A stretch of 63,264 nucleotides of DNA, the filler included, from Pelomyxa schiedti (lineage: Eukaryota > Protista > Evosea), in NCBI GenBank assembly GCA_020536535.1. It is 8 parts of 8 records of this genome, joined end to end, with 100 filler letters (N's around TTAATTAATTAA, not from the genome) between each part and the next. Parts side by side here need not be neighbours in the genome. Positions count along the whole stretch, not along the records: positions 34,388 to 51,785 come from JAHLWZ010001130.1; 7 more parts are not named here. The stretch is one strand, 5' to 3'. Shown here in pieces: positions 1 to 63,264 of the stretch. Every line of letters starts with the position of its first letter. Within the stretch, counting starts at the first letter, position 1. The position numbers and the translations under genes were made by a program. The notes under the pieces are model-generated. The model did not search any database. It had not been told where the DNA came from and worked only from the letters and a program-made list of their open reading frames with translations.

Positions 1-428
1 AAAGTGCCCCCTCACCGGCGAAGGGTCATCGTTGCCACTCCCTGATGAAGACGAATAGCTGTCCTCGTCGTGACACTGTGACATCTGCCACCCACGAATT
101 CAACAGAAAAACTTGATGGCATTCTGGTTGGAAGTGACCCAGTGTTTTTAATGAGGCGCCAATCATGACCTTCCCAATCATACATTGTTGGAGTACAGGA
201 GTCCCAAAACATTTGGGGGGTTCCTGTCACAGTTGAGAATGTTAAGCTTCTGGGAGTTGCCGAAAGGGGACTTGACCTTCCCCATCTGTTTTTCCAGGAA
301 CAACGAAAATCAAATCATCGTTTGTGTATCACATAAAATTTCTCGACCAACGAACAATTCGCCCCGGCGTGCTTGCCTCAGAGATCCTGACAGAGCTCAA
401 TCATACCAACCCCGTACGCCCATAATCG

Positions 429-768
429 TTGCAATGGGGTCCACTGCGTCTGGTCTTTTGTACACTGCGTTTGACGGTGTCAGAGCCGCCCTTTCGTGCT
501 ACAGTACAGTCCAAGTTGTTAAAATCAAGGATTGGAGATTGGCTTCAGNNNNNNNNNNNNNNNNNNNNNNNNNNNNNNNNNNNNNNNNNNNNNNNNNNNN
601 NNNNNNNNNNNNNNNNNNNNNNNNNNNNNNNNNNNNNNNNNNNNNNNNGTTGCAATGGGGTCCACTGCGTCTGGTCTTTTGTACACTGCGTTTGACGGTG
701 TCAGAGCCGCCCTTTCGTGCTACAGTACAGTCCAAGTTGTTAAAATCAAGGATTGGAGATTGGCTTCA
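429..768. repeat. Identical 120-nt duplicate on both sides of a 100-N scaffold gap (unmerged overlap)
   Basis: 429-548 equals 649-768 across the N gap at 549-648. Confidence 0.9.
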
Positions 769-2648
769 GTTCACTGGTTTGTGTGCATTGTCATTGTGGT
801 ATGTCGCTTTTTCGTTTTGTTCAATGCAGCCTGAATTCACTACCAAATTTGAATGAGTATGGCTCATTATTTGTTTTGCATTAGTTGTATATTGGACTTG
901 GTACAATTTTGATGAACAAGAGTTACTTGTTTGTGGAATCACCTGATGGCACCGTTCGGTTTCAACTTGACCCTGTAGGCTTTTTATTTTTCCCTCTTCT
1001 TAACACCTTCTTTTCACTTGGCTTATTTGACGTTTCTTTTCCCAGCCAGAATCCTATATGGATGCAGAGGATTTAGCCTATTGTTCTCAAAGCCCTCTGC
1101 CCCTAGCTAATTACACGAAGTACGACTGCGTTTATTGGGACGAAAATGAAGCCAGGTACTTCAAAAATACATCTCAAAAATTCCTAATAACGTCTTTCAA
1201 GGTTCCCTACAGTTGAGAATGATGCTATATCAATAACCACAAGAACAGATGCAGAATACCAAGTCTTACCTATTTCTCTTCCTAACATACTCTTATTGAG
1301 AGTATAGAGTCTCCCTGCCTGTGACCGTGAAGATAATGGTTGCCAATTTGAATCTATATCAGATACAATCACTCAATATATTGACGATATAGAACACTTT
1401 CAAGTTACCTTTTTTTGTATAAAAAAAATTTCTGTGACATGTCTCTAGGTAAGGATTGATCACAGCTTCTTTGCCTCACATGTTGGGATTGCCTCAAATG
1501 GCAGATTTGTGTGTCACTATTTTCTTTTCATTTTTTCCAGTATCTCACTACTGCAGTTGCATGGGGAAATGCTTGATTCTGATGGTAATAAGATGGATCT
1601 TGAAGAGTACCCAAATTGCATTGGACAACCAGGTGAGTGGGACACACTAGAAATTCAAACACTTCTTGAAGCTTGTGGTCATACCAGTCTTGATGATCCC
1701 TGTACCCTTTTTACTCAACGCTATTCTGTCTCATTCTTCACTACAGCACCTGCAAGCAGTGGAGATAGTATGCGAGATTCTGGAATTGTAATATACATGA
1801 CGATTACATACACAAACAAATACTCATTCAATTTGAACAACATCAAGTACTTTTTTCACTTTTTTTTTTTTTTGATTTATAAATGAAGGTACACTATCTC
1901 CGTGGCACTGCTTCCCTTGACGAAGTATAAATCTAGTGAGATACAATACAATGATGATAGAACAGAAAGATATGTTCAGGAGAGGTAATTAATTACTTAA
2001 GTAAAAAACCTTGTTGATTATGGAAAAAGGCACGCTATTCACGTTGTGGTACTATTCCAGAAGTCAAAATACAATATAATGTTTCTTCAGGCCTTTCAAG
2101 TTGGCACTCTATGTGAATTTAGCTTCACTGTGCTTTTGCTAACCGTACAGTTCCCCCTTTTTTTTCCCATCAATCTTCCAATTTTAAGTTTCCTTAGTTC
2201 ATTGGAGGGTTTGGGTTGATGGTATTCGCAACCACCATAGTTGATGTTCTAGCAACAACGGTACAATTTTTAAAGATTATTTTTTCCTTTTACACCTGCA
2301 GGTATTCCCAAATCACGCCATAATAGAGCTGGCAAAAACACAGACCACATGTGTTTTGACAGGTATCTTTTCAAGTTGCTTTCCCCATGTGATTCTTGCT
2401 TTCTACACCAGATAAGAAAAATGTACCTTTACTCAAGAAGAGACTCAACCAGGTTTCGTAGTTAAAACATGTAAACTACTCACTATTTTCCCAGTTCCGG
2501 CTGGATGTTGTTGAGGATGATGCTGCCCTGGATGATCTCAGCAAACCACTTACTGGTAACCTTGAAACATTCTGTCTATGTAGAGAATAACACATTTTTA
2601 GGGTCAGGCACAGAAAGCTATTGTACTCAATTTCCCAACATGATCTAG
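655..2648 (+). CDS. P2X-type ATP-gated cation channel (Dictyostelium-like), multi-exon
   Basis: N-terminus YSTVQVVKIKDWRLASVHW (YxT motif) then TM1; exons YLFVESPDGTVRFQL, CVYWDE, ITTR, IDHSF, RHAIHV; TM2 LLLTFIGGFGLMVFATTIVDVLAT. Exons joined manually across short GT-AG introns. The 3' end is approximate. Confidence 0.85.
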
Positions 2649-2875
2649 CACTAACAATTTCTAAGATTCTCCCCCTCCACCTGAGAACAGCTAAAGTAGA
2701 AACTTTGTGCCGCTGTGCACCCACAATCCCCCAAAACACAACGAGTTCCAGTTCCACTAAAAAACCAAAATTCGATCATTCTCGTCGTTTGAGGAGACGC
2801 GGTGAGACGCGTTGCTTGTTTGATTGTATTTTTTAAAAGCTCTTTGGGGCCGATCGTCGGGTGCACCAAGTTGGG

Positions 2876-5800
2876 ATGAGTGGCGTTACGACGCCGGGTA
2901 ACGCTGGCATCCAGAGTTCATGGGCCCTTACAAATTGGAACTGCGACTACCAAGTTAGTACTCGCTGCTTTTTTTTTTCCCCTGCCCATTTTTTCAGGCC
3001 ATTTTGGAGACTCCTGATTCTGAAGAAAAATTTAAACACCTGTTCCACATTTCACACGATTTTGTATATGGTGCTGTTCTTCCTTCAATGTACCATTTCC
3101 TCTGTTTGACTATTGGGATTAGCCTCTGTGTCATATGCCTCTGTCATAATATCAGAACTTGGAATTTCAAAAAAAACTATCAAGGCTTGTCTATGCCACC
3201 CAGTCCTTGGACTCATTTTGCTTTTATCAATAGCCAGTAGCTCCACGCAGATATCAGTGCCAAAACATTTTGTTCACAGTTTTGGATGATCCCATGCTCC
3301 CAAACGGAAGTTATTTGTATGGTGGCACATTACCAAATAATCAAGCAGCAATGAAAATGGGCTCCCACGATGTATCTATACTCTTTCGTGCCTCTCTCAA
3401 ATGTGACGAGTGTTCAGTTGAAAGGGATAATGGCGTGGGACTCCGCTGGAGTAGAGGGAATATGCTTGCCTCTGGTTCCCTTCTACTGTTTGCAGCAGCA
3501 TATTTTCTAAGAAATTGAATTATAACTAGATGGCTTTGATTGACTTCAAAGGATTCAGGGTTCTCGCTTTATCGGCTCTCCCAATTGACTCCCTGACTTT
3601 GAAGTATGAGCAATTACTGGATTGATGTCTTTCTAACATTTGCTTGAGGTATGGATCCCCTGATGGTGGCTTTACAGTCTACAACTTGGATCCCGAGCTT
3701 GATAGAAAAGTATACAGTGTTGCAGATAGTTTAAGAAATTAAAAGCGTAAAGATAGAGCAAGCAGCAAGTGAAATCAATCTTGCAAAGCACACAGGTTTG
3801 AATCAATGTTATTTATCTTCCAACTTCTTTATTAGTGAATAGCTCACCATTGTATGCTCCTGCTGACTTGGAAGGTCATAAAGCCCATGTAAAATTCATC
3901 TGAGCATTAGGGCCTCAAATTAAACAAAGTTTAGGATGGAAGATACTATCTGTGGGATTTCTCTCGAACTTTTCCCCCTGAAGAGCCTCCCACAGACAAT
4001 CCTTCCTGTGCTTATTACCAGCTCCTTAGACCTGAATTAGTGAAAAGTTGGCCAGTGCCACTTAGCAGTGATGCATTTTCTCCTTTTGACTCCGATGATC
4101 CTAATGCAGAATCACACAAAGATGGTACTTCATTTGTGCTAGTTATTCTTTTAGTTTTTCTTCCGCTTATCTTATGACCCTAGAGATAAGAAGAGTCTCA
4201 CGCCACTTAATGGGATTTGTCATACCCAGATTTTCTCATGAACTGGTTTAGCTGCACCTTTAACCTTCACCAATAGTAACACATCCCAAGGACGAAATTG
4301 TGAGGAAAAAGATAGGGTAATCTAATTCTTCGAAATCGCAACCCAATCATACCAGGGATGCAGTGCACACCAATGCTCTCATAGAGATAACATTCAATGA
4401 CCTTCGTCTGGTAGAAAAGATGCACAGGTGAAGTGAAAATTGAAATACCCCTATCTGGAACATGACAAAAAATAGAAATGGGATCAATCTACGTCACTTG
4501 GGCCTTGTTTACCAAAATGTGGAATATGAAATTACAAAGTAATCCGTGACATCCTCCCCCACCTTTTCCTACCTCAATTAGACTCTGTCTTCTCCTTGAA
4601 ATGACTGCAAGAATCACACGCCGATTTATTCAAGAAGAAGTAAACCACTATCCTGAGCAATACTTCACCCTAATTTTATCTTTCCACAAGCACATGGATA
4701 TCACTTCTTCTGTGCGATCATGTGAGGAACCATTCAAGGCCGTTATTGTCAAGCATCTTCAGTATATTATTAACAAAAAAGATGAGTTCTGGATGTCTGT
4801 TAAAGTTGAAATACAAAGTTGTCTCTTCCAAACTTTTTTCTTTCTGATGAGCTTTATAGAAAAATTTTGCCAAGGTAATGAACTGTCAGATTTCGACTTC
4901 AAGAATATACCAACTGGACCTCTTTGTAAAAGATTACAACAAATATCAGGTTTTTAAACATCTATTTGACTTTCCTTACAAAAATTTCAGGATTCACATT
5001 TAGTGCAGCTGCACTGAAATCACTAGGATATAATGAAACCTTCGAGTTTGTGGAGAGTGATATCGAGGCTATTTTACCTAGAGTTAGCAACAATAGATCC
5101 CACAAGAACTAATTGTTGTTCAGGTGAAGCATACCAATATAATAGATAGTTCTGAGGCGATGTGTCTTTTCTTAGCAGCTAAAAATAAGGTTGTTTCTAA
5201 TCGGTGTATGTAAAAATAATATTTTCTCAGAGAGGACCTACAAGCCTGAGACTGTTAGATCTGTGTTACCAAAAGTTTGAGCAGGCTCTTCTCCACCAAC
5301 CATACAATCATCGCAATCACTTTCTATGGGGTTGTGCTTTAGTTTATCAAGCCAACTGTATACCAAACAAGGTTAGTTTTAATAAAGGAATTGGAACCAC
5401 CCTTCATCTCATTGTAGGACTCAAAATCTAAGTTGTGGAAGCAGGCTTGTGAAAAATTTGAGGACTGCCTTAGTATAACCAAATCCTTTACAGAAGCGTA
5501 ACTCCCAATACATAATGATTTTTTTGTTTAACTAAACAATCTAAAGACGTTTCATGCTTGCTGATACTCTTTGGAAACTTGGGACTACATCTGTGACAGA
5601 AAAAACCTCTACAGAAGAATTTTATCAGAGGGATTTATGCCTGAAAAACGCTGTGCAAAGTTTGGTAACAGTTCTTCAAACAAATCCATCTATGCTCAAG
5701 TATGAAATTGGTTTTCTTTACTAATTATGAATAATATATCTTAAGGTATTGTGTTGACTTTCTGCATCATCAATATTTCTGGTGTTTGAAACTCACAGAC

Positions 5801-8800
5801 AATGTCAGTATTTTGTGCCATCTCCTCACTCTGTGCTCTGCAACCAAAGACTTGCTGTTAGCGTCCCATTTCCCTGCAAGGACACTCCCTCCAACCTCTC
5901 TCCAACTTGAAATACCCCCAATTACCAATACCCACAACTTCTACTCTGGTATTCAGCCCATGCAAATTGAGAATCCAGATGAGATGAAGTTGCATATCTT
6001 TTTTCTCCATGCAGAGTTGGCACTCAATGTTGCCCTGAGAAATAAGTTTGAATCAAATCTGGGGTCACAATCTGTCATCCAGGCTATCACAGTTTATTAT
6101 CTTCATTACTCTTTATGTATTTCATCGTTGTGAAGGACTTAATTGAATTAGATCCTCCTAGTGCAGCACTTTTTCTACAGCAGGCTCACTACTTGTTTGA
6201 GCAGGGAACTTTCAACGGTTATCTTGCAGGTACCTACAAGTCGATAGCTATTATAGACCTTTCTCAGCCTCATGGATCTACACTGTTTTGAAGACGATTC
6301 TGCCCTTGCCCAAGATTTTTGGAAATCTTTCGACTTCCATACAAAACTGTGCTGTTGCTCTTGACTTCTTGCAAGCAGAATGTTGTTTTGTTTTTATTGA
6401 AAATAAAACTTACTTATTTCAGTATCTGATTCGTTCTATCATTCTGCTGCTGATACCATTTTGCAACTCTACAAACTTAATCCTCTTGCCGCAACAAAAT
6501 ACCTCCGTAGCTGTTTACTTGTACACAGAAGTGGCAGAACAAGAATTTTGAAGTACATCTGACCTCAAACTGAGTTTGAACTGACTCTTCACCTAAAAAA
6601 AAAAGGATGGCTCTCTGCCACACATTGTTCGCCTCAGAAATTCTGGAAGTTATGGCATCTGAAATAAGCTATGATCTCTCCACCACCAACACCACAGATC
6701 CTATGCTCCTTCAACTTTCAAAACTTGCCCCTCACCTTCTCAAACTCAATATGTCCAATTGCACTTGCGTCACAGATGAAGGATTACCAGCCCTTTTAAC
6801 TGTATTTTGTGTTTTTTCTTTATGAGTTTCACACCGTTTAGCTCACTCAACTGGAATCTCTAAAATTGTGTGGATGCTATCAGTTGTCCTTGAAAGAATG
6901 TTGTTTTCCACCGTCACTAACAGAGCTTGATCTGTCTGGCTGCATGCCAATGTGCTAAATATCTCATTCATCCAATCGCCTGATCTGTTTTTCCAGTGCA
7001 GCTGACAAACTTTTGCGGCATATTGCCTACACTTGCACGAGATTAGAAACACTTTGCTTGAGCCAGACCAACCGGATTCTGCTTCCTACTATTCTCACCA
7101 TTTCGACTCTTCGCACTCTTTCTCTTCGGTGTTGTGGATTTATTTCTCCCTCTTCCATCTCTTTCTTGGAGTCTCCCCCACTCCTTTCACTCTCTCTTGC
7201 ACGCTGCCCAGAAATTGTTGATAGCCTTTCACTATCACTTCCCACCACGCTTCAGTCTATCGATTTTACTAGGCTCAAGCTGACAAGCACTGTGAAGAGA
7301 ATCTGCCAAAGTGATGCAAGCTCCACATTGACCTCCTTCAACCTCAGTGGGTGTACTCTGAATGACGAAACAGTACTACTGATTTCCCAAAGTTTGAAAT
7401 GCCTCAGGTTTTAGCATTTATGAGTGTAGGGTACCAATCAAAATCGCAGGCTACTTAACTTGAGCAAACAGACAAATATAACAACCACTTCTTTGGAGTC
7501 ACTCACTTCGCTGGAAAGCCTTTCATCTCTGGATGTCTCTTCAACTAGAGTAACAAATGATATACTAGAAAGCTATGGCAAGAGCTTCTCTCATCTGGAA
7601 TTTTTGAATGTGAATTCATGTCTCTTTTTAACCTGTATGACTTGTGCAACCACAAATCCGTCTCACTCTTTCTAAGACAGTGGTATCAAGGCGTTTCTAC
7701 AAGTATCCTCGGTAGAACTTCAATCACTCAATGTTGGTGGATGTGGTATTGAGAGACTCAACCCACTTCAAACCCACTCGAAGGTTCTTTTTTGTACACA
7801 CTGTGACTATTAACTTTAGCAGTTAACTGAACTTAATCTTGCACGCTCTTGTCTACTAGGAGCGGCTGTCGCAGAGATCGCAGTTTCTCTTCCCAACCTG
7901 GTTACCCTCAATTTTTCCCTCAACAAGGTTACAAGTATTGTCACTTAGAAAGCGTCAACTGACAATTGCAGTGGCACCACCTTCCTGTATATAGCTTTGC
8001 AGCCATTGGATTGCTCACGAACCTGCGTACTCTTAATCTCTCTACATGTCCGATAACAGATAACGTCTTTGGTCAACTGGCCTCCCGACTACTACTGCTG
8101 GAATCTCTTAATATATCATCTACAATTTTGACCAACAAGAGCATTTACAAGTAGGTAACTTTGCTTTATGTCGGGTTGGGACTAAGCATACTCTCCAGGA
8201 TAGCACGCTACCTAAGAAGTTTGAAGGAACTGGACCTGTCCCATAACCGATGCATGACAAGAGAAGCTTTGCCTTATCTCCATTACATCTCATCAGTATG
8301 GCAAAACACCACTCTCCAAAAAAAGTTTTTGCTTCTCATTCCTTACTAGTACGCAATCATAACAGCAGACCACATTGATCTCGGGTTACCAAAAAAAAAG
8401 TACGAAAATTTCACCAACCTAATTAATACCTTGTAGCAACGTGCGCGCAGCTCCTATTCCACTCAAAGCAGTCCGAACACATGAGCCCAAGTTTAACCCC
8501 TATTCAGTGCTGCAGAAGAAACTCATCACCAAGGACACTCTCAGAAAAATTGCTATTTTGGATCGAACTGGAACTACGGCCAACTCACAGTTGCAAAATG
8601 AGTTTTCAATTCCCTCACCACATTCGATCGTATCGGCGGATGATGCCAATTCGACTCCATCAATAGCAGGAATTGTTTTCCCTGAGGATGCCTCCTCAAC
8701 CCCACCAGCACTTCCCCCCCGTTTACCTCCACGTTTACCAGAGGCCACTGTCAATGCACCCAATTCAGAAACCAATTCGAATGAAACCCCCAGTGTGGAA

Positions 8801-9799
8801 CTCAATAATGAGGGCACTGATATGATACCTCTGGAAGAGGAACCAGATGAAATAGTTGATTCAGACCATGAAAATGACAACGACGAGGCAGGTGAAGGAG
8901 GCATGGATGATGGCTATGAAGATGCGGCCAGATCAATAGCAATGGCCATTGCCATGCAGAACGACGAAGCCGAAGTCACTGAAACTGTGGAAAAAGACTC
9001 GAGCGAGGGCCTATCAGTAGCCGTTGGAGAGAATGTCTCCCCAGCACGACTGGTACAGCGCCAGAAACAACTCAAGAAGCTGCAGCAGCAGCTGGAGCTT
9101 CAGTTGTCCCCTCTAGCCACACAAACAGGCACCAAATCGTCTCCAGCGCACTCGCCCGCCTCGATCCAGCCCAGCCCCGACCCTCCCGCGGTCATCGGCG
9201 ACCCCCAGGGGCTCCTCCCCAACCCTGGGGAGCCGGCCTCCCCCGCGTCCCCGGACCCCGACGTCCTGGTGCTGGGCATGCCCCCCGCCCCGCCGCCCCC
9301 GCTCACCACCCCGGAGCAGTACACCCACGCCCTCAAGCAGCCGCTCTCGGCGCCCCCCAAGTTCTACCAGCCCATGCCCGCTCTCTCGCCGCCGCCCCCG
9401 CTCCTGCCGCGGCCCCGCACCCCGCCGCCGGCCCCCCCGCCCCCGCCCGCACCGCCGCGGCTGGCACGCCAGGCGGCACTCCCGCCTGCCCCTGTGGCTG
9501 TGACTTTGCCTGTGCCGGTGCCTATGCCTTCCCCGCCACCATTTTCCTACACCATGCCCTCCCTTCCACCCCTCACTCAGCAGCAGCAGCTAAGGATTCC
9601 TCCTGCAATGCCGGTTGCCATTTCCCCCCGAAGTGGCTCTGAAACCCCACCAAAGTCACAATCCCCAGTTCCAACAGTTCCAGACACCAGCAGAGTAACC
9701 ACAACACCATCAGCATCAAGGCCGCCGGAAATGGTACAGCCCCCTGCAGTACCTATCTCGGTGCGGCCTACGTGTATAGCAAGACCGCGTCTACTGTAG
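2876..9799 (+). CDS. Clu-domain protein with C-terminal leucine-rich repeats and acidic/Pro-rich tail, multi-exon
   Basis: Spliced motifs PLMALIDFKGFRVLALS, YGSPDGG, DLEGH, DFSRTFPPE and LRPELVKSWPVPLSSDAFS are typical of amoebozoan Clu-domain proteins; Cys-containing LRRs at about 6700-8300; terminal exon in ORF 8441-9799. That all exons form one gene is inferred. Confidence 0.7.
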
Positions 9800-9888
9800 A
9801 AAAATGAAAAGAAACTGTTTCTTTTGAGAAGAAAGAAAGGAACAGTGATATGTCTATTGCGTTTTTATTAGGGTTCTTTGGGGCAAAA

Positions 9889-11630
9889 TCATACTCTTTG
9901 GCTTTGGTACCTGGGAAGAAAGGTAAGACGAAGGTTGGCTGAAGAAAAGTACTAAAAGGAATTTGGGGATCTTACGGGTACATCTGGTACATGCTGGAGG
10001 GATATGGTTGCCTAATTGGAATTAGGAAGACAATAAAGCTTTAGTGAAACATACCCTGGGGGAATTTGTGTGGTAGGTACAATTGATGGGAGTGCTTGCT
10101 GGTTCAGTTGTTGTTGTTGCAGTAATTGTTGTTGCTGAAGATATTGTGCCTGCTGGAGTTGCTGTGCTTGAAGTTGTTGATCAGGCAGGCTTGGTGGTAG
10201 CAATGTAGCAGGTTTATTTTGGGGGAGCATTGGGGGTTGGGAAAGGACAGATTTGTCACCAGAACCTAATGTAATTTCAGTGTTGTGTTGGAAATGGACC
10301 GCCCAGTTACCTCCAAAGAAAGAACTGAAAAACCCAGGAGGTGGTGGGCGTTCGGTTTTAGCTGGCTGTCCAACTAATTGTAATGGTGAGTGGTTACCGC
10401 CACGGCATGAAAAATACCCACCAACACTCTGAGAAACGACTTGAAGGGGTGTATGTGTGTTTCCAGTGTGAACTTGCATATGTTGTTGAATAGTGCTGGC
10501 AGTACAGACTTTTCCACAGAGGCCGCATATCTGGGCATTTATCAGAGAACTGTAACCATTGGTCTTGTACCATCTGTACTGTGGAAGCTGTTGTAGAGCT
10601 AGTTACGTTGGTAGGGGCCTTCGGTGGTTGTGTTCTATTGTTAGGTTGCTGCTGAGCAATGCGGTTCTCTTCTGCTTGAAGTTGTCTAGCAAGTTCCTGT
10701 GAAATATTTGAGACATATTAAAGCAGTGATTACTTTGTGACCTCATCAGAGGATGTATCATTGGCTGTGGCAAATGCCCTGGGTGGAACTGATTGGGACA
10801 GTGGATTGAACTGCTGAGGTGCCCTAGTTGTATTGGGGGATGGAGGCATAAAGTAAGCTGGAGGGGCAGCCGCCACTGGGGATTGAAAAGCAGGACTAGA
10901 AATATAGGAATTAGAGGGGAGGATGTGTGAAAGTGAAGTACGGTGCCAATTGGGTGCTATGCTGTTGCACCAGAGAAGATAGTGTGGCTATCTTCTGTTC
11001 CAGGGATGTCAACCTTGCTTCAATGGTCGAGAAACCACTGTTGCAAAACTCCTTCAACTGTTTTGTTGTTGGTTATCGAGCAAAAGATAAATGGGAAGAG
11101 AACGAAGATAGCGAGTGAGAATGTGTTGCACGTTAACTGTAAGGGAATTACTTGATCTAGATTGAAGGGCACGGCTTGTGGCGCCAGCTGGGGCTCAGAG
11201 TGTGTCTGCTGTACTTGAGGCTGTGAATTCGGCACTGGGTCTTGAGGCACGGTGGCCACGGGTGTTTGGGTTTCCATTGGTTGGCTTGGAGGGGGCGGCG
11301 GAGGAACGGCAGAACGTTCAGGCTCCGCAGGAGGAGCAGGTGGAAGTGGGGACAAAGGGGCGTAAGGGGAAGGAGTTGGTGAGATTGTTGTGGGATTGAG
11401 TGCTGGTGTAGTGGGGTTCATTGAAGCGAAAGAGAGCCCCAACAGTTGGTCAAAACTCTGGAGTGTGGTTGGTTTTATTATCATTGAGAGGAGTTAGCGT
11501 GAAGTTTGATGTTTAAAGCATAGATCTAGGCGTATCAATAATAAACGATACGTACTGTATGTTGACCGTAGGGCATAAGAGGTTGTGTCGCAGATGCCGG
11601 TAACCCTTTCGGTGCATCACTGTTGGCCAT
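9889..11630 (-). CDS. Pro/Gln-rich protein with DEELARQLQ (UIM-like) motif and a C2H2-type zinc finger
   Basis: Minus-strand exons give MANSDAPK, TSSDE|ELARQLQAEE and CGLCGKVCTASTIQQHMQVH. Boundaries approximate. Confidence 0.55.
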
Positions 11631-12163
11631 GTGGCGAGTTTGTTTTTTTTTTTGTTTGTTTGGATATCGAGCGGCTGAACTTTTTTTTCTTTTCCCCTCG
11701 TTTGTACAAGCCCCAAAAGAAATCACTGATGACACGTTTTCCCAGGAAAGTAATATCGTCTTTGGGGTGACTCTTCAGCAACATTCTCTCGGAATCAAAT
11801 AGTAGGAGTTACTGGGGGAGGCTCAGGGCACAGTGAATCAGGCGAATCTCAGATGGCTGTGGACTTTTTCCGCAGCTTTTTCCGGGTTGATGTGAACCTC
11901 CACGTTTTCCGGCTTATCCCCAAACATTTTTCTGTCGTTCCATCATCGAAGCGTCGTCGAAGAGTCGTTTCCACTACCCGGAGGGTCGGAATAGTCGAAA
12001 ACAACAGGGAAAAAAAAAGTCCATCACACCCCAGAGCCCCTGGTTTTTCTTTCCTTTCTCTGTTCCTTTTTTTGTTAATTTTTCCTTTATTATTGTTGAC
12101 ACAAGTTACCTGCGTGGTGTTTCGTGGGTTGTGTTGTATATTCATCAGACAAGTATATAACAA

Positions 12164-15013
12164 ATGGACTATGAGCAGATCCCACTCACATCTGTGAGTG
12201 TTCATTATACTCTTCTTTGTTGTGGAGGGGAGACTGGTGTAGCGTGTGGTTTATTTACGTGTTGTAGAGGGAGAACCTGCAAGATGACGTGATACCTCCT
12301 GGTACCATTGCAGATCCAGCACCTCCTGGCTCTCCCACTGCGACTTCAACTGGTGGACCTGTTGTTACTGCGATGGATCCGTCTATGTCACCACGACCAC
12401 GTGGTACTTTTGGAATGATGCCGTGGGTTCTACCATCCCACAAAAAAATCAAGGTTTGTGCTGCCTGTTCCCTGGAACTATGGCCACCCTTTTTTTTTTC
12501 CCCTGAGATTACAAAGAGGAATTTATATCTTTCTGTGTTGTTTTGTGCAGAAAGTGCGATCGGACAGATCATGGCTTTTGGCTGTTGGGAACATTGGCTG
12601 GGTCATAGTCTTTGGATGGTGGTTGGCTGGAGTGTTCCTTCTCGCTGGATGTTTGGTCAGTCTATCAATAGTTGGAGTGCCATACGGACTGTTTTGCTTT
12701 AGGTCGGAACTATTTTAATTGTATTTCTCTGAGATAATTATTAGGTTTGCCCGATTCCTACTATGGCCTTTCAACCTTTTCTTTGTTGTTCCGTTGGACT
12801 CTTTTACTGCCCCTGAGGAAGAACTGCCCCTTAAAGCCTCGATAGTACTTATTATTTGTTCAGGGGTACATTTCTAAAATGACTTCAGAAATCCACTTTT
12901 TCCCGGGTCACCATAATATTACCTAAAACTGCTCTTCACTGGTTTGGATATATATTCTACCTTATACTTGGTGCCCCTTTTATCATTTTGGCTCTGATAA
13001 TAGCACTTTGGCTCTCGTATTTTACAATAATATTCATTCCCATGGCAAAGGTTCCTTGGTTATTATATATTCTCTTCATAGACTTCTGAAAAAAGATTCT
13101 CAAAGTTCTTCTCAAGCTTTCTCCGTTTGACACTACAGTGATTTATTTTACCACTTCCCCTGGTTCTGTTCCCGAAAAAGCCAAAGTCCTAGTTACCCCA
13201 TGTGCCATCAACTTGAACTACTACTACTTCACTATTGGGGGCTTAAGTGTATTCATATTCAATTTGTTTATTTTTGTTCCTATTGCTTTTATAACTGGAT
13301 ATGTTCTAGAGTACGCATTTCCTTTTTTGTGCGCCACCATAATTTAATATTAGCCAGGGATTCTATTAACCCAATTGCAAATTTTGCACTGGGATTAATA
13401 GCAACAGTGCCTCTTGCCTTCACAATTGGCCAAGCTATTTCGTCACTCAGTGCAAAGTCTTCCTTTGCTATTGGAGCATTTTTAAATAGTATGCTCGGAA
13501 GCATAATCGAGCTTATCCTCTACACAATCTCCTTGGCGAAAGGGTTGACTGATCTAACAGCTTCTGGAGTAACGGGTATCCCAAATTATTATCTCTGCTC
13601 CTTACACTGTTTTAGGTGCGCTTCTGGGCAGTGCAATCCTCCTGCCAGCTATAAGTATGATAGTTGGAGGTATTAAGTATTCGGAATTACGATTCAATCC
13701 AATTGCTACGGCAACAAGTGGATCGCTATTACTTGTCAGCGTTGTGGGAGCACTAGTTCCAACGGTTTCCAAATTGTTGAATTTGTTTTCGAAGTTATAG
13801 TTACCCAAAAGATCTTCTATGCTGTATATGCTGATTACAACCTTGACTGCACTGAATGTGACGGAGACCTCATTTCAGGTGACGGTAGTCGAGAGCGCAC
13901 AGTCAATATGACTTGCACTGGATGCCAAATGGGGGAGGACACTGGAACTGGTAGTGCTTACCAGGAAGCGGCACTGCCGTTATCATGGCTTTGTGCCTGC
14001 CTACTCCCTCTGGCCTACCTCGTCGGTTGCATATTTGCGCTCAAGACACACTCCTGTAATTCAGTACTCTTTTTTTCTCATCTGACTTCAAAAGATATGT
14101 ACGATAAAAAATTTTTTGAGCAGAACTTTGTAAATAAGCCGGAACATGACGACAAGAATGGCGATAGGTATTCCCTTACACAGTGTAACTTTCTTGATGT
14201 TGTACCAGCAACGAGGAACAAAATACGGGAAATACCTATTGGGGTATCGTTCCCAGTATAATATGCCTTGTTGTTTGCGTTGTTCTCTTTGCAGGTTCTA
14301 GCTACCCTTCCCTTGGTCACCCTTCTCACATTCCACAGGTGTAGCGGATGTGGTTACTGCTGCCATTGAACCAATGCTACAACAGTTGGGAGTTTCAGAG
14401 GAGTTTATTGGAGTAACCTTTATTGCTATCGTTCCAAACCTTGCTGAATATGTCAATGCTTCTATGGTTTCAACAAACAATTACCTGTCAATGAAATAAT
14501 TTGATGAAAACAGTTTGCTCTGCGTGGAGACTTGGACTTGAGCTTGGAGGCACAGAGTACTTTCTAAAAATTCTAGAATAACATGCGATGCAGATTTCTG
14601 GACAAGGAGCGGTGCAAGTGTCACTCCTCCAGATTCCAATTTTGGGTAACTACCCACAACACTGCAACAGAACTAAACAGTCTCCCAGTATTTCTCAGTG
14701 CTATTCTATCCAATGGGGAGTTTACAATGATATTTTCCCGTATGCACATGGTTACAATAGTTCTTGCAGTTTTGATAAGAAACAGGCAAGTCCAACCTTC
14801 CCCCTAGCACGGTACTATCACCTAATCACGTTAACCCATAAAACCAGTACAATCTGGGACAGCCGGGCCAACTATTTCCTTGGATCCTCACTCTTGGTGG
14901 TCTGGATCATCCTTGTTGCAGCCTACTGGTTCGTGCCAGCCGAAACCGTTGTATCTTCTGTATCATCGTCCTTCTCTTCCTTCCTCTCATCAGCCTCATT
15001 TACCCCCAAGTAA
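12164..15013 (+). CDS. Type II CAX / VNX1-like cation:H+ exchanger with YccF N-terminal region
   Basis: GNIGWVIVFGWWL..SIVGVPYG (YccF), alpha-1 repeat GAFLNSMLGSIIELI, LKTH, alpha-2 repeat FIAIVPNLAEYVNA, and ANYFLGSSLL. Confidence 0.88.
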
Positions 15014-15998
15014 CTAAAACTAAAAACACCCCACTCCGCCTTCTCAAAAACGACAAGATGAAGTCGGGGGCAATGAAAGGTTTTTCCCGGAGCTCAAAAA
15101 ACCAAACATTGATTTCATCCCCCGGGACCCCGATTCGCATCAAAGTGGTGCTGGTCACACTCCTGATTTGGAGTGGTCCACAATAGTTAGTTCCAAACAG
15201 AGCAACTCTCCGGAAAACAGTTTGAAGCGCCGAATGTTTTCCCGGGTTTTTAAGGAAAAAGGGTCCTAACATACTACTTTTTAATTTAATTTAAACTTCC
15301 AACTCCAACCAACCACAACAAACAAAAACAAACAAACCACAAAGCAATAACAAGAAATGCACGCCTTCTACCCAAGCATGTACGACGACAACAATAATGA
15401 CGACAACAACAACGACAACAAGGCACAGTGCTGTGCCCCAAAGCTGGGACCCCAACACAAGAGCCCAAAACTACCTCCTGCTCTGGATCTAGATCTCGAC
15501 GCAGCCGAGCCTCTGTGCTGTCCTCAATCTTGCAACAAGGACACGCTGCTGGCCTCGTGCGCGCTCTTCGCCCTAAGTGCAAGCGCCACGAAGAAAACTC
15601 CATCCGTGGCGAGCCTGGCCGATTTTTTCGCTCCACTGTCGGCAGGGCTTATGCCACAAAAACTAGATTGTGGTGCACAAAACTCGAGAAAGCAAGGACA
15701 AGGACATATCCACAAGGGGGGTCAGTGAATTTTTTGAGCTCACAACAACCCCACCGGCAAGGCAAACAAATTCACAACGAGATGTTGTATCACTACTACC
15801 ATAACTTTGACAATTTTGGTTGGTTTTGGAAAAATCAAAACAAATCACCTAGGCAATTAATTTTGTGCAACTGTTTTTACAGTTTTTCTTCTTCTTTTCT
15901 TGATCTGGTGGTGGTTTTAGTGTTGGAGTCGCGGTTAAGTTGTTGGCAAAAAAACCCAGAGAGGAACTGCCACTTCACCACATACAAATTTTTTAAAA

Positions 15999-18731
15999 AT
16001 GCAAGAGGTGGCGCTGCAGAATCTGCGTCGCAAGTTTCCCGACATTTCTCAGTCGATATTGCACGATGCATTGGTGGCAAATAACAACAACTACGATGGT
16101 AAAGGCGTTGTCACATCGCTGCACTTTTTTTTTTCTTTTGCGAGTGGGTGCATTCCGTGTCTCGCATTGTTGTTTTGTAACTTAGAGTATTCTTGCACAG
16201 CTACTGTTGCTGCATTTTCTAGTCCAGTGGAGGAGGAACGCCAATTGAACCAATTGTCGGAGGATGAAAAAGTGCGTACTGTAATTTTTCTTGTTGGGTT
16301 TGGTCGGTGCAGTCACACAACTAATGAGTGCTATCATGTGACATATGGCTTCATTGAAACCTTCACTCGCTTGCTTAACTTTAAAACGAAACACAAATAT
16401 CCACTTAGGTGGCTAAGCTTCAGGAGTTTTGCTCCAATCCACGTTGGATGATCATAGAGGCCTTACGCAAGTGCAATGGAAATATGGACCAAGCAAGTGG
16501 CCTGCTTCTTGGCCAGTCATCAGCCCCTCCATCCGTTCATAACCAAATTCCAAATTATAACCAGAACCAAACTCAGCCTCATTCACAAAATACACCATCA
16601 GTTGAACACAAATTAGCACCTCCTCTAACACAACAACCTCAACCTTCTTCCCATTCTCGCACTGTCATTCCCCCTGCACAACCTGTGACACCTGCGTTTG
16701 TGGCACTTCCTTCAACACTGTACTCTGGTGGGACTGGGGAGTCTACTGAGATAGCCAATTTGAAGGAAATGAGGTTTTACCTTCCAATGTGGGCAAGTAT
16801 GTGTTGCTGAGTCACTGAACGCAGGGACTTACTGGTGAAGCGTGTAACAATACAGAAGTCACAGATTATAGAAATGGAAAAGATTGTGTGTTACTCCAGA
16901 TGTTCATTACTCTCTTCTCAAATCGATTAGAGGCAATCGCAATTGCCTGCAGCCACACAGAAGCCAGACTTGGTTCCCTCTAGCCAAGCACACACCGTAG
17001 ATGCCTCTGGGGTTCACCTTCCCCCACCGTATTCCAGTGTTTTTTCATGATCAACGATGACTAAGATCCAGAACGGAGTCTTTTCTCGATTTGCAAAGGC
17101 AGATAAATGAATACCGTGACCAAGAAGCAGCCCTGCAGGCTGAACTTGAACAACTGAAACAGCACCTACAAGGAGTGAATAATGAGTGCGCCCTTTGAAT
17201 ATTATATTGCTCCAGTTGACACTCCTTAGCCCGGAAGTGGATGAGGACGCAGGAGCAATGCAAGTGTTGCCTTCACAGTTTGCTGTATTCCCCGCTACTT
17301 AGGTTTCTAATGACATGCAAGATCCAACTTCGAGGCTTATCGCAAAGTCATAGAATCGAACACTACTGCGCGAACTGCAACAACTCCCCCTACAAGTCCA
17401 ACAACCATTGCGTCGGATACAAGTCCAAGCTCAGCTCCAAGCGCCACAGAAACTGTTGTGACACCATCAGCATCAGGGATTTTCCAAACACCGGAAGTTC
17501 CTAATCTTGCAGATACTATGCTCAGGCTGAATGTGTCTTCTTTCACACCTGTCCAAGCTGAACCCTCTGTGCAGCTTGAGGCTTTAGTCAGTTCCCAATT
17601 CAACATTTCCGTTCTTACATTAGCTACAGGCAGAGGGAAGTTCTGTCAAATGTAGTTGGAACTGCTCTCTATCATGCTATATTCCTAATAAGAAAGACTG
17701 GATAGACTTATTCATCCACAATAGAGAAAAATCCCGCACAATGTCTTCCCCTACAGGTATTTTTGAACAAGGGGATGGGGGAAATACAACAGTTAACAAC
17801 ACCCACAGGTGGTGCTCCAAATGGAGAGCATAGCTTCATGAACTTGCCTGTACATTCACTCTGTTGTTCTTTGACATATTTCATACGACATACAGGATGG
17901 CTATTACGATGTTCGTTACTTCATGGCAGACGGTACACGTATCGCCAAATCCGATGCTGTGTTAGTGGGATCTCCTGTACCCCTCACTGCTCAATTTCAG
18001 GACGACGAAACGGCACAATGGATAGTCGTCACATGGCAAGTACCAACAGAGCCTGTTGCCACCTCACCAAATGACTGGATTGGACTCTACGAGTTAGTGC
18101 GTTTTCATAGATAAACCACCTTTTCCTTATAACCGCATAGGGCCAAATGAGCAATAGGCAATTCAAGCAAAAATTGTTTTGCCGTAGCAACCCCCTCACT
18201 TTCCCAGCTCCACGGGATACAAAGAAGCGGTATGAACTACGTTATTTCAAAGCAAATTCAGGTGTCGCTTTCAGCGGAAGAAGCGAGCCTCTCACCATAC
18301 CCAATAGAGATTCACTACTAGTAACTCCAAAGTATTAATACCACTCACAACAACGCTCTTATAGCACTTAGTTATGACTGCACTGTCGTTGACGTCAAAT
18401 GGATCTTCCATGAACTGGACCCTTCCACAAGTGACTGGATAGGATTATTTGAATTTGGGGCAGATAACAAGCAGTACCTGTGCTATGAGTACTGCACCAG
18501 GAGCAACCCAGCACACGAAAGCGGCACATTGCGATTCAACACTGGAATCATCAACAACAAACAGGTTGGTTTCACCACTTTACAACTTAACTTGCTCAAA
18601 CAACATAAAACCCATTGTCACACTAACACCCCAAATAGCTGCCTGTTGGTGAGTATGAGTTCCGCTTTTTCTCAGGCAATGGAGGTAAATACGAAGCACG
18701 AATGATAGCACCATTTACCAAGACTGTTTAA
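15999..18731 (+). CDS. CUE/UBA-like domains, coiled coil and two SKICH-like domains
   Basis: LRRKFPDISQSILHDALVANNNNYD (CUE-like), IIEALRKCNGNMDQASGLL (UBA/CUE-like), and twice V.W..P...DWIGL(Y/F)E followed by YELRYF or YEFRFF (SKICH-like). Confidence 0.65.
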
Positions 18732-19131
18732 AACAATAGTCATGTATAGTAGAACCCTGTAGCCAACTCACAACCTCTGGTTACAAACCCAATTAAAATT
18801 GATCAAAAAAGCCTTTGCCGCGAAAATGCCGTTTCTTCCGTTACTTTTTTTTGTAATTAAAAAACGGCGGCACAAGAGGGCACCAACGGCCGGAGCGAAA
18901 ATGGATCTCACAGTGGGGGTGAGTGTAAGATCCAGACGTTAGTGAAGATGTGTGCTACCAAATTGGCTGTGTTACTGATGGACAAGCGGGGGGCCCGTAA
19001 CCCTATAGCCCGCAAAGTGGCGGTCTCAATCAGGGTTAGATTTGACCGTTTTCGGAGTTGGTTTTTGTTTTTTTTTCCCCTCCTTCGTGACAAAGAAACT
19101 GACAAAACCCAAGAGGTGTCCTGAAGAAGTT

Positions 19132-21011
19132 ATGAGAGAAATTATGAATGCTCTTGTTGAGAGGAAGACAGCTTTTCCTTACCTCTCATTTCCTTCTTTG
19201 GGATCATTTTCAGTTTGTTTTCCACAGTTGTACTGCTTTCACACGACTTATGTTGCGAAAGAAATCCGTACGTTGTCTATTTGAGCTGGAGTTTGCTCGC
19301 ATTCACTCCTTGACATTGGCGTTTTGGAAATACTTTCCTGTAGATGCTGAAGGTATTCTCTCTGTTCTTTTCTTTATTTTAAATTTTCCTCAGCGGTCAA
19401 GGAAGCAGTCTTTGATCAAGTTTCACTCAATTTACAGGAGGTTGAACGAGTGGCACTTGTCGTGCTGACATTCCTTATATAGTTTTCACGCCCATCTTGT
19501 GCCCACCAGAAATTGTCCCACCAAATAATGCTAAACACTCCAAAAATACTCGGGGTGGCTCTTAAAGGACTACCAAGATTTGACAAACTAGGAGGATGGC
19601 AAGTTGCGGGTTTCAACAGCATATTGTTCTTACATAGAGCCTACTATGAGTCAGCAGATCCGGATAGTGATGATTGGAAACTAATCACCGATGTTCGGCC
19701 CATTGACTCTTATGGCTTTCCCAATCCTTTCAGGAACTGGGAGAGCTCTATTGCACTCTTCTCGATATCATCGAACCTAGTGCAATAGGACGAATCTTTC
19801 AAGATTTCTTGGCAAATTCTCTGGAATCAGAATTTCTGCAAAACACGAATTCCCATATCATGCCTATTGCAGAAAAATTTGTTGCAAAAGGAAAGCGTCA
19901 AGTATGTTTGAGAGCCAACATAATGAGTACTGAGAGGAAAAAGATTAGTTTTGAGTTTACCATGAAATCAGAAAGACTGATGAACGAAATGGGCATTTCC
20001 AGACTCGCGTCCGAGTCATGGCACAAAGTGGGGCAGGCAGCAAAGGTTTTGTGAAGGCTAGTTACTCCCACCAAATAAAATTCACAGTTCTCCACTGATT
20101 TAAACGTTGCCATTTTCTCTTTGGGCTCGTGGACAATACCACCTTCCAAGTTTGTACTCAGACTTCCACAATTCCTGGAGGATGCGTGGGCGGACTTCAG
20201 TGAGTTCTTTACTAGAGAACGAGGGTCCTCAGACCTCAGGAGGTTGAACCAGGGATCCGCAACTGTTCTCTTCACACACCCGACCGAAGGATTTCAAAGG
20301 GAGATTTTTCTCTCAACAATCGTATCTGACATGAACAGTACTTTCCATTTCCAACCTTCATCAAGGGGATGGCTGCACTTCTTGCATTCAATCACGTGAA
20401 TTCAATTTCACTGAGTGGACTTGCGTCTTTTTGTGGAGCCTCAATAAATGATTCCGAGTTCACACATGAAGTGCATCGGCTAGTTTACTACCAAGTTCTC
20501 AGACGAGAAAAATCACAATCAAGGTAAGTTTTGGCACAGATGTACTTCTTCATCTGAGACTTGCTGCACACAACCCTCCCGTACCAAACAGAGACTTTGA
20601 GCCAGACGAAAAACTTGAAGTCGGGAATATGACTCGGTGCAGTTCAAGTTTGTTCAGAAAAGTTGCTCCACGGTTGGCACCCTTCCTAATTAAATAATCT
20701 CACCCAAATCCAGGTACTGTCACAGTTGTGGAAGGGAACTTGTGCGTGGCCACGCCTGTTATGAGGAAACCGGTGTACCGGCTTACTACAAATGTACTAT
20801 TGTCAAGGTTCTCAAACTACATACTACAGACACCCCAGGAACAACACCTGGAGTTTCCTTGGATGCCCTCTTCGAGGAAGTCCAAACCACAACACAATTC
20901 CTCACCAAACAGCCCTTGCCCAGAGGGCTATTTGACTCTACCATCGCACAATTGGAAGGCTTGGGGTTTTTATCCACAACAGGATCGATTGTACACTACA
21001 AGCACACATAA
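19132..21011 (+). CDS. Divergent, short cullin-like protein
   Basis: LNVAIFSLGSWTIP..LPQFLEDAWADFSEFF..RRL resembles the cullin homology domain; C-terminal IVKVLK..LFEEV..FDSTIAQLEGLGFL..VHY resembles the cullin WHB domain. Start uncertain. Confidence 0.55.
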
Positions 21012-21075
21012 GTGCATGATAAAAGAAGAACACATTAGTCAAAAATTTTTCTTTTCTACAAAATGGCATACTATT

Positions 21076-23455
21076 CTACATAAATTTTCTCACAACCCGC
21101 ACGCCTTCCTCCTCGTACTCTTTTCTCAGCACAACTTTGTCGTGGAAACTCGACATTGCACCAAGGACGGAGCCTCCTAAATGGTTGTTTATTGAAAAAG
21201 GAATTGGGATTGTTTCCAACCTCGCCAAGAAGAAAAAGCATCAGGAGCAGGCACCACAGAGGGTAGTTCAGTCGGTGCTAGTTTAGACACCTCTGCCTTC
21301 AGTCTGGCGTCCAAATGCGGAAACAAGGAGTTGCCACCAGAAAGCACTATATTCCTATAGAGGTCTCTTCCTGGGAAGGGGTAAGTGTGGGGCCAAGATT
21401 AAGGCAGTGGGAGGAGGGTACTGAATTCATGGCTGCAGTCTTGTATTGCAAAGTGAACCATGTTATGAATCCCAAAGGAGAGAGTGCAAGAAAGAACCCT
21501 GGGGAAAAATAAAGCTTCCGGGACCTGGTATTTGGCACTGCTAACACGTATGGCTTTCGAGTCAGGAAGGTGAAAGATGTCCTCTGCTGTGTCAGAAGTT
21601 GAAGTGGTGGGTAGGTCTGGTAAACAGCAGAGTCTTTCTTTGGCTTCATTAATTGCCACCATGTTTTCTTGAGTTCTTGAGAAATTATTTCTTTGCAGTA
21701 ACAGCTTCTGGAAGTACTCAGTCAAGTCATTTCCACCGAGTTCCAAACGTTTCACAGCATGGCCTTGAATCTTTCCTAGGAAGAATGAGCAGGATCCAGA
21801 GGAACAAACATGTTTGATACCGTTAAACATGGGTACAATAAACGTAACCCCATAACCACTTTCTACAGCAACTCCACTCTGCTTTCCCATAGCTAGCAGA
21901 GATAAGGCACCTTGTGACTCAATTGCCAAACCAGCAATGCCATGTTTCTCGAACATCTCTGTGACAATTCGGTCCCGCTTCTTGTTCATAGGACTATCTG
22001 CTAGAAGCACACGCTTTTCACTTGGATCAATCTTCAACTCCTGGAAACTGTGCTCTAAAAGCGAGTTCATTCTCTCTGTGTCAAATATGTCACCTCGATA
22101 AATTGTGGGTCCAACTTCAACTAGTGCCAAACTTAAGAGAGTCACAGAAATTGAGGGGCCATACCATTGCTAAAAGAGGAAATAGGGAATTGCACCTCGG
22201 GGCAAAATCTATCATGTCCTGCATGGCCAACCTTGAATGCGCCAGATCCAGGGTCAACGACAATAACAGAGTTGGCAATAGGGGGACGGAAGAAACTGGA
22301 GGCCGAGCCGAGGCTCCTGGCATTCCGGTGATATGCGGATGCGGAAGACTGAGTATGAAGTTGCAGGCTAGAGTGAACATGCAGAGGCTGTTGAGCTGTT
22401 ATGCTTTCGTGATGTTCAGGTCGTTCTGGTGCGACTTGTTGTGAAGGCATGCTCCGTAAGGGAATTAAAGGTAGAGCCTCCTTAAGTGGCGGGCTTATGG
22501 GTGATTTCGGAGGCGTTTGTGTTTGTGTTGTTGGGGTCAGTTGTGAGGTCTGTGGTACTGTATTTGAATTTGAAGCAGTGCTTCCGAGAGAATTAGATAA
22601 AAACTGATGGGAGGAGTCTGAGGCAAGTAGAAGCGGGTTTCTTGCAGGTTGCTGCTTTCGGCGAGGTGCCTTGGATTGGTAAATCGGGGTTGTTTGAGCT
22701 CGTTGTTGAAGTGAGAGTGAGTTTGTAGGTGATGTTTGTGGGGATGTATATACAGATGTCCCATACGGAGATCGAGGAGGTGCGACTACAGTATTGATCA
22801 CAGGACTGGCCACAGGACTGTTTGTGAGTTGGGTACAATTTTCTAAGTGTGGGGGATTGTTCAAGTGCGGCGGGCACTGGTTGTTGCGCATCGGGGGATG
22901 TTCTGAATTGTGGGAACTGCCACTCCCATAATCGCAATCGCGCGCCGCTTCCACAGACCGTGGCGTGCCCGTAGCCTTCTCCTCCTTGCAGCTTTCCACG
23001 AAATCTCTCACGACGCAGCTCTCCGGAGGCGCAGGCGCCGCCGCCGAGGCCCGCCCCAACTTGGCCGCGCCCTCGCCCTCGTCCTCGTCCTTGCCATCGT
23101 GTTCATTGCTGAGGAGCCAGTGGCTCAGGTCCTTTTTTTCGAATCCCAAGGGCGGAATTCGAGATGAGCCGGGGAATGCGCGAGGTCGTTTTGGTTGTTG
23201 TTGCTGTTGCTGTTGCTGTTGTTGCTGGCGATTTTTCTCCTCCATGATACGGGACTCTGACCAGGAGCCCCCGACCTGCTTGAGTACGTCTTGGACCTGA
23301 GCGTGGTGTCGCACGTGGCAGCAGGGGTCGGGGTCCGACAGCATTGAGTGGAATTCACGCGGCGGGACTTGAACCAGCGGCTTTGTGGTCGGGACCGGTA
23401 CTGATTCGGACATCACGTCGTCGGGCGTCCTTGTTTCTCGGCCTGGTGTAAACAT
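21076..23455 (-). CDS. Actin-related protein with about 400-aa low-complexity N-terminal extension
   Basis: IVVDPGSGAFKVGHAG, VLLADSPMN, EMFEKH, VESGYGVT, LGGNDLTEY, KERLC, PEALF, LYRNIVLSGGNSLF, WRGGSVLG, EYEEEG. Confidence 0.9.
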
Positions 23456-23580
23456 CGTGGCTGCGATATCGGCTATAAATTGCTGCGTATGCGCATCAAA
23501 TTGGAATGGTTTTTTGCGAAATTGCTTGTAACAAGTGCCAGTAGATGTTCGACTTTGCTATTTAATTTTCTTTGCAGGTG

Positions 23581-26500
23581 ATGGGGCTGACTGGATCTCA
23601 GATGAGAAGGGAGCCCGGGTCTTATACCTCCGAACAACATGCCGCTGGTCGCGGGACTGCTATGTCGTCATTTCCGGGGGAAGATCTTGGCGTCAGCGCG
23701 CCCGCCGCTGTCTCCTCCCGAAGTTCGCTTTCTGTTGATGGTCCAATGGTACCTCTTCGGGACGAGTTGGAATACGTTTTTGGCGTTGAGCGATCTGAGC
23801 GCGTTGCTGATGTGATAGAGCGAATTACGGGCCGATTTCCCATCCCAGAAAACCAACCTTCAGGCTGTTGTGACCTCTTGCGCTCTATGTTGCGAGAGGG
23901 CGAAGGCTCAGTGAAACCTCCTTCGCAAGTGTCAATCCCCTCACCATCTTTGGTTGCGCAGACTACATCCGACCTGCCTAAACTGGACAATAAATGTGAA
24001 CTTTCGTGCTTCTCTGAGACTCCAGAGAACCCTTGGGAAGCGTTCTTTCCTGAAGGGTGCGCTGGGTTGCTGTTACAAAAACTTGGTTTGCTTTCTGTGG
24101 TTATCACTCTTAGAAACTGATTTGTTCACCAAGTGACCAACGAGCCAAAGACACATAATTTACGGAAGTTCTTTGTTCACCTTACGTTTGTTTTACGAGT
24201 TGTACACTCCAGCGACTCTGCAGTATTTACCAATTCTATTCTCCACGAATTAAAAGAGAATTGCAAGATTTTGAGTGAGCTACGGAATGGATTGCTTGTG
24301 GCCCGTATTTTATCGTTAATATTAATTGAATCCCATGGCAGTCCAAATGAACTAATGGCTCTTTCCCAAGGTGAAATCCTCCACCCAATGCTTTCTTTCT
24401 TTCTTCTGCCTCTTTTTTCCTTAGTTGTCTTACTCTATACTCTGAGACGTGCAGGCTTCCTGCACAATGGATGAATTTATCAGGGTACTGGGCATTTTTT
24501 GCTCGAACTTCGATTGCAATTCTTGGATGTTGTTGTCTACCTCTGGGCGCATTTACTAATCTGAAACGATAGAAACGATACGACAGAATCTTCCCCGTTA
24601 CATACACTTTCTATTTCATTTCAAATTGAGGCATACTTGCTCTTGGTTGTGCTACTTGCACCTCAGATGTGTCATCTTCACCCAGGAGCTGACCACTGCA
24701 AAGTGGTGAGAGCAATAGAAGTTCATGGAGGGGAGGAACTCTTATCTCGGCTGGTTTGTACACTGCTGAGAAATTATACTGTGCTGAAGAAATATCACGC
24801 ATCATCTGGGCCTGCTACAGGAATTGTTCCAACCATAGTTTCTTCGATATGTCAGATCCCTCAGTTCATATAATGTGTGATTGACAAGCAATAGCCTCGA
24901 TTGTTCTTTTTCCAGTTTCTGCCTACATCTTTATTTCTCAATTTATGTATGGCAAAGAAAAAAAGATGTCCATGGCAGGTATTTATAAACTTAGTATAAT
25001 GTTGGTGTGTTGACTAATAAGCCCTCTTTTTATGAAGATCTCGCTCTTGAGCTAAGCACACTCAGCTTGCATCTTCTCCTCCTTCTAGCACATCCGTCTT
25101 CTCCTGACCAAATCGTAAATCCTGTTCGCCGTACATTAAATAGCTTGCTTGACACTTCTTCACGTGTGTGGAGTATTTTTATTCGGGATCCTTATGTAAA
25201 AATTAGCAAACATTGAAGCATCCTCCGTTCCACACCAGGCGAAAGTCGACTTTGCCAGTGTATATGATGTCATAACAATGTACATTTCTTTTTCTTTGTG
25301 GGTTCCTCACAACAATTTCTAGGGACAGTGTTATGAAAGAAGAGACAGTGCTATTGCTCTATTTCTTGCTTCAAGGCAATCCACACTTCCAACACTATGT
25401 ACTTTCTAGGACAGATCCGGATCAATTGGTTTGCTTCATCCACCATCACTTTGGAGTAACAAGAGTTGAAGTTGCTACCTTTGATGCAAACATTGTGTGC
25501 CTCAAAGGAAGACAAATCACAGCACAGTTATATCATACTCACAGTGTTGTTAATACTAAGCAGTGATGTGACGTGGAATAGTACCTTACACCAAATTGTA
25601 TTGTAACTGTCAATTCTTGGGTGATCCTAACATGAACAGCCCGTAATTCATGTTGAATGGTTCAAAGATCAATACCTAACAAATATGACACTTGGGGGAC
25701 TTCTTGTTGTCGTTCTAGTGCGAACAGTACATATCAATTTACGGCGATTGAGAGATTTGTATTTGCACACAAACTGTTTGGCCACCCTAGCAAATATGGC
25801 GCCACATTTCTCCTCTCTCCCCTCTTACGCTGCAAGCCGGCTTGTTCGACTTGTTGAATTAATTGTCATCAAGTGTGCCAAATTAAAGAGGTTTGCGGCG
25901 TCGAATGTTCATTTTTCGTCCATCTAATGTGCTCCCTCACTCAATCATGAAGCCTCTGTGGTGACGCTGTAAGTTTGTATGATAGGAGTATTCTTCTTTA
26001 CATTTACTCAGGGAAGCACTGTTATTGAGGGAGATGACCTCGCTCCTGCCAACCAATTCTCAACTTATACTACTCTTTTACAAAGTGTTCTTGACATCCT
26101 CACTGTTGCTCTAGCGCATGGCCTTGAACGCAACATCTACCTCATGTTAGTTAGCATTTTTCTCATGCAGTGTTAACCTATTTCTTTTTATTACAGATAT
26201 GCACTTCTCCAACAGAAGAAATTTCTTGTCGACCTGGAAGCTGAGGAGGAGTTCAAGGAAAAGGCATCTCGAATTCTACAGGTACAACCAACAGTCTGCC
26301 CAGTTGATTATTAATACAAGATAAGGTTGTTCAGTTCTTTGAAAAAGAGCTGCATGATGTGTTTACTTGCGAAGACTACACGTCTGAGTCTATCATTGAC
26401 GTTCTTCAGAGACGCGCTCCCTCTTGCACTCTTCTTCGCGGGTCTGTGGTGTGTCTTGTCTTCCCCGCTCACTTTCTAGTCCTCTCAAATAATGCCCCGT

Positions 26501-26738
26501 CCAGGCACACCTTGAGTTTAAATATGATGAAGAGGAAACCGCGGCCGAATTCTTCAATGCTTACATCTGGTCTGTGGTTTTCAGACGCCGGTTAATACCC
26601 TGGGATCCTTTGGGTGTCACTCTGTTCCCTGTTGAACCTATCGACGACGATTCTACAGACACCAATGCACCTGCAACCACCACTCCACAAACCACTGAGC
26701 CCGAAAACAGCCACCCTCCTGCAGACGAGGAAGTCTAG
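23581..26738 (+). CDS. DYM: Dymeclin
   Basis: MGLTGS myristoylation-like start; YVLSRTDPDQL, LLILSSD, WFKD..LGGLLVVVLVR, RDLYLHTNCLATLANM, YAASRLV and FKYDEEE..EFFNAYIWS. Confidence 0.88.
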
Positions 26739-29346
26739 ACTGGCAACATATCCCAGTCGCGACACATTACTCTACAGCACCCATACCCAAACAAGTCTCA
26801 TACCCCCACCTCAGGCTGTAATTAGAACCCACTTATTTTTGGTGGCGACCAATAATAAGTTCTAGAAAAAAAGAGAATAGTGGAAGCTATTTATAAACTC
26901 TGGGAACTTCGGTTCGCGCAGTTGCATTTCCAAAGAAAAAACCAGACAATTAATTTGAAGGGCAGATGCGGCGCATTCATTTTATTTTCAAATTAATCGC
27001 ACCGGCGACACGCTTCCCGCAGGAGAGGGGTACGACACAAAGTACAACAGCGCAACCACGGAGGGGACGACAAGGACGAGGAGGACGACGATCTCGTACG
27101 CAACGCAAACCTCGTCGAAAAACGCGCGCGCACGCACACACCGACGGCACGCCACGCCACGCCAACCACGGAGTTATATTACGGCGCGTGTTAACGTATT
27201 TCCAAGATCCCGATCCTGTGCGGCAAGGCTCTCTGAGAGAGAGGGGGGGGTGGGGGNNNNNNNNNNNNNNNNNNNNNNNNNNNNNNNNNNNNNNNNNNNN
27301 NNNNNNNNNNNNNNNNNNNNNNNNNNNNNNNNNNNNNNNNNNNNNNNNNNNNNNNNGGGGGGGGGGGGGGGGGGGGGGGGGGGGGGCGGGACATCCAGTT
27401 CTGTCCGCCGCCAAAAAAAAAAAGAAAAACTCCCCGCCGGCGACTCGCACTCACTCGCAGTGGCTTCGGTGGTTTGCAGACTCGCCGCCGAGACTCGGAG
27501 CAGCAGTGGTGAGAGTGGCGGCGAGGACTTGGCTGTCCGCCGCAGAGACACTCTATTCACAACGACTGGCATGGGACCGCTACTTTTGGGTGGGGGCACT
27601 CTCTCACACTCTCTCGTATATCGACGCGGAGGACGACTACGACTTTGTCACAACATGGAGAGATTTATATATCATATGTATATATTGGTGGAGGACGGGC
27701 CGAGATATTCCCTTTGCACAAGTTCAGTTTTACCAACTGGATCCCGAGCTGCTATACTTGGGGCTTTTCGTTCCCTTCCCAATTTTCTGTTCTCACCAAC
27801 CAAAATAGAATTTCATTTCCCCCTCCCCGACCTTCCCTCGAGAGCGGACCCCCATAGCGTGGGGCTGATGGGGCGGGCGACATCCTTTCAGGCTACCCCC
27901 CCTCGGGCCCAGCACACACGCGACCCCCTGCAAGGATGCCACCCAATCCGTCAGGACACCCCCCAGTGCTAGAACTCAAAGGGGTCTCTCTCTCGCAGTG
28001 GAATTGTAGAGCCGAGCCGAGCGAAACAAAGAGCAAAGCAGTATCAAATCCCCTCGATCTCGTTACTAAAAACGATACAGAAGATGGAAGATGGAAAATG
28101 GAAGGTGGGAAGATATAGAGATGTGATGTGTGATGTGCGATGTGACATGACATGACATGACATGACGGGGAGTGAATTATAGTGTTGAGAGATGAGAACT
28201 TATTTTTGCTCGGAGAGTTCTCCGTGGGTGCCGCTTATAGCGGAGTTAAAAGGTAGTGTTTCTATTTTCTATCTGTACCGCGATGTCTCATTGTTGTTAT
28301 CAAAAGGGTGCGGTGCCTCCATGGAGTCTCACGCGCCATACGCGCTCTGCACAGTCATGTGTGCCCTGGCGGAACCTTTTTGGAAAATGTATCAAAGGCC
28401 TAAAAAGCAAGAAGGTTTTTCACTTTCAAAAAAAACCCAACTCAACCCGTTTTTACTAGGTGGGAGAACTTTGCGGGAATTTCCCACTGACCGGGCACCT
28501 CCCCCAAGGCATGCGTGCTTTTGGCGGACAGAGAGAGAACGCACTCGGGGTGCCACTGGACACCTCAAGAAAACATCACCACCACACGTACCATCAACAA
28601 GGAACACCCCAACAAAAGAGCCGTCCCCCCTCCTTGTTGCTCTCATCCAAACCCGGCACGCGCAGTCGCACACCCAACAGTAAAAGGAAATACCACCAAT
28701 CCCTCTCCTCCTCTCACAGGGAAAATAAATGCTGCTCTTGTGCTCTTTCTTTACCACCTTTACCACGCTGTGCTTGTAAAATTATCTCGAGACATAGTGT
28801 TGGCAAACCTCCGGACCAAACTGCAAACACGCTCACGCAGTGCCGTTTTGCACAACGTTGTTGCGCAAAAAATAAAAAAATTGGCAGTGGTGAGTCGTTG
28901 CCGTAGGGCCGGACATTGTGAAACAAGACAACACAACCCAAGGCATCACTGGCGCCGATGCGTCTGGGGTGCCGTCCTGCTGTGGTGGATGGGCATTCCA
29001 ACAGCCAAACACCACGGCCATGCGCGTGGATTATTTCGGGCGAATGGCGGAGGCCGCCGCGGACGAGGACATTATCGACGCCACAACAAGCCTCGTGGTA
29101 GAGAGGAACGGCAAGCTTCCTGAGGCAAATTGCAAGTGGCTCGAATGGTGCGGTACTCGTCCCAGTCACAGAGTACGGCCTCCTGGGCTGCTGAGGAGGG
29201 GTCGAATCGTCGAGTCTCAGAGTCTCAGGATCCCAGGAGGGTTTTGAGGTTTCGGCATTTGCGGAAATTTACCTGTCAAAAATAAAATCCCAGGTGAGGT
29301 GTNNNNNNNNNNNNNNNNNNNNNNNNNNNNNNNNNNNNNNNNNNNN

Positions 29347-29358
29347 TTAATTAATTAA
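29347..29358. other. Artificial contig linker TTAATTAATTAA within N runs (also at 32015, 34332, 51830, 53436, 59042, 61157)
   Basis: The same six-frame-stop 12-mer is centred in 100-nt N blocks seven times, so neighbouring segments are not truly adjacent. Confidence 0.95.
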
Positions 29359-29402
29359 NNNNNNNNNNNNNNNNNNNNNNNNNNNNNNNNNNNNNNNNNN
29401 NN

Positions 29403-30682
29403 CCGAGAGGAGGGTCCTCGTGGAATTTGTGCCAACCTCGCTGGCTTGGTGGGGGTACCTCAACGAAAGTGAAAGTGAGTGCATTGACAAATACGATGAC
29501 TACTGGTTGTTCTTCAGTGTGGGGCCGACTCTGGGGCTGGTTCACGAGCCTGTGTTCGTTTCGGTTTATCAGAAGTTGGTTGGGTGGATTGGAGGCAACA
29601 GAATCATCTTCCAAGAGGACTTTGTGAAGCGATTCTGTCTGTGTGAGATGCAGGTGGACTGTAACTGCACTTCAGAAGTCGAGATAAAAGGAACCAAGGG
29701 GTGCTGCAACCAGAGGTGGGTTGTGATTGCTGGGATCAGAGAGAGCACCAATGAGTCTGGGTTGTTCGTGTGCAAGGTGAATAACACACAGCTGGATCCC
29801 TGTTGGAATGTTGTGCAGTGCTCGTGGTTCGATTCTATTCAGTGGCTCAGATTCTTTGGCTCCAGTGAGTTCGACTTTGAGTCTGATGTTGTGGATGCGA
29901 TCTTCACTGAGGAAAGGGGGGCTGATGAGTTCTTGGTTGTGGTTCACATCAACTTGAACTTTCTTCTGGCTCAAAATGCTGAAAGTTGCACAGCAGCAGC
30001 ACCACTGAGCGTCATCATTTGTGAGTGCAATATTTCCAAATTTGGCTGCAGGGCAGCATGGCACCCTCAACCACTGGTTGACAGGTCCAGTGGGATGTAT
30101 TTCTTCCTGCTTGGAAACATATCCAAGGTGTTGGTGCTGAACACAGGCCAGATTTTTACATTGATGTGTAGAGATTTCAGCCCGCAGTTGACGAAACACT
30201 TGAGCCTCACAACGGAAAACTCAACAACTGCATCAACATCAGTTTATGCTCTCTCAGATTTAATTTCATCATCAGCCACTTCTTCTTCATTGCCACCACC
30301 GCCGCGCTCTGAAGCATCCTCCTGCTTTGACAAAGCAACTCCATGCCGCATTCACCACTCTTCACCAGGAGCTGTCTTTTTGGCCGGCTGTGGAATCGTT
30401 GCTGCATCAAATTCCCCAAACTCCATGTCATCGATGGCACAATTGTGCCAATCACCACCAGCCCCCAAGAGACCAAGGCTCAGCTCCACAGTTGGTGGAA
30501 AATGTCAACAACCTGGTGCAACAGAAGAAGAGAAGGACTACTGCATCCCCCCACAAGGGTGGACACATGAGTTCATTGATGCAACAACAGGCACACTTCT
30601 TTTCACGGTGACACAGACAGGGAGCAAAGAGCCACTCCTCCCAATTGACATCCAACCGGTTCCACTCCTCCATCCCTGTTAA
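29403..30682 (+). CDS. Orphan expanded-family protein, intronless, 5'-truncated by contig edge
   Basis: Long ORF and close paralog of 31007-31970 (FFSVGPTLGLV, KGCCNQRWV, FFGSSE.DFESDV, QPLVDRSSGMY). Confidence 0.7.
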
Positions 30683-31006
30683 CAGAAATGCAAATACATA
30701 CATACCAATGGATTCCTGCTGGAAGTAAAAATAATTATCCCACTCGACGCAACAAGTTCACAGTGACTTTGATGGCACACAGCACCAAAGTATTCCGATG
30801 CTCTCAGTGTTGGAGAGCGCCTCCACGCAACTTCTTGCTTGTTGTGCACATACCGAGGTACCAGTGTATTTATGTCGATTGAATTTGTCCCCACAGGTTA
30901 CCCTCAACGTCCGCGTCCTCCAAAGTACAAAACATTTGGTTGATTTGATTGAATGGTTTTTTTCCTTATGGATTACTAGAACACTACACACAACAAACGA
31001 AACAAA

Positions 31007-31970
31007 ATGCTACGCCAGGACTACCGTGGGGTGGTGATCAATTGTGGGACGCGGGCTCGGTCGCAGATCGTTCAACTCCTTTTCGCTCATTCAGCGGCCT
31101 CGTCATCCAGTACCACCTCCTGTCGCCGCTGTTCCCACGTTGGCGTTTTGCCATTGTGGGTGTTGGTGGAACTGATCGGGAAGAGGTGGGTGATGTGGCC
31201 TGAGAGGAGGGTCCTTGTGGCTTTTGGGGCAAAGCCAACTGCTGATTATAATGAATCTGAGGACTACTTCGTGTTCTTCAGTGTGGGGCCAACACTTGGG
31301 CTGGTTCGCAAGCCTGTTGTGGTTTCAATGGAGGAGTTCTGTGTTGGGTGGATTGGCGGAAACGCGGTCGTCACTCAGACGGAGTGGTTGAAGAAATTCA
31401 GTGTGTGCAAGGTACAAAGTCCCCAGATTTATCCTGGATCCACCTCAAAAATACATGTGAAGGGCGCGAAGGGGTGCTGCAACCAGAGGTGGGTTGCCAT
31501 TGCTGGAGCCAGAAAGAGCACCAATGAGTCTGGGTTGTTCGTGTGCAAGGTGGATAACACTCAACTGGATTCCTGTTGGAATGTGATGAAGTACCCGTGG
31601 TTTGATTCCGTTCTGTCACTCTGCTTCTTTGGCTCCAGTGAGTACGACTTTGAGTCTGACGTTCTGGAAGTTATCTTCACTGAGACAAGGGGCACTGGTG
31701 GTGAATTCTTGTGCGTTGTTCACATCAACCTGAACAAGTTTGTGGCTGATGCCAAACATAGTTTGACAGTGCCACTCGAAGTGATTGGAGAGTGCAATGT
31801 CTCAGAGAAGGGCATCAAGGCAGAGTCGCTCACGCAACCACTGGTTGACAGATCGAGTGGGATGTATTACTTCCTGCTTGGAAACAGAGCTTGTGAACTC
31901 AAGGTGTTGGTGTTGAACACAGGCGAGGTTGTCACATTGAGTGAAGGCTCCCAATCTGCCAGGAAACTTA
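31007..31970 (+). CDS. Orphan expanded-family protein, tandem paralog, 3'-truncated
   Basis: Long ORF with N-terminal ARSQIV motif and WV...RR; paralog of the preceding ORF. Confidence 0.7.
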
Positions 31971-32070
31971 NNNNNNNNNNNNNNNNNNNNNNNNNNNNNN
32001 NNNNNNNNNNNNNNTTAATTAATTAANNNNNNNNNNNNNNNNNNNNNNNNNNNNNNNNNNNNNNNNNNNN

Positions 32071-32506
32071 AAGCATAGAAACGAGCTCCAACTTCAAATG
32101 GGCTGGATGAAGTTCTCTCTTGGGTACATGCACCCTATGGCATCAACCCCACAAATAGTACATTGACAAGCACATCAAGTACTGGTACCAGTAGTGCAGT
32201 GAACAACCTACTGTCAGATACTTCCATAGATACAAGCAGTGATACACTCCCATTTTATTCCTGGCTGCAACAACGTGAACAAACCTGCCCTAACTTCACA
32301 GCACTGTGTAATCAAGGTTAAAAGACCCCAGCACTTATGTTCTTGCGTTTGAATAGCTCCCTTGTCGACTGGACTTGGTAAAAAGAAATGTCATAAGAGA
32401 TCAGATTTCTCCTAACGGGTTCGGGAACACCCACTCATTTCCCGGGAGTGGGACCCGCCCAAACCCTCTTCCCGGGTCCCGTTTTCCCGGGTTTTTGCCA
32501 ACACTG
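32071..32506 (+). mobile_element. hAT DNA transposon 3' remnant
   Basis: 32241-32309 encodes DTLPFYSWLQQREQTCPNFTALC and 32331 onward ALMFLRLN, resembling the start and end of the hAT dimerisation domain; then CCCGGG-rich subterminal repeats ending ...GCCAACACTG (reverse complement CAGTGTTGGC, a hAT-type terminus). Confidence 0.55.
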
Positions 32507-33313
32507 AGCAGTGGAAAAGGGAGATCCATATGCCAGTTTGAGCTGGGTTCCCATTGCCTTGAAGAAAGGAACCCCAGAGAGGCTGCCAAGTTGTTCAAGC
32601 TTGCCTCTGACCAAGGCCTTCCTGAAGCACAGTATGCTGTTGCAAACTGGTATGCTCAGAAATTTACTTTCAAAGGTTGTTGTGGGGAGAGAAATGAACA
32701 AGATGCATTGCGCTTGTGGAGGCTGGCTGATAACCAGGGTCTTGCAGAAGCACAGTGTGCACTTGGTGTCTGTTTCATGGATGGTGACCTTGTGCCACAG
32801 GATGACCAATCAGCTGCTAGGTTCTTCTCAGTGGCTGCTGAGGCAGGGTTCCATGAGGCGCAGTTTCATCTGGCGACACTGGACAATGAGGGAAGAGGAG
32901 TTGAGCAAGACACATCAAAAGCTGTCACATTGCTGAAGCAGGCATCACAATCGGGCTTGATTGAGGCCCACGTGAAACTGGGCGTTCTGTACACCACGGG
33001 ACCAACATCTACACCAGAGGACCTCACACTTGCAAGGAACCATTTTCGGGTTGCCGCAAACAATGGCAGCCCTGAGGCTGCCTGGTGTCTGGCCCTGCTC
33101 ATGTGCCATGGTGATGTGCCTGGAGCAACAAAACCTGAGGCGTTGGAGCTGCTGCACAAGGCGTGGATGTCCACATGGACAAAAAGATATGTTGTTGCAG
33201 TCTCTGTTGGTGAGATGTGTGAGGGGGGTCACCTTGGAAGAACCCCAACAAAGGATGTGAGGGAAGCTGTGAGGTGGTACAAGCTGGCTGTTGACTGTAA
33301 GGATGGTGGATGA
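32507..33313 (+). pseudogene. Sel1-repeat gene, probably disrupted
   Basis: About five Sel1 repeats (AADQG..EAQ..LG type). The 5' part abuts the hAT terminus, and AVEKGDPYA / QFELG lie in different frames (1-nt deletion near 32533). Confidence 0.6.
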
Positions 33314-33671
33314 TAATGCACAACAGAGACTAAGACCCTTCCTTCACCCCAGCAACAACAATGATGAAGTGTACTAAAACAAACTCCTTTGTGGACTGCT
33401 CTCATGTAGTATGCGACTTGGCGTTTCCTTGGTTTTGATCTTTAAAGTCACGAAAAACAAAGCAAAACAAAAAGAGCGTTGCAGCAACTTTGGGAAAAAA
33501 AAACCGATACCGAACAACAGAACGTTCTGACCTGGCACCAAAATGCGACGGTCTGTCGCACTACCAGTCACCAAACGGCATTAAATTTTATTTGTTCTTC
33601 TTCTCCGCAACCGTAAAAGAAACACAAAACAACATTTTCCCCGAAACTCCACTTTTGATTCCATCCGCTAC

Positions 33672-34287
33672 ATGCCCAGAGTACGTGCTGAATTCGTCGA
33701 CAATGCAATGCAACCCAACGGTGGAGTCTACACAGGTCGGCTCGTTGGCAAAAAGCGAGATGGCAGGGGCAGGCTCACGTTGCAGCAAGACGGCGGCCAG
33801 CACGCCTACGACGGCAACTGGATCGACGGGCAGATGAACAGGTTGTGTGCTTCTGTGGGGATGTGTAGTTCGTTGTGTGACGAGAAAGCAGAGGACAAGA
33901 ACGAGATCGAGAAAGGATTCTATTATTTATTCTGTTTGTTTGTTGTTTGTTTAGATTTGTGAGGTTTAAGTTGTGATTCTAAGGTCGGAGTGTGTCGGGC
34001 TTATAAGGACTCGAAAACGACTTGAAATCGAGGTGAACGATCAGGTAGATTTCCGCGAACTTGATTTCCTAAGATGTAAGGTCCGAGTGCTGACTCAGCA
34101 GGTCAGTCTCCCAGTCTCGGCGTTCGCGCTCGTGCTCGCAGAGAGTTTGCTTGTGTATTCTACAGAATCACACAGGGTGGGGAGTGCACACGTGGCCCAA
34201 CGGCACCATGTACAACGGGGAGTGGAAGAGCGGGGTGCCAGATGGGTGGGGCACAAGGCGCGACGCAGACGGCGGGTGGTACGAGGG
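33672..34287 (+). CDS. MORN-repeat protein, 3'-truncated
   Basis: YTGRLVGKKRDGRG, YDGNWIDGQMN|GWG, WPNGTMYNGEWKSGVPDGWG, DGGWYEG across one intron. Confidence 0.85.
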
Positions 34288-34491
34288 NNNNNNNNNNNNN
34301 NNNNNNNNNNNNNNNNNNNNNNNNNNNNNNNTTAATTAATTAANNNNNNNNNNNNNNNNNNNNNNNNNNNNNNNNNNNNNNNNNNNNGATGGCGTGCTTA
34401 CCCTGCGTCGTAATCACTCATCTCCCACGAGGCTTTTTTTTTTTTTTTTTTTTTTTGTGTTCCCCCAGGTTCTTTCCAGAGACACTTGGAG

Positions 34492-37400
34492 ATGTCTCTG
34501 AGTGAAAAAGGAAGAGGCACTTCCATTTTCATACCTTGGTTCTGTTGTCTTGCCAGTCCGAGATCCATCAAGGTGTTTGAACTGTTTGAAATGCGATTAA
34601 GCCGAAATCTGTGAACGCAAAAAACTCAAAGCAAACGGGTGCACAACAAACACGCGAGGGGAAGGTCGACCGGGGCCGGCGAGGCGGATCCCCGGTCCCG
34701 TCGGCGCCCGTGCGCATCGTGCTCCAATCCAACGGCGCCACGTCGTTCCCGGCCGAGTCGGACGTCGAGCCCCGGCGCAACCGCGTCCTCAGCATTTCCG
34801 TGTACGGCAACCTCATCAGCAGCATCCCGCCCTACATTTCGACTTTGCCGGCTCTGACCGAGCTCGACGTGAGCCACAACCGGATGGAGCATTTCCCCTC
34901 CGAGACGGTGGCTTCCCTCGCGGCGACCCTGAGGCACCTGGTGATCTCGGGCAACTCCATACGAGATCTCCCCCGCGAGACTCTTGCCTCACTTGGCAAC
35001 CTGATGACGCTTAAAGCCGCCCTGAACCCGCTTGGGGACAGTGGATTCCCTGCTCATGCATTTGGCCTCCCTTCCATAATTACCCTGGACCTTGCGCGGG
35101 CGGGCCTGAGGGGCGAATGTGGCGTGATTGACTTGCACCGCCCTGTTGCGAATCCGACTGTCAGTCCTCAGACCCCAGAGTCGACTGGCACTGCTGCGAA
35201 ATCCAGTGAAGTGGGCGAAAAGGCGGTTGCGTTACCTACCAGCCAACCTGGCTCCCCTAAAACATCCAGAAGTGGAACTTGTCATATAAATTATCTCATT
35301 CTGGACCATAATAAGCTGAGGGCCCTCCCACCCAATATCGGCAAGATCCATGAACTCCGCACACTGAATGCTTCCTTCAATCGCCTGACTTCAATTCCTG
35401 ATAGTTTATGTTCACTATGTAAATTAGACACACTGATTTTGTCAGATAATCGTCTCACATCTCGTAAGCCTGTTTCTTTGAGAATAATCTTTAAGCTTGC
35501 TCATCTTCTTAACAAGTTCCTGATGAACTGCCGCATCTACCTTTCCTTGCAACACTTGATATTTCCAACAACCCAATATCCGCTTTCCCTTCAAGCTGGT
35601 TTGTCACTCGCAATGGGGAATTCCGCAAAAACACATGGGTTTCCCTTCTTGAATTAGGTGCACATGACATGTTGCTTGAGCACCTACCAGATGATTTTTT
35701 TGCTCATTTTCCCTGTATTTCAATATGCAACCTATCCCGAAACAATCTTGGAAATCTTCCAGATCTTACGCCCGCCACAACGTTGGCTTGTCTGTATATT
35801 GTGCGTCCAAACCTCAGAAACTTTTTTCCTTGAAATTAACCACCAATTCCAGAGTAACAACCAGTTGACTACGTTACCAGAGTCTTTGTCTTCTATGGTG
35901 AGGCTTGAGCAACTTGACATTTCCTGCAACTGTATAGCACATTGTCCATCACTAACAGGTTGATTACAGTTCTTTTAACCGTTCCGGAACTAAAAACAAG
36001 TAATAGCGCTGGCACGGCTCAGTAATTTCACGGCTGGATACAATCCATTTTTGGAGACACCTGAATTACCTCCAAGTCTAATAGAACTGAATCTTTCTGG
36101 ATGTGTATTAAGAGAGCAACCTGTTGGAACTTTTTCCTCACTGAAGAAACTGTATTTATGTATGTCCAAGACGTTTACCCAATTTCAATCGGTTTTTATT
36201 TTGTATGATTTAGGTTTTTGTATTACTTTCACATGTAACGAATTAACTCTATTCCAGCCTTGAATGAATTTACAAGCATATCCGAGAATTTAGTATGCTC
36301 CCCACAGCTGGGAACTTTAGATGTGGCCCTCAATAAACTTGAGGTTCTCCCTGAAACGTGTGCAGGTCCTCTTCCATTGTTAGTACTCAATCATAACCCA
36401 AATTAGATTACATAATTGCTAATCGGAATAGTGATGCCATTCAAAAAACTCTTCCTGTTCACAACTCTGTGTCACCTTGTGTAAACATGTGTGTTGGCAT
36501 TGCTGATACACTGGGCCGCAGACTATCCATGGTAATGTGCGATTTCATCCACCACCAATTTATTTTTTAAGGAAGATGTTATCTGCTTTGAGGGTCAAAT
36601 TACCTCTGGGGCCGACTTCATTGGCCTCTTTGATGGACACGGAGGTAAAGAAGTGGCAGATTTTGTTTCAGCAACACTACCAGGTACGTTCTATCGAAAA
36701 TTGCAACTTCAACCATCTTAAAAAAACTAGGCTATTTCATAGGTGTTTTGCGAGACAATGAAGAAGAAGTCTGCAAAACTGCTTATCAACAAACTCAGGT
36801 GAAATGTAGGGAATATCTAGGGGAAGATGCAGAGCAGAAGGTAGTTATCCAAGTATACATTTAATGCACATTCTTATGTTAGTTTAATCCTCCAAGTTAT
36901 ATCTTTAACTTCCTTGGGGTTAACAACAGCAAGTTGGAACAACTGCACTCGTTGCACTTGTATGGGGGGATCACATTTTCATGTCTAACGCAGGTGATTC
37001 TCGAGCAATTCTGTGGCGTAAAGATCATGCTATACGACTCTCCAGGGATCATAAACCAACTGACGCTGATGAATATAAACGAATAAGAGATCTAGGGGGT
37101 AAACAGAGCATTACCACAACATAGTTTCTCAAGATTCTCCAAGGTTTTGTAACCGAGATTGGCCGAATCAACGGAATTATTGCCGTCTCTAGGTCTTTTG
37201 GTGACTTCTTTGTGCAACCTCTTCTGAATCCAGAGCCTTACATCAGCAACACCAAATTAACTGATGACGATAGATTTTTACTTCTTGCGTGTGACGGGGT
37301 CTGGGATGTCCTAACTGATGACAAGGCAGGGGAAATTGTCAATCTTGCACTTGACGCATATGGAGATGACCCCGAGGCAGCTGCTTATGTTCTACGTGAT

Positions 37401-38081
37401 GCCGCGTACCTCAATGGCAGCACAGATAATATCAGTGTAGCCGTGTGCCTTTTAAAGACGGGTGGTACAGCAAAAGAGCTAGCGGACAAGCCAAAAACTC
37501 ACAGACACAAGCATTCCAAACGCAATCCACCGCGGGACCCCCAGTGCCAAGCAGGGCTACTAGCGGCCCTACGGCATGCACAATCAGCCTCAAAACTAAA
37601 GCCGCAGGCACCCAAGTCCTCCACCAAAAAGCACTCCGCCGCGTCCAGTGCCTCCACAACAACAACAACAACAGCAGCAGCAACAACACATCACAGCGTA
37701 ACCGAGCACACAAGCAGCCCAAAGAAGGACCACACAGTGCGCTCCAGGCGGCACTCCAGGGCCTGTGTTGAAACCACCGGAACAGCCCATTCTCGGTCGA
37801 TAAGCACGATGCCTTCAAGCCTCACATCGACCGTACCGCCGGTGGAGTCAGAGGCCCCGCCCCCACAGACGCAGGCACCAACGCCAACATCGCTAAGGTC
37901 GAGCGACCACGCGCACTCAACCAAAAGGTCTTCCCGCAGCACGTTGGGAACGCCGCCAACTACAACACCACCACCACCACCACCCAGCGCAGACACATCA
38001 CCCCCGCCGTCAGTAAAGTCACCCACCCACAAACCACATAAAGACAGCCGAGGAGAGGACAAGTCTCTCTCCTCCATGTGA
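34492..38081 (+). CDS. LRR + PP2C protein phosphatase (PHLPP-like architecture)
   Basis: Many LxxLxLxxNxL repeats; PP2C motifs GRRLSMED, GLFDGHGG, GTTA, NAGDSRA, DHKP, AVSRSFGD, LACDGVWDV and DNIS. Start approximate. Confidence 0.88.
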
Positions 38082-38227
38082 TAAACAGTTGCCCCTTCTA
38101 CAACACCCTACGTTGTAGTAAGTGGCAAGCTGAGGGAGACTAAAAAAAACTGTTAAAAATTTCCCTTGGCCCTTGTTTTTCCTTCGTCGTCGACAAGCAA
38201 TCGTCGCACTGTCAATCTCTAGAGAGA

Positions 38228-39427
38228 ATGAGCACATCAACTCAAACAGCTACCCGAGTGGCGTTTGTTTCGCAGGGGCCGGTGCTGTTCACGTGCCCAC
38301 ACGGTCACGCAGTGTACAGGCACACGGACCAGCACACAGGCAAAGGGCGGCGCGAGCTTCATCGCAGGGAGGCATTCACTTCCCTGTTGGCTGCAACAAT
38401 GGCATCTAGAACAAATGGCAGCCTCATTGCATGGCGTGGTGAGAGGCTTTTGTTCCATTTCATCTTGGTTTTTTTTTTAAATTGTATTTATTTATTATCT
38501 TACATGAAGTTAACATAGTGAAGGAACTGCAAGTAGTGAGAGTAGGGATGGTGGACGTGATGGAGGGACATTGGGTGGGGAGAATGTTCCAATGGTTTAT
38601 GCCACCTCTTCTTTGTGTCATGGGCAGAGCCGGGGCTCTGCTGTGGTGTCTGAGCTTGACCTTGATGCTAACTTCTTGAGGCCGTGTCAGTACACAATGT
38701 CACCATGGCACTTGGCGCTCCTTGAATTCCGCAGAACGTGGGTACAGCTTGGTGTGCCAATGCTGCATGTTGATATTCATGGGAAGGTATCTTGCTGGTT
38801 TGATGTCTTTCATGTAATCCCTCTCTTAGTGCGCCACAGGTAGACAGACGCTCTGACCTCGATATTGATATCGGCATCAAGCCTATTCAAGTTCTGTGGC
38901 AAAATAATTCTGGACCGCACAACAGTGACTTCTGCAGGAGGATGAAGATGTCACTGTACCGAGGTCTAACTGGTGCTGTCAAAGGAATAAAAGGAAAGAG
39001 CCAAGCCCCAACAGCAGCGGCTGATCCATTATTGAGTTGGGGTGTGGAAATGGAGCCGGCACTAGATGGATATTGGGGAACTGGTGACTCCATGCCGACC
39101 ACAATTATTCACCAATCCGCAACCCTTGGCATTCCATCAGTAATGCTCGAATTCCCTTACAGTGTGCGAAAGGCCCTGTGCAGCCCAGACCACTCTCATG
39201 CACTAGAAGGCATCTGTCAATCCATAATGGAAACATACAAGGAAGTAGTTGTGCCAGCTGGAGTCACATCACAAGCTCAAGCATCCAGTACCATGGCACG
39301 ACCTGAGGTGAACAACTTGCTGACAAGTGATGCTCTCCATCTCCTTGACATCATCACAGGCACACCTTCTCACAACATACCACTCTCTGAGTTCCAGGAA
39401 CCAGAGTTGCCAGATGATTCTCTCTGA
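38228..39427 (+). CDS. Putative N-formylglutamate amidohydrolase-like metallohydrolase
   Basis: VLFTCPHG, DANF, PWH, LHVDIHGK, DIDIG and SVMLEF motifs over three exons. Confidence 0.5.
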
Positions 39428-39566
39428 TGCAACACCTATTCTATCATGGCTTATTTATCCATTTACTCAACGTGTGCTGCCACATTGGTTTTGTGAGTGA
39501 ATTGGCATTTGCATATGAATGTGAACCGTCGAACAATTTGAGGTGTCAGGGATCTCACACTCGAAA

Positions 39567-41452
39567 ATGATGGGATTACCCCTTCGGGTAACAGATCACT
39601 TCAAATTGTTTTTCCAACGAAAGGGTAGATGGAGGACGCACCGGATCCGGGAACTAATGCCTGGGTTGTTTGGGCATCTAAGATCTTGTGGAGTGTGGCA
39701 CTGGCACCACACACGTGCCTCATTCCCTGGAGCTCACTGGACGAAGACTTGTTACAAACCAAAGAAGATGAGAAGAACCTTGATACACTCTTACAGATAG
39801 CAGAAGCCTTTTTTCCGTGCTGTAACTTTTTTTTCCCCATACAGCTCTTTTATTAAGAGTTTTTTTTTTTTGAAAAACCTAGTTACATGTGTAACAGTTG
39901 TACTAACTTCTGTAGATTGGTTGCCTTGGCCGCAAAAAAATTAATAGCAGTTGCTGATGGGAGTGCAGAACTAGCGTTAGGTTTTTGTGCTACCTCTGGT
40001 AGCCGACGGGTGACAGAGTGGCTTCTTACCCATTTCCCGGAAGATACGACGTCAATTGTAAAACATTCACGCGGTTTCATGATTATGCACTTCTCATGCA
40101 TGAATGGTTGGATGGACAACGTCAAGTGGGCTGCATCCAAGTTCCCAGTCTCATGTGATGAATTGGCTGATACCTTCGTTTATTCCTGCCAGGAAGGACA
40201 GCTGGAGGTGTGCAAGTTTCTTGTGGAAAAATATGGGTTTACAGCAGATCATGTCCTCCGGGGCAACCGCCCGCCTGTAGAGACGATCCTTATGTATGGT
40301 CACTTGGATATGTTTCAGTGGCTAGTATCTACTTATGGGCTGACACGAGACAACTCTGAAATCAGCAAACATTTTGGATCTCTTCTCAGGCAGGTTCTTG
40401 GGCACGGGAACCCTGAATTTGCTGAGTGGTTCTTCACCCAGTTTGCAGTTGATCAAACTGACATTTTGGAGAACAAGATGGAGATTAATTACCGCCTTAT
40501 GGCTGCTGGAAGTGTCGAAATGGTCAAGTGGTTTACAGCCAAGTTTGAGTTTACCTGGATACCGCATCAGTATGTCATGGAAATTGCCGAGACAAGTCAT
40601 CTCGATTTTGTGGAGTGGCTCTGTGATACTTTTCCGAGTACCAGCAAGTATATCTTGAACCCAGCATGCAAGCAAGGGCATATTGATTCCGTCAAGTTTA
40701 TATGTGAAAAAATCTCTTTGGATGCATCAACTGTTTGGCCTTCCTTACTGGTCAGCCTGAAAGAAGGTTTCTTGGGAATTGCCAAATATCTGGAGACAAA
40801 ATATGGTCCCTTTGACCCAACGTACCCAGGACTACCAGATACCCTTCAATGTATTTGCAGCTCGGGAAATATTGACACACTCAAGTGGGTAACCACAAAG
40901 TATCCCCTAGTCATGCGGGTAGAACCAAGTGTGCTCTTGCCCCACGTTGCTAAACCAGCCCAAAAGAATCCAATTCCTTTCCTTCAGTGGCTTTTTGAGG
41001 ACCGCAATCTCGCTGTATCTAGCCTTCATTATGCTCAAAACGAAGTATTTCGCACATTTTGTGTGCAAGGGTACCTGGATGTACTGAAATGGTTCCTTGC
41101 CAAGGGCTACATTACTGCATGTGATTTACAACTCACTGCTGACGATTCTGAGAACGGCCCATGCACACCTCTAGAAATATACACCATCAACGGAAACATG
41201 GCAGTTGTCAAGTGGATATCTGTCAACTATCCCGAAATTGCCCAATCGCAAGCTGTGGCGTGCATCCGCCGAGCCTGCGCCGCCGACCACACATCCATAG
41301 CTAGGTTTTTACTGAGCCGGTACTCTCCTACTGTCCAGGAATTATGCCGGCACCCACCTTGCATAATGGAGCTGACTGAACACCCATTCATACTTCAACT
41401 ACTCAGGCGCCTCGTTGTTGCCCACACCCACGACTGGTGGGACTTAACTTAA
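39567..41452 (+). CDS. Ankyrin-repeat protein
   Basis: Repeated (S/A)C..G.l.(vv)KWL units in ORF 39887-41452; 5' exon uncertain. Confidence 0.75.
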
Positions 41453-41758
41453 ATTCTTGTTTGTAAATGGGGGAAAAAAACGGTGCACAACATAGTTAGC
41501 AACTTTCACAAGAGACCAGACCGTCGTTATTACGAAAAGTAATAACTTTGACCTGCATTTCACTGAAAAAGGAGAAAGCGAAAATTTTCGGGTGGTTTTG
41601 GTTTGAAACGATGTTCAGATTTTTTATGTTCGGCCTCCATGTCCCACGGTAAATAGTGACTTGTTCGTAAGTTACTTTATAAACGTTTATTATATAGTAC
41701 ATAGTAAATAAACACAACAAAAAACCTAAAAGACAAACAACAGACAAAACAAACAAAC

Positions 41759-42457
41759 ATGCAAGCTATTAAATGCGTTGTTGTTGGCGACGGAGCAGTT
41801 GGCAAGACTTGCTTGCTGATCAGTTACACGTCTGACGCGTTCCCAACCGACTACATCCCGACCGTTTTCGACAACTACAGCACGAACGTGATGGTTGACG
41901 GTCGGCCCATCAACTTGGGATTGTGGGACACTGCCGGGCAGGAGGATTATGATCGCCTTGTATGTGGAGAATTAGCTCTTTCACAACATACGTGCAACTA
42001 ATAAAATGCGCGCATCGCTTATTTAATATTTCCTCGACTGTAGCACAGCTGCTAATAAATCACACAGAGACCACTTTCATACCCTTGCACTGATGTGTTC
42101 ATCGTTGCATTCTCAGTGATCAGCCCGCCCTCATACGAGAACGTTGGCAGCAAATGGTTCCCTGAGATATCGCACCACTGCCCCAGGACACCGATCGTGC
42201 TTGTGGGAACCAAGACAGACCTCAGGGATGATAGGGAAGCCAGGGAAAGGGCCCACATCAAAGCCACACCCATCACGTATGAACAAGGAGTGGCAAGAGC
42301 AAAGGAAATTAATGCAACGAAGTATCTGGAGTGCTCTGCATTGACACAGAAGGGGCTCAAGGAGGTGTTTGATACGGCCATCAGGTGTGTGATCACGCCA
42401 CCAGTCAACGTCAAGAAGAACATCAAGAAACACAAGGGGGGTTGCAACCTCCTCTAA
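41759..42457 (+). CDS. rac: Rac-family small GTPase
   Basis: [45 protein letters not shown]|RPLSYP (GTATGT..CAG intron), ECSALTQ and CAAX box CNLL. Confidence 0.96.
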
Positions 42458-42654
42458 CATCACTGTGGCCACACAAACAACCCTTTTCAATTTTGTGTAA
42501 GAATTAACACTATTGTGTATTACAAAGTCCCACAATTCACACTCAGCCAACAAATATTCAGTTCAAGTACTAATTCTTGGCCTGGAAATTTCGCCGGTGC
42601 ATACAAAAAATAGAAATTAGCTACGGTGCTGCTTGTGCCTTTCACCCCTCAAAT

Positions 42655-42737
42655 CAATCGCGGGTTCGATTCCCGCCGTCCCCATACCCCACAGGGGGCG
42701 TCGCATAGTGGTTATTGCGTAAAGCTAGTAACTTTAC
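42655..42737 (+). tRNA. Circularly permuted tRNA-Thr(AGU)
   Basis: T arm GCGGG-TTCGATT-CCCGC (42660-42676), 3' acceptor CGTCCCC plus discriminator A (42677-42684), linker TACCCCACA, 5' acceptor GGGGGCG (42694-42700), D arm GCATAGTGGTTATTGC, anticodon arm TAAAG-CTAGTAA-CTTTA with AGT at 42727-42729. Confidence 0.85.
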
Positions 42738-42874
42738 TTCGAATTTGGTGCTCTGTTGTCTGGGTATCCAGGTGGCGGGGTGCCGCGAGGGGCAGGGCAC
42801 AACAATATTCTTCGAAACTTACACATTCTGATATAACATTGATGCACTGCAGTGCGACCACCGGCGTATTCCAA

Positions 42875-42881
42875 TTTTTTT
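42875..42881 (+). terminator. Putative RNA polymerase III terminator (T7)
   Basis: First long T run downstream of the tRNA, immediately after the closing stem. Confidence 0.5.
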
Positions 42882-43435
42882 CCATCCTCCTGTGGGGTCC
42901 CACCCAACCCAGTGACCAATCACAGTCGAGGTCACCCCAACCTGGAACTGGTTGACTCAGGCCTCTGATCTCCCATCACACACACAATAGCACTGACGTC
43001 GCCATCACTACAAGCACGAATCACACACAACACAGACGATAACGAGAATTAAGAGAACCAAGATAACTGATCCTTACCCTTTGGAGCTCCTCAGAATAAC
43101 CTACTCAGCTCCGAGAAGTACTGGATGTGGTTGGTCACTGGGTTGGGTGTGATTCGTGCTTGTAGTGATGGCGACGTCAGTGCTATTGTGTGTGTGATGG
43201 GAGATCAGAGGCCTGAGTCAACCAGTTCCAGGTTGGGGTGACCTCGACTGTGATTGGTCACTGGGTTGGGTGGGACCCCACAGGAGGATGGAAAAAAATT
43301 GGAATACGCCGGTGGTCGCACTGCAGTGCATCAATGTTATATCAGAATGTGTAAGTTTCGAAGAATATTGTTGTGCCCTGCCCCTCGCGGCACCCCGCCA
43401 CCTGGATACCCAGACAACAGAGCACCAAATTCGAA

Positions 43436-43518
43436 GTAAAGTTACTAGCTTTACGCAATAACCACTATGCGACGCCCCCTGTGGGGTATGGGGACGGCGG
43501 GAATCGAACCCGCGATTG
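43436..43518 (-). tRNA. Mirror copy of the permuted tRNA-Thr(AGU)
   Basis: Reverse complement of 42655-42737 in the palindrome arm. Confidence 0.8.
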
Positions 43519-43715
43519 ATTTGAGGGGTGAAAGGCACAAGCAGCACCGTAGCTAATTTCTATTTTTTGTATGCACCGGCGAAATTTCCAGGCCAAGAAT
43601 TAGTACTTGAACTGAATATTTGTTGGCTGAGTGTGAATTGTGGGACTTTGTAATACACAATAGTGTTAATTCTTACACAAAATTGAAAAGGGTTGTTTGT
43701 GTGGCCACAGTGATG

Positions 43716-44414
43716 TTAGAGGAGGTTGCAACCCCCCTTGTGTTTCTTGATGTTCTTCTTGACGTTGACTGGTGGCGTGATCACACACCTGATGGCCGTA
43801 TCAAACACCTCCTTGAGCCCCTTCTGTGTCAATGCAGAGCACTCCAGATACTTCGTTGCATTAATTTCCTTTGCTCTTGCCACTCCTTGTTCATACGTGA
43901 TGGGTGTGGCTTTGATGTGGGCCCTTTCCCTGGCTTCCCTATCATCCCTGAGGTCTGTCTTGGTTCCCACAAGCACGATCGGTGTCCTGGGGCAGTGGTG
44001 CGATATCTCAGGGAACCATTTGCTGCCAACGTTCTCGTATGAGGGCGGGCTGATCACTGAGAATGCAACGATGAACACATCAGTGCAAGGGTATGAAAGT
44101 GGTCTCTGTGTGATTTATTAGCAGCTGTGCTACAGTCGAGGAAATATTAAATAAGCGATGCGCGCATTTTATTAGTTGCACGTATGTTGTGAAAGAGCTA
44201 ATTCTCCACATACAAGGCGATCATAATCCTCCTGCCCGGCAGTGTCCCACAATCCCAAGTTGATGGGCCGACCGTCAACCATCACGTTCGTGCTGTAGTT
44301 GTCGAAAACGGTCGGGATGTAGTCGGTTGGGAACGCGTCAGACGTGTAACTGATCAGCAAGCAAGTCTTGCCAACTGCTCCGTCGCCAACAACAACGCAT
44401 TTAATAGCTTGCAT
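43716..44414 (-). CDS. rac: Rac GTPase (mirror copy)
   Basis: Reverse complement of 41759-42457. Confidence 0.9.
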
Positions 44415-44720
44415 GTTTGTTTGTTTTGTCTGTTGTTTGTCTTTTAGGTTTTTTGTTGTGTTTATTTACTATGTACTATATAATAAACGTTTATAAAGTA
44501 ACTTACGAACAAGTCACTATTTACCGTGGGACATGGAGGCCGAACATAAAAAATCTGAACATCGTTTCAAACCAAAACCACCCGAAAATTTTCGCTTTCT
44601 CCTTTTTCAGTGAAATGCAGGTCAAAGTTATTACTTTTCGTAATAACGACGGTCTGGTCTCTTGTGAAAGTTGCTAACTATGTTGTGCACCGTTTTTTTC
44701 CCCCATTTACAAACAAGAAT

Positions 44721-46606
44721 TTAAGTTAAGTCCCACCAGTCGTGGGTGTGGGCAACAACGAGGCGCCTGAGTAGTTGAAGTATGAATGGGTGTTCAGTCA
44801 GCTCCATTATGCAAGGTGGGTGCCGGCATAATTCCTGGACAGTAGGAGAGTACCGGCTCAGTAAAAACCTAGCTATGGATGTGTGGTCGGCGGCGCAGGC
44901 TCGGCGGATGCACGCCACAGCTTGCGATTGGGCAATTTCGGGATAGTTGACAGATATCCACTTGACAACTGCCATGTTTCCGTTGATGGTGTATATTTCT
45001 AGAGGTGTGCATGGGCCGTTCTCAGAATCGTCAGCAGTGAGTTGTAAATCACATGCAGTAATGTAGCCCTTGGCAAGGAACCATTTCAGTACATCCAGGT
45101 ACCCTTGCACACAAAATGTGCGAAATACTTCGTTTTGAGCATAATGAAGGCTAGATACAGCGAGATTGCGGTCCTCAAAAAGCCACTGAAGGAAAGGAAT
45201 TGGATTCTTTTGGGCTGGTTTAGCAACGTGGGGCAAGAGCACACTTGGTTCTACCCGCATGACTAGGGGATACTTTGTGGTTACCCACTTGAGTGTGTCA
45301 ATATTTCCCGAGCTGCAAATACATTGAAGGGTATCTGGTAGTCCTGGGTACGTTGGGTCAAAGGGACCATATTTTGTCTCCAGATATTTGGCAATTCCCA
45401 AGAAACCTTCTTTCAGGCTGACCAGTAAGGAAGGCCAAACAGTTGATGCATCCAAAGAGATTTTTTCACATATAAACTTGACGGAATCAATATGCCCTTG
45501 CTTGCATGCTGGGTTCAAGATATACTTGCTGGTACTCGGAAAAGTATCACAGAGCCACTCCACAAAATCGAGATGACTTGTCTCGGCAATTTCCATGACA
45601 TACTGATGCGGTATCCAGGTAAACTCAAACTTGGCTGTAAACCACTTGACCATTTCGACACTTCCAGCAGCCATAAGGCGGTAATTAATCTCCATCTTGT
45701 TCTCCAAAATGTCAGTTTGATCAACTGCAAACTGGGTGAAGAACCACTCAGCAAATTCAGGGTTCCCGTGCCCAAGAACCTGCCTGAGAAGAGATCCAAA
45801 ATGTTTGCTGATTTCAGAGTTGTCTCGTGTCAGCCCATAAGTAGATACTAGCCACTGAAACATATCCAAGTGACCATACATAAGGATCGTCTCTACAGGC
45901 GGGCGGTTGCCCCGGAGGACATGATCTGCTGTAAACCCATATTTTTCCACAAGAAACTTGCACACCTCCAGCTGTCCTTCCTGGCAGGAATAAACGAAGG
46001 TATCAGCCAATTCATCACATGAGACTGGGAACTTGGATGCAGCCCACTTGACGTTGTCCATCCAACCATTCATGCATGAGAAGTGCATAATCATGAAACC
46101 GCGTGAATGTTTTACAATTGACGTCGTATCTTCCGGGAAATGGGTAAGAAGCCACTCTGTCACCCGTCGGCTACCAGAGGTAGCACAAAAACCTAACGCT
46201 AGTTCTGCACTCCCATCAGCAACTGCTATTAATTTTTTTGCGGCCAAGGCAACCAATCTACAGAAGTTAGTACAACTGTTACACATGTAACTAGGTTTTT
46301 CAAAAAAAAAAAACTCTTAATAAAAGAGCTGTATGGGGAAAAAAAAGTTACAGCACGGAAAAAAGGCTTCTGCTATCTGTAAGAGTGTATCAAGGTTCTT
46401 CTCATCTTCTTTGGTTTGTAACAAGTCTTCGTCCAGTGAGCTCCAGGGAATGAGGCACGTGTGTGGTGCCAGTGCCACACTCCACAAGATCTTAGATGCC
46501 CAAACAACCCAGGCATTAGTTCCCGGATCCGGTGCGTCCTCCATCTACCCTTTCGTTGGAAAAACAATTTGAAGTGATCTGTTACCCGAAGGGGTAATCC
46601 CATCAT
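44721..46606 (-). CDS. Ankyrin-repeat protein (mirror copy)
   Basis: Reverse complement of 39567-41452. Confidence 0.7.
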
Positions 46607-46745
46607 TTTCGAGTGTGAGATCCCTGACACCTCAAATTGTTCGACGGTTCACATTCATATGCAAATGCCAATTCACTCACAAAACCAATGTGGCAGCACA
46701 CGTTGAGTAAATGGATAAATAAGCCATGATAGAATAGGTGTTGCA

Positions 46746-47945
46746 TCAGAGAGAATCATCTGGCAACTCTGGTTCCTGGAACTCAGAGAGTGGTATGTTG
46801 TGAGAAGGTGTGCCTGTGATGATGTCAAGGAGATGGAGAGCATCACTTGTCAGCAAGTTGTTCACCTCAGGTCGTGCCATGGTACTGGATGCTTGAGCTT
46901 GTGATGTGACTCCAGCTGGCACAACTACTTCCTTGTATGTTTCCATTATGGATTGACAGATGCCTTCTAGTGCATGAGAGTGGTCTGGGCTGCACAGGGC
47001 CTTTCGCACACTGTAAGGGAATTCGAGCATTACTGATGGAATGCCAAGGGTTGCGGATTGGTGAATAATTGTGGTCGGCATGGAGTCACCAGTTCCCCAA
47101 TATCCATCTAGTGCCGGCTCCATTTCCACACCCCAACTCAATAATGGATCAGCCGCTGCTGTTGGGGCTTGGCTCTTTCCTTTTATTCCTTTGACAGCAC
47201 CAGTTAGACCTCGGTACAGTGACATCTTCATCCTCCTGCAGAAGTCACTGTTGTGCGGTCCAGAATTATTTTGCCACAGAACTTGAATAGGCTTGATGCC
47301 GATATCAATATCGAGGTCAGAGCGTCTGTCTACCTGTGGCGCACTAAGAGAGGGATTACATGAAAGACATCAAACCAGCAAGATACCTTCCCATGAATAT
47401 CAACATGCAGCATTGGCACACCAAGCTGTACCCACGTTCTGCGGAATTCAAGGAGCGCCAAGTGCCATGGTGACATTGTGTACTGACACGGCCTCAAGAA
47501 GTTAGCATCAAGGTCAAGCTCAGACACCACAGCAGAGCCCCGGCTCTGCCCATGACACAAAGAAGAGGTGGCATAAACCATTGGAACATTCTCCCCACCC
47601 AATGTCCCTCCATCACGTCCACCATCCCTACTCTCACTACTTGCAGTTCCTTCACTATGTTAACTTCATGTAAGATAATAAATAAATACAATTTAAAAAA
47701 AAAACCAAGATGAAATGGAACAAAAGCCTCTCACCACGCCATGCAATGAGGCTGCCATTTGTTCTAGATGCCATTGTTGCAGCCAACAGGGAAGTGAATG
47801 CCTCCCTGCGATGAAGCTCGCGCCGCCCTTTGCCTGTGTGCTGGTCCGTGTGCCTGTACACTGCGTGACCGTGTGGGCACGTGAACAGCACCGGCCCCTG
47901 CGAAACAAACGCCACTCGGGTAGCTGTTTGAGTTGATGTGCTCAT
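46746..47945 (-). CDS. Hydrolase-like protein (mirror copy)
   Basis: Reverse complement of 38228-39427. Confidence 0.5.
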
Positions 47946-48091
47946 TCTCTCTAGAGATTGACAGTGCGACGATTGCTTGTCGACGACGAAGGAAAAACAA
48001 GGGCCAAGGGAAATTTTTAACAGTTTTTTTTAGTCTCCCTCAGCTTGCCACTTACTACAACGTAGGGTGTTGTAGAAGGGGCAACTGTTTA

Positions 48092-51000
48092 TCACATGGA
48101 GGAGAGAGACTTGTCCTCTCCTCGGCTGTCTTTATGTGGTTTGTGGGTGGGTGACTTTACTGACGGCGGGGGTGATGTGTCTGCGCTGGGTGGTGGTGGT
48201 GGTGGTGTTGTAGTTGGCGGCGTTCCCAACGTGCTGCGGGAAGACCTTTTGGTTGAGTGCGCGTGGTCGCTCGACCTTAGCGATGTTGGCGTTGGTGCCT
48301 GCGTCTGTGGGGGCGGGGCCTCTGACTCCACCGGCGGTACGGTCGATGTGAGGCTTGAAGGCATCGTGCTTATCGACCGAGAATGGGCTGTTCCGGTGGT
48401 TTCAACACAGGCCCTGGAGTGCCGCCTGGAGCGCACTGTGTGGTCCTTCTTTGGGCTGCTTGTGTGCTCGGTTACGCTGTGATGTGTTGTTGCTGCTGCT
48501 GTTGTTGTTGTTGTTGTGGAGGCACTGGACGCGGCGGAGTGCTTTTTGGTGGAGGACTTGGGTGCCTGCGGCTTTAGTTTTGAGGCTGATTGTGCATGCC
48601 GTAGGGCCGCTAGTAGCCCTGCTTGGCACTGGGGGTCCCGCGGTGGATTGCGTTTGGAATGCTTGTGTCTGTGAGTTTTTGGCTTGTCCGCTAGCTCTTT
48701 TGCTGTACCACCCGTCTTTAAAAGGCACACGGCTACACTGATATTATCTGTGCTGCCATTGAGGTACGCGGCATCACGTAGAACATAAGCAGCTGCCTCG
48801 GGGTCATCTCCATATGCGTCAAGTGCAAGATTGACAATTTCCCCTGCCTTGTCATCAGTTAGGACATCCCAGACCCCGTCACACGCAAGAAGTAAAAATC
48901 TATCGTCATCAGTTAATTTGGTGTTGCTGATGTAAGGCTCTGGATTCAGAAGAGGTTGCACAAAGAAGTCACCAAAAGACCTAGAGACGGCAATAATTCC
49001 GTTGATTCGGCCAATCTCGGTTACAAAACCTTGGAGAATCTTGAGAAACTATGTTGTGGTAATGCTCTGTTTACCCCCTAGATCTCTTATTCGTTTATAT
49101 TCATCAGCGTCAGTTGGTTTATGATCCCTGGAGAGTCGTATAGCATGATCTTTACGCCACAGAATTGCTCGAGAATCACCTGCGTTAGACATGAAAATGT
49201 GATCCCCCCATACAAGTGCAACGAGTGCAGTTGTTCCAACTTGCTGTTGTTAACCCCAAGGAAGTTAAAGATATAACTTGGAGGATTAAACTAACATAAG
49301 AATGTGCATTAAATGTATACTTGGATAACTACCTTCTGCTCTGCATCTTCCCCTAGATATTCCCTACATTTCACCTGAGTTTGTTGATAAGCAGTTTTGC
49401 AGACTTCTTCTTCATTGTCTCGCAAAACACCTATGAAATAGCCTAGTTTTTTTAAGATGGTTGAAGTTGCAATTTTCGATAGAACGTACCTGGTAGTGTT
49501 GCTGAAACAAAATCTGCCACTTCTTTACCTCCGTGTCCATCAAAGAGGCCAATGAAGTCGGCCCCAGAGGTAATTTGACCCTCAAAGCAGATAACATCTT
49601 CCTTAAAAAATAAATTGGTGGTGGATGAAATCGCACATTACCATGGATAGTCTGCGGCCCAGTGTATCAGCAATGCCAACACACATGTTTACACAAGGTG
49701 ACACAGAGTTGTGAACAGGAAGAGTTTTTTGAATGGCATCACTATTCCGATTAGCAATTATGTAATCTAATTTGGGTTATGATTGAGTACTAACAATGGA
49801 AGAGGACCTGCACACGTTTCAGGGAGAACCTCAAGTTTATTGAGGGCCACATCTAAAGTTCCCAGCTGTGGGGAGCATACTAAATTCTCGGATATGCTTG
49901 TAAATTCATTCAAGGCTGGAATAGAGTTAATTCGTTACATGTGAAAGTAATACAAAAACCTAAATCATACAAAATAAAAACCGATTGAAATTGGGTAAAC
50001 GTCTTGGACATACATAAATACAGTTTCTTCAGTGAGGAAAAAGTTCCAACAGGTTGCTCTCTTAATACACATCCAGAAAGATTCAGTTCTATTAGACTTG
50101 GAGGTAATTCAGGTGTCTCCAAAAATGGATTGTATCCAGCCGTGAAATTACTGAGCCGTGCCAGCGCTATTACTTGTTTTTAGTTCCGGAACGGTTAAAA
50201 GAACTGTAATCAACCTGTTAGTGATGGACAATGTGCTATACAGTTGCAGGAAATGTCAAGTTGCTCAAGCCTCACCATAGAAGACAAAGACTCTGGTAAC
50301 GTAGTCAACTGGTTGTTACTCTGGAATTGGTGGTTAATTTCAAGGAAAAAAGTTTCTGAGGTTTGGACGCACAATATACAGACAAGCCAACGTTGTGGCG
50401 GGCGTAAGATCTGGAAGATTTCCAAGATTGTTTCGGGATAGGTTGCATATTGAAATACAGGGAAAATGAGCAAAAAAATCATCTGGTAGGTGCTCAAGCA
50501 ACATGTCATGTGCACCTAATTCAAGAAGGGAAACCCATGTGTTTTTGCGGAATTCCCCATTGCGAGTGACAAACCAGCTTGAAGGGAAAGCGGATATTGG
50601 GTTGTTGGAAATATCAAGTGTTGCAAGGAAAGGTAGATGCGGCAGTTCATCAGGAACTTGTTAAGAAGATGAGCAAGCTTAAAGATTATTCTCAAAGAAA
50701 CAGGCTTACGAGATGTGAGACGATTATCTGACAAAATCAGTGTGTCTAATTTACATAGTGAACATAAACTATCAGGAATTGAAGTCAGGCGATTGAAGGA
50801 AGCATTCAGTGTGCGGAGTTCATGGATCTTGCCGATATTGGGTGGGAGGGCCCTCAGCTTATTATGGTCCAGAATGAGATAATTTATATGACAAGTTCCA
50901 CTTCTGGATGTTTTAGGGGAGCCAGGTTGGCTGGTAGGTAACGCAACCGCCTTTTCGCCCACTTCACTGGATTTCGCAGCAGTGCCAGTCGACTCTGGGG

Positions 51001-51681
51001 TCTGAGGACTGACAGTCGGATTCGCAACAGGGCGGTGCAAGTCAATCACGCCACATTCGCCCCTCAGGCCCGCCCGCGCAAGGTCCAGGGTAATTATGGA
51101 AGGGAGGCCAAATGCATGAGCAGGGAATCCACTGTCCCCAAGCGGGTTCAGGGCGGCTTTAAGCGTCATCAGGTTGCCAAGTGAGGCAAGAGTCTCGCGG
51201 GGGAGATCTCGTATGGAGTTGCCCGAGATCACCAGGTGCCTCAGGGTCGCCGCGAGGGAAGCCACCGTCTCGGAGGGGAAATGCTCCATCCGGTTGTGGC
51301 TCACGTCGAGCTCGGTCAGAGCCGGCAAAGTCGAAATGTAGGGCGGGATGCTGCTGATGAGGTTGCCGTACACGGAAATGCTGAGGACGCGGTTGCGCCG
51401 GGGCTCGACGTCCGACTCGGCCGGGAACGACGTGGCGCCGTTGGATTGGAGCACGATGCGCACGGGCGCCGACGGGACCGGGGATCCGCCTCGCCGGCCC
51501 CGGTCGACCTTCCCCTCGCGTGTTTGTTGTGCACCCGTTTGCTTTGAGTTTTTTGCGTTCACAGATTTCGGCTTAATCGCATTTCAAACAGTTCAAACAC
51601 CTTGATGGATCTCGGACTGGCAAGACAACAGAACCAAGGTATGAAAATGGAAGTGCCTCTTCCTTTTTCACTCAGAGACAT
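48092..51681 (-). CDS. LRR-PP2C phosphatase (mirror copy)
   Basis: Reverse complement of 34492-38081. Confidence 0.85.
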
Positions 51682-52072
51682 CTCCAAGTGTCTCTGGAAA
51701 GAACCTGGGGGAACACAAAAAAAAAAAAAAAAAAAAAAAGCCTCGTGGGAGATGAGTGATTACGACGCAGGGTAAGCACGCCATCNNNNNNNNNNNNNNN
51801 NNNNNNNNNNNNNNNNNNNNNNNNNNNNNTTAATTAATTAANNNNNNNNNNNNNNNNNNNNNNNNNNNNNNNNNNNNNNNNNNNNACCTCACTGATGCTT
51901 GGTGTGTGCGCCTTTTCCTGTTGACAAATTCATTCACTCCCCTTTGACTTCAGGATCTTTTTTCCTCGTGAGTGAGTTACGAGAATTGTACCAAAAGATG
52001 TTACCCACCATATGCTTTTGCACCCCTTCTTCTTTGGGCGCTTTCTGAGAAACATCAAAAACAAAAGCTTGT

Positions 52073-53147
52073 AATGCAAGAATTTGGAGACGTTACAATC
52101 CAACGTGCGATCGACGCACGTGAGCAAATCCTGGTGCTGTGTCTCGTTGCACCACCCACAATTCCTACTCGCTTGTCTGACCAACGACGTTGTCCGGCTC
52201 ACCGGTGAGCGTTGGGTCCTGAGGCGCTTCATCGTCCTGTCCTCAAGCTCGTGGACGTCACACAGGCCCGCCCCTCCGTCCGATACATCAAATCCCTGTC
52301 TGTCAGACTGGATGGCTCAGAAAAAATCTGTGGCCCAGTGATGTCATTGGGGATGGCGACGAGGCTTCTGTGCTGGTGTGCCTGGAAAAAAATGCAAGGA
52401 AGCTCTTGACTGTGGACCTCGCAAAGAGCTTCTCAAAGGGGATCATTGGTCACTGTGAAGAGGGGACAGAGTGTGTCGCTTCACAGTGACACACTCTGTC
52501 CACTTCACCGAGCTGTGATTGACACACATACTGGCTCGACACTGTGCCATGTGTCCGGTTCCAGTCTGGGACTCTCATTTCACACAATTTTGCTCAATGT
52601 GTCTCGTTGCACTGCGCAACCCATGGCCACCGCCCACGAAGAAGAAGAAACAAAAGAAGAAACAAAAGAAGAAGAAGTGCCAGGCAGGACCAAGTGGGTG
52701 TTTCTTGATGCTCGCCAATATGAAATTATGGATGGAGATGTTGATGTTGTGTTCTCACACAGGGTGCTTGATGGTGTCATTGGGGAGGGTGATGAGGCCT
52801 CTGTGCTGGTGTACTTTGAGAAGAACGAGAAGGTGCGCGGCAGGAAGCTTGTGACCGTGGACCTGGCAAAGAGCTTCTCAAGGGGATCATTGGTCGCTGT
52901 GACGGACGGTACGTCCCTGGAGTGCCAGCCATTCCTGTTCATGGATGACCTGGGAAACGAGATTGTTGTGATACAACAGGTGTATGAGTCAAAATCAAGC
53001 CAGACTGGTTGTGCTTTTGCAGTGAGTCTCACAACTGGTCGCAAGACAAAGCTGTGCAATGCGTGCACGTCCGTTTCCAAGGTAAACACCCAACTTGTCA
53101 AGCTGGACACCACCACCTTCAACGTGTTCACAAGGGTATGGAATTAA
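52073..53147 (+). pseudogene. Degenerate or rearranged orphan-family copies
   Basis: MQEFG..IDAREQILVLCL parallels MQARR..LDARDQFVAMCL at 53172 but is frameshifted; segment ~52396-52460 is repeated at ~52841-52902. Confidence 0.55.
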
Positions 53148-53171
53148 TTCATACTTTATGATTTCTGAGAA

Positions 53172-53391
53172 ATGCAAGCTAGAAGGCAAACCGCAATTGA
53201 AAGGGTGCTCGACGCACGAGACCAATTCGTGGCGATGTGCCTCGCACTGTGCCCTCCACCCACAATTTCGTCCCACCGGCCAGGGCTCCTCACAAACGAC
53301 TTGGTGACGAGGTCCATCGGCGAGCGTTGGGTGCTCTCTCCCGTCCGTCGTTTCATTGTCTGGAGCGCATCGCATCCCCCACACCACGTCG
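53172..53391 (+). CDS. Orphan-family member, 5' part only
   Basis: ARDQFVAMC..IGERWVLSPVRR; cut by the contig end. Confidence 0.55.
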
Positions 53392-53702
53392 NNNNNNNNN
53401 NNNNNNNNNNNNNNNNNNNNNNNNNNNNNNNNNNNTTAATTAATTAANNNNNNNNNNNNNNNNNNNNNNNNNNNNNNNNNNNNNNNNNNNNATATACAAA
53501 CAGCGTTGGGAAGACATGGTGATCAGGCGATGTCAGAAGCGTGGCTTAGAGCCAAGAAATCGGCAAAAAACAGGGTTTTTTCGGAGTAAACTCCAAAAAC
53601 GATCGGGAGTAAGACGCAAGTTGTTTTTCGCATAAAACAGCGGAAAAAGCTCGGGAGAGCACGATCGGGATAACCGCAACCTATTGCTCTCGAAGGTGGT
53701 GG

Positions 53703-56700
53703 GTGCAAGTTGTGGTGTTGTTTTCTAAGATTGTAGTGAGGTTTTTTTTTACTGTGGGCACACAAAGCACTTCCTCCCCAAACAAGAAAGACCACCCAAA
53801 CCAGCGTCCTGTCTGGTTACCTAAGGAGTTGCATGATACACTTCAAAAACTTGTGGGGAAAGGACATGTGACCTCAGCAGTGCTGTCGGCAGTTCAACAA
53901 TCACTCCCCTCTGCATCCAACAACAGCGACTCAACTTGTGACAAGCTGTTGCAAGCAAGGTGCAGTCGCTGGTTGTCAACCTATGTGAGCACCAGAAAGT
54001 TACCTGAAATTCTTGCCATTTCTCATGTATGATCATGGTTTTGTTCTTTTGTAACCATTTTATTTCTTTCAGTTGTGTACAACTGGTAAAGCAATTACTT
54101 TGGAGCAACTTCCAAGTAGAAGTGACATACCCAATATCAATGCTGCCCTGGCTGGTACCTTGCAGCCAATTTGAAAGGGGTTACTACCTATCATTTACTC
54201 ATGGATGAGTCCAAGAGACGCTGTCAGAGTTTCACTCCTGTGTTCATTGCACTCTGCACACTGTAGTATTCTCCACAGCAAAGTGCTGAGTTTCTCTTTC
54301 ACTCCACGCTGCTCAGCTGAAGAACTGTTCGACTTAAAACTCCCGTTTTTTTTACCCCAAGTTTGCCGCACCCCAACTTATTGCGGAGTACACTCCCGAA
54401 ACTAAGTTGGTTCAGAAGAGTAAACTCCGAAAAGCATTGGCCGTCCCAACAGTCAGACTGGGTTGACTTTCAACGAAGAAATGGGCAATACGCCCCAAAG
54501 ACCACCGAAATGCTCCGTTGTGGGCTACGATGCGTTCCAAAACGTTATTGCCGAACGCGCTTCTTTCTTCAAGCGCTTGGCGGAAAGTGCCAAACAAGCT
54601 GACTTGCCAAACGCGGCCGCCAGCGTCATTGTAGCTAGGAATTTCAAGCTGGTGAGGGAGATCGCGCACGGCTGCAACGGTGCACACCCCCCTTTGCTTT
54701 CTTTTACAACAATTGATGTGACCTGGAAGGAATTGTATACGAGGTGAAGTGCATTGGGGAGGGCCACCCGGAGTTCTTTAGGGATCAATCGTACGTACTC
54801 AAAGTGCCCTTCAATTATGGTGTACGCACGAGTTCAGCCTCAAATGCCTTTGAGGTGCGTTCTTTAAAATGTTTGTCACTGTTTTCCTATTACTGATTGA
54901 CATTGGTTGAAGAATGAATATCTGGTGTTGTCAACACTTGATCCACACCCAAATGTGAACCAGTACTTCTGTCACTTCACGGACAGGCTCCCTCAGGAGT
55001 ATTATGACCTGCTCCCACCCATTCCAAAGGAGATGGCACTTGATAAAATGAGGAACAGGTTCCACGCATGTGTGTGGATTGTCCTCGAGTATCACTCCGA
55101 GACACTCGACCATTTCCTGAAAAACCTCCACCAACCCACTGGCACTCAATCTTTCACAGCAACACCCTGGTGTGTTGTTCATAAGTACTCAAGGGACATC
55201 TGTGCAGGCCTTGTTCATCTCCTCACTAGCCACACTATTCATTTTGACATGAAGTTGGACAACATCGTTGTCTCTTCGGTGTGTTTTACCACCTATCAGC
55301 ATTTAACCAAAAAACAGAATAAAGAGCAGGCTATCGTGATTGACCTTGGGTGTGCTAAGAAATTCCCAAACGGGTTACTCGAGAGGGAAACAGGGTATTT
55401 TGGGACAGTGGGCAATCAGCTTCACCTTGCCCCTGAAATTCTCAACGGGATCGCACTACACACACAGCACCCAGATCGTTGTCCAAGTTTACCTTGTGAA
55501 AAGGTGCACAGCCAAATGCACTAACATCAAATGGTTCAATGACTCACTTTTCCAAAACAGCAACCTTCATTTGAACTTGGATGCATTTTGTTTGAACTGG
55601 CAATGCGTGGTCAACATCCTCTGCCAGGTTACCCAGCAGCATATGGCCCAACTGGCCAGATTGTCTTTTCAGTTGAGAGTGAGGGGCAATTTCCAATGAG
55701 ACCACCAGCATTCCCAAGGGAGTTCTGCAACCTTATCCGTAGCTTGCTGGAGTATGACCCCGCAAAAAGGATTCCTCTTATGGAAGCATTCAACCAGTTG
55801 GAAACTCTTGTGCCAGAACCAAATCCTTGGCAGCTGCTCTCATTTTATACTTTCATTGTACCCAGTGATGCAGGTTGGTTTTAGAGGTTTGCTGTCAACC
55901 TATGTCTGATGGGCATTTCACAAAAGGAACCCTGACTGTAAAAGCTCTTTGCCAGATTATGACTGGGGACTCAACAACAAAGGACTGTGTGGATACTCTC
56001 CACCAAGCTCTTGAGATTGAGCCATTGTTCTCACCAGCTTTATTGATTCTGCATTACTTGCTGCCTTCTGGTGGGCAACAAGGTCTGACCTCTATGCTTG
56101 ACCATGTGACAAGAAAGAGAATCTGTGCAATCGTCTCAGGGCGTGCTTCGTTCACACACACAGATCTAGAATTTGTGAGAGCCATCAACCAGAGCCACCG
56201 AATATCTCTCCCTGAACTAGTTTTAAGTGCAATCAGGATGAGGCACATTTGTAGCCTAAGTTTTGATGAACACCCTAGCCCAATCAAGAACTGCATCAAG
56301 TTGCTACAAGGAAAGGCCTCCACTTTGGACTTAACAAGGTCAGAACGACCATCTGATGATCGAGCTCCAGCATCCGTTTTTTTGAAGAATATCATGGACT
56401 CGTGTTCAGAACACGGCTACAAACGAATGTGGAGTGACCAGCTCACTACCTGCACCTGTAAGTACCCAAACAAACTTTTTTCCAACTTTCTTTAATTTGG
56501 TTTACATTTTTAAATTTGTCTCTGTATCGTTAAATACCAACAAGAAAAGATGAGCAACCTCCCAGAAGCAAACTGATGCTTCAGGCCCTTATGGAGTTTG
56601 AGGAAGTAAACATTGAGATGGCAATCCACCTTGTCTCAGATGCTTTCAAACAATTCGAGAGTTGCCCCAACTACAGTACGTTTCAAATAGAATGAATACT

Positions 56701-57623
56701 GCATTTAATCCAATGTCATTCCCCAAGGAAGAGTGGCATCACACGCACCGATTCAGGACTTGTGTTACCTTCCAGGCCTTCTATTTCTTTATGGTCTCCG
56801 TTTTTTCGCCGATGATCACGTTGCACTGCATCAACTCATTCCACCAAACTTGGCAACTGCATTTTCACATGCCATCTCCAGTTCCATTTCAGAAATGCGA
56901 GACTATTGTCAAAGGGTGATTGTGACACTATGGATGTCACCATACGAATATGAAGAGAAAGCGGAGGAAACGATGAGTTTTACAGAAGAGTGGGATGAAC
57001 TCATTACTTCAGTATCTACAATTAGTCAGGGGCAGAAACAGGGGGTATGTGAATATTTTGTTGCTTTGTGGACTGCCTGCTGTTTGGAGAAACCCCTTCA
57101 GATGGTGGGCTGTATGACACACAAGGAACCAACCACACTCTGGCGCTCTCCCACGATGTCACTCATTGGTGCATGTCTTATTGGTGGAACTGGTGTGGAC
57201 AGGGACCCCAGCAAGGCTGTGTACCTCCTTCAGCAGGCTGCTGATGCTGGAAATACCTCTGCAATGAACTGCCTTGGTTTGTGTTATGGCAATGGTTGTG
57301 GTGTTGATAAGGACATGAACCAGGCAGTGTCACTTTACAGGAGGGCTGCTGATGCTGGAAATGCCACTGCAATGAGCAATCTTGGTTTATGTTACGAATA
57401 TGGCTGTGGTGTTGACAAGGACATGAACCAGGCAGTGTCACTTTACAAGGGGGCTTCTGATGCTGGAAACATCTATGCAATGTTAAACCTTGGTGTGTGC
57501 TACCAAAATGGTGAAGGTGTCGACAAGGACATGAACCAGGCTGTTTTACTTTACAGGAGGGCTGTGACTGGGGGGTGCACGGCTGCTCTCGCGAGACTCA
57601 CTGCAACCACACAGGGGAGCTAA
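53703..57623 (+). CDS. Protein kinase (PINK1-like motifs) with C-terminal Sel1 repeats, multi-exon
   Basis: IAHGCNG, VLKVPFNYG, HPNVNQ, HFDMKLDNIVV, IDLG, GNQLHLAPE, FELGCILFE and DPAKR; then AADAGN..AM..LG.CY..G.GVDKDMNQAV repeats. Start uncertain. Confidence 0.8.
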
Positions 57624-58522
57624 CGAGCCTCCAATCTATCATACTACCTTAGTCTTCATTCACCCCTGTGTTCATTGTAGCTTCTTACAAGCAACATAGT
57701 CGTAGGATACATTTGTTTGTTATTCTTTATGTCTATTAAATAAATCGGCTTCCCCTCACGAAGAGAAAAACACATAACCTCTTGTGTGGACTGATGTAAC
57801 AATTGTTCCATTCAAATTGGAAGAACATTGACTGACCTCGTACAACAGAAGGCACCAGTCAAAGAACCGCTACCTGTTCAACACAACGTCCACAGGCGAC
57901 AATGCAACCAACCTTTGTGTGCCACAAGTCGCCAGTTCTTCACCTTCGGTATCTACCTAGGTCTGTTTTTGTCTTTCTGTGACTGAGATTTGAGTTGGGG
58001 GTTTGGGATTGAGGATTGGAGAAAGCGTACAAGGAGAGCGCCTTGTGGTGATGCGCCAGGTTCAAGAATAATCTTTTCCATGTGAGTCAGCTGAAACTGC
58101 TGTGCACAAACCTTTTACTTTTGGCCTGACGATTCAAGTTCAGCAGAGCGTGTTGGGTTTGAAAGCCAGTTTCTCTGAAATCTATCCGTTTTTGGTTGTT
58201 GAAACCTTTTTGGGGTTTTCTCCCTTAGAGAACGATGCCTCTACAGGCGCCCAGCTCCCCACACTTCCAGGACCCTGCAGAGGATGTTACCGCAGCTGTG
58301 GCAGTCCTCTGAATGTTCGCACAGACAGCCAAGCCCTTAATTAACGGGAAAACAATCAGTTGCCCAAAAAAGAAAAAAAAAACATCCCTAGGACGGAGGT
58401 GACCAAAACAAACAACACACAGACGGGGGCCGGTGGCGGAAAGCGTACGGATCACATATGAAAGAGCAAACTCACGTATACAGCAGGTTGTCGTCTGCTT
58501 TTTATTAAAAAACTCTATATTA

Positions 58523-58670
58523 TTCGTTTTGTTTTGTTTTGTTTTGTTTTGTTTCGTTTCGTTTCGTTTCGTTTCGTTTCGTTTCGTTTCGTTTCGTTTT
58601 GTTTCGTTTTGTTTCGTTTTGTTTCGTTTTGTTTCGTTTCGCTCCGTTTCGTGTTGTTTCGTTTTGTTTG
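58523..58670. repeat. Compound pentanucleotide microsatellite (GTTTT/GTTTC)n
   Basis: Read directly from the sequence. Confidence 0.95.
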
Positions 58671-59097
58671 TCTTGTATCGTTCTTCCTTAGTCTTGTGTT
58701 AAACTTACTGTTGTGTTCCATTTCCTCACGGCAACATAGGGCTGATTCCCTGCGGCACTCAGTCAGTCTTCTGAACCAAGCCAGAGCTACAGGTATCTTC
58801 TCTGTTTTTCTTTTTCGAGTTCTCACACTTTATAGCCAGGTGGTGTGGCAACTTGTCATCGCCACGGTAAATCCACCCCCCTCTCCCTTTGTATTATCAC
58901 CCAACCATGATACGTAGGTACCCAGACCCAGGTTCCAGTGTTGCACACCACAGCCCTTTCCTGCATTTCCGGCACATTGAACAGTGATGCTGGTAGGNNN
59001 NNNNNNNNNNNNNNNNNNNNNNNNNNNNNNNNNNNNNNNNNTTAATTAATTAANNNNNNNNNNNNNNNNNNNNNNNNNNNNNNNNNNNNNNNNNNNN

Positions 59098-60520
59098 TTT
59101 GTTGGTTTTTGTTACCTTGGTGGTGCTTGTGTCCATTGAATGCCATTTGAATAATTGATGATATTAACACCTTCAAAGAGCGTGCCGGGTTGTCGTAGGA
59201 GCACTTGACAAGCTTGTCAGCATTCATCTTACATCATCAATTCAAAGGAGAAAAAAAGAGATGAATGACGCATGTTCAAAAAGGATGAGAAACATACAAT
59301 AAACGCCGATCGAAGTAGAGAACGATCGCCGCCCGTAAAGGAGAGAGCAGCTTGATCGGAACTGAACTTGAGAAGAATAAAGGGTGCCGAACCAAGCTGC
59401 ACCGCCTTGTTTGCCAGTGTCTTGTCATTGGATGGCGAAGGGTCTTCGTGGTTGGGCATTATGGCCACCACCACAGAACCCTCAGAATCTGCACACCCGT
59501 CCTTCATCATCACACTCCCCTCACAGTGAAATGCCACACAATCAATATCATTTTCATCACCAGCACTATCACTATCACTTGTTCTATTACTGGTACCACT
59601 ACTGCGCACGGTGGCGGTTGTTGTTGTTGTTGTTGTTGTTGTTGCATGGTCGACATTGGGCTGCTGTTGTTGCGATGACGATGATGATGTCGGTTGGAAG
59701 CGGGCGCCACGAAGGAATTGTGGGTCGGTTACGGTGAGGTCCTTGGGTATGACAGCACCGCGGGGCTCCGTCGTGGCCTGCGCGACGATTCGTTCGCGAA
59801 ACAGCACCTCGAACAGCTTTGGCACCGGCTTCTGCTCTGTCGGCGGCAGGCGCGTGACCACGAAACTATGCACAGTCCTCCCCCTCGTAGTCATCGTAGG
59901 CGACGATGCTCGCCGGTGGACGACGTCGGCCTCCTTCGTTGTTGTTTGTGTTGCTTCGTCCGACCGCCTAGTCGTTGCTGGGCTCCTCCCTCCATCATCG
60001 TCGTGGTAAAGATTACAGGAAAGAAAGGATGAGGTGGACACTGGACTGTGACAGCCTCCCAATGAAATGTGGATGTTGTTGGCACCCAATGTGCCCTGTC
60101 GATAGTGAAGATGACTGAACATTGGCGTTGCGCAGCCAACAGAGAAGAACAGTCCTGAGGATGTGTACCTTGAACTACCACGGGAACAGTTGGTGCCGCT
60201 GTGGGTCCCACGTTGGTGTGTTTTGAAGAACCGCCGCACACTTGGATGATGTGAATCAACTGGTTCCTCTTCTATTTTCAGTGTGTGACACCAGGATCCC
60301 TGTGGGCTCAGGAATGGAGACACCTCAGCAAATCAGCGTGTCACAAAAGCCATGTTGAATAGCCATGGAAAAAGTTGGGAGGGAATGTGTTCTGGTTCAC
60401 ACAGCGGGAGCTGATGAAACAAGGTCAAATTGTTGAAGTCAAGTTGCCACCTAAAAGGGAATGCTGCTGGTGCCACAGTTCGAATGATACATTGTTGGCA
60501 CTCACTGGCCACATTGACAG
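59098..60520 (-). CDS. Hypothetical protein, multi-exon, 3'-truncated
   Basis: 364-aa ORF 59229-60323 with Thr/Gln runs plus flanking in-frame segments; no family recognised. Confidence 0.45.
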
Positions 60521-60959
60521 CACACATCAGGCACGTCAATACAAAACCAAAGCAATCAGTGACATCAAATCTTTGGTTTTTGCGTGGTGTTGTGCTCCGA
60601 TGCGGTGCATCGGGATCGTGCACCCCAAAAAAATGCTTGGTTTGTTGTTTTGAATCGTTTTCTTTCGTTTTTGTGGTATTTTTCGTTGGACTTTGCGTGT
60701 AGACGGGAAATGGGCTCCTTTCAACCACGAGGCACTCTTTTTTTCTTGGGCGGGTCATTCGTTTTTTTTTCACCCGCAACACACCACCGACAAGCAACCA
60801 ACGTTGTAGAACGTCGTTGTGGTGTTCTCTCGCGAATTTGATGCGTGCCGATCGCGCAGGGCCTGTTGGTGAGATATCGAAAAAAAAAATTAAATTTCTC
60901 AGTCTTTTTTGACGGTAAAATTGTGCTATCCAACTCAAAGAGATATACACTTTGTTGTC

Positions 60960-61112
60960 CCTGTTCAATTTCCTGAAAAATCTCCAGAGTCCAATCCAGT
61001 GTTACAATTGTCATGGATATGGACATACTGCGAAGAACTGCAGAAAGCCGAAAATGTGTGGATTCCAACCAAAGAGTAAGGGAAAGACCAAAAAGTCACA
61101 AAGTCGTGGTGG
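60960..61112 (+). mobile_element. Gag-like CCHC zinc-knuckle fragment (non-LTR ORF1-like)
   Basis: PIQCYNCHGYGHTAKNCRKPKMC matches CX2CX4HX4C. Confidence 0.55.
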
Positions 61113-61212
61113 NNNNNNNNNNNNNNNNNNNNNNNNNNNNNNNNNNNNNNNNNNNNTTAATTAATTAANNNNNNNNNNNNNNNNNNNNNNNNNNNNNNNN
61201 NNNNNNNNNNNN

Positions 61213-61870
61213 TGGAGAGGTGTACCTGTGGAGGCTTGTTGATGGCTGCTTGACAGATGATGAGAGTGATGGGATTAAGGTGGTTCTGGGTGGGGCCTTT
61301 TTTCTCGGTGGGAACCTGTTGCATTCTGATGTGAACAAGGCCATCCTGAGGAAGGGTACTGATGCCTCTACTGATGTCATGATTGTGGATTTACAGAGGA
61401 CATTTGAGAGCAAGACACTGGTCATTGACAAGGTCATTATCACACCACTTGCAGGTTGCGATTGCTTTTGGATCAACAACACGCTTCACACATTGCACTT
61501 TGCACTGTTGGCCTCGTTGTATCGTGTGTTCAACACCAACACAAAGGAGATAGTGCACACGTTCTCGTGCCCACCCTTCTATGGCCACAACCTTGGTCCA
61601 CACCACCTCTACTTCGTTGACACAAGCCAAGTGATGAGTGTGTTCCACTCCTCAGACCTCACCACACCCTGCCGTGTCCATCACCTTGCCGTGGCTGCAT
61701 TGCCAGTTCAACTTCAACCCACTTATGGTGGCTTTGTTCCTGTGATTGTTCCCCCCAGTACTGCAGCTGCAGAAATGGCATGGAACCACACTCACACCTC
61801 CAAGTGCGTGATACTTGATTTATCTGATGCCATTTCTGGAGTTGTTCTTGCTCGCATGCATGGGACATAA
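61213..61870 (+). CDS. Orphan-family protein, 5'-truncated
   Basis: C-terminus SVFHSSDL..PCRVHH..DAISGVVL resembles that of ORF 29420-30682; DNA similarity to 63110-63264. Confidence 0.6.
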
Positions 61871-61949
61871 CTCAATTCAGTTGCTCGATTCCTGACATTT
61901 TTTCCTTTTTAAGCGATTTTGCAGTACAATTATTTTTTCTCCCGATATT

Positions 61950-62400
61950 GGGGCCTTAATAGCACTGAAAGGAAGCTTCTCCCTCAGGAGGAAATCCTGG
62001 GGAGCATGCCACACATAGCAGACAATCGAACCCGAAAGAGAAGTTCGTCTGTGTTCGGGAAAGGGTTCCCCAGAGAAAAAAGATCACATTCCAGGAATAA
62101 CTGGCAGAAACAAGTTGGCAGAATGCTCGGTGTGGTTGGGGGGTGGCCGAACCAGATTGCGAAGTTGGTATGTAAGCAAAAGTAAGTATGGGGCATAGAC
62201 GCCGATGATGTCTAGGGCTTGATTCCCCCAGAGAATTTGAACCTTGGACATTCGGCCTTCCATCAGGACTTCGGGTTGTGTGGGGTTGAGGGATTTGAGA
62301 ATCCAAAAGTTTTTTCTCCCCAACAGAACCGATCTCTGTCTCAGCAGTAAAAAAACTAAAAGAGCTACCGCTGAACCACAAATTCCTTCACGATTTATCG
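61950..62400 (-). mobile_element. Degenerate APE-endonuclease fragment of a non-LTR retrotransposon
   Basis: EGRMSKVQILWGNQALDIIGVYAP resembles the GR...I..VYAP motif of L1/Tx1-type endonucleases; the frame breaks afterwards. Confidence 0.45.
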
Positions 62401-62575
62401 CGGGAATCTGTCAAGGTAACCAGACACCTGCAAACTGAAAGAATCTTCCTAACACCCACAGCAAAAATAAATTCGGTTGGTAAGAAATCGAACCTCGATT
62501 GTTTGGGTGGGAGACAAAATAATTACCGCTTCCCACTTGTTTCCAACATGTTTTTTTCTCGGAACAATCAAAAGA

Positions 62576-63264
62576 ATGAGCGTGTCGGCGTTGTTGAAGG
62601 CCAAGGACCAGTTCGTCGCCGTCGCGTGTGCTCCCATAACTCACTCTTTAAGTGGCAACAGGTGAACGAAGACATAAGAAATAACTAATAGAGACGGGAG
62701 TAACGATGAAAACGTCAGACCACCAATTTGCCACTTGGCGTCCATCCCATCATTGCTTGTGGAGTGGGGAAAAAGATGGGTGATGTCTGTGGAATCAAGG
62801 AGGGTGTGCACTCTAAAAGGAAAGGATGGCGTGCACTTATGGGTTAATGTGTCACCAACACTGGGTGTCGTTGACTGTGGTTCATTTGTTTGCCCAGACG
62901 CTCAGTCTATCACTCACATTTATGCTGCATTCAGTGATGGGAGCACATTCCTGATGGAAGGACGTGATGATCCTGAAGACTCTTTGTTTGTTGCTGACAG
63001 GAATGGGTCGCACGTGAGGACCCTGGCTTATGTTGGAGCTCGCTCAGATGACTCCCTACTAATTGGCATGAATGCAAACTGGCTATTCGTTTACTTCGAC
63101 GAAGGACTGTACCTGTGGAGGCTTGCTGATGGCTGTTTGACACAGGAGGAGAGCGATGGGAGACTGGTGGGAAGGTTGGGCCTATCTGAGGTTGGAGCAC
63201 TGTGGTTGTTCTTTGGTGGGAACCTGTTGCATTCTGACTTGAACAAAGCCATCCTGATGAAGGG
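62576..63264 (+). pseudogene. Orphan-family pseudogene
   Basis: MSVSALLKAKDQFVAVAC followed by stops and frameshifts; the 3' part is homologous to 61221-61357. Confidence 0.55.

Follow-up and report, generated by a model that had tools for sequence, protein, structure and literature searches.

The locus considered here occupies 42583-42881 on the + strand and harbors, in order, the 3′ half of a tRNA, a short linker, and the 5′ half of the same tRNA, enclosed by a leader and a trailer that pair with each other. It is best read as a complete tRNA-Thr(AGU) of Pelomyxa schiedti in circularly permuted order, i.e., as a genuine permuted gene. Positions are those of the window, the whole 63,264-nt stretch of DNA that was analyzed (filler included). 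The features of the locus, with the helices and the hairpin as predicted by RNAfold, are as follows.

42552-42558, + strand: TATA-like AAATATT, about 25-30 nt upstream of 42583, read from the sequence
42583-42659, + strand: leader, 77 nt, with the 5′ strands of helices A-D and a small hairpin at 42618-31
42583-87 / 42869-73, + strand: helix A, 5 bp
42592-99 / 42859-66, + strand: helix B, 8 bp
42633-41 / 42794-802, + strand: helix C, 9 bp
42645-50 / 42787-92, + strand: helix D, 6 bp
42660-42684, + strand: tRNA 3′ half, comprising the T-stem and loop (GCGGG-TTCGATT-CCCGC), the acceptor 3′ strand CGTCCCC, and the discriminator A73
42685-42693, + strand: linker between the halves, TACCCCACA, 9 nt, closing the acceptor stem
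42694-42736, + strand: tRNA 5′ half, positions 1-43, comprising the acceptor strand GGGGGCG, U8, the D-arm, and the anticodon arm
42694-42868, + strand: abundant RNA, about 175 nt, composed of the tRNA 5′ half and the trailer, from RNA contigs of two runs
42737-42745, + strand: single-stranded joint, CTTCGAATT, leading from the anticodon stem to the hairpin, read from the sequence
42746-63 / 42768-85, + strand: hairpin of 18 bp with 8 G-U pairs and a GUAU loop
42786-42873, + strand: outer trailer, with the 3′ strands of helices D, C, B, and A
42875-42881, + strand: T7 run, a Pol III-type terminator and the sole T run of at least 4 in 42560-42890
43292-43590, - strand: mirror copy of the whole locus on the opposite arm of the palindromic contig

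The source contig, JAHLWZ010001130.1 of assembly GCA_020536535.1 (17,398 bp), lies entirely within the window. P. schiedti is an anaerobic, heterotrophic archamoeba (Amoebozoa) and is culturable; its genome assembly derives from single cells whose DNA was amplified by MDA (PMC8887013). The two arms of the contig, 34388-43035 and 43138-51785, form a 99.98% palindrome and differ solely at 43027 and 43032; the center of the palindrome is covered by no read contig. Because the assembly stems from MDA of single cells and the palindrome center has no read contig, the mirror copy is probably an assembly or amplification duplicate rather than a second gene. A Rho/Rac-type GTPase gene is located 126 nt upstream of the tRNA locus. 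The contig also encodes a 521-aa ankyrin protein whose closest relative, Pelo_3065 of P. schiedti (62% identity), sits on a different contig of the same assembly.

The two halves supply everything that a canonical cloverleaf calls for. The acceptor stem is fully paired (7/7, including one G-U), and by eye the invariant bases are all in place, i.e., U8, A14, G15/C48, G18G19, A21, G26, U33, and A37, as well as T54-T55-C56, A58, and the G53-C61 pair of the T-arm. The 5′ half thus carries A14, G15, G18, G19, and A21 in its D-arm, followed by G26 at 42719, while its anticodon arm presents U33, A37, and the anticodon AGT (42727-29) in a 7-nt loop. CCA is absent from the encoded sequence. A perfect B box (10/10 consensus, 42663-73) lies within the T-arm, and an A box with 8/9 consensus positions (42701-11) lies within the 5′ half. 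Cleavage behind A73 and ahead of G1 would release the linker TACCCCACA.

In the native order, ARAGORN finds 0 tRNAs and no tmRNA, and Rfam, one of the checks named in the first-pass annotation, gives 0 matches at the gathering score, RF00005 included. A canonical nuclear tRNA gene is rejected on these grounds, as neither program detects a contiguous cloverleaf. Once the 3′ half is made to follow the 5′ half, tRNA-Thr(agt) is called by ARAGORN for nearly every variable-region junction tried, in some cases as a 73-nt tRNA with a 5-nt variable loop. These calls confirm the tRNA but, as almost any junction is tolerated, cannot place the junction. The gene order is permuted and a canonical cloverleaf forms on rejoining, and in these two respects the locus agrees with the circularly permuted tRNA gene family.

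The open ends of the permuted tRNA are located in the variable loop. The first 0-2 bases of the joint CTTCGAATT probably belong to this loop, and its 3′ part is probably supplied by the end of the leader at about 42655-59 (CAATC). Several registers tried by hand yield no canonical bulge-helix-bulge (BHB; hBHBh′) at the junction, with only the leader-strand half fitting. The half-BHB that can be drawn is weak and consists of helix D, AAAT 42651-54 paired with ATTT 42743-46, the bulge CAA 42655-57, and TC 42658-59 paired with GA 42741-42; on the other strand, the position of the bulge is taken up by the 40-nt hairpin. It rests on a 4-bp A-U helix that is too weak to appear in the minimum free energy (MFE) structure. 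By the usual rule, a cut at this half-BHB would let the 3′ exon begin with ATC and the T-stem, which would be a normal variable-loop end.

Helices A-D are nested and together provide 28 bp of pairing between leader and trailer; the outer trailer additionally forms two small internal stem-loops (42803-41 and 42844-55). The nested pairing of the flanks proposed in the first-pass annotation is present in full and is reproduced by RNAfold both in the free MFE structure (-106.9 kcal/mol), which contains the nested helices and the hairpin, and with the cloverleaf forced (-104.0 kcal/mol), which keeps the same helices. The comparison with shuffled sequences that it had called for gives a z-score of -3.98 for the whole region on the + strand, with 0/200 shuffles folding as well, and -2.17 on the - strand. 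The energy gained by pairing the leader with the outer trailer is -30.6 kcal/mol versus -6.8 ± 2.8 kcal/mol for shuffled leaders (z -8.5, 0/200). The hairpin, described as having 16 bp and 8 G-U pairs, turns out to extend to 18 bp, 8 of them G-U, so that the earlier figure was conservative. Its claimed strand specificity also holds, with -22.9 kcal/mol on the + strand versus -8.9 kcal/mol on the - strand (z -5.1). Mononucleotide shuffles were used for both the leader-trailer and the hairpin statistics.

These two elements differ in what they say about the strand. The minus strand yields an equally good leader-trailer gain, as the reverse complement pairs equally well, and these helices alone therefore do not name the strand. 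The hairpin is stable on the + strand only and does name it. Folded by itself, the 175-nt RNA (42694-42868) is no better than its shuffles (z -1.4), and its helix B strand, CACCGGCG, is left unpaired. A 3′ end trimmed just outside helix B thus implies pairing with the leader. Local alignments of the leader with the tRNA 5′ half and of the trailer with the 3′ half score below the shuffle mean, and decayed tRNA halves from a recent tandem duplication are rejected as the origin of leader and trailer for this reason.

AAATATT at 42552-58 is a candidate upstream Pol III-type promoter element, read as such by analogy with the TATA-like elements of the permuted tRNA genes of Cyanidioschyzon merolae (PMC3978253). 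It is a better promoter candidate than the A-box-like TAGCTACGG at 42618, from which a restored A-box/B-box promoter order had been proposed. That motif has 6/9 of the specified consensus positions, a level reached at 1.5% of the contig-arm positions, such that ~1 occurrence is expected by chance in the 77-nt leader; the proposed order falls with it. On the trailer side, the weak B-box-like TTCGAA at 42736 and 42809 is likewise at chance level, and both TAGCTACGG and TTCGAA are rejected as promoter boxes. The T7 run behind the scaffold is where it had been placed, and it reads T6 in one independent DNA contig. AAATATT upstream and T7 downstream would suit a single transcription unit; the RNA contigs, however, cover 42694-42868 only, to the exclusion of the leader and the 3′ half.

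Read evidence comes from two DNA and two RNA runs (the RNA runs being X3 and X4), all from one laboratory's study. The analysis used contigs rather than raw reads, and the RNA ends given here are deduced from where contigs end. The assembly may itself have been built from the DNA runs, which serve as a consistency check, not as independent support; the RNA runs are from a different sample (S2). A 1160-nt DNA contig runs unbroken through 42095-42891, the permuted order included, at a depth of 20.1 that equals the depth of the Rho exon. The permuted order is thus present in the reads and is single-copy. Within this one contig the depth is flat at 20.1 across 42165-42864, and a repeat with a depth of 180-870 starts at 42892. 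Among the read contigs, no other DNA contig matches either tRNA half, and no joined or contiguous version occurs as DNA. A SINE or MITE, which requires many copies, is rejected on the basis of the single-copy DNA depth.

Transcription of the 5′ half and trailer from the + strand is intense. The RNA depth over 42690-42868 is 890-9620 in X3 and 185-948 in X4, i.e., 100-1000 times that of the neighboring mRNA (the Rho exon, 8.3 in X3 and 3.3 in X4). The highest depth is found over the hairpin (42746-85), and the profile across 42690-42868, with both flanks equal and the middle higher, is that expected of one short tagmented cDNA. In X3 and X4 alike, RNA contigs have exactly 42694 as their first position (records 18, 19, and 26), which corresponds to G1 and to the RNase P site. 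Record 27 spans 42720-42778, from the anticodon arm into the hairpin, while the templated part of record 31 stops at 42868, 2 nt beyond helix B, and is followed on the + strand by a non-templated A22, which fixes the strand of the RNA and its native 3′-OH end. Over 42550-42689, which comprises leader and 3′ half and extends into the linker, the depth is 0 in X3 and X4. Transcription of the flanks, on which the first-pass annotation depended, is accordingly borne out for the trailer, at a very high level, and finds no counterpart for the leader, to which no RNA contig maps. In a single contig, G26 (42719) is deleted in about 20% of the X3 RNA depth and in 0 of the DNA, which would fit the reverse-transcription signature of an m2,2G26-type (dimethyl-G26) modification.

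X3 and X4 date from 2023, are from a single cell, carry Nextera adaptors, and show A-tails on non-mRNA. They fit the libraries of PMC10579272, which were made by a modified Smart-seq2 protocol in which RNA is polyadenylated in vitro to catch bacterial transcripts. If X3 and X4 are these libraries, as their features indicate, the A-tail results from polyadenylation in vitro and marks a native 3′-OH, and a natural poly(A) tail is rejected. No joints of a ligated or circular tRNA occur in the contigs of the two RNA and two DNA runs. This is weak evidence, since contigs can document what is present but not what is absent, and since mature tRNAs with their modifications are copied poorly and under-sampled by this type of library.

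Permuted tRNA genes are reportedly the subject of Soma 2007, Maruyama 2010, and Chan 2011. A 2014 review lists 34 of them, from C. merolae, Ostreococcus and Micromonas, the nucleomorph of Bigelowiella natans, and Thermofilum pendens, with junctions at 15/16, 20/21, 37/38, 50/51, and 59/60 (PMC3978253). The algal genes have an upstream TATA-like element, a signal-free linker of 1-74 nt, and a downstream T-stretch; their junction is cut and ligated first to form a circle, which is later opened by RNase P and RNase Z (PMC3978253). A 2026 review still names algae as the sole eukaryotes with permuted tRNA genes (PMC13578239). A full-text literature search returned no report of permuted tRNA in amoebozoans among the matches listed, and such genes are unreported in the genome papers of P. 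schiedti (PMC8887013) and Mastigamoeba.

The P. schiedti locus resembles the known permuted genes in having the 3′ half upstream of the 5′ half on one strand, a 9-nt linker (known range 1-74), leader-trailer pairing at the junction, a TATA-like element upstream, a T-stretch downstream, and an unencoded CCA. C. merolae likewise has a permuted Thr(AGT) gene. There are, however, several differences. The host is a heterotrophic amoebozoan, whereas the eukaryotes so far on record with such genes are all algae; the junction falls within the variable loop and has no canonical BHB; and a leader of 77 nt and a trailer of about 137 nt build 28 bp of nested pairing as well as the 18-bp hairpin. Moreover, the P. 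schiedti RNA shows the linker cut before the trailer has come off, opposite to the order that leads through a circular intermediate.

Other RNAs share single aspects of this architecture. In the split tRNAs of Nanoarchaeum equitans and Caldivirga maquilingensis, the pieces come from separate loci and a clear BHB is present. As in these archaeal systems, whose genes are mentioned in PMC3978253 and PMC4033280, long complementary flanks outside the tRNA body hold two pieces together before cleavage and ligation; in contrast, the P. schiedti pieces would belong to one transcript and separate only after the linker is cut. Two-piece tmRNA (RF04321 / RF01850) has the same order of T-arm, acceptor 3′ strand, loop, and acceptor 5′ strand, and excision of its loop leaves two base-paired RNAs that stay together. 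It is bacterial or organellar, lacks an anticodon arm, and contains a tag reading frame, unlike the P. schiedti locus. YrlA (RF02553) similarly has ends closed by a long stem and a tRNA mimic of T-arm, acceptor, and D-arm at the far end, yet it is bacterial and without an anticodon arm. Rfam in E-value mode retrieves tmRNA, YrlA, and mascRNA, all below threshold and all driven by the T-arm/acceptor module. The tmRNA scores are 22.4 bits versus a gathering score of 47 and 19.8 versus 84, with the 22.4-bit match covering the tRNA-like module only. Membership in tmRNA is rejected, given these sub-gathering scores, the failure of ARAGORN to find a tmRNA, and the full anticodon arm; membership in YrlA is rejected at 19.7 bits versus a gathering score of 69.

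In class II tRNAs and in engineered V-loop aptamer tRNAs, extra RNA also emerges from the variable region. Such an E. coli tRNA with an aptamer of roughly 100 nt is stable, chargeable, and active on the ribosome (PMC5397188). These molecules are single covalent chains with a closed arm, whereas the arm of the P. schiedti locus is open-ended and about 215 nt in size; tRNA-Thr is, moreover, a class I tRNA. The search for homologues that the first-pass annotation had recommended gave none in JGI metagenome contigs: exact-pattern scans with a 30-mer from the 5′ half and with a pattern of T-loop, acceptor, gap, and acceptor both returned 0. A 21.8-kb sample of another contig (L003) contains no tRNA and no B box.

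That 42583-42881 is some kind of functional permuted or split tRNA gene is considered likely. The route by which its RNA would mature is proposed to run from end-processing first to ligation last. A precursor of about 290 nt, starting near 42583 and stopping at T7, would adopt the normal cloverleaf fold, with the acceptor stem closed by the 9-nt linker and the variable loop open and extended by the four nested helices and the hairpin. RNase P would cut before G1 and, presumably, RNase Z after A73, so that removal of the linker is the first step. The 28-bp scaffold would then hold the two pieces together, much like the complementary flanks of archaeal split tRNAs. Finally, the scaffold would be cut off at the variable loop and the halves ligated to an ordinary 73-nt tRNA, to which CCA is added. 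We infer the transcription start, the polymerase, the enzymes, and the cut after A73, along with the continued association of the pieces and the final cleavage and ligation. The pathway as a whole is put forward tentatively, at slightly below an even chance, and an end in a ligated normal tRNA after end-processing is given a roughly even chance, or slightly less.

The start of the abundant RNA at G1 is what cleavage of the linker by RNase P would produce. Removal of the linker first would explain the size of the scaffold, as only its 28 bp and the acceptor stem would then join the halves. The proposed order resembles that of intron-containing tRNAs in yeast, whose ends are processed first and which are spliced later. 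Against the proposed route count the leader, 3′ half, and linker, none of which has an RNA contig, the missing joined form (a weak argument), the lack of a canonical BHB, the lack of homologues in the metagenome scans, and the mature 5′ end with the trailer still on, which is not an intermediate of the circularize-first algal pathway. To our knowledge, no eukaryotic splicing endonuclease cuts in the variable loop. Of the possibilities raised in the first-pass annotation, one has a scaffold bring the ends into position to be cleaved and ligated, and the other has a larger RNA turn into a chargeable two-piece form upon cutting of the linker. Common to both are a permuted tRNA and a scaffold, which are real, and the RNA starts at G1, yet neither alternative is singled out.

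The second of these alternatives, a natural two-piece tRNA, holds that after the linker is cut the pieces stay unligated, are charged, and are used in translation. They would comprise the leader, 3′ half, and CCA (about 105 nt) and the 5′ half and trailer (about 175 nt), and the scaffold would remain as a giant open-ended variable arm, as in two-piece tmRNA but with a real anticodon. The dominant RNA detected is indeed one of the two pieces expected and has defined ends, at G1 and 2 nt beyond helix B, and the 175-nt piece needs the leader for the pairing of its 3′ end. No joined form and no canonical BHB is seen, the best resemblance in Rfam, below threshold, is to permuted tmRNA, and the earlier known permuted junctions are all elsewhere than in the variable loop, which is the only E. 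coli tRNA site that accepts an aptamer of roughly 100 nt (PMC5397188). The scaffold, however, is about twice that insert at about 215 nt, the partner piece of leader and 3′ half goes undetected, and detection is biased against mature, modified tRNAs. Nor is abundance proof of a final product, since in yeast end-matured, unspliced pre-tRNAs are abundant normal intermediates. We know of no natural two-piece tRNA, hence the low prior, and this outcome is regarded as unlikely, if a serious contender. That the 175-nt RNA is itself functional as a stand-alone tRNA-derived non-coding RNA, with no working tRNA made, is judged quite improbable. The T-arm/acceptor module would then act as an RNase P guide for the 5′ end, or the RNA would be transcribed from its own internal A box. 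It is the sole RNA seen, at a very high level, and it contains a good A box at 42701 as well as the weak TTCGAA motifs. Modules for tRNA-like processing are known, mascRNA being an example, and the sub-threshold match to YrlA is in line with this. However, a processing signal needs none of the invariant bases, the U33/A37 7-nt loop, or the 7/7 acceptor stem that the locus has kept, and the leader-trailer complementarity (z -8.5) is unexplained if the leader stands outside the system. In addition, the fold of the free RNA does not stand out from its shuffles, chance suffices to account for the B-box-like motifs, and a single-copy locus is not a SINE.

The classical algal-type pathway, in which a circle forms first and RNase P and RNase Z then open it, would make the 175-nt RNA an off-pathway by-product. 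A mature 5′ end with the trailer attached should not arise if circularization comes first, and neither a back-joined contig nor a canonical BHB is seen; it is thus very unlikely that this pathway alone operates, even though no other route for permuted tRNAs has experimental support (PMC3978253) and the gene layout is identical. An artefact or dead remnant, i.e., an MDA or assembly chimera or two decayed tandem tRNA copies, is given next to no weight. MDA amplification of single cells (PMC8887013) and a palindromic contig whose center has no read support invite suspicion of this kind. One read contig, however, spans the entire locus at even single-copy depth, cDNA from the separate sample S2 covers the 5′ half and trailer, and the flanks have no similarity to the tRNA halves. 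Nor would chimerism or decay produce nested helices, an acceptor loop of exactly 9 nt, and a terminator.

Until now, permuted tRNA genes have counted as a curiosity of a handful of tiny algae and a single archaeon, and they are used in arguments on algal and endosymbiont ancestry (PMC13578239). Its occurrence, with transcription, in an anaerobic amoebozoan that lives heterotrophically would show that this gene order is not limited in origin to photosynthetic lineages. The P. schiedti gene escapes standard tRNA finders, as the empty results of both ARAGORN and Rfam illustrate. What is novel in P. schiedti is the lineage, the position of the junction, and the unusually large scaffold. A variable-loop junction, the lack of a BHB, and an RNA that is cut at G1 with its trailer attached point to a maturation route not previously described for permuted tRNAs. 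This route would consist either of maturing the ends first and then joining the scaffold-held pieces, or of a permanently two-piece tRNA. If the latter reading is true, the tRNA-Thr(AGU) of P. schiedti would be charged and would decode as a complex of the two pieces instead of as a ligated 76-mer. With either outcome, the range of RNAs accepted by the tRNA processing machinery, and possibly by the ribosome, would prove broader than is known at present.

Aligned against itself, the 17,398-bp contig at 34388-51785 (JAHLWZ010001130.1), which carries the permuted tRNA-Thr(AGU) gene, is an inverted repeat of 99.98% identity, with two mismatches (43027 and 43032) and no gaps. Its parts, and two genes upstream of the tRNA locus, are as follows:

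34388-43035, first arm of the palindrome
43036-43137, centre of the palindrome
43138-51785, second arm (mirror), carrying a duplicate of each first-arm gene
within 34611-38081 and the mirror, large gene for an LRR + PP2C phosphatase (called at 827-894 aa)
within 34611-38081 and the mirror, ankyrin-repeat gene (521 aa)

The ankyrin-repeat gene has a paralogue, Pelo_3065 (contig JAHLWZ010000238.1), to which it is 62% identical.

Because the source is MDA-amplified single cells, the palindrome looks like a fold-back chimera; therefore, the assembly counts each gene of this contig twice. The stretch 43075-43140, at the palindrome centre, is not covered by any read contig. Immediately past the tRNA terminator, the DNA depth rises from 20 to 180-870 (42892-43057), and read contigs part ways at either edge of this interval, which is a dispersed, high-copy, CACACA-rich repeat with a weak presence in RNA. 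The palindrome has this repeat as its hinge, and the mis-join is probably due to it.

In the 3′ UTR of the Rho/Rac-type GTPase gene, which itself lies 126 nt upstream of the tRNA locus, both RNA runs carry an additional CAACC at 42477 that is absent from the DNA runs and the assembly, representing allelic or culture variation within a short CAACC repeat. Contigs of the Rho mRNA stop at about 42525, upstream of the tRNA leader.

Within the tRNA, G26 (42719) is deleted in one RNA contig, at about 20% of the depth of X3 (one of the two single-cell RNA runs), and in none of the DNA contigs. A modified G26 may have left this deletion as its footprint in reverse transcription. Across 42694-42746, RNA contigs also harbor one to two unplaced mismatches, a candidate source of which is inosine at position 34 (42727).

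The T-arm/acceptor/loop/acceptor(/D-arm) module at 42655-42719 aligns, below threshold, to the Rfam permuted-tmRNA and YrlA models. Thus, covariance models of permuted tRNA-like modules could serve as a crude means of detecting permuted tRNA genes missed by tRNA finders.

Follow-up and report, generated by a model that had tools for sequence, protein, structure and literature searches.

The locus and its genomic setting

The DNA analysed here (the window) is a stretch of 63,264 nt from the amoebozoan Pelomyxa schiedti, filler between its eight joined parts included, and the locus of interest lies in the part at positions 34388-51785, which is contig JAHLWZ010001130.1 of assembly GCA_020536535.1. 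This contig is 17,398 nt long and carries each of its annotated genes twice, in mirror image. Just downstream of an exon that protein search assigns to Rac1A of P. schiedti (KAH3732709.1), direct reading of 42400-43000 gives a permuted tRNA-Thr(AGT) unit on the plus strand at 42655-42736, in which the 3' part of the tRNA comes first, followed by a 9-nt linker and then by the 5' part. The neighbouring genes are all spliced.

Sequencing runs of P. schiedti were compared with the window as Logan contigs, not as reads: X1 and X2 are DNA runs, and X3 and X4 are RNA runs from a later experiment on other cells. The features of the locus, with the evidence for each, are as follows.

42601-42620, plus strand: ATACAAAAAATAGAAATTAG, A/T-rich and TATA-like, some 35-55 nt ahead of the 3' part (sequence)
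42632-42640, plus strand: 9-mer CTTGTGCCT, at -23 to -15 relative to the start of the 3' part (14 nt gap)
42655-42684, plus strand: tRNA 3' part, whole (sequence; crossed by X1 and X2 DNA contigs; no contigs from the RNA runs)
42655-42659, plus strand: CAATC, variable-loop-like (44-48) (sequence)
42660-42676, plus strand: T arm GCGGG/TTCGATT/CCCGC with a perfect B box, GGTTCGATTCC (sequence)
42677-42683, plus strand: 3' acceptor strand CGTCCCC (sequence)
42684, plus strand: discriminator A (sequence)
42685-42693, plus strand: linker TACCCCACA, 9 nt, closing the acceptor stem as a loop, without a T run (sequence)
42694-42736, plus strand: tRNA 5' part, whole (sequence; RNA contigs begin at 42694)
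42694-42700, plus strand: 5' acceptor strand GGGGGCG, forming 7 bp with the 3' strand, one of them G-U (sequence)
42701, plus strand: U8 (sequence)
42703-42718, plus strand: D arm (A box), with G10-C25, C11-G24, A12-U23 and a U13/U22 mismatch; A14, G15, G18G19 and A21
42719, plus strand: G26 (sequence)
42720-42736, plus strand: anticodon arm TAAAG/CTAGTAA/CTTTA, anticodon AGT at 42727-42729 (sequence)
42737-42868, plus strand: trailer of about 130-140 nt, contiguous in RNA with the 5' part (RNA contigs; RNA 3' end at 42868)
42746-42785, plus strand: hairpin of 18 bp with 9 G-U pairs (z = -4.4)
42875-42882, plus strand: T8 run, with no earlier TTTT from 42641 on; candidate terminator for Pol III
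42891-43035, no strand assigned: multi-copy repeat by the foldback centre, outside the gene (DNA depth about 10x that of the flanks; several indel variants)
43291-43572, minus strand: mirror copy of the whole unit (element at 43437-43518), from the foldback of the contig

A complete tRNA-Thr sequence in permuted order

The element contains the whole of a tRNA-Thr(AGT) sequence, circularly permuted and free of decay. The invariants U8, A14, G15-C48, G18G19, U33, A37, T54T55C56 and A58 are all present on direct reading, and the two parts complement each other, covering tRNA positions 1-43 and 44-73 with an overlap of at most a few nucleotides. The swapped-order cloverleaf with intact invariants described in an earlier note, which had been made from the sequence alone, was recovered base for base on re-reading of 42400-43000, and the break, which that note had placed between positions 43 and 49, falls at the border of the anticodon stem and the variable loop, from 43/44 to 48/49.

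Standard tools behave as had been predicted from the permuted order. On the piece in native order, ARAGORN reports 0 tRNA and 0 tmRNA genes, and Rfam makes no tRNA call and brings no family to threshold, so that the expectation that standard tRNA scanners would miss the element is borne out; once the parts are reordered in silico, 62 of 72 choices of junction are recognised by ARAGORN as tRNA-Thr(agt). A purpose-written scanner, which looks in turn for a T arm, a 3' strand, a linker, a complementary 5' strand, a D arm and an anticodon arm, found only the element at 42655-42736 and its mirror copy in all sequence scanned. In 12 Mb of simulated sequence of matched composition, its full pattern occurred 0 times and partial matches (T arm plus acceptor closure) 61 times; the lack of full-pattern matches in the simulated sequence excludes a chance origin of the element. 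A conventional P. schiedti tRNA gene was also considered and rejected, since the discriminator is followed by TACCCCACA and the 5' strand, with no immediate T run.

The foldback contig and the authenticity of the permuted order

The whole piece is a foldback, and the element therefore occurs twice: a repeat finder delimits arms at 34388-43035 and 43138-51785, each of 8,648 nt and 100% complementary to the other, around a 102-nt loop. The earlier account of a single element holds for the plus-strand unit, while the mirror copy at 43437-43518 on the minus strand had gone unnoticed. Rfam matches in the piece all occurred as mirror pairs. The genome was sequenced from seven single cells whose DNA was amplified with phi29 (GenomiPhi), using Illumina and Nanopore reads and assembly with SPAdes --sc (PMC8887013), and, the data being of this phi29-amplified single-cell kind, the foldback is read as an amplification or assembly chimera, which it probably is. 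Because of the multi-copy repeat at the foldback centre, and because the X1 contig leaves the window at 42891, the sequence is trusted up to that position and not beyond.

An origin of the permuted order itself in MDA template switching, or in the assembler, from a normal tRNA-Thr gene draws on several circumstances, namely the obvious chimerism of the contig, the use of phi29-amplified single-cell DNA with Nanopore reads in the assembly, the position of the element only about 300 nt from the inner end of its arm, and the filing of X1 and X2 under one sample record. Against such an origin, the independent Logan assemblies of both DNA runs reproduce the order: an X1 contig of 1,160 nt, colinear with the window on 41866-42891, crosses the leader/3' part, 3' part/linker/5' part and 5' part/trailer borders, and an X2 contig, colinear on 41866-42699, crosses the first two of these. 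Elsewhere on the contig, 12 SNPs at 38174-39467 give X1 and X2 different alleles, so that the two runs do not represent the same molecules and are likely to be independent amplifications. Furthermore, in RNA from other cells there are contigs that lead from tRNA position +1 into the trailer, which would be impossible from a normal gene, and an artefact would require at least two precise, non-inverted junctions. Chimeras produced by MDA are mostly inversions. The foldback does not explain the permuted order, which is probably no artefact, and an artefactual origin is rated very improbable; the worry about a chimera raised in the earlier note was partly justified, as regards the contig, whereas the X1, X2 and RNA contigs speak against it for the order of the tRNA parts.

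Copy number was assessed on the same contigs. At a likeness of at least 90%, X1 and X2 hold no further DNA contigs on 42655-42886, and X1 depth there is at flank level; since no other DNA contig covers the element, it looks single-copy. A tRNA-derived SINE, which needs many dispersed copies, was rejected in view of the one X1 contig and its flank-level depth.

Sampling of related sequence and of the flanks

Across 67 kb of other P. schiedti contigs, one conventional tRNA gene was found, Leu(CAG), at 13042-13124 on the minus strand of contig L010, which is colinear and has T7 directly after the discriminator; the same 67 kb hold no tRNA-Thr, no second permuted unit and no tRNA with an ectopic intron; a paralogue search for more contigs of this genome yielded none. 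The search for a conventional Thr(AGT) gene and for other permuted tRNAs, which the earlier note had called for, therefore yielded none in the sampled 67 kb, nor any near-identical sequence in the X1 and X2 DNA contigs; as the single-cell assemblies are incomplete, at about 82% BUSCO (PMC8887013), a normal Thr(AGT) gene may have been missed.

In scans of JGI metagenomes, a 23-mer of the 5' part had 0 matches, and a 22-mer of the 3' part matched 7 bacterial tRNA-Leu/Trp loci, all unrelated, and an orphan fragment, so that these two probes found no homologous locus in another species. Relics of the missing halves were sought in the flanks by local alignment, and those of a tandem pair were rejected, the 5' part aligning with the upstream flank (p = 0.78) and the 3' part with the downstream flank (p = 0.98) at the level of chance.

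Upstream element, trailer and candidate terminator

Several features around the element bear on how it might be transcribed. The TATA-like stretch at 42601-42620 may act as a promoter, by analogy with the upstream TATA-like elements of the permuted tRNA genes of C. merolae (PMC3978253). The 9-mer CTTGTGCCT recurs at -22 to -14 of the conventional P. schiedti tRNA-Leu(CAG), 13 nt before +1, and in the roughly 78 kb of P. schiedti DNA searched on both strands it has no third occurrence; its coincidence at the two genes has an estimated p of about 0.001, a value that allows for the post-hoc search and comes from one conventional gene, and the motif is a suggestive candidate for a Pol III upstream or start-site element. 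Between 42641 and the T8 run there is no TTTT, the linker included. The T8 run, read as T7 in X1, lies about 140 nt past the 5' part, much farther than in known permuted tRNA genes. Taken as a whole, the unit looks like a Pol III gene, with its start a little before the 3' part and its end at T8.

Within the trailer, the hairpin at 42746-42785 was equalled in stability by 0 of 500 shuffles and can form in plus-strand RNA only. Other identities proposed for the trailer and its surroundings were discarded. Inspection by eye found no consistent boxes of a C/D or H/ACA snoRNA, no snRNA features and no reading frame of a small ORF; a retroelement primer-binding site on the minus strand lacks the CCA complement; and a 15-bp leader-trailer helix (42633-42650 with 42788-42804), obtained from a constrained fold, scores z = +0.6 against shuffled leaders and probably lies upstream of the transcript start.

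Transcripts of the locus

The locus is transcribed. The X3 and X4 libraries are single-cell libraries made by a modified Smart-seq2 protocol with in-vitro polyadenylation of all RNA and tagmentation (PMC10579272), in which RNAs much shorter than about 100 nt are likely to be lost. The stretches 42694-42746 (two variants), 42750-42808 and 42805-42865 are covered by RNA contigs; these begin at 42694, tRNA position +1, and follow the DNA colinearly over the proposed junction as far as 42865. Behind 42868, 7 nt before the T8 run, a loose end consists of a run of A, which marks a natural 3' end and is no proof of polyadenylation in vivo, the libraries having been polyadenylated in vitro. No RNA contig of X3 or X4, from libraries that lose RNAs under about 100 nt, covers 42526-42693, a stretch that includes the 3' part and the linker. 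The contigs stop on both sides of the GGU at 42747-42749, where there could be a further RNA end or a variant.

The position of the 5' end has to be read with some latitude. Both variants that start at 42694 carry two extra 5' letters that do not match the genome, and, since the template-switch oligonucleotide also adds Gs, the end is uncertain within the G run 42694-42698; transcription may also start at 42694 itself, instead of cleavage occurring there. Contig depth on the element RNA is 500-740, against 3-8 for the neighbouring Rac1A mRNA, whose contigs end at 42493 and 42525, depths that are used qualitatively only, since the data are contigs.

One RNA contig, accounting for 126 of 642 depth in X3, has a 1-nt deletion at G26 (42719) that the DNA lacks, which is a hint of m2,2G26, since it fits the reverse-transcriptase signature of that modification. 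The D-stem pairs G10-C25 and C11-G24, both present here, are identity elements for Trm1. Of the RNA products that the earlier note had looked to, the transcript itself is present, whereas the X3 and X4 contigs, from libraries that lose short RNAs, contain no back-joined, ligated or circular junction.

The junction and the route of maturation

All pairs of cut sites around the junction were searched for a bulge-helix-bulge (BHB) motif in which each bulge lies 3' of its strand of the central helix, and none was found that would leave a variable loop of 4-5 nt. Closest to one is a partial motif in which a CGA/UCG helix, a CA|A bulge, an AUUU/AAAU helix and a GG|U bulge are followed by a lower helix of 1 bp; it would leave a variable region of 15 nt. 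Pairing of the leader end with the trailer start amounts to -3.5 kcal/mol, a value matched or beaten by 61% of shuffles and 55% of genomic controls. The exhaustive search and the junction duplex energy agree with the earlier statement that no canonical BHB is present, and the same shuffles reduce the CAAAT/ATTTG helix, to which that note had drawn attention, to chance level. A further arrangement (CUU bulge, CGA/UCG helix, CAA bulge, AUUUG/CAAAU helix) was rejected as a BHB, its bulges lying 5' of the central-helix strands and those of real motifs lying 3'.

The processing signal that defines the known permuted tRNA genes is thus lacking at 42655-42736, and for this reason the locus is not filed in that family, despite the same architecture. 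Possibly, though we say so tentatively, it is not matured by the route of the algal permuted tRNA genes, through BHB, splicing endonuclease and a circular intermediate. The new permutation type and maturation route proposed in the earlier note are supported as regards the new break point, the amoebozoan host and the missing BHB; set against them are the lack of a ligated or circular RNA and the colinearity of the RNA that is seen. As no ligated contig was found and the RNA runs colinearly into the trailer, a new route that yields a mature tRNA is a possibility and not a finding.

Comparison with known systems

The reference set for permuted tRNAs comprised Cyanidioschyzon merolae, Ostreococcus/Micromonas, the Bigelowiella nucleomorph and Thermofilum pendens (Soma 2007; Maruyama 2010; Chan 2011; PMC3978253). 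A 2014 review lists 34 permuted tRNA genes with junctions at 15/16, 20/21, 37/38, 50/51 and 59/60, and the published hosts are algae, a nucleomorph and Thermofilum only (PMC3978253). In later literature no permuted tRNA was found outside algae, nucleomorphs and archaea; the earlier note likewise knew of no case in Amoebozoa, to which P. schiedti belongs. The locus shares with these genes the placement of the 3' part upstream of the 5' part on the same strand, a short intervening sequence with no promoter or terminator inside (9 nt here, 1-74 nt there), intact eukaryotic tRNA invariants without an encoded CCA, and an A/T-rich element before the unit, with a T stretch after it that lies much farther off than in the known genes. 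Among the permuted genes of C. merolae there is also a Thr(AGT). The P. schiedti locus differs from these genes in its junction at the border of the anticodon stem and variable loop, in the lack of a BHB and of any circular or ligated form among the contigs, in the long structured trailer attached to the 5' part in the observed RNA, and in its host, a heterotrophic, anaerobic amoebozoan.

Rfam points to a second group of relatives. The best matches, both below threshold, are to permuted tmRNA (RF04321 and RF01851, 22.4-22.5 bits against gathering thresholds of 47 and 70), and these models align only the T arm, 3' strand, loop and 5' strand of the element. The two-piece tmRNA genes of alpha-proteobacteria and cyanobacteria arrange T arm, 3' strand, loop and 5' strand just as here; in their RNA the loop is cut out and the two pieces, unligated, remain paired. 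The P. schiedti locus, in contrast, is eukaryotic and nuclear, with a complete D arm and an anticodon arm for Thr. Identity with two-piece tmRNA was rejected, there being no tag reading frame, no pseudoknots, no tmRNA call by ARAGORN and scores far below threshold. Membership of a known RNA family was rejected more broadly, with only sub-threshold matches to permuted tmRNA, YrlA and mascRNA, driven by the T arm and acceptor stem.

In mascRNA/MALAT1, plant tRNA-snoRNA units, herpesvirus tRNA-miRNA Pol III units and YrlA, a tRNA fold lets RNase P and tRNase Z define the ends of a neighbouring RNA. Bacterial YrlA also has its T arm, acceptor and D arm permuted (a weak match of 19.7 bits); YrlA excepted, these units are colinear, and they are separated from their cargo, whereas the half-tRNA of P. 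schiedti is covalently joined to its cargo. Unlike modules of the mascRNA and YrlA type, moreover, it has an anticodon arm that is a perfect Thr(AGU) arm. Split tRNA genes (Nanoarchaeum equitans, Caldivirga) offer a further parallel, in that two pieces could assemble through the acceptor stem in P. schiedti as well; split tRNAs, however, come from separate loci, are joined by GC-rich leader/trailer helices with a BHB and are ligated, and the leader-trailer pairing at the P. schiedti locus is not above chance.

Proposed explanation and its alternatives

The explanation put forward here, as the leading candidate but a tentative one, is that the locus is a genuine, single-copy, transcribed P. schiedti gene and an exact circular permutation of tRNA-Thr(AGU), expressed as a Pol III-type unit and cut by RNase P under the direction of a minihelix. 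The unit would be ordered as upstream element, [44-73], 9-nt linker, [1-43], structured trailer of about 130 nt and T8 run. A Pol III-type transcript would start a few nucleotides upstream of the 3' part and read through the T-run-free linker to T8, and its T arm would fold, together with the 7-bp acceptor stem that the linker closes, into a minihelix recognised by RNase P and tRNase Z. Cleavage by RNase P at -1/+1 (42693/42694) would give the observed RNA, from 42694 to about 42868; this cut is proposed because the RNA start coincides with tRNA +1, as expected on an acceptor/T minihelix. The 3' piece would be trimmed after A42684 by tRNase Z and would then meet the CCA-adding enzyme, and the short 3' piece may stay paired to the long piece in a two-piece, tRNA-like particle, as in permuted tmRNA. 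In this scheme we infer the polymerase (Pol III) and where it starts, the enzyme that makes the cut (RNase P), what becomes of the 3' piece and any role in translation.

For the product of the locus, a tRNA-derived small RNA as end product heads the ranking, again tentatively; the observed RNA as an intermediate on the way to a ligated tRNA-Thr is unlikely, junk is less likely than that, and an artefact comes a distant last.

The alternative that survives best is a true permuted tRNA-Thr(AGU) gene, whose transcript is cut near the border of the anticodon stem and variable loop and ligated, by a relaxed-BHB or BHB-independent route, into a CCA-tailed tRNA with I34. The substrate would be either the precursor or the RNase P/Z products held together by the acceptor stem, and the observed RNA would be an intermediate together with the excised trailer; we regard this as unlikely on present evidence. 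The two pristine parts, which complete each other almost without overlap, accord with it, as do flanks free of relics, which are to be expected if only the inner halves are under selection. No second DNA contig with this 5' part, and no near-identical conventional Thr(AGT), was seen in X1 and X2, though a normal gene may lie in the part of the genome that the assemblies lack; the upstream 9-mer and the T-run terminator resemble those of a tRNA gene, transcription is strong, the contig breaks flanking GGU 42747-42749 could mark a cleavage site, and the one correctly oriented partial motif described above is available at the junction. What weighs against it is that no canonical or energetically meaningful BHB exists, that the partial motif would produce a 15-nt variable region of a kind unknown for tRNA-Thr, that RNA contigs pass colinearly over the proposed junction without a back-joint, that the sampled 67 kb contain no other permuted or ectopic-intron tRNA, and that no permuted tRNA is on record beyond algae, a nucleomorph and Thermofilum. 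A related proposition, that the locus is a working and perhaps the only source of tRNA-Thr(AGU) in P. schiedti, through BHB-free ligation or as a non-covalent two-piece tRNA with its ends in the variable region, is similarly doubtful.

A recently rearranged tRNA-Thr gene that has kept its promoter and yields functionless transcripts, derived from a tandem duplicate stripped of its outer halves or from a microhomology-mediated insertion of the 3' part into the leader, is more doubtful than the ligated tRNA. A single locus with no BHB, no ligated product and a leader-trailer helix at chance level is what such debris might leave; ACCCC/CCCCA microhomologies around the 3' part (42644-42648, 42686-42690) hint at a template-switch origin, and functionless tRNA fragments do exist, an example being the orphan 3' part from the JGI metagenome scan. 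Yet all stems and invariants are intact in both parts, the flanks bear no trace of lost halves, and the break is an exact permutation, while the RNA, whose ends are defined, ranks with the deepest contigs of the region, the trailer forms a strand-specific hairpin, and G26 shows a possible modification signature.

Implications

Three features set the locus apart from the known cases: the break at the variable loop, the absence of a BHB and an RNA that starts at tRNA +1. For users of the database, contig JAHLWZ010001130.1 in GenBank is probably a foldback chimera whose genes are annotated twice. A practical warning follows for annotation more generally, as standard tRNA scanners skip loci of this kind and tRNA-Thr(AGU) could be reported as missing from such genomes.

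Permuted tRNA genes have been described from a few algae and one archaeon, always with a BHB, and have been used in arguing that tRNA genes were assembled from halves. If the P. schiedti locus is a true tRNA gene, it would be the first permuted one outside algae and archaea and the first with a junction in the variable region. Either the phenomenon would reach a new supergroup, with a new route of maturation, or half a tRNA would, in a new use, give RNase P a handle on a small RNA that is abundant.

Features around the permuted gene

The following features are considered here.
Window 34388-51785: perfect foldback contig, GenBank JAHLWZ010001130.1, over its whole length
Window 42632-42640 and 13138-13146 (-) of L010, another P. 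schiedti contig: 9-mer CTTGTGCCT, identical at both sites
Window 42746-42785, + strand RNA only: hairpin of 18 bp with nine G-U pairs and a GUAU loop
Window 42891-43035, with its mirror at 43138-43282: multi-copy repeat, recognized by DNA contig depth and variants

Architecture of the contig

The two arms of JAHLWZ010001130.1, of 8,648 nt each, are 100% complementary and enclose a 102-nt loop (43036-43137), and every gene of the contig is annotated twice as a mirror image, namely those for an LRR-PP2C, a 353-aa protein, a 521-aa ankyrin-like protein, and Rac1A. The foldback is probably an MDA/Nanopore chimera, and the gene content of the deposited assembly is therefore overstated here.

Possible allelic differences and transcript evidence

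At window 42477, in the Rac1A 3' UTR, both RNA runs have five extra nucleotides, CAACC, that are absent from the assembly and from the DNA runs; the difference is due either to an allele or to an error in the assembly. Across window 38174-39467, a contig of the DNA run X2 is separated from the window and from the other DNA run, X1, by 12 positions and two indels, which looks like a second allele at a heterozygosity of about 0.8%. Additionally, one contig of the RNA run X4 skips a 53-nt GT..AG intron (window 38785-38837), confirming that the RNA runs contain spliced RNA and not DNA.

The trailer hairpin lies directly 3' of the tRNA-like 5' part, has a stability z of -4.4, can form in plus-strand RNA only, and is preceded by GAAUUUGG, which bears a loose likeness to an Sm site. 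Among the listed RNA-run contigs, GGU at 42747-42749 is uncovered, coverage on one side stopping at 42746 and on the other starting at 42750; this gap may mark an RNA end (a processing site) or a variant.

A tRNA fragment and a tmRNA call on other contigs

On L004, a soil metagenome contig, an orphan tRNA 3' fragment (7130-7160, -) comprises a T arm and 3' acceptor strand, shares 22 identical nt with these elements of the permuted unit, and is not embedded in a tRNA; the fragment is probably what remains of a bacterial attachment site. On another contig, L003, ARAGORN reports a 484-nt tmRNA (11881-12364, -) that overlaps a tRNA-Leu(TAG) gene and is likely a false call.

Putative links to Pol III genes

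The 9-mer CTTGTGCCT lies equally far upstream of the conventional tRNA-Leu(CAG) gene on L010 and of the permuted unit; it is a candidate for a Pol III element upstream of tRNA genes in P. schiedti. Downstream, the multi-copy repeat begins 9 nt past the T8 run, a candidate Pol III terminator. In the DNA contigs, depth over the repeat is about tenfold that of its flanks, several indel variants occur within it (at 42935, 42951-42955, and 43030), and its other copies lie between different flanks. The TRE elements of Dictyostelium have Pol III genes as their targets, and by analogy this repeat could be an element targeting such genes in P. schiedti.
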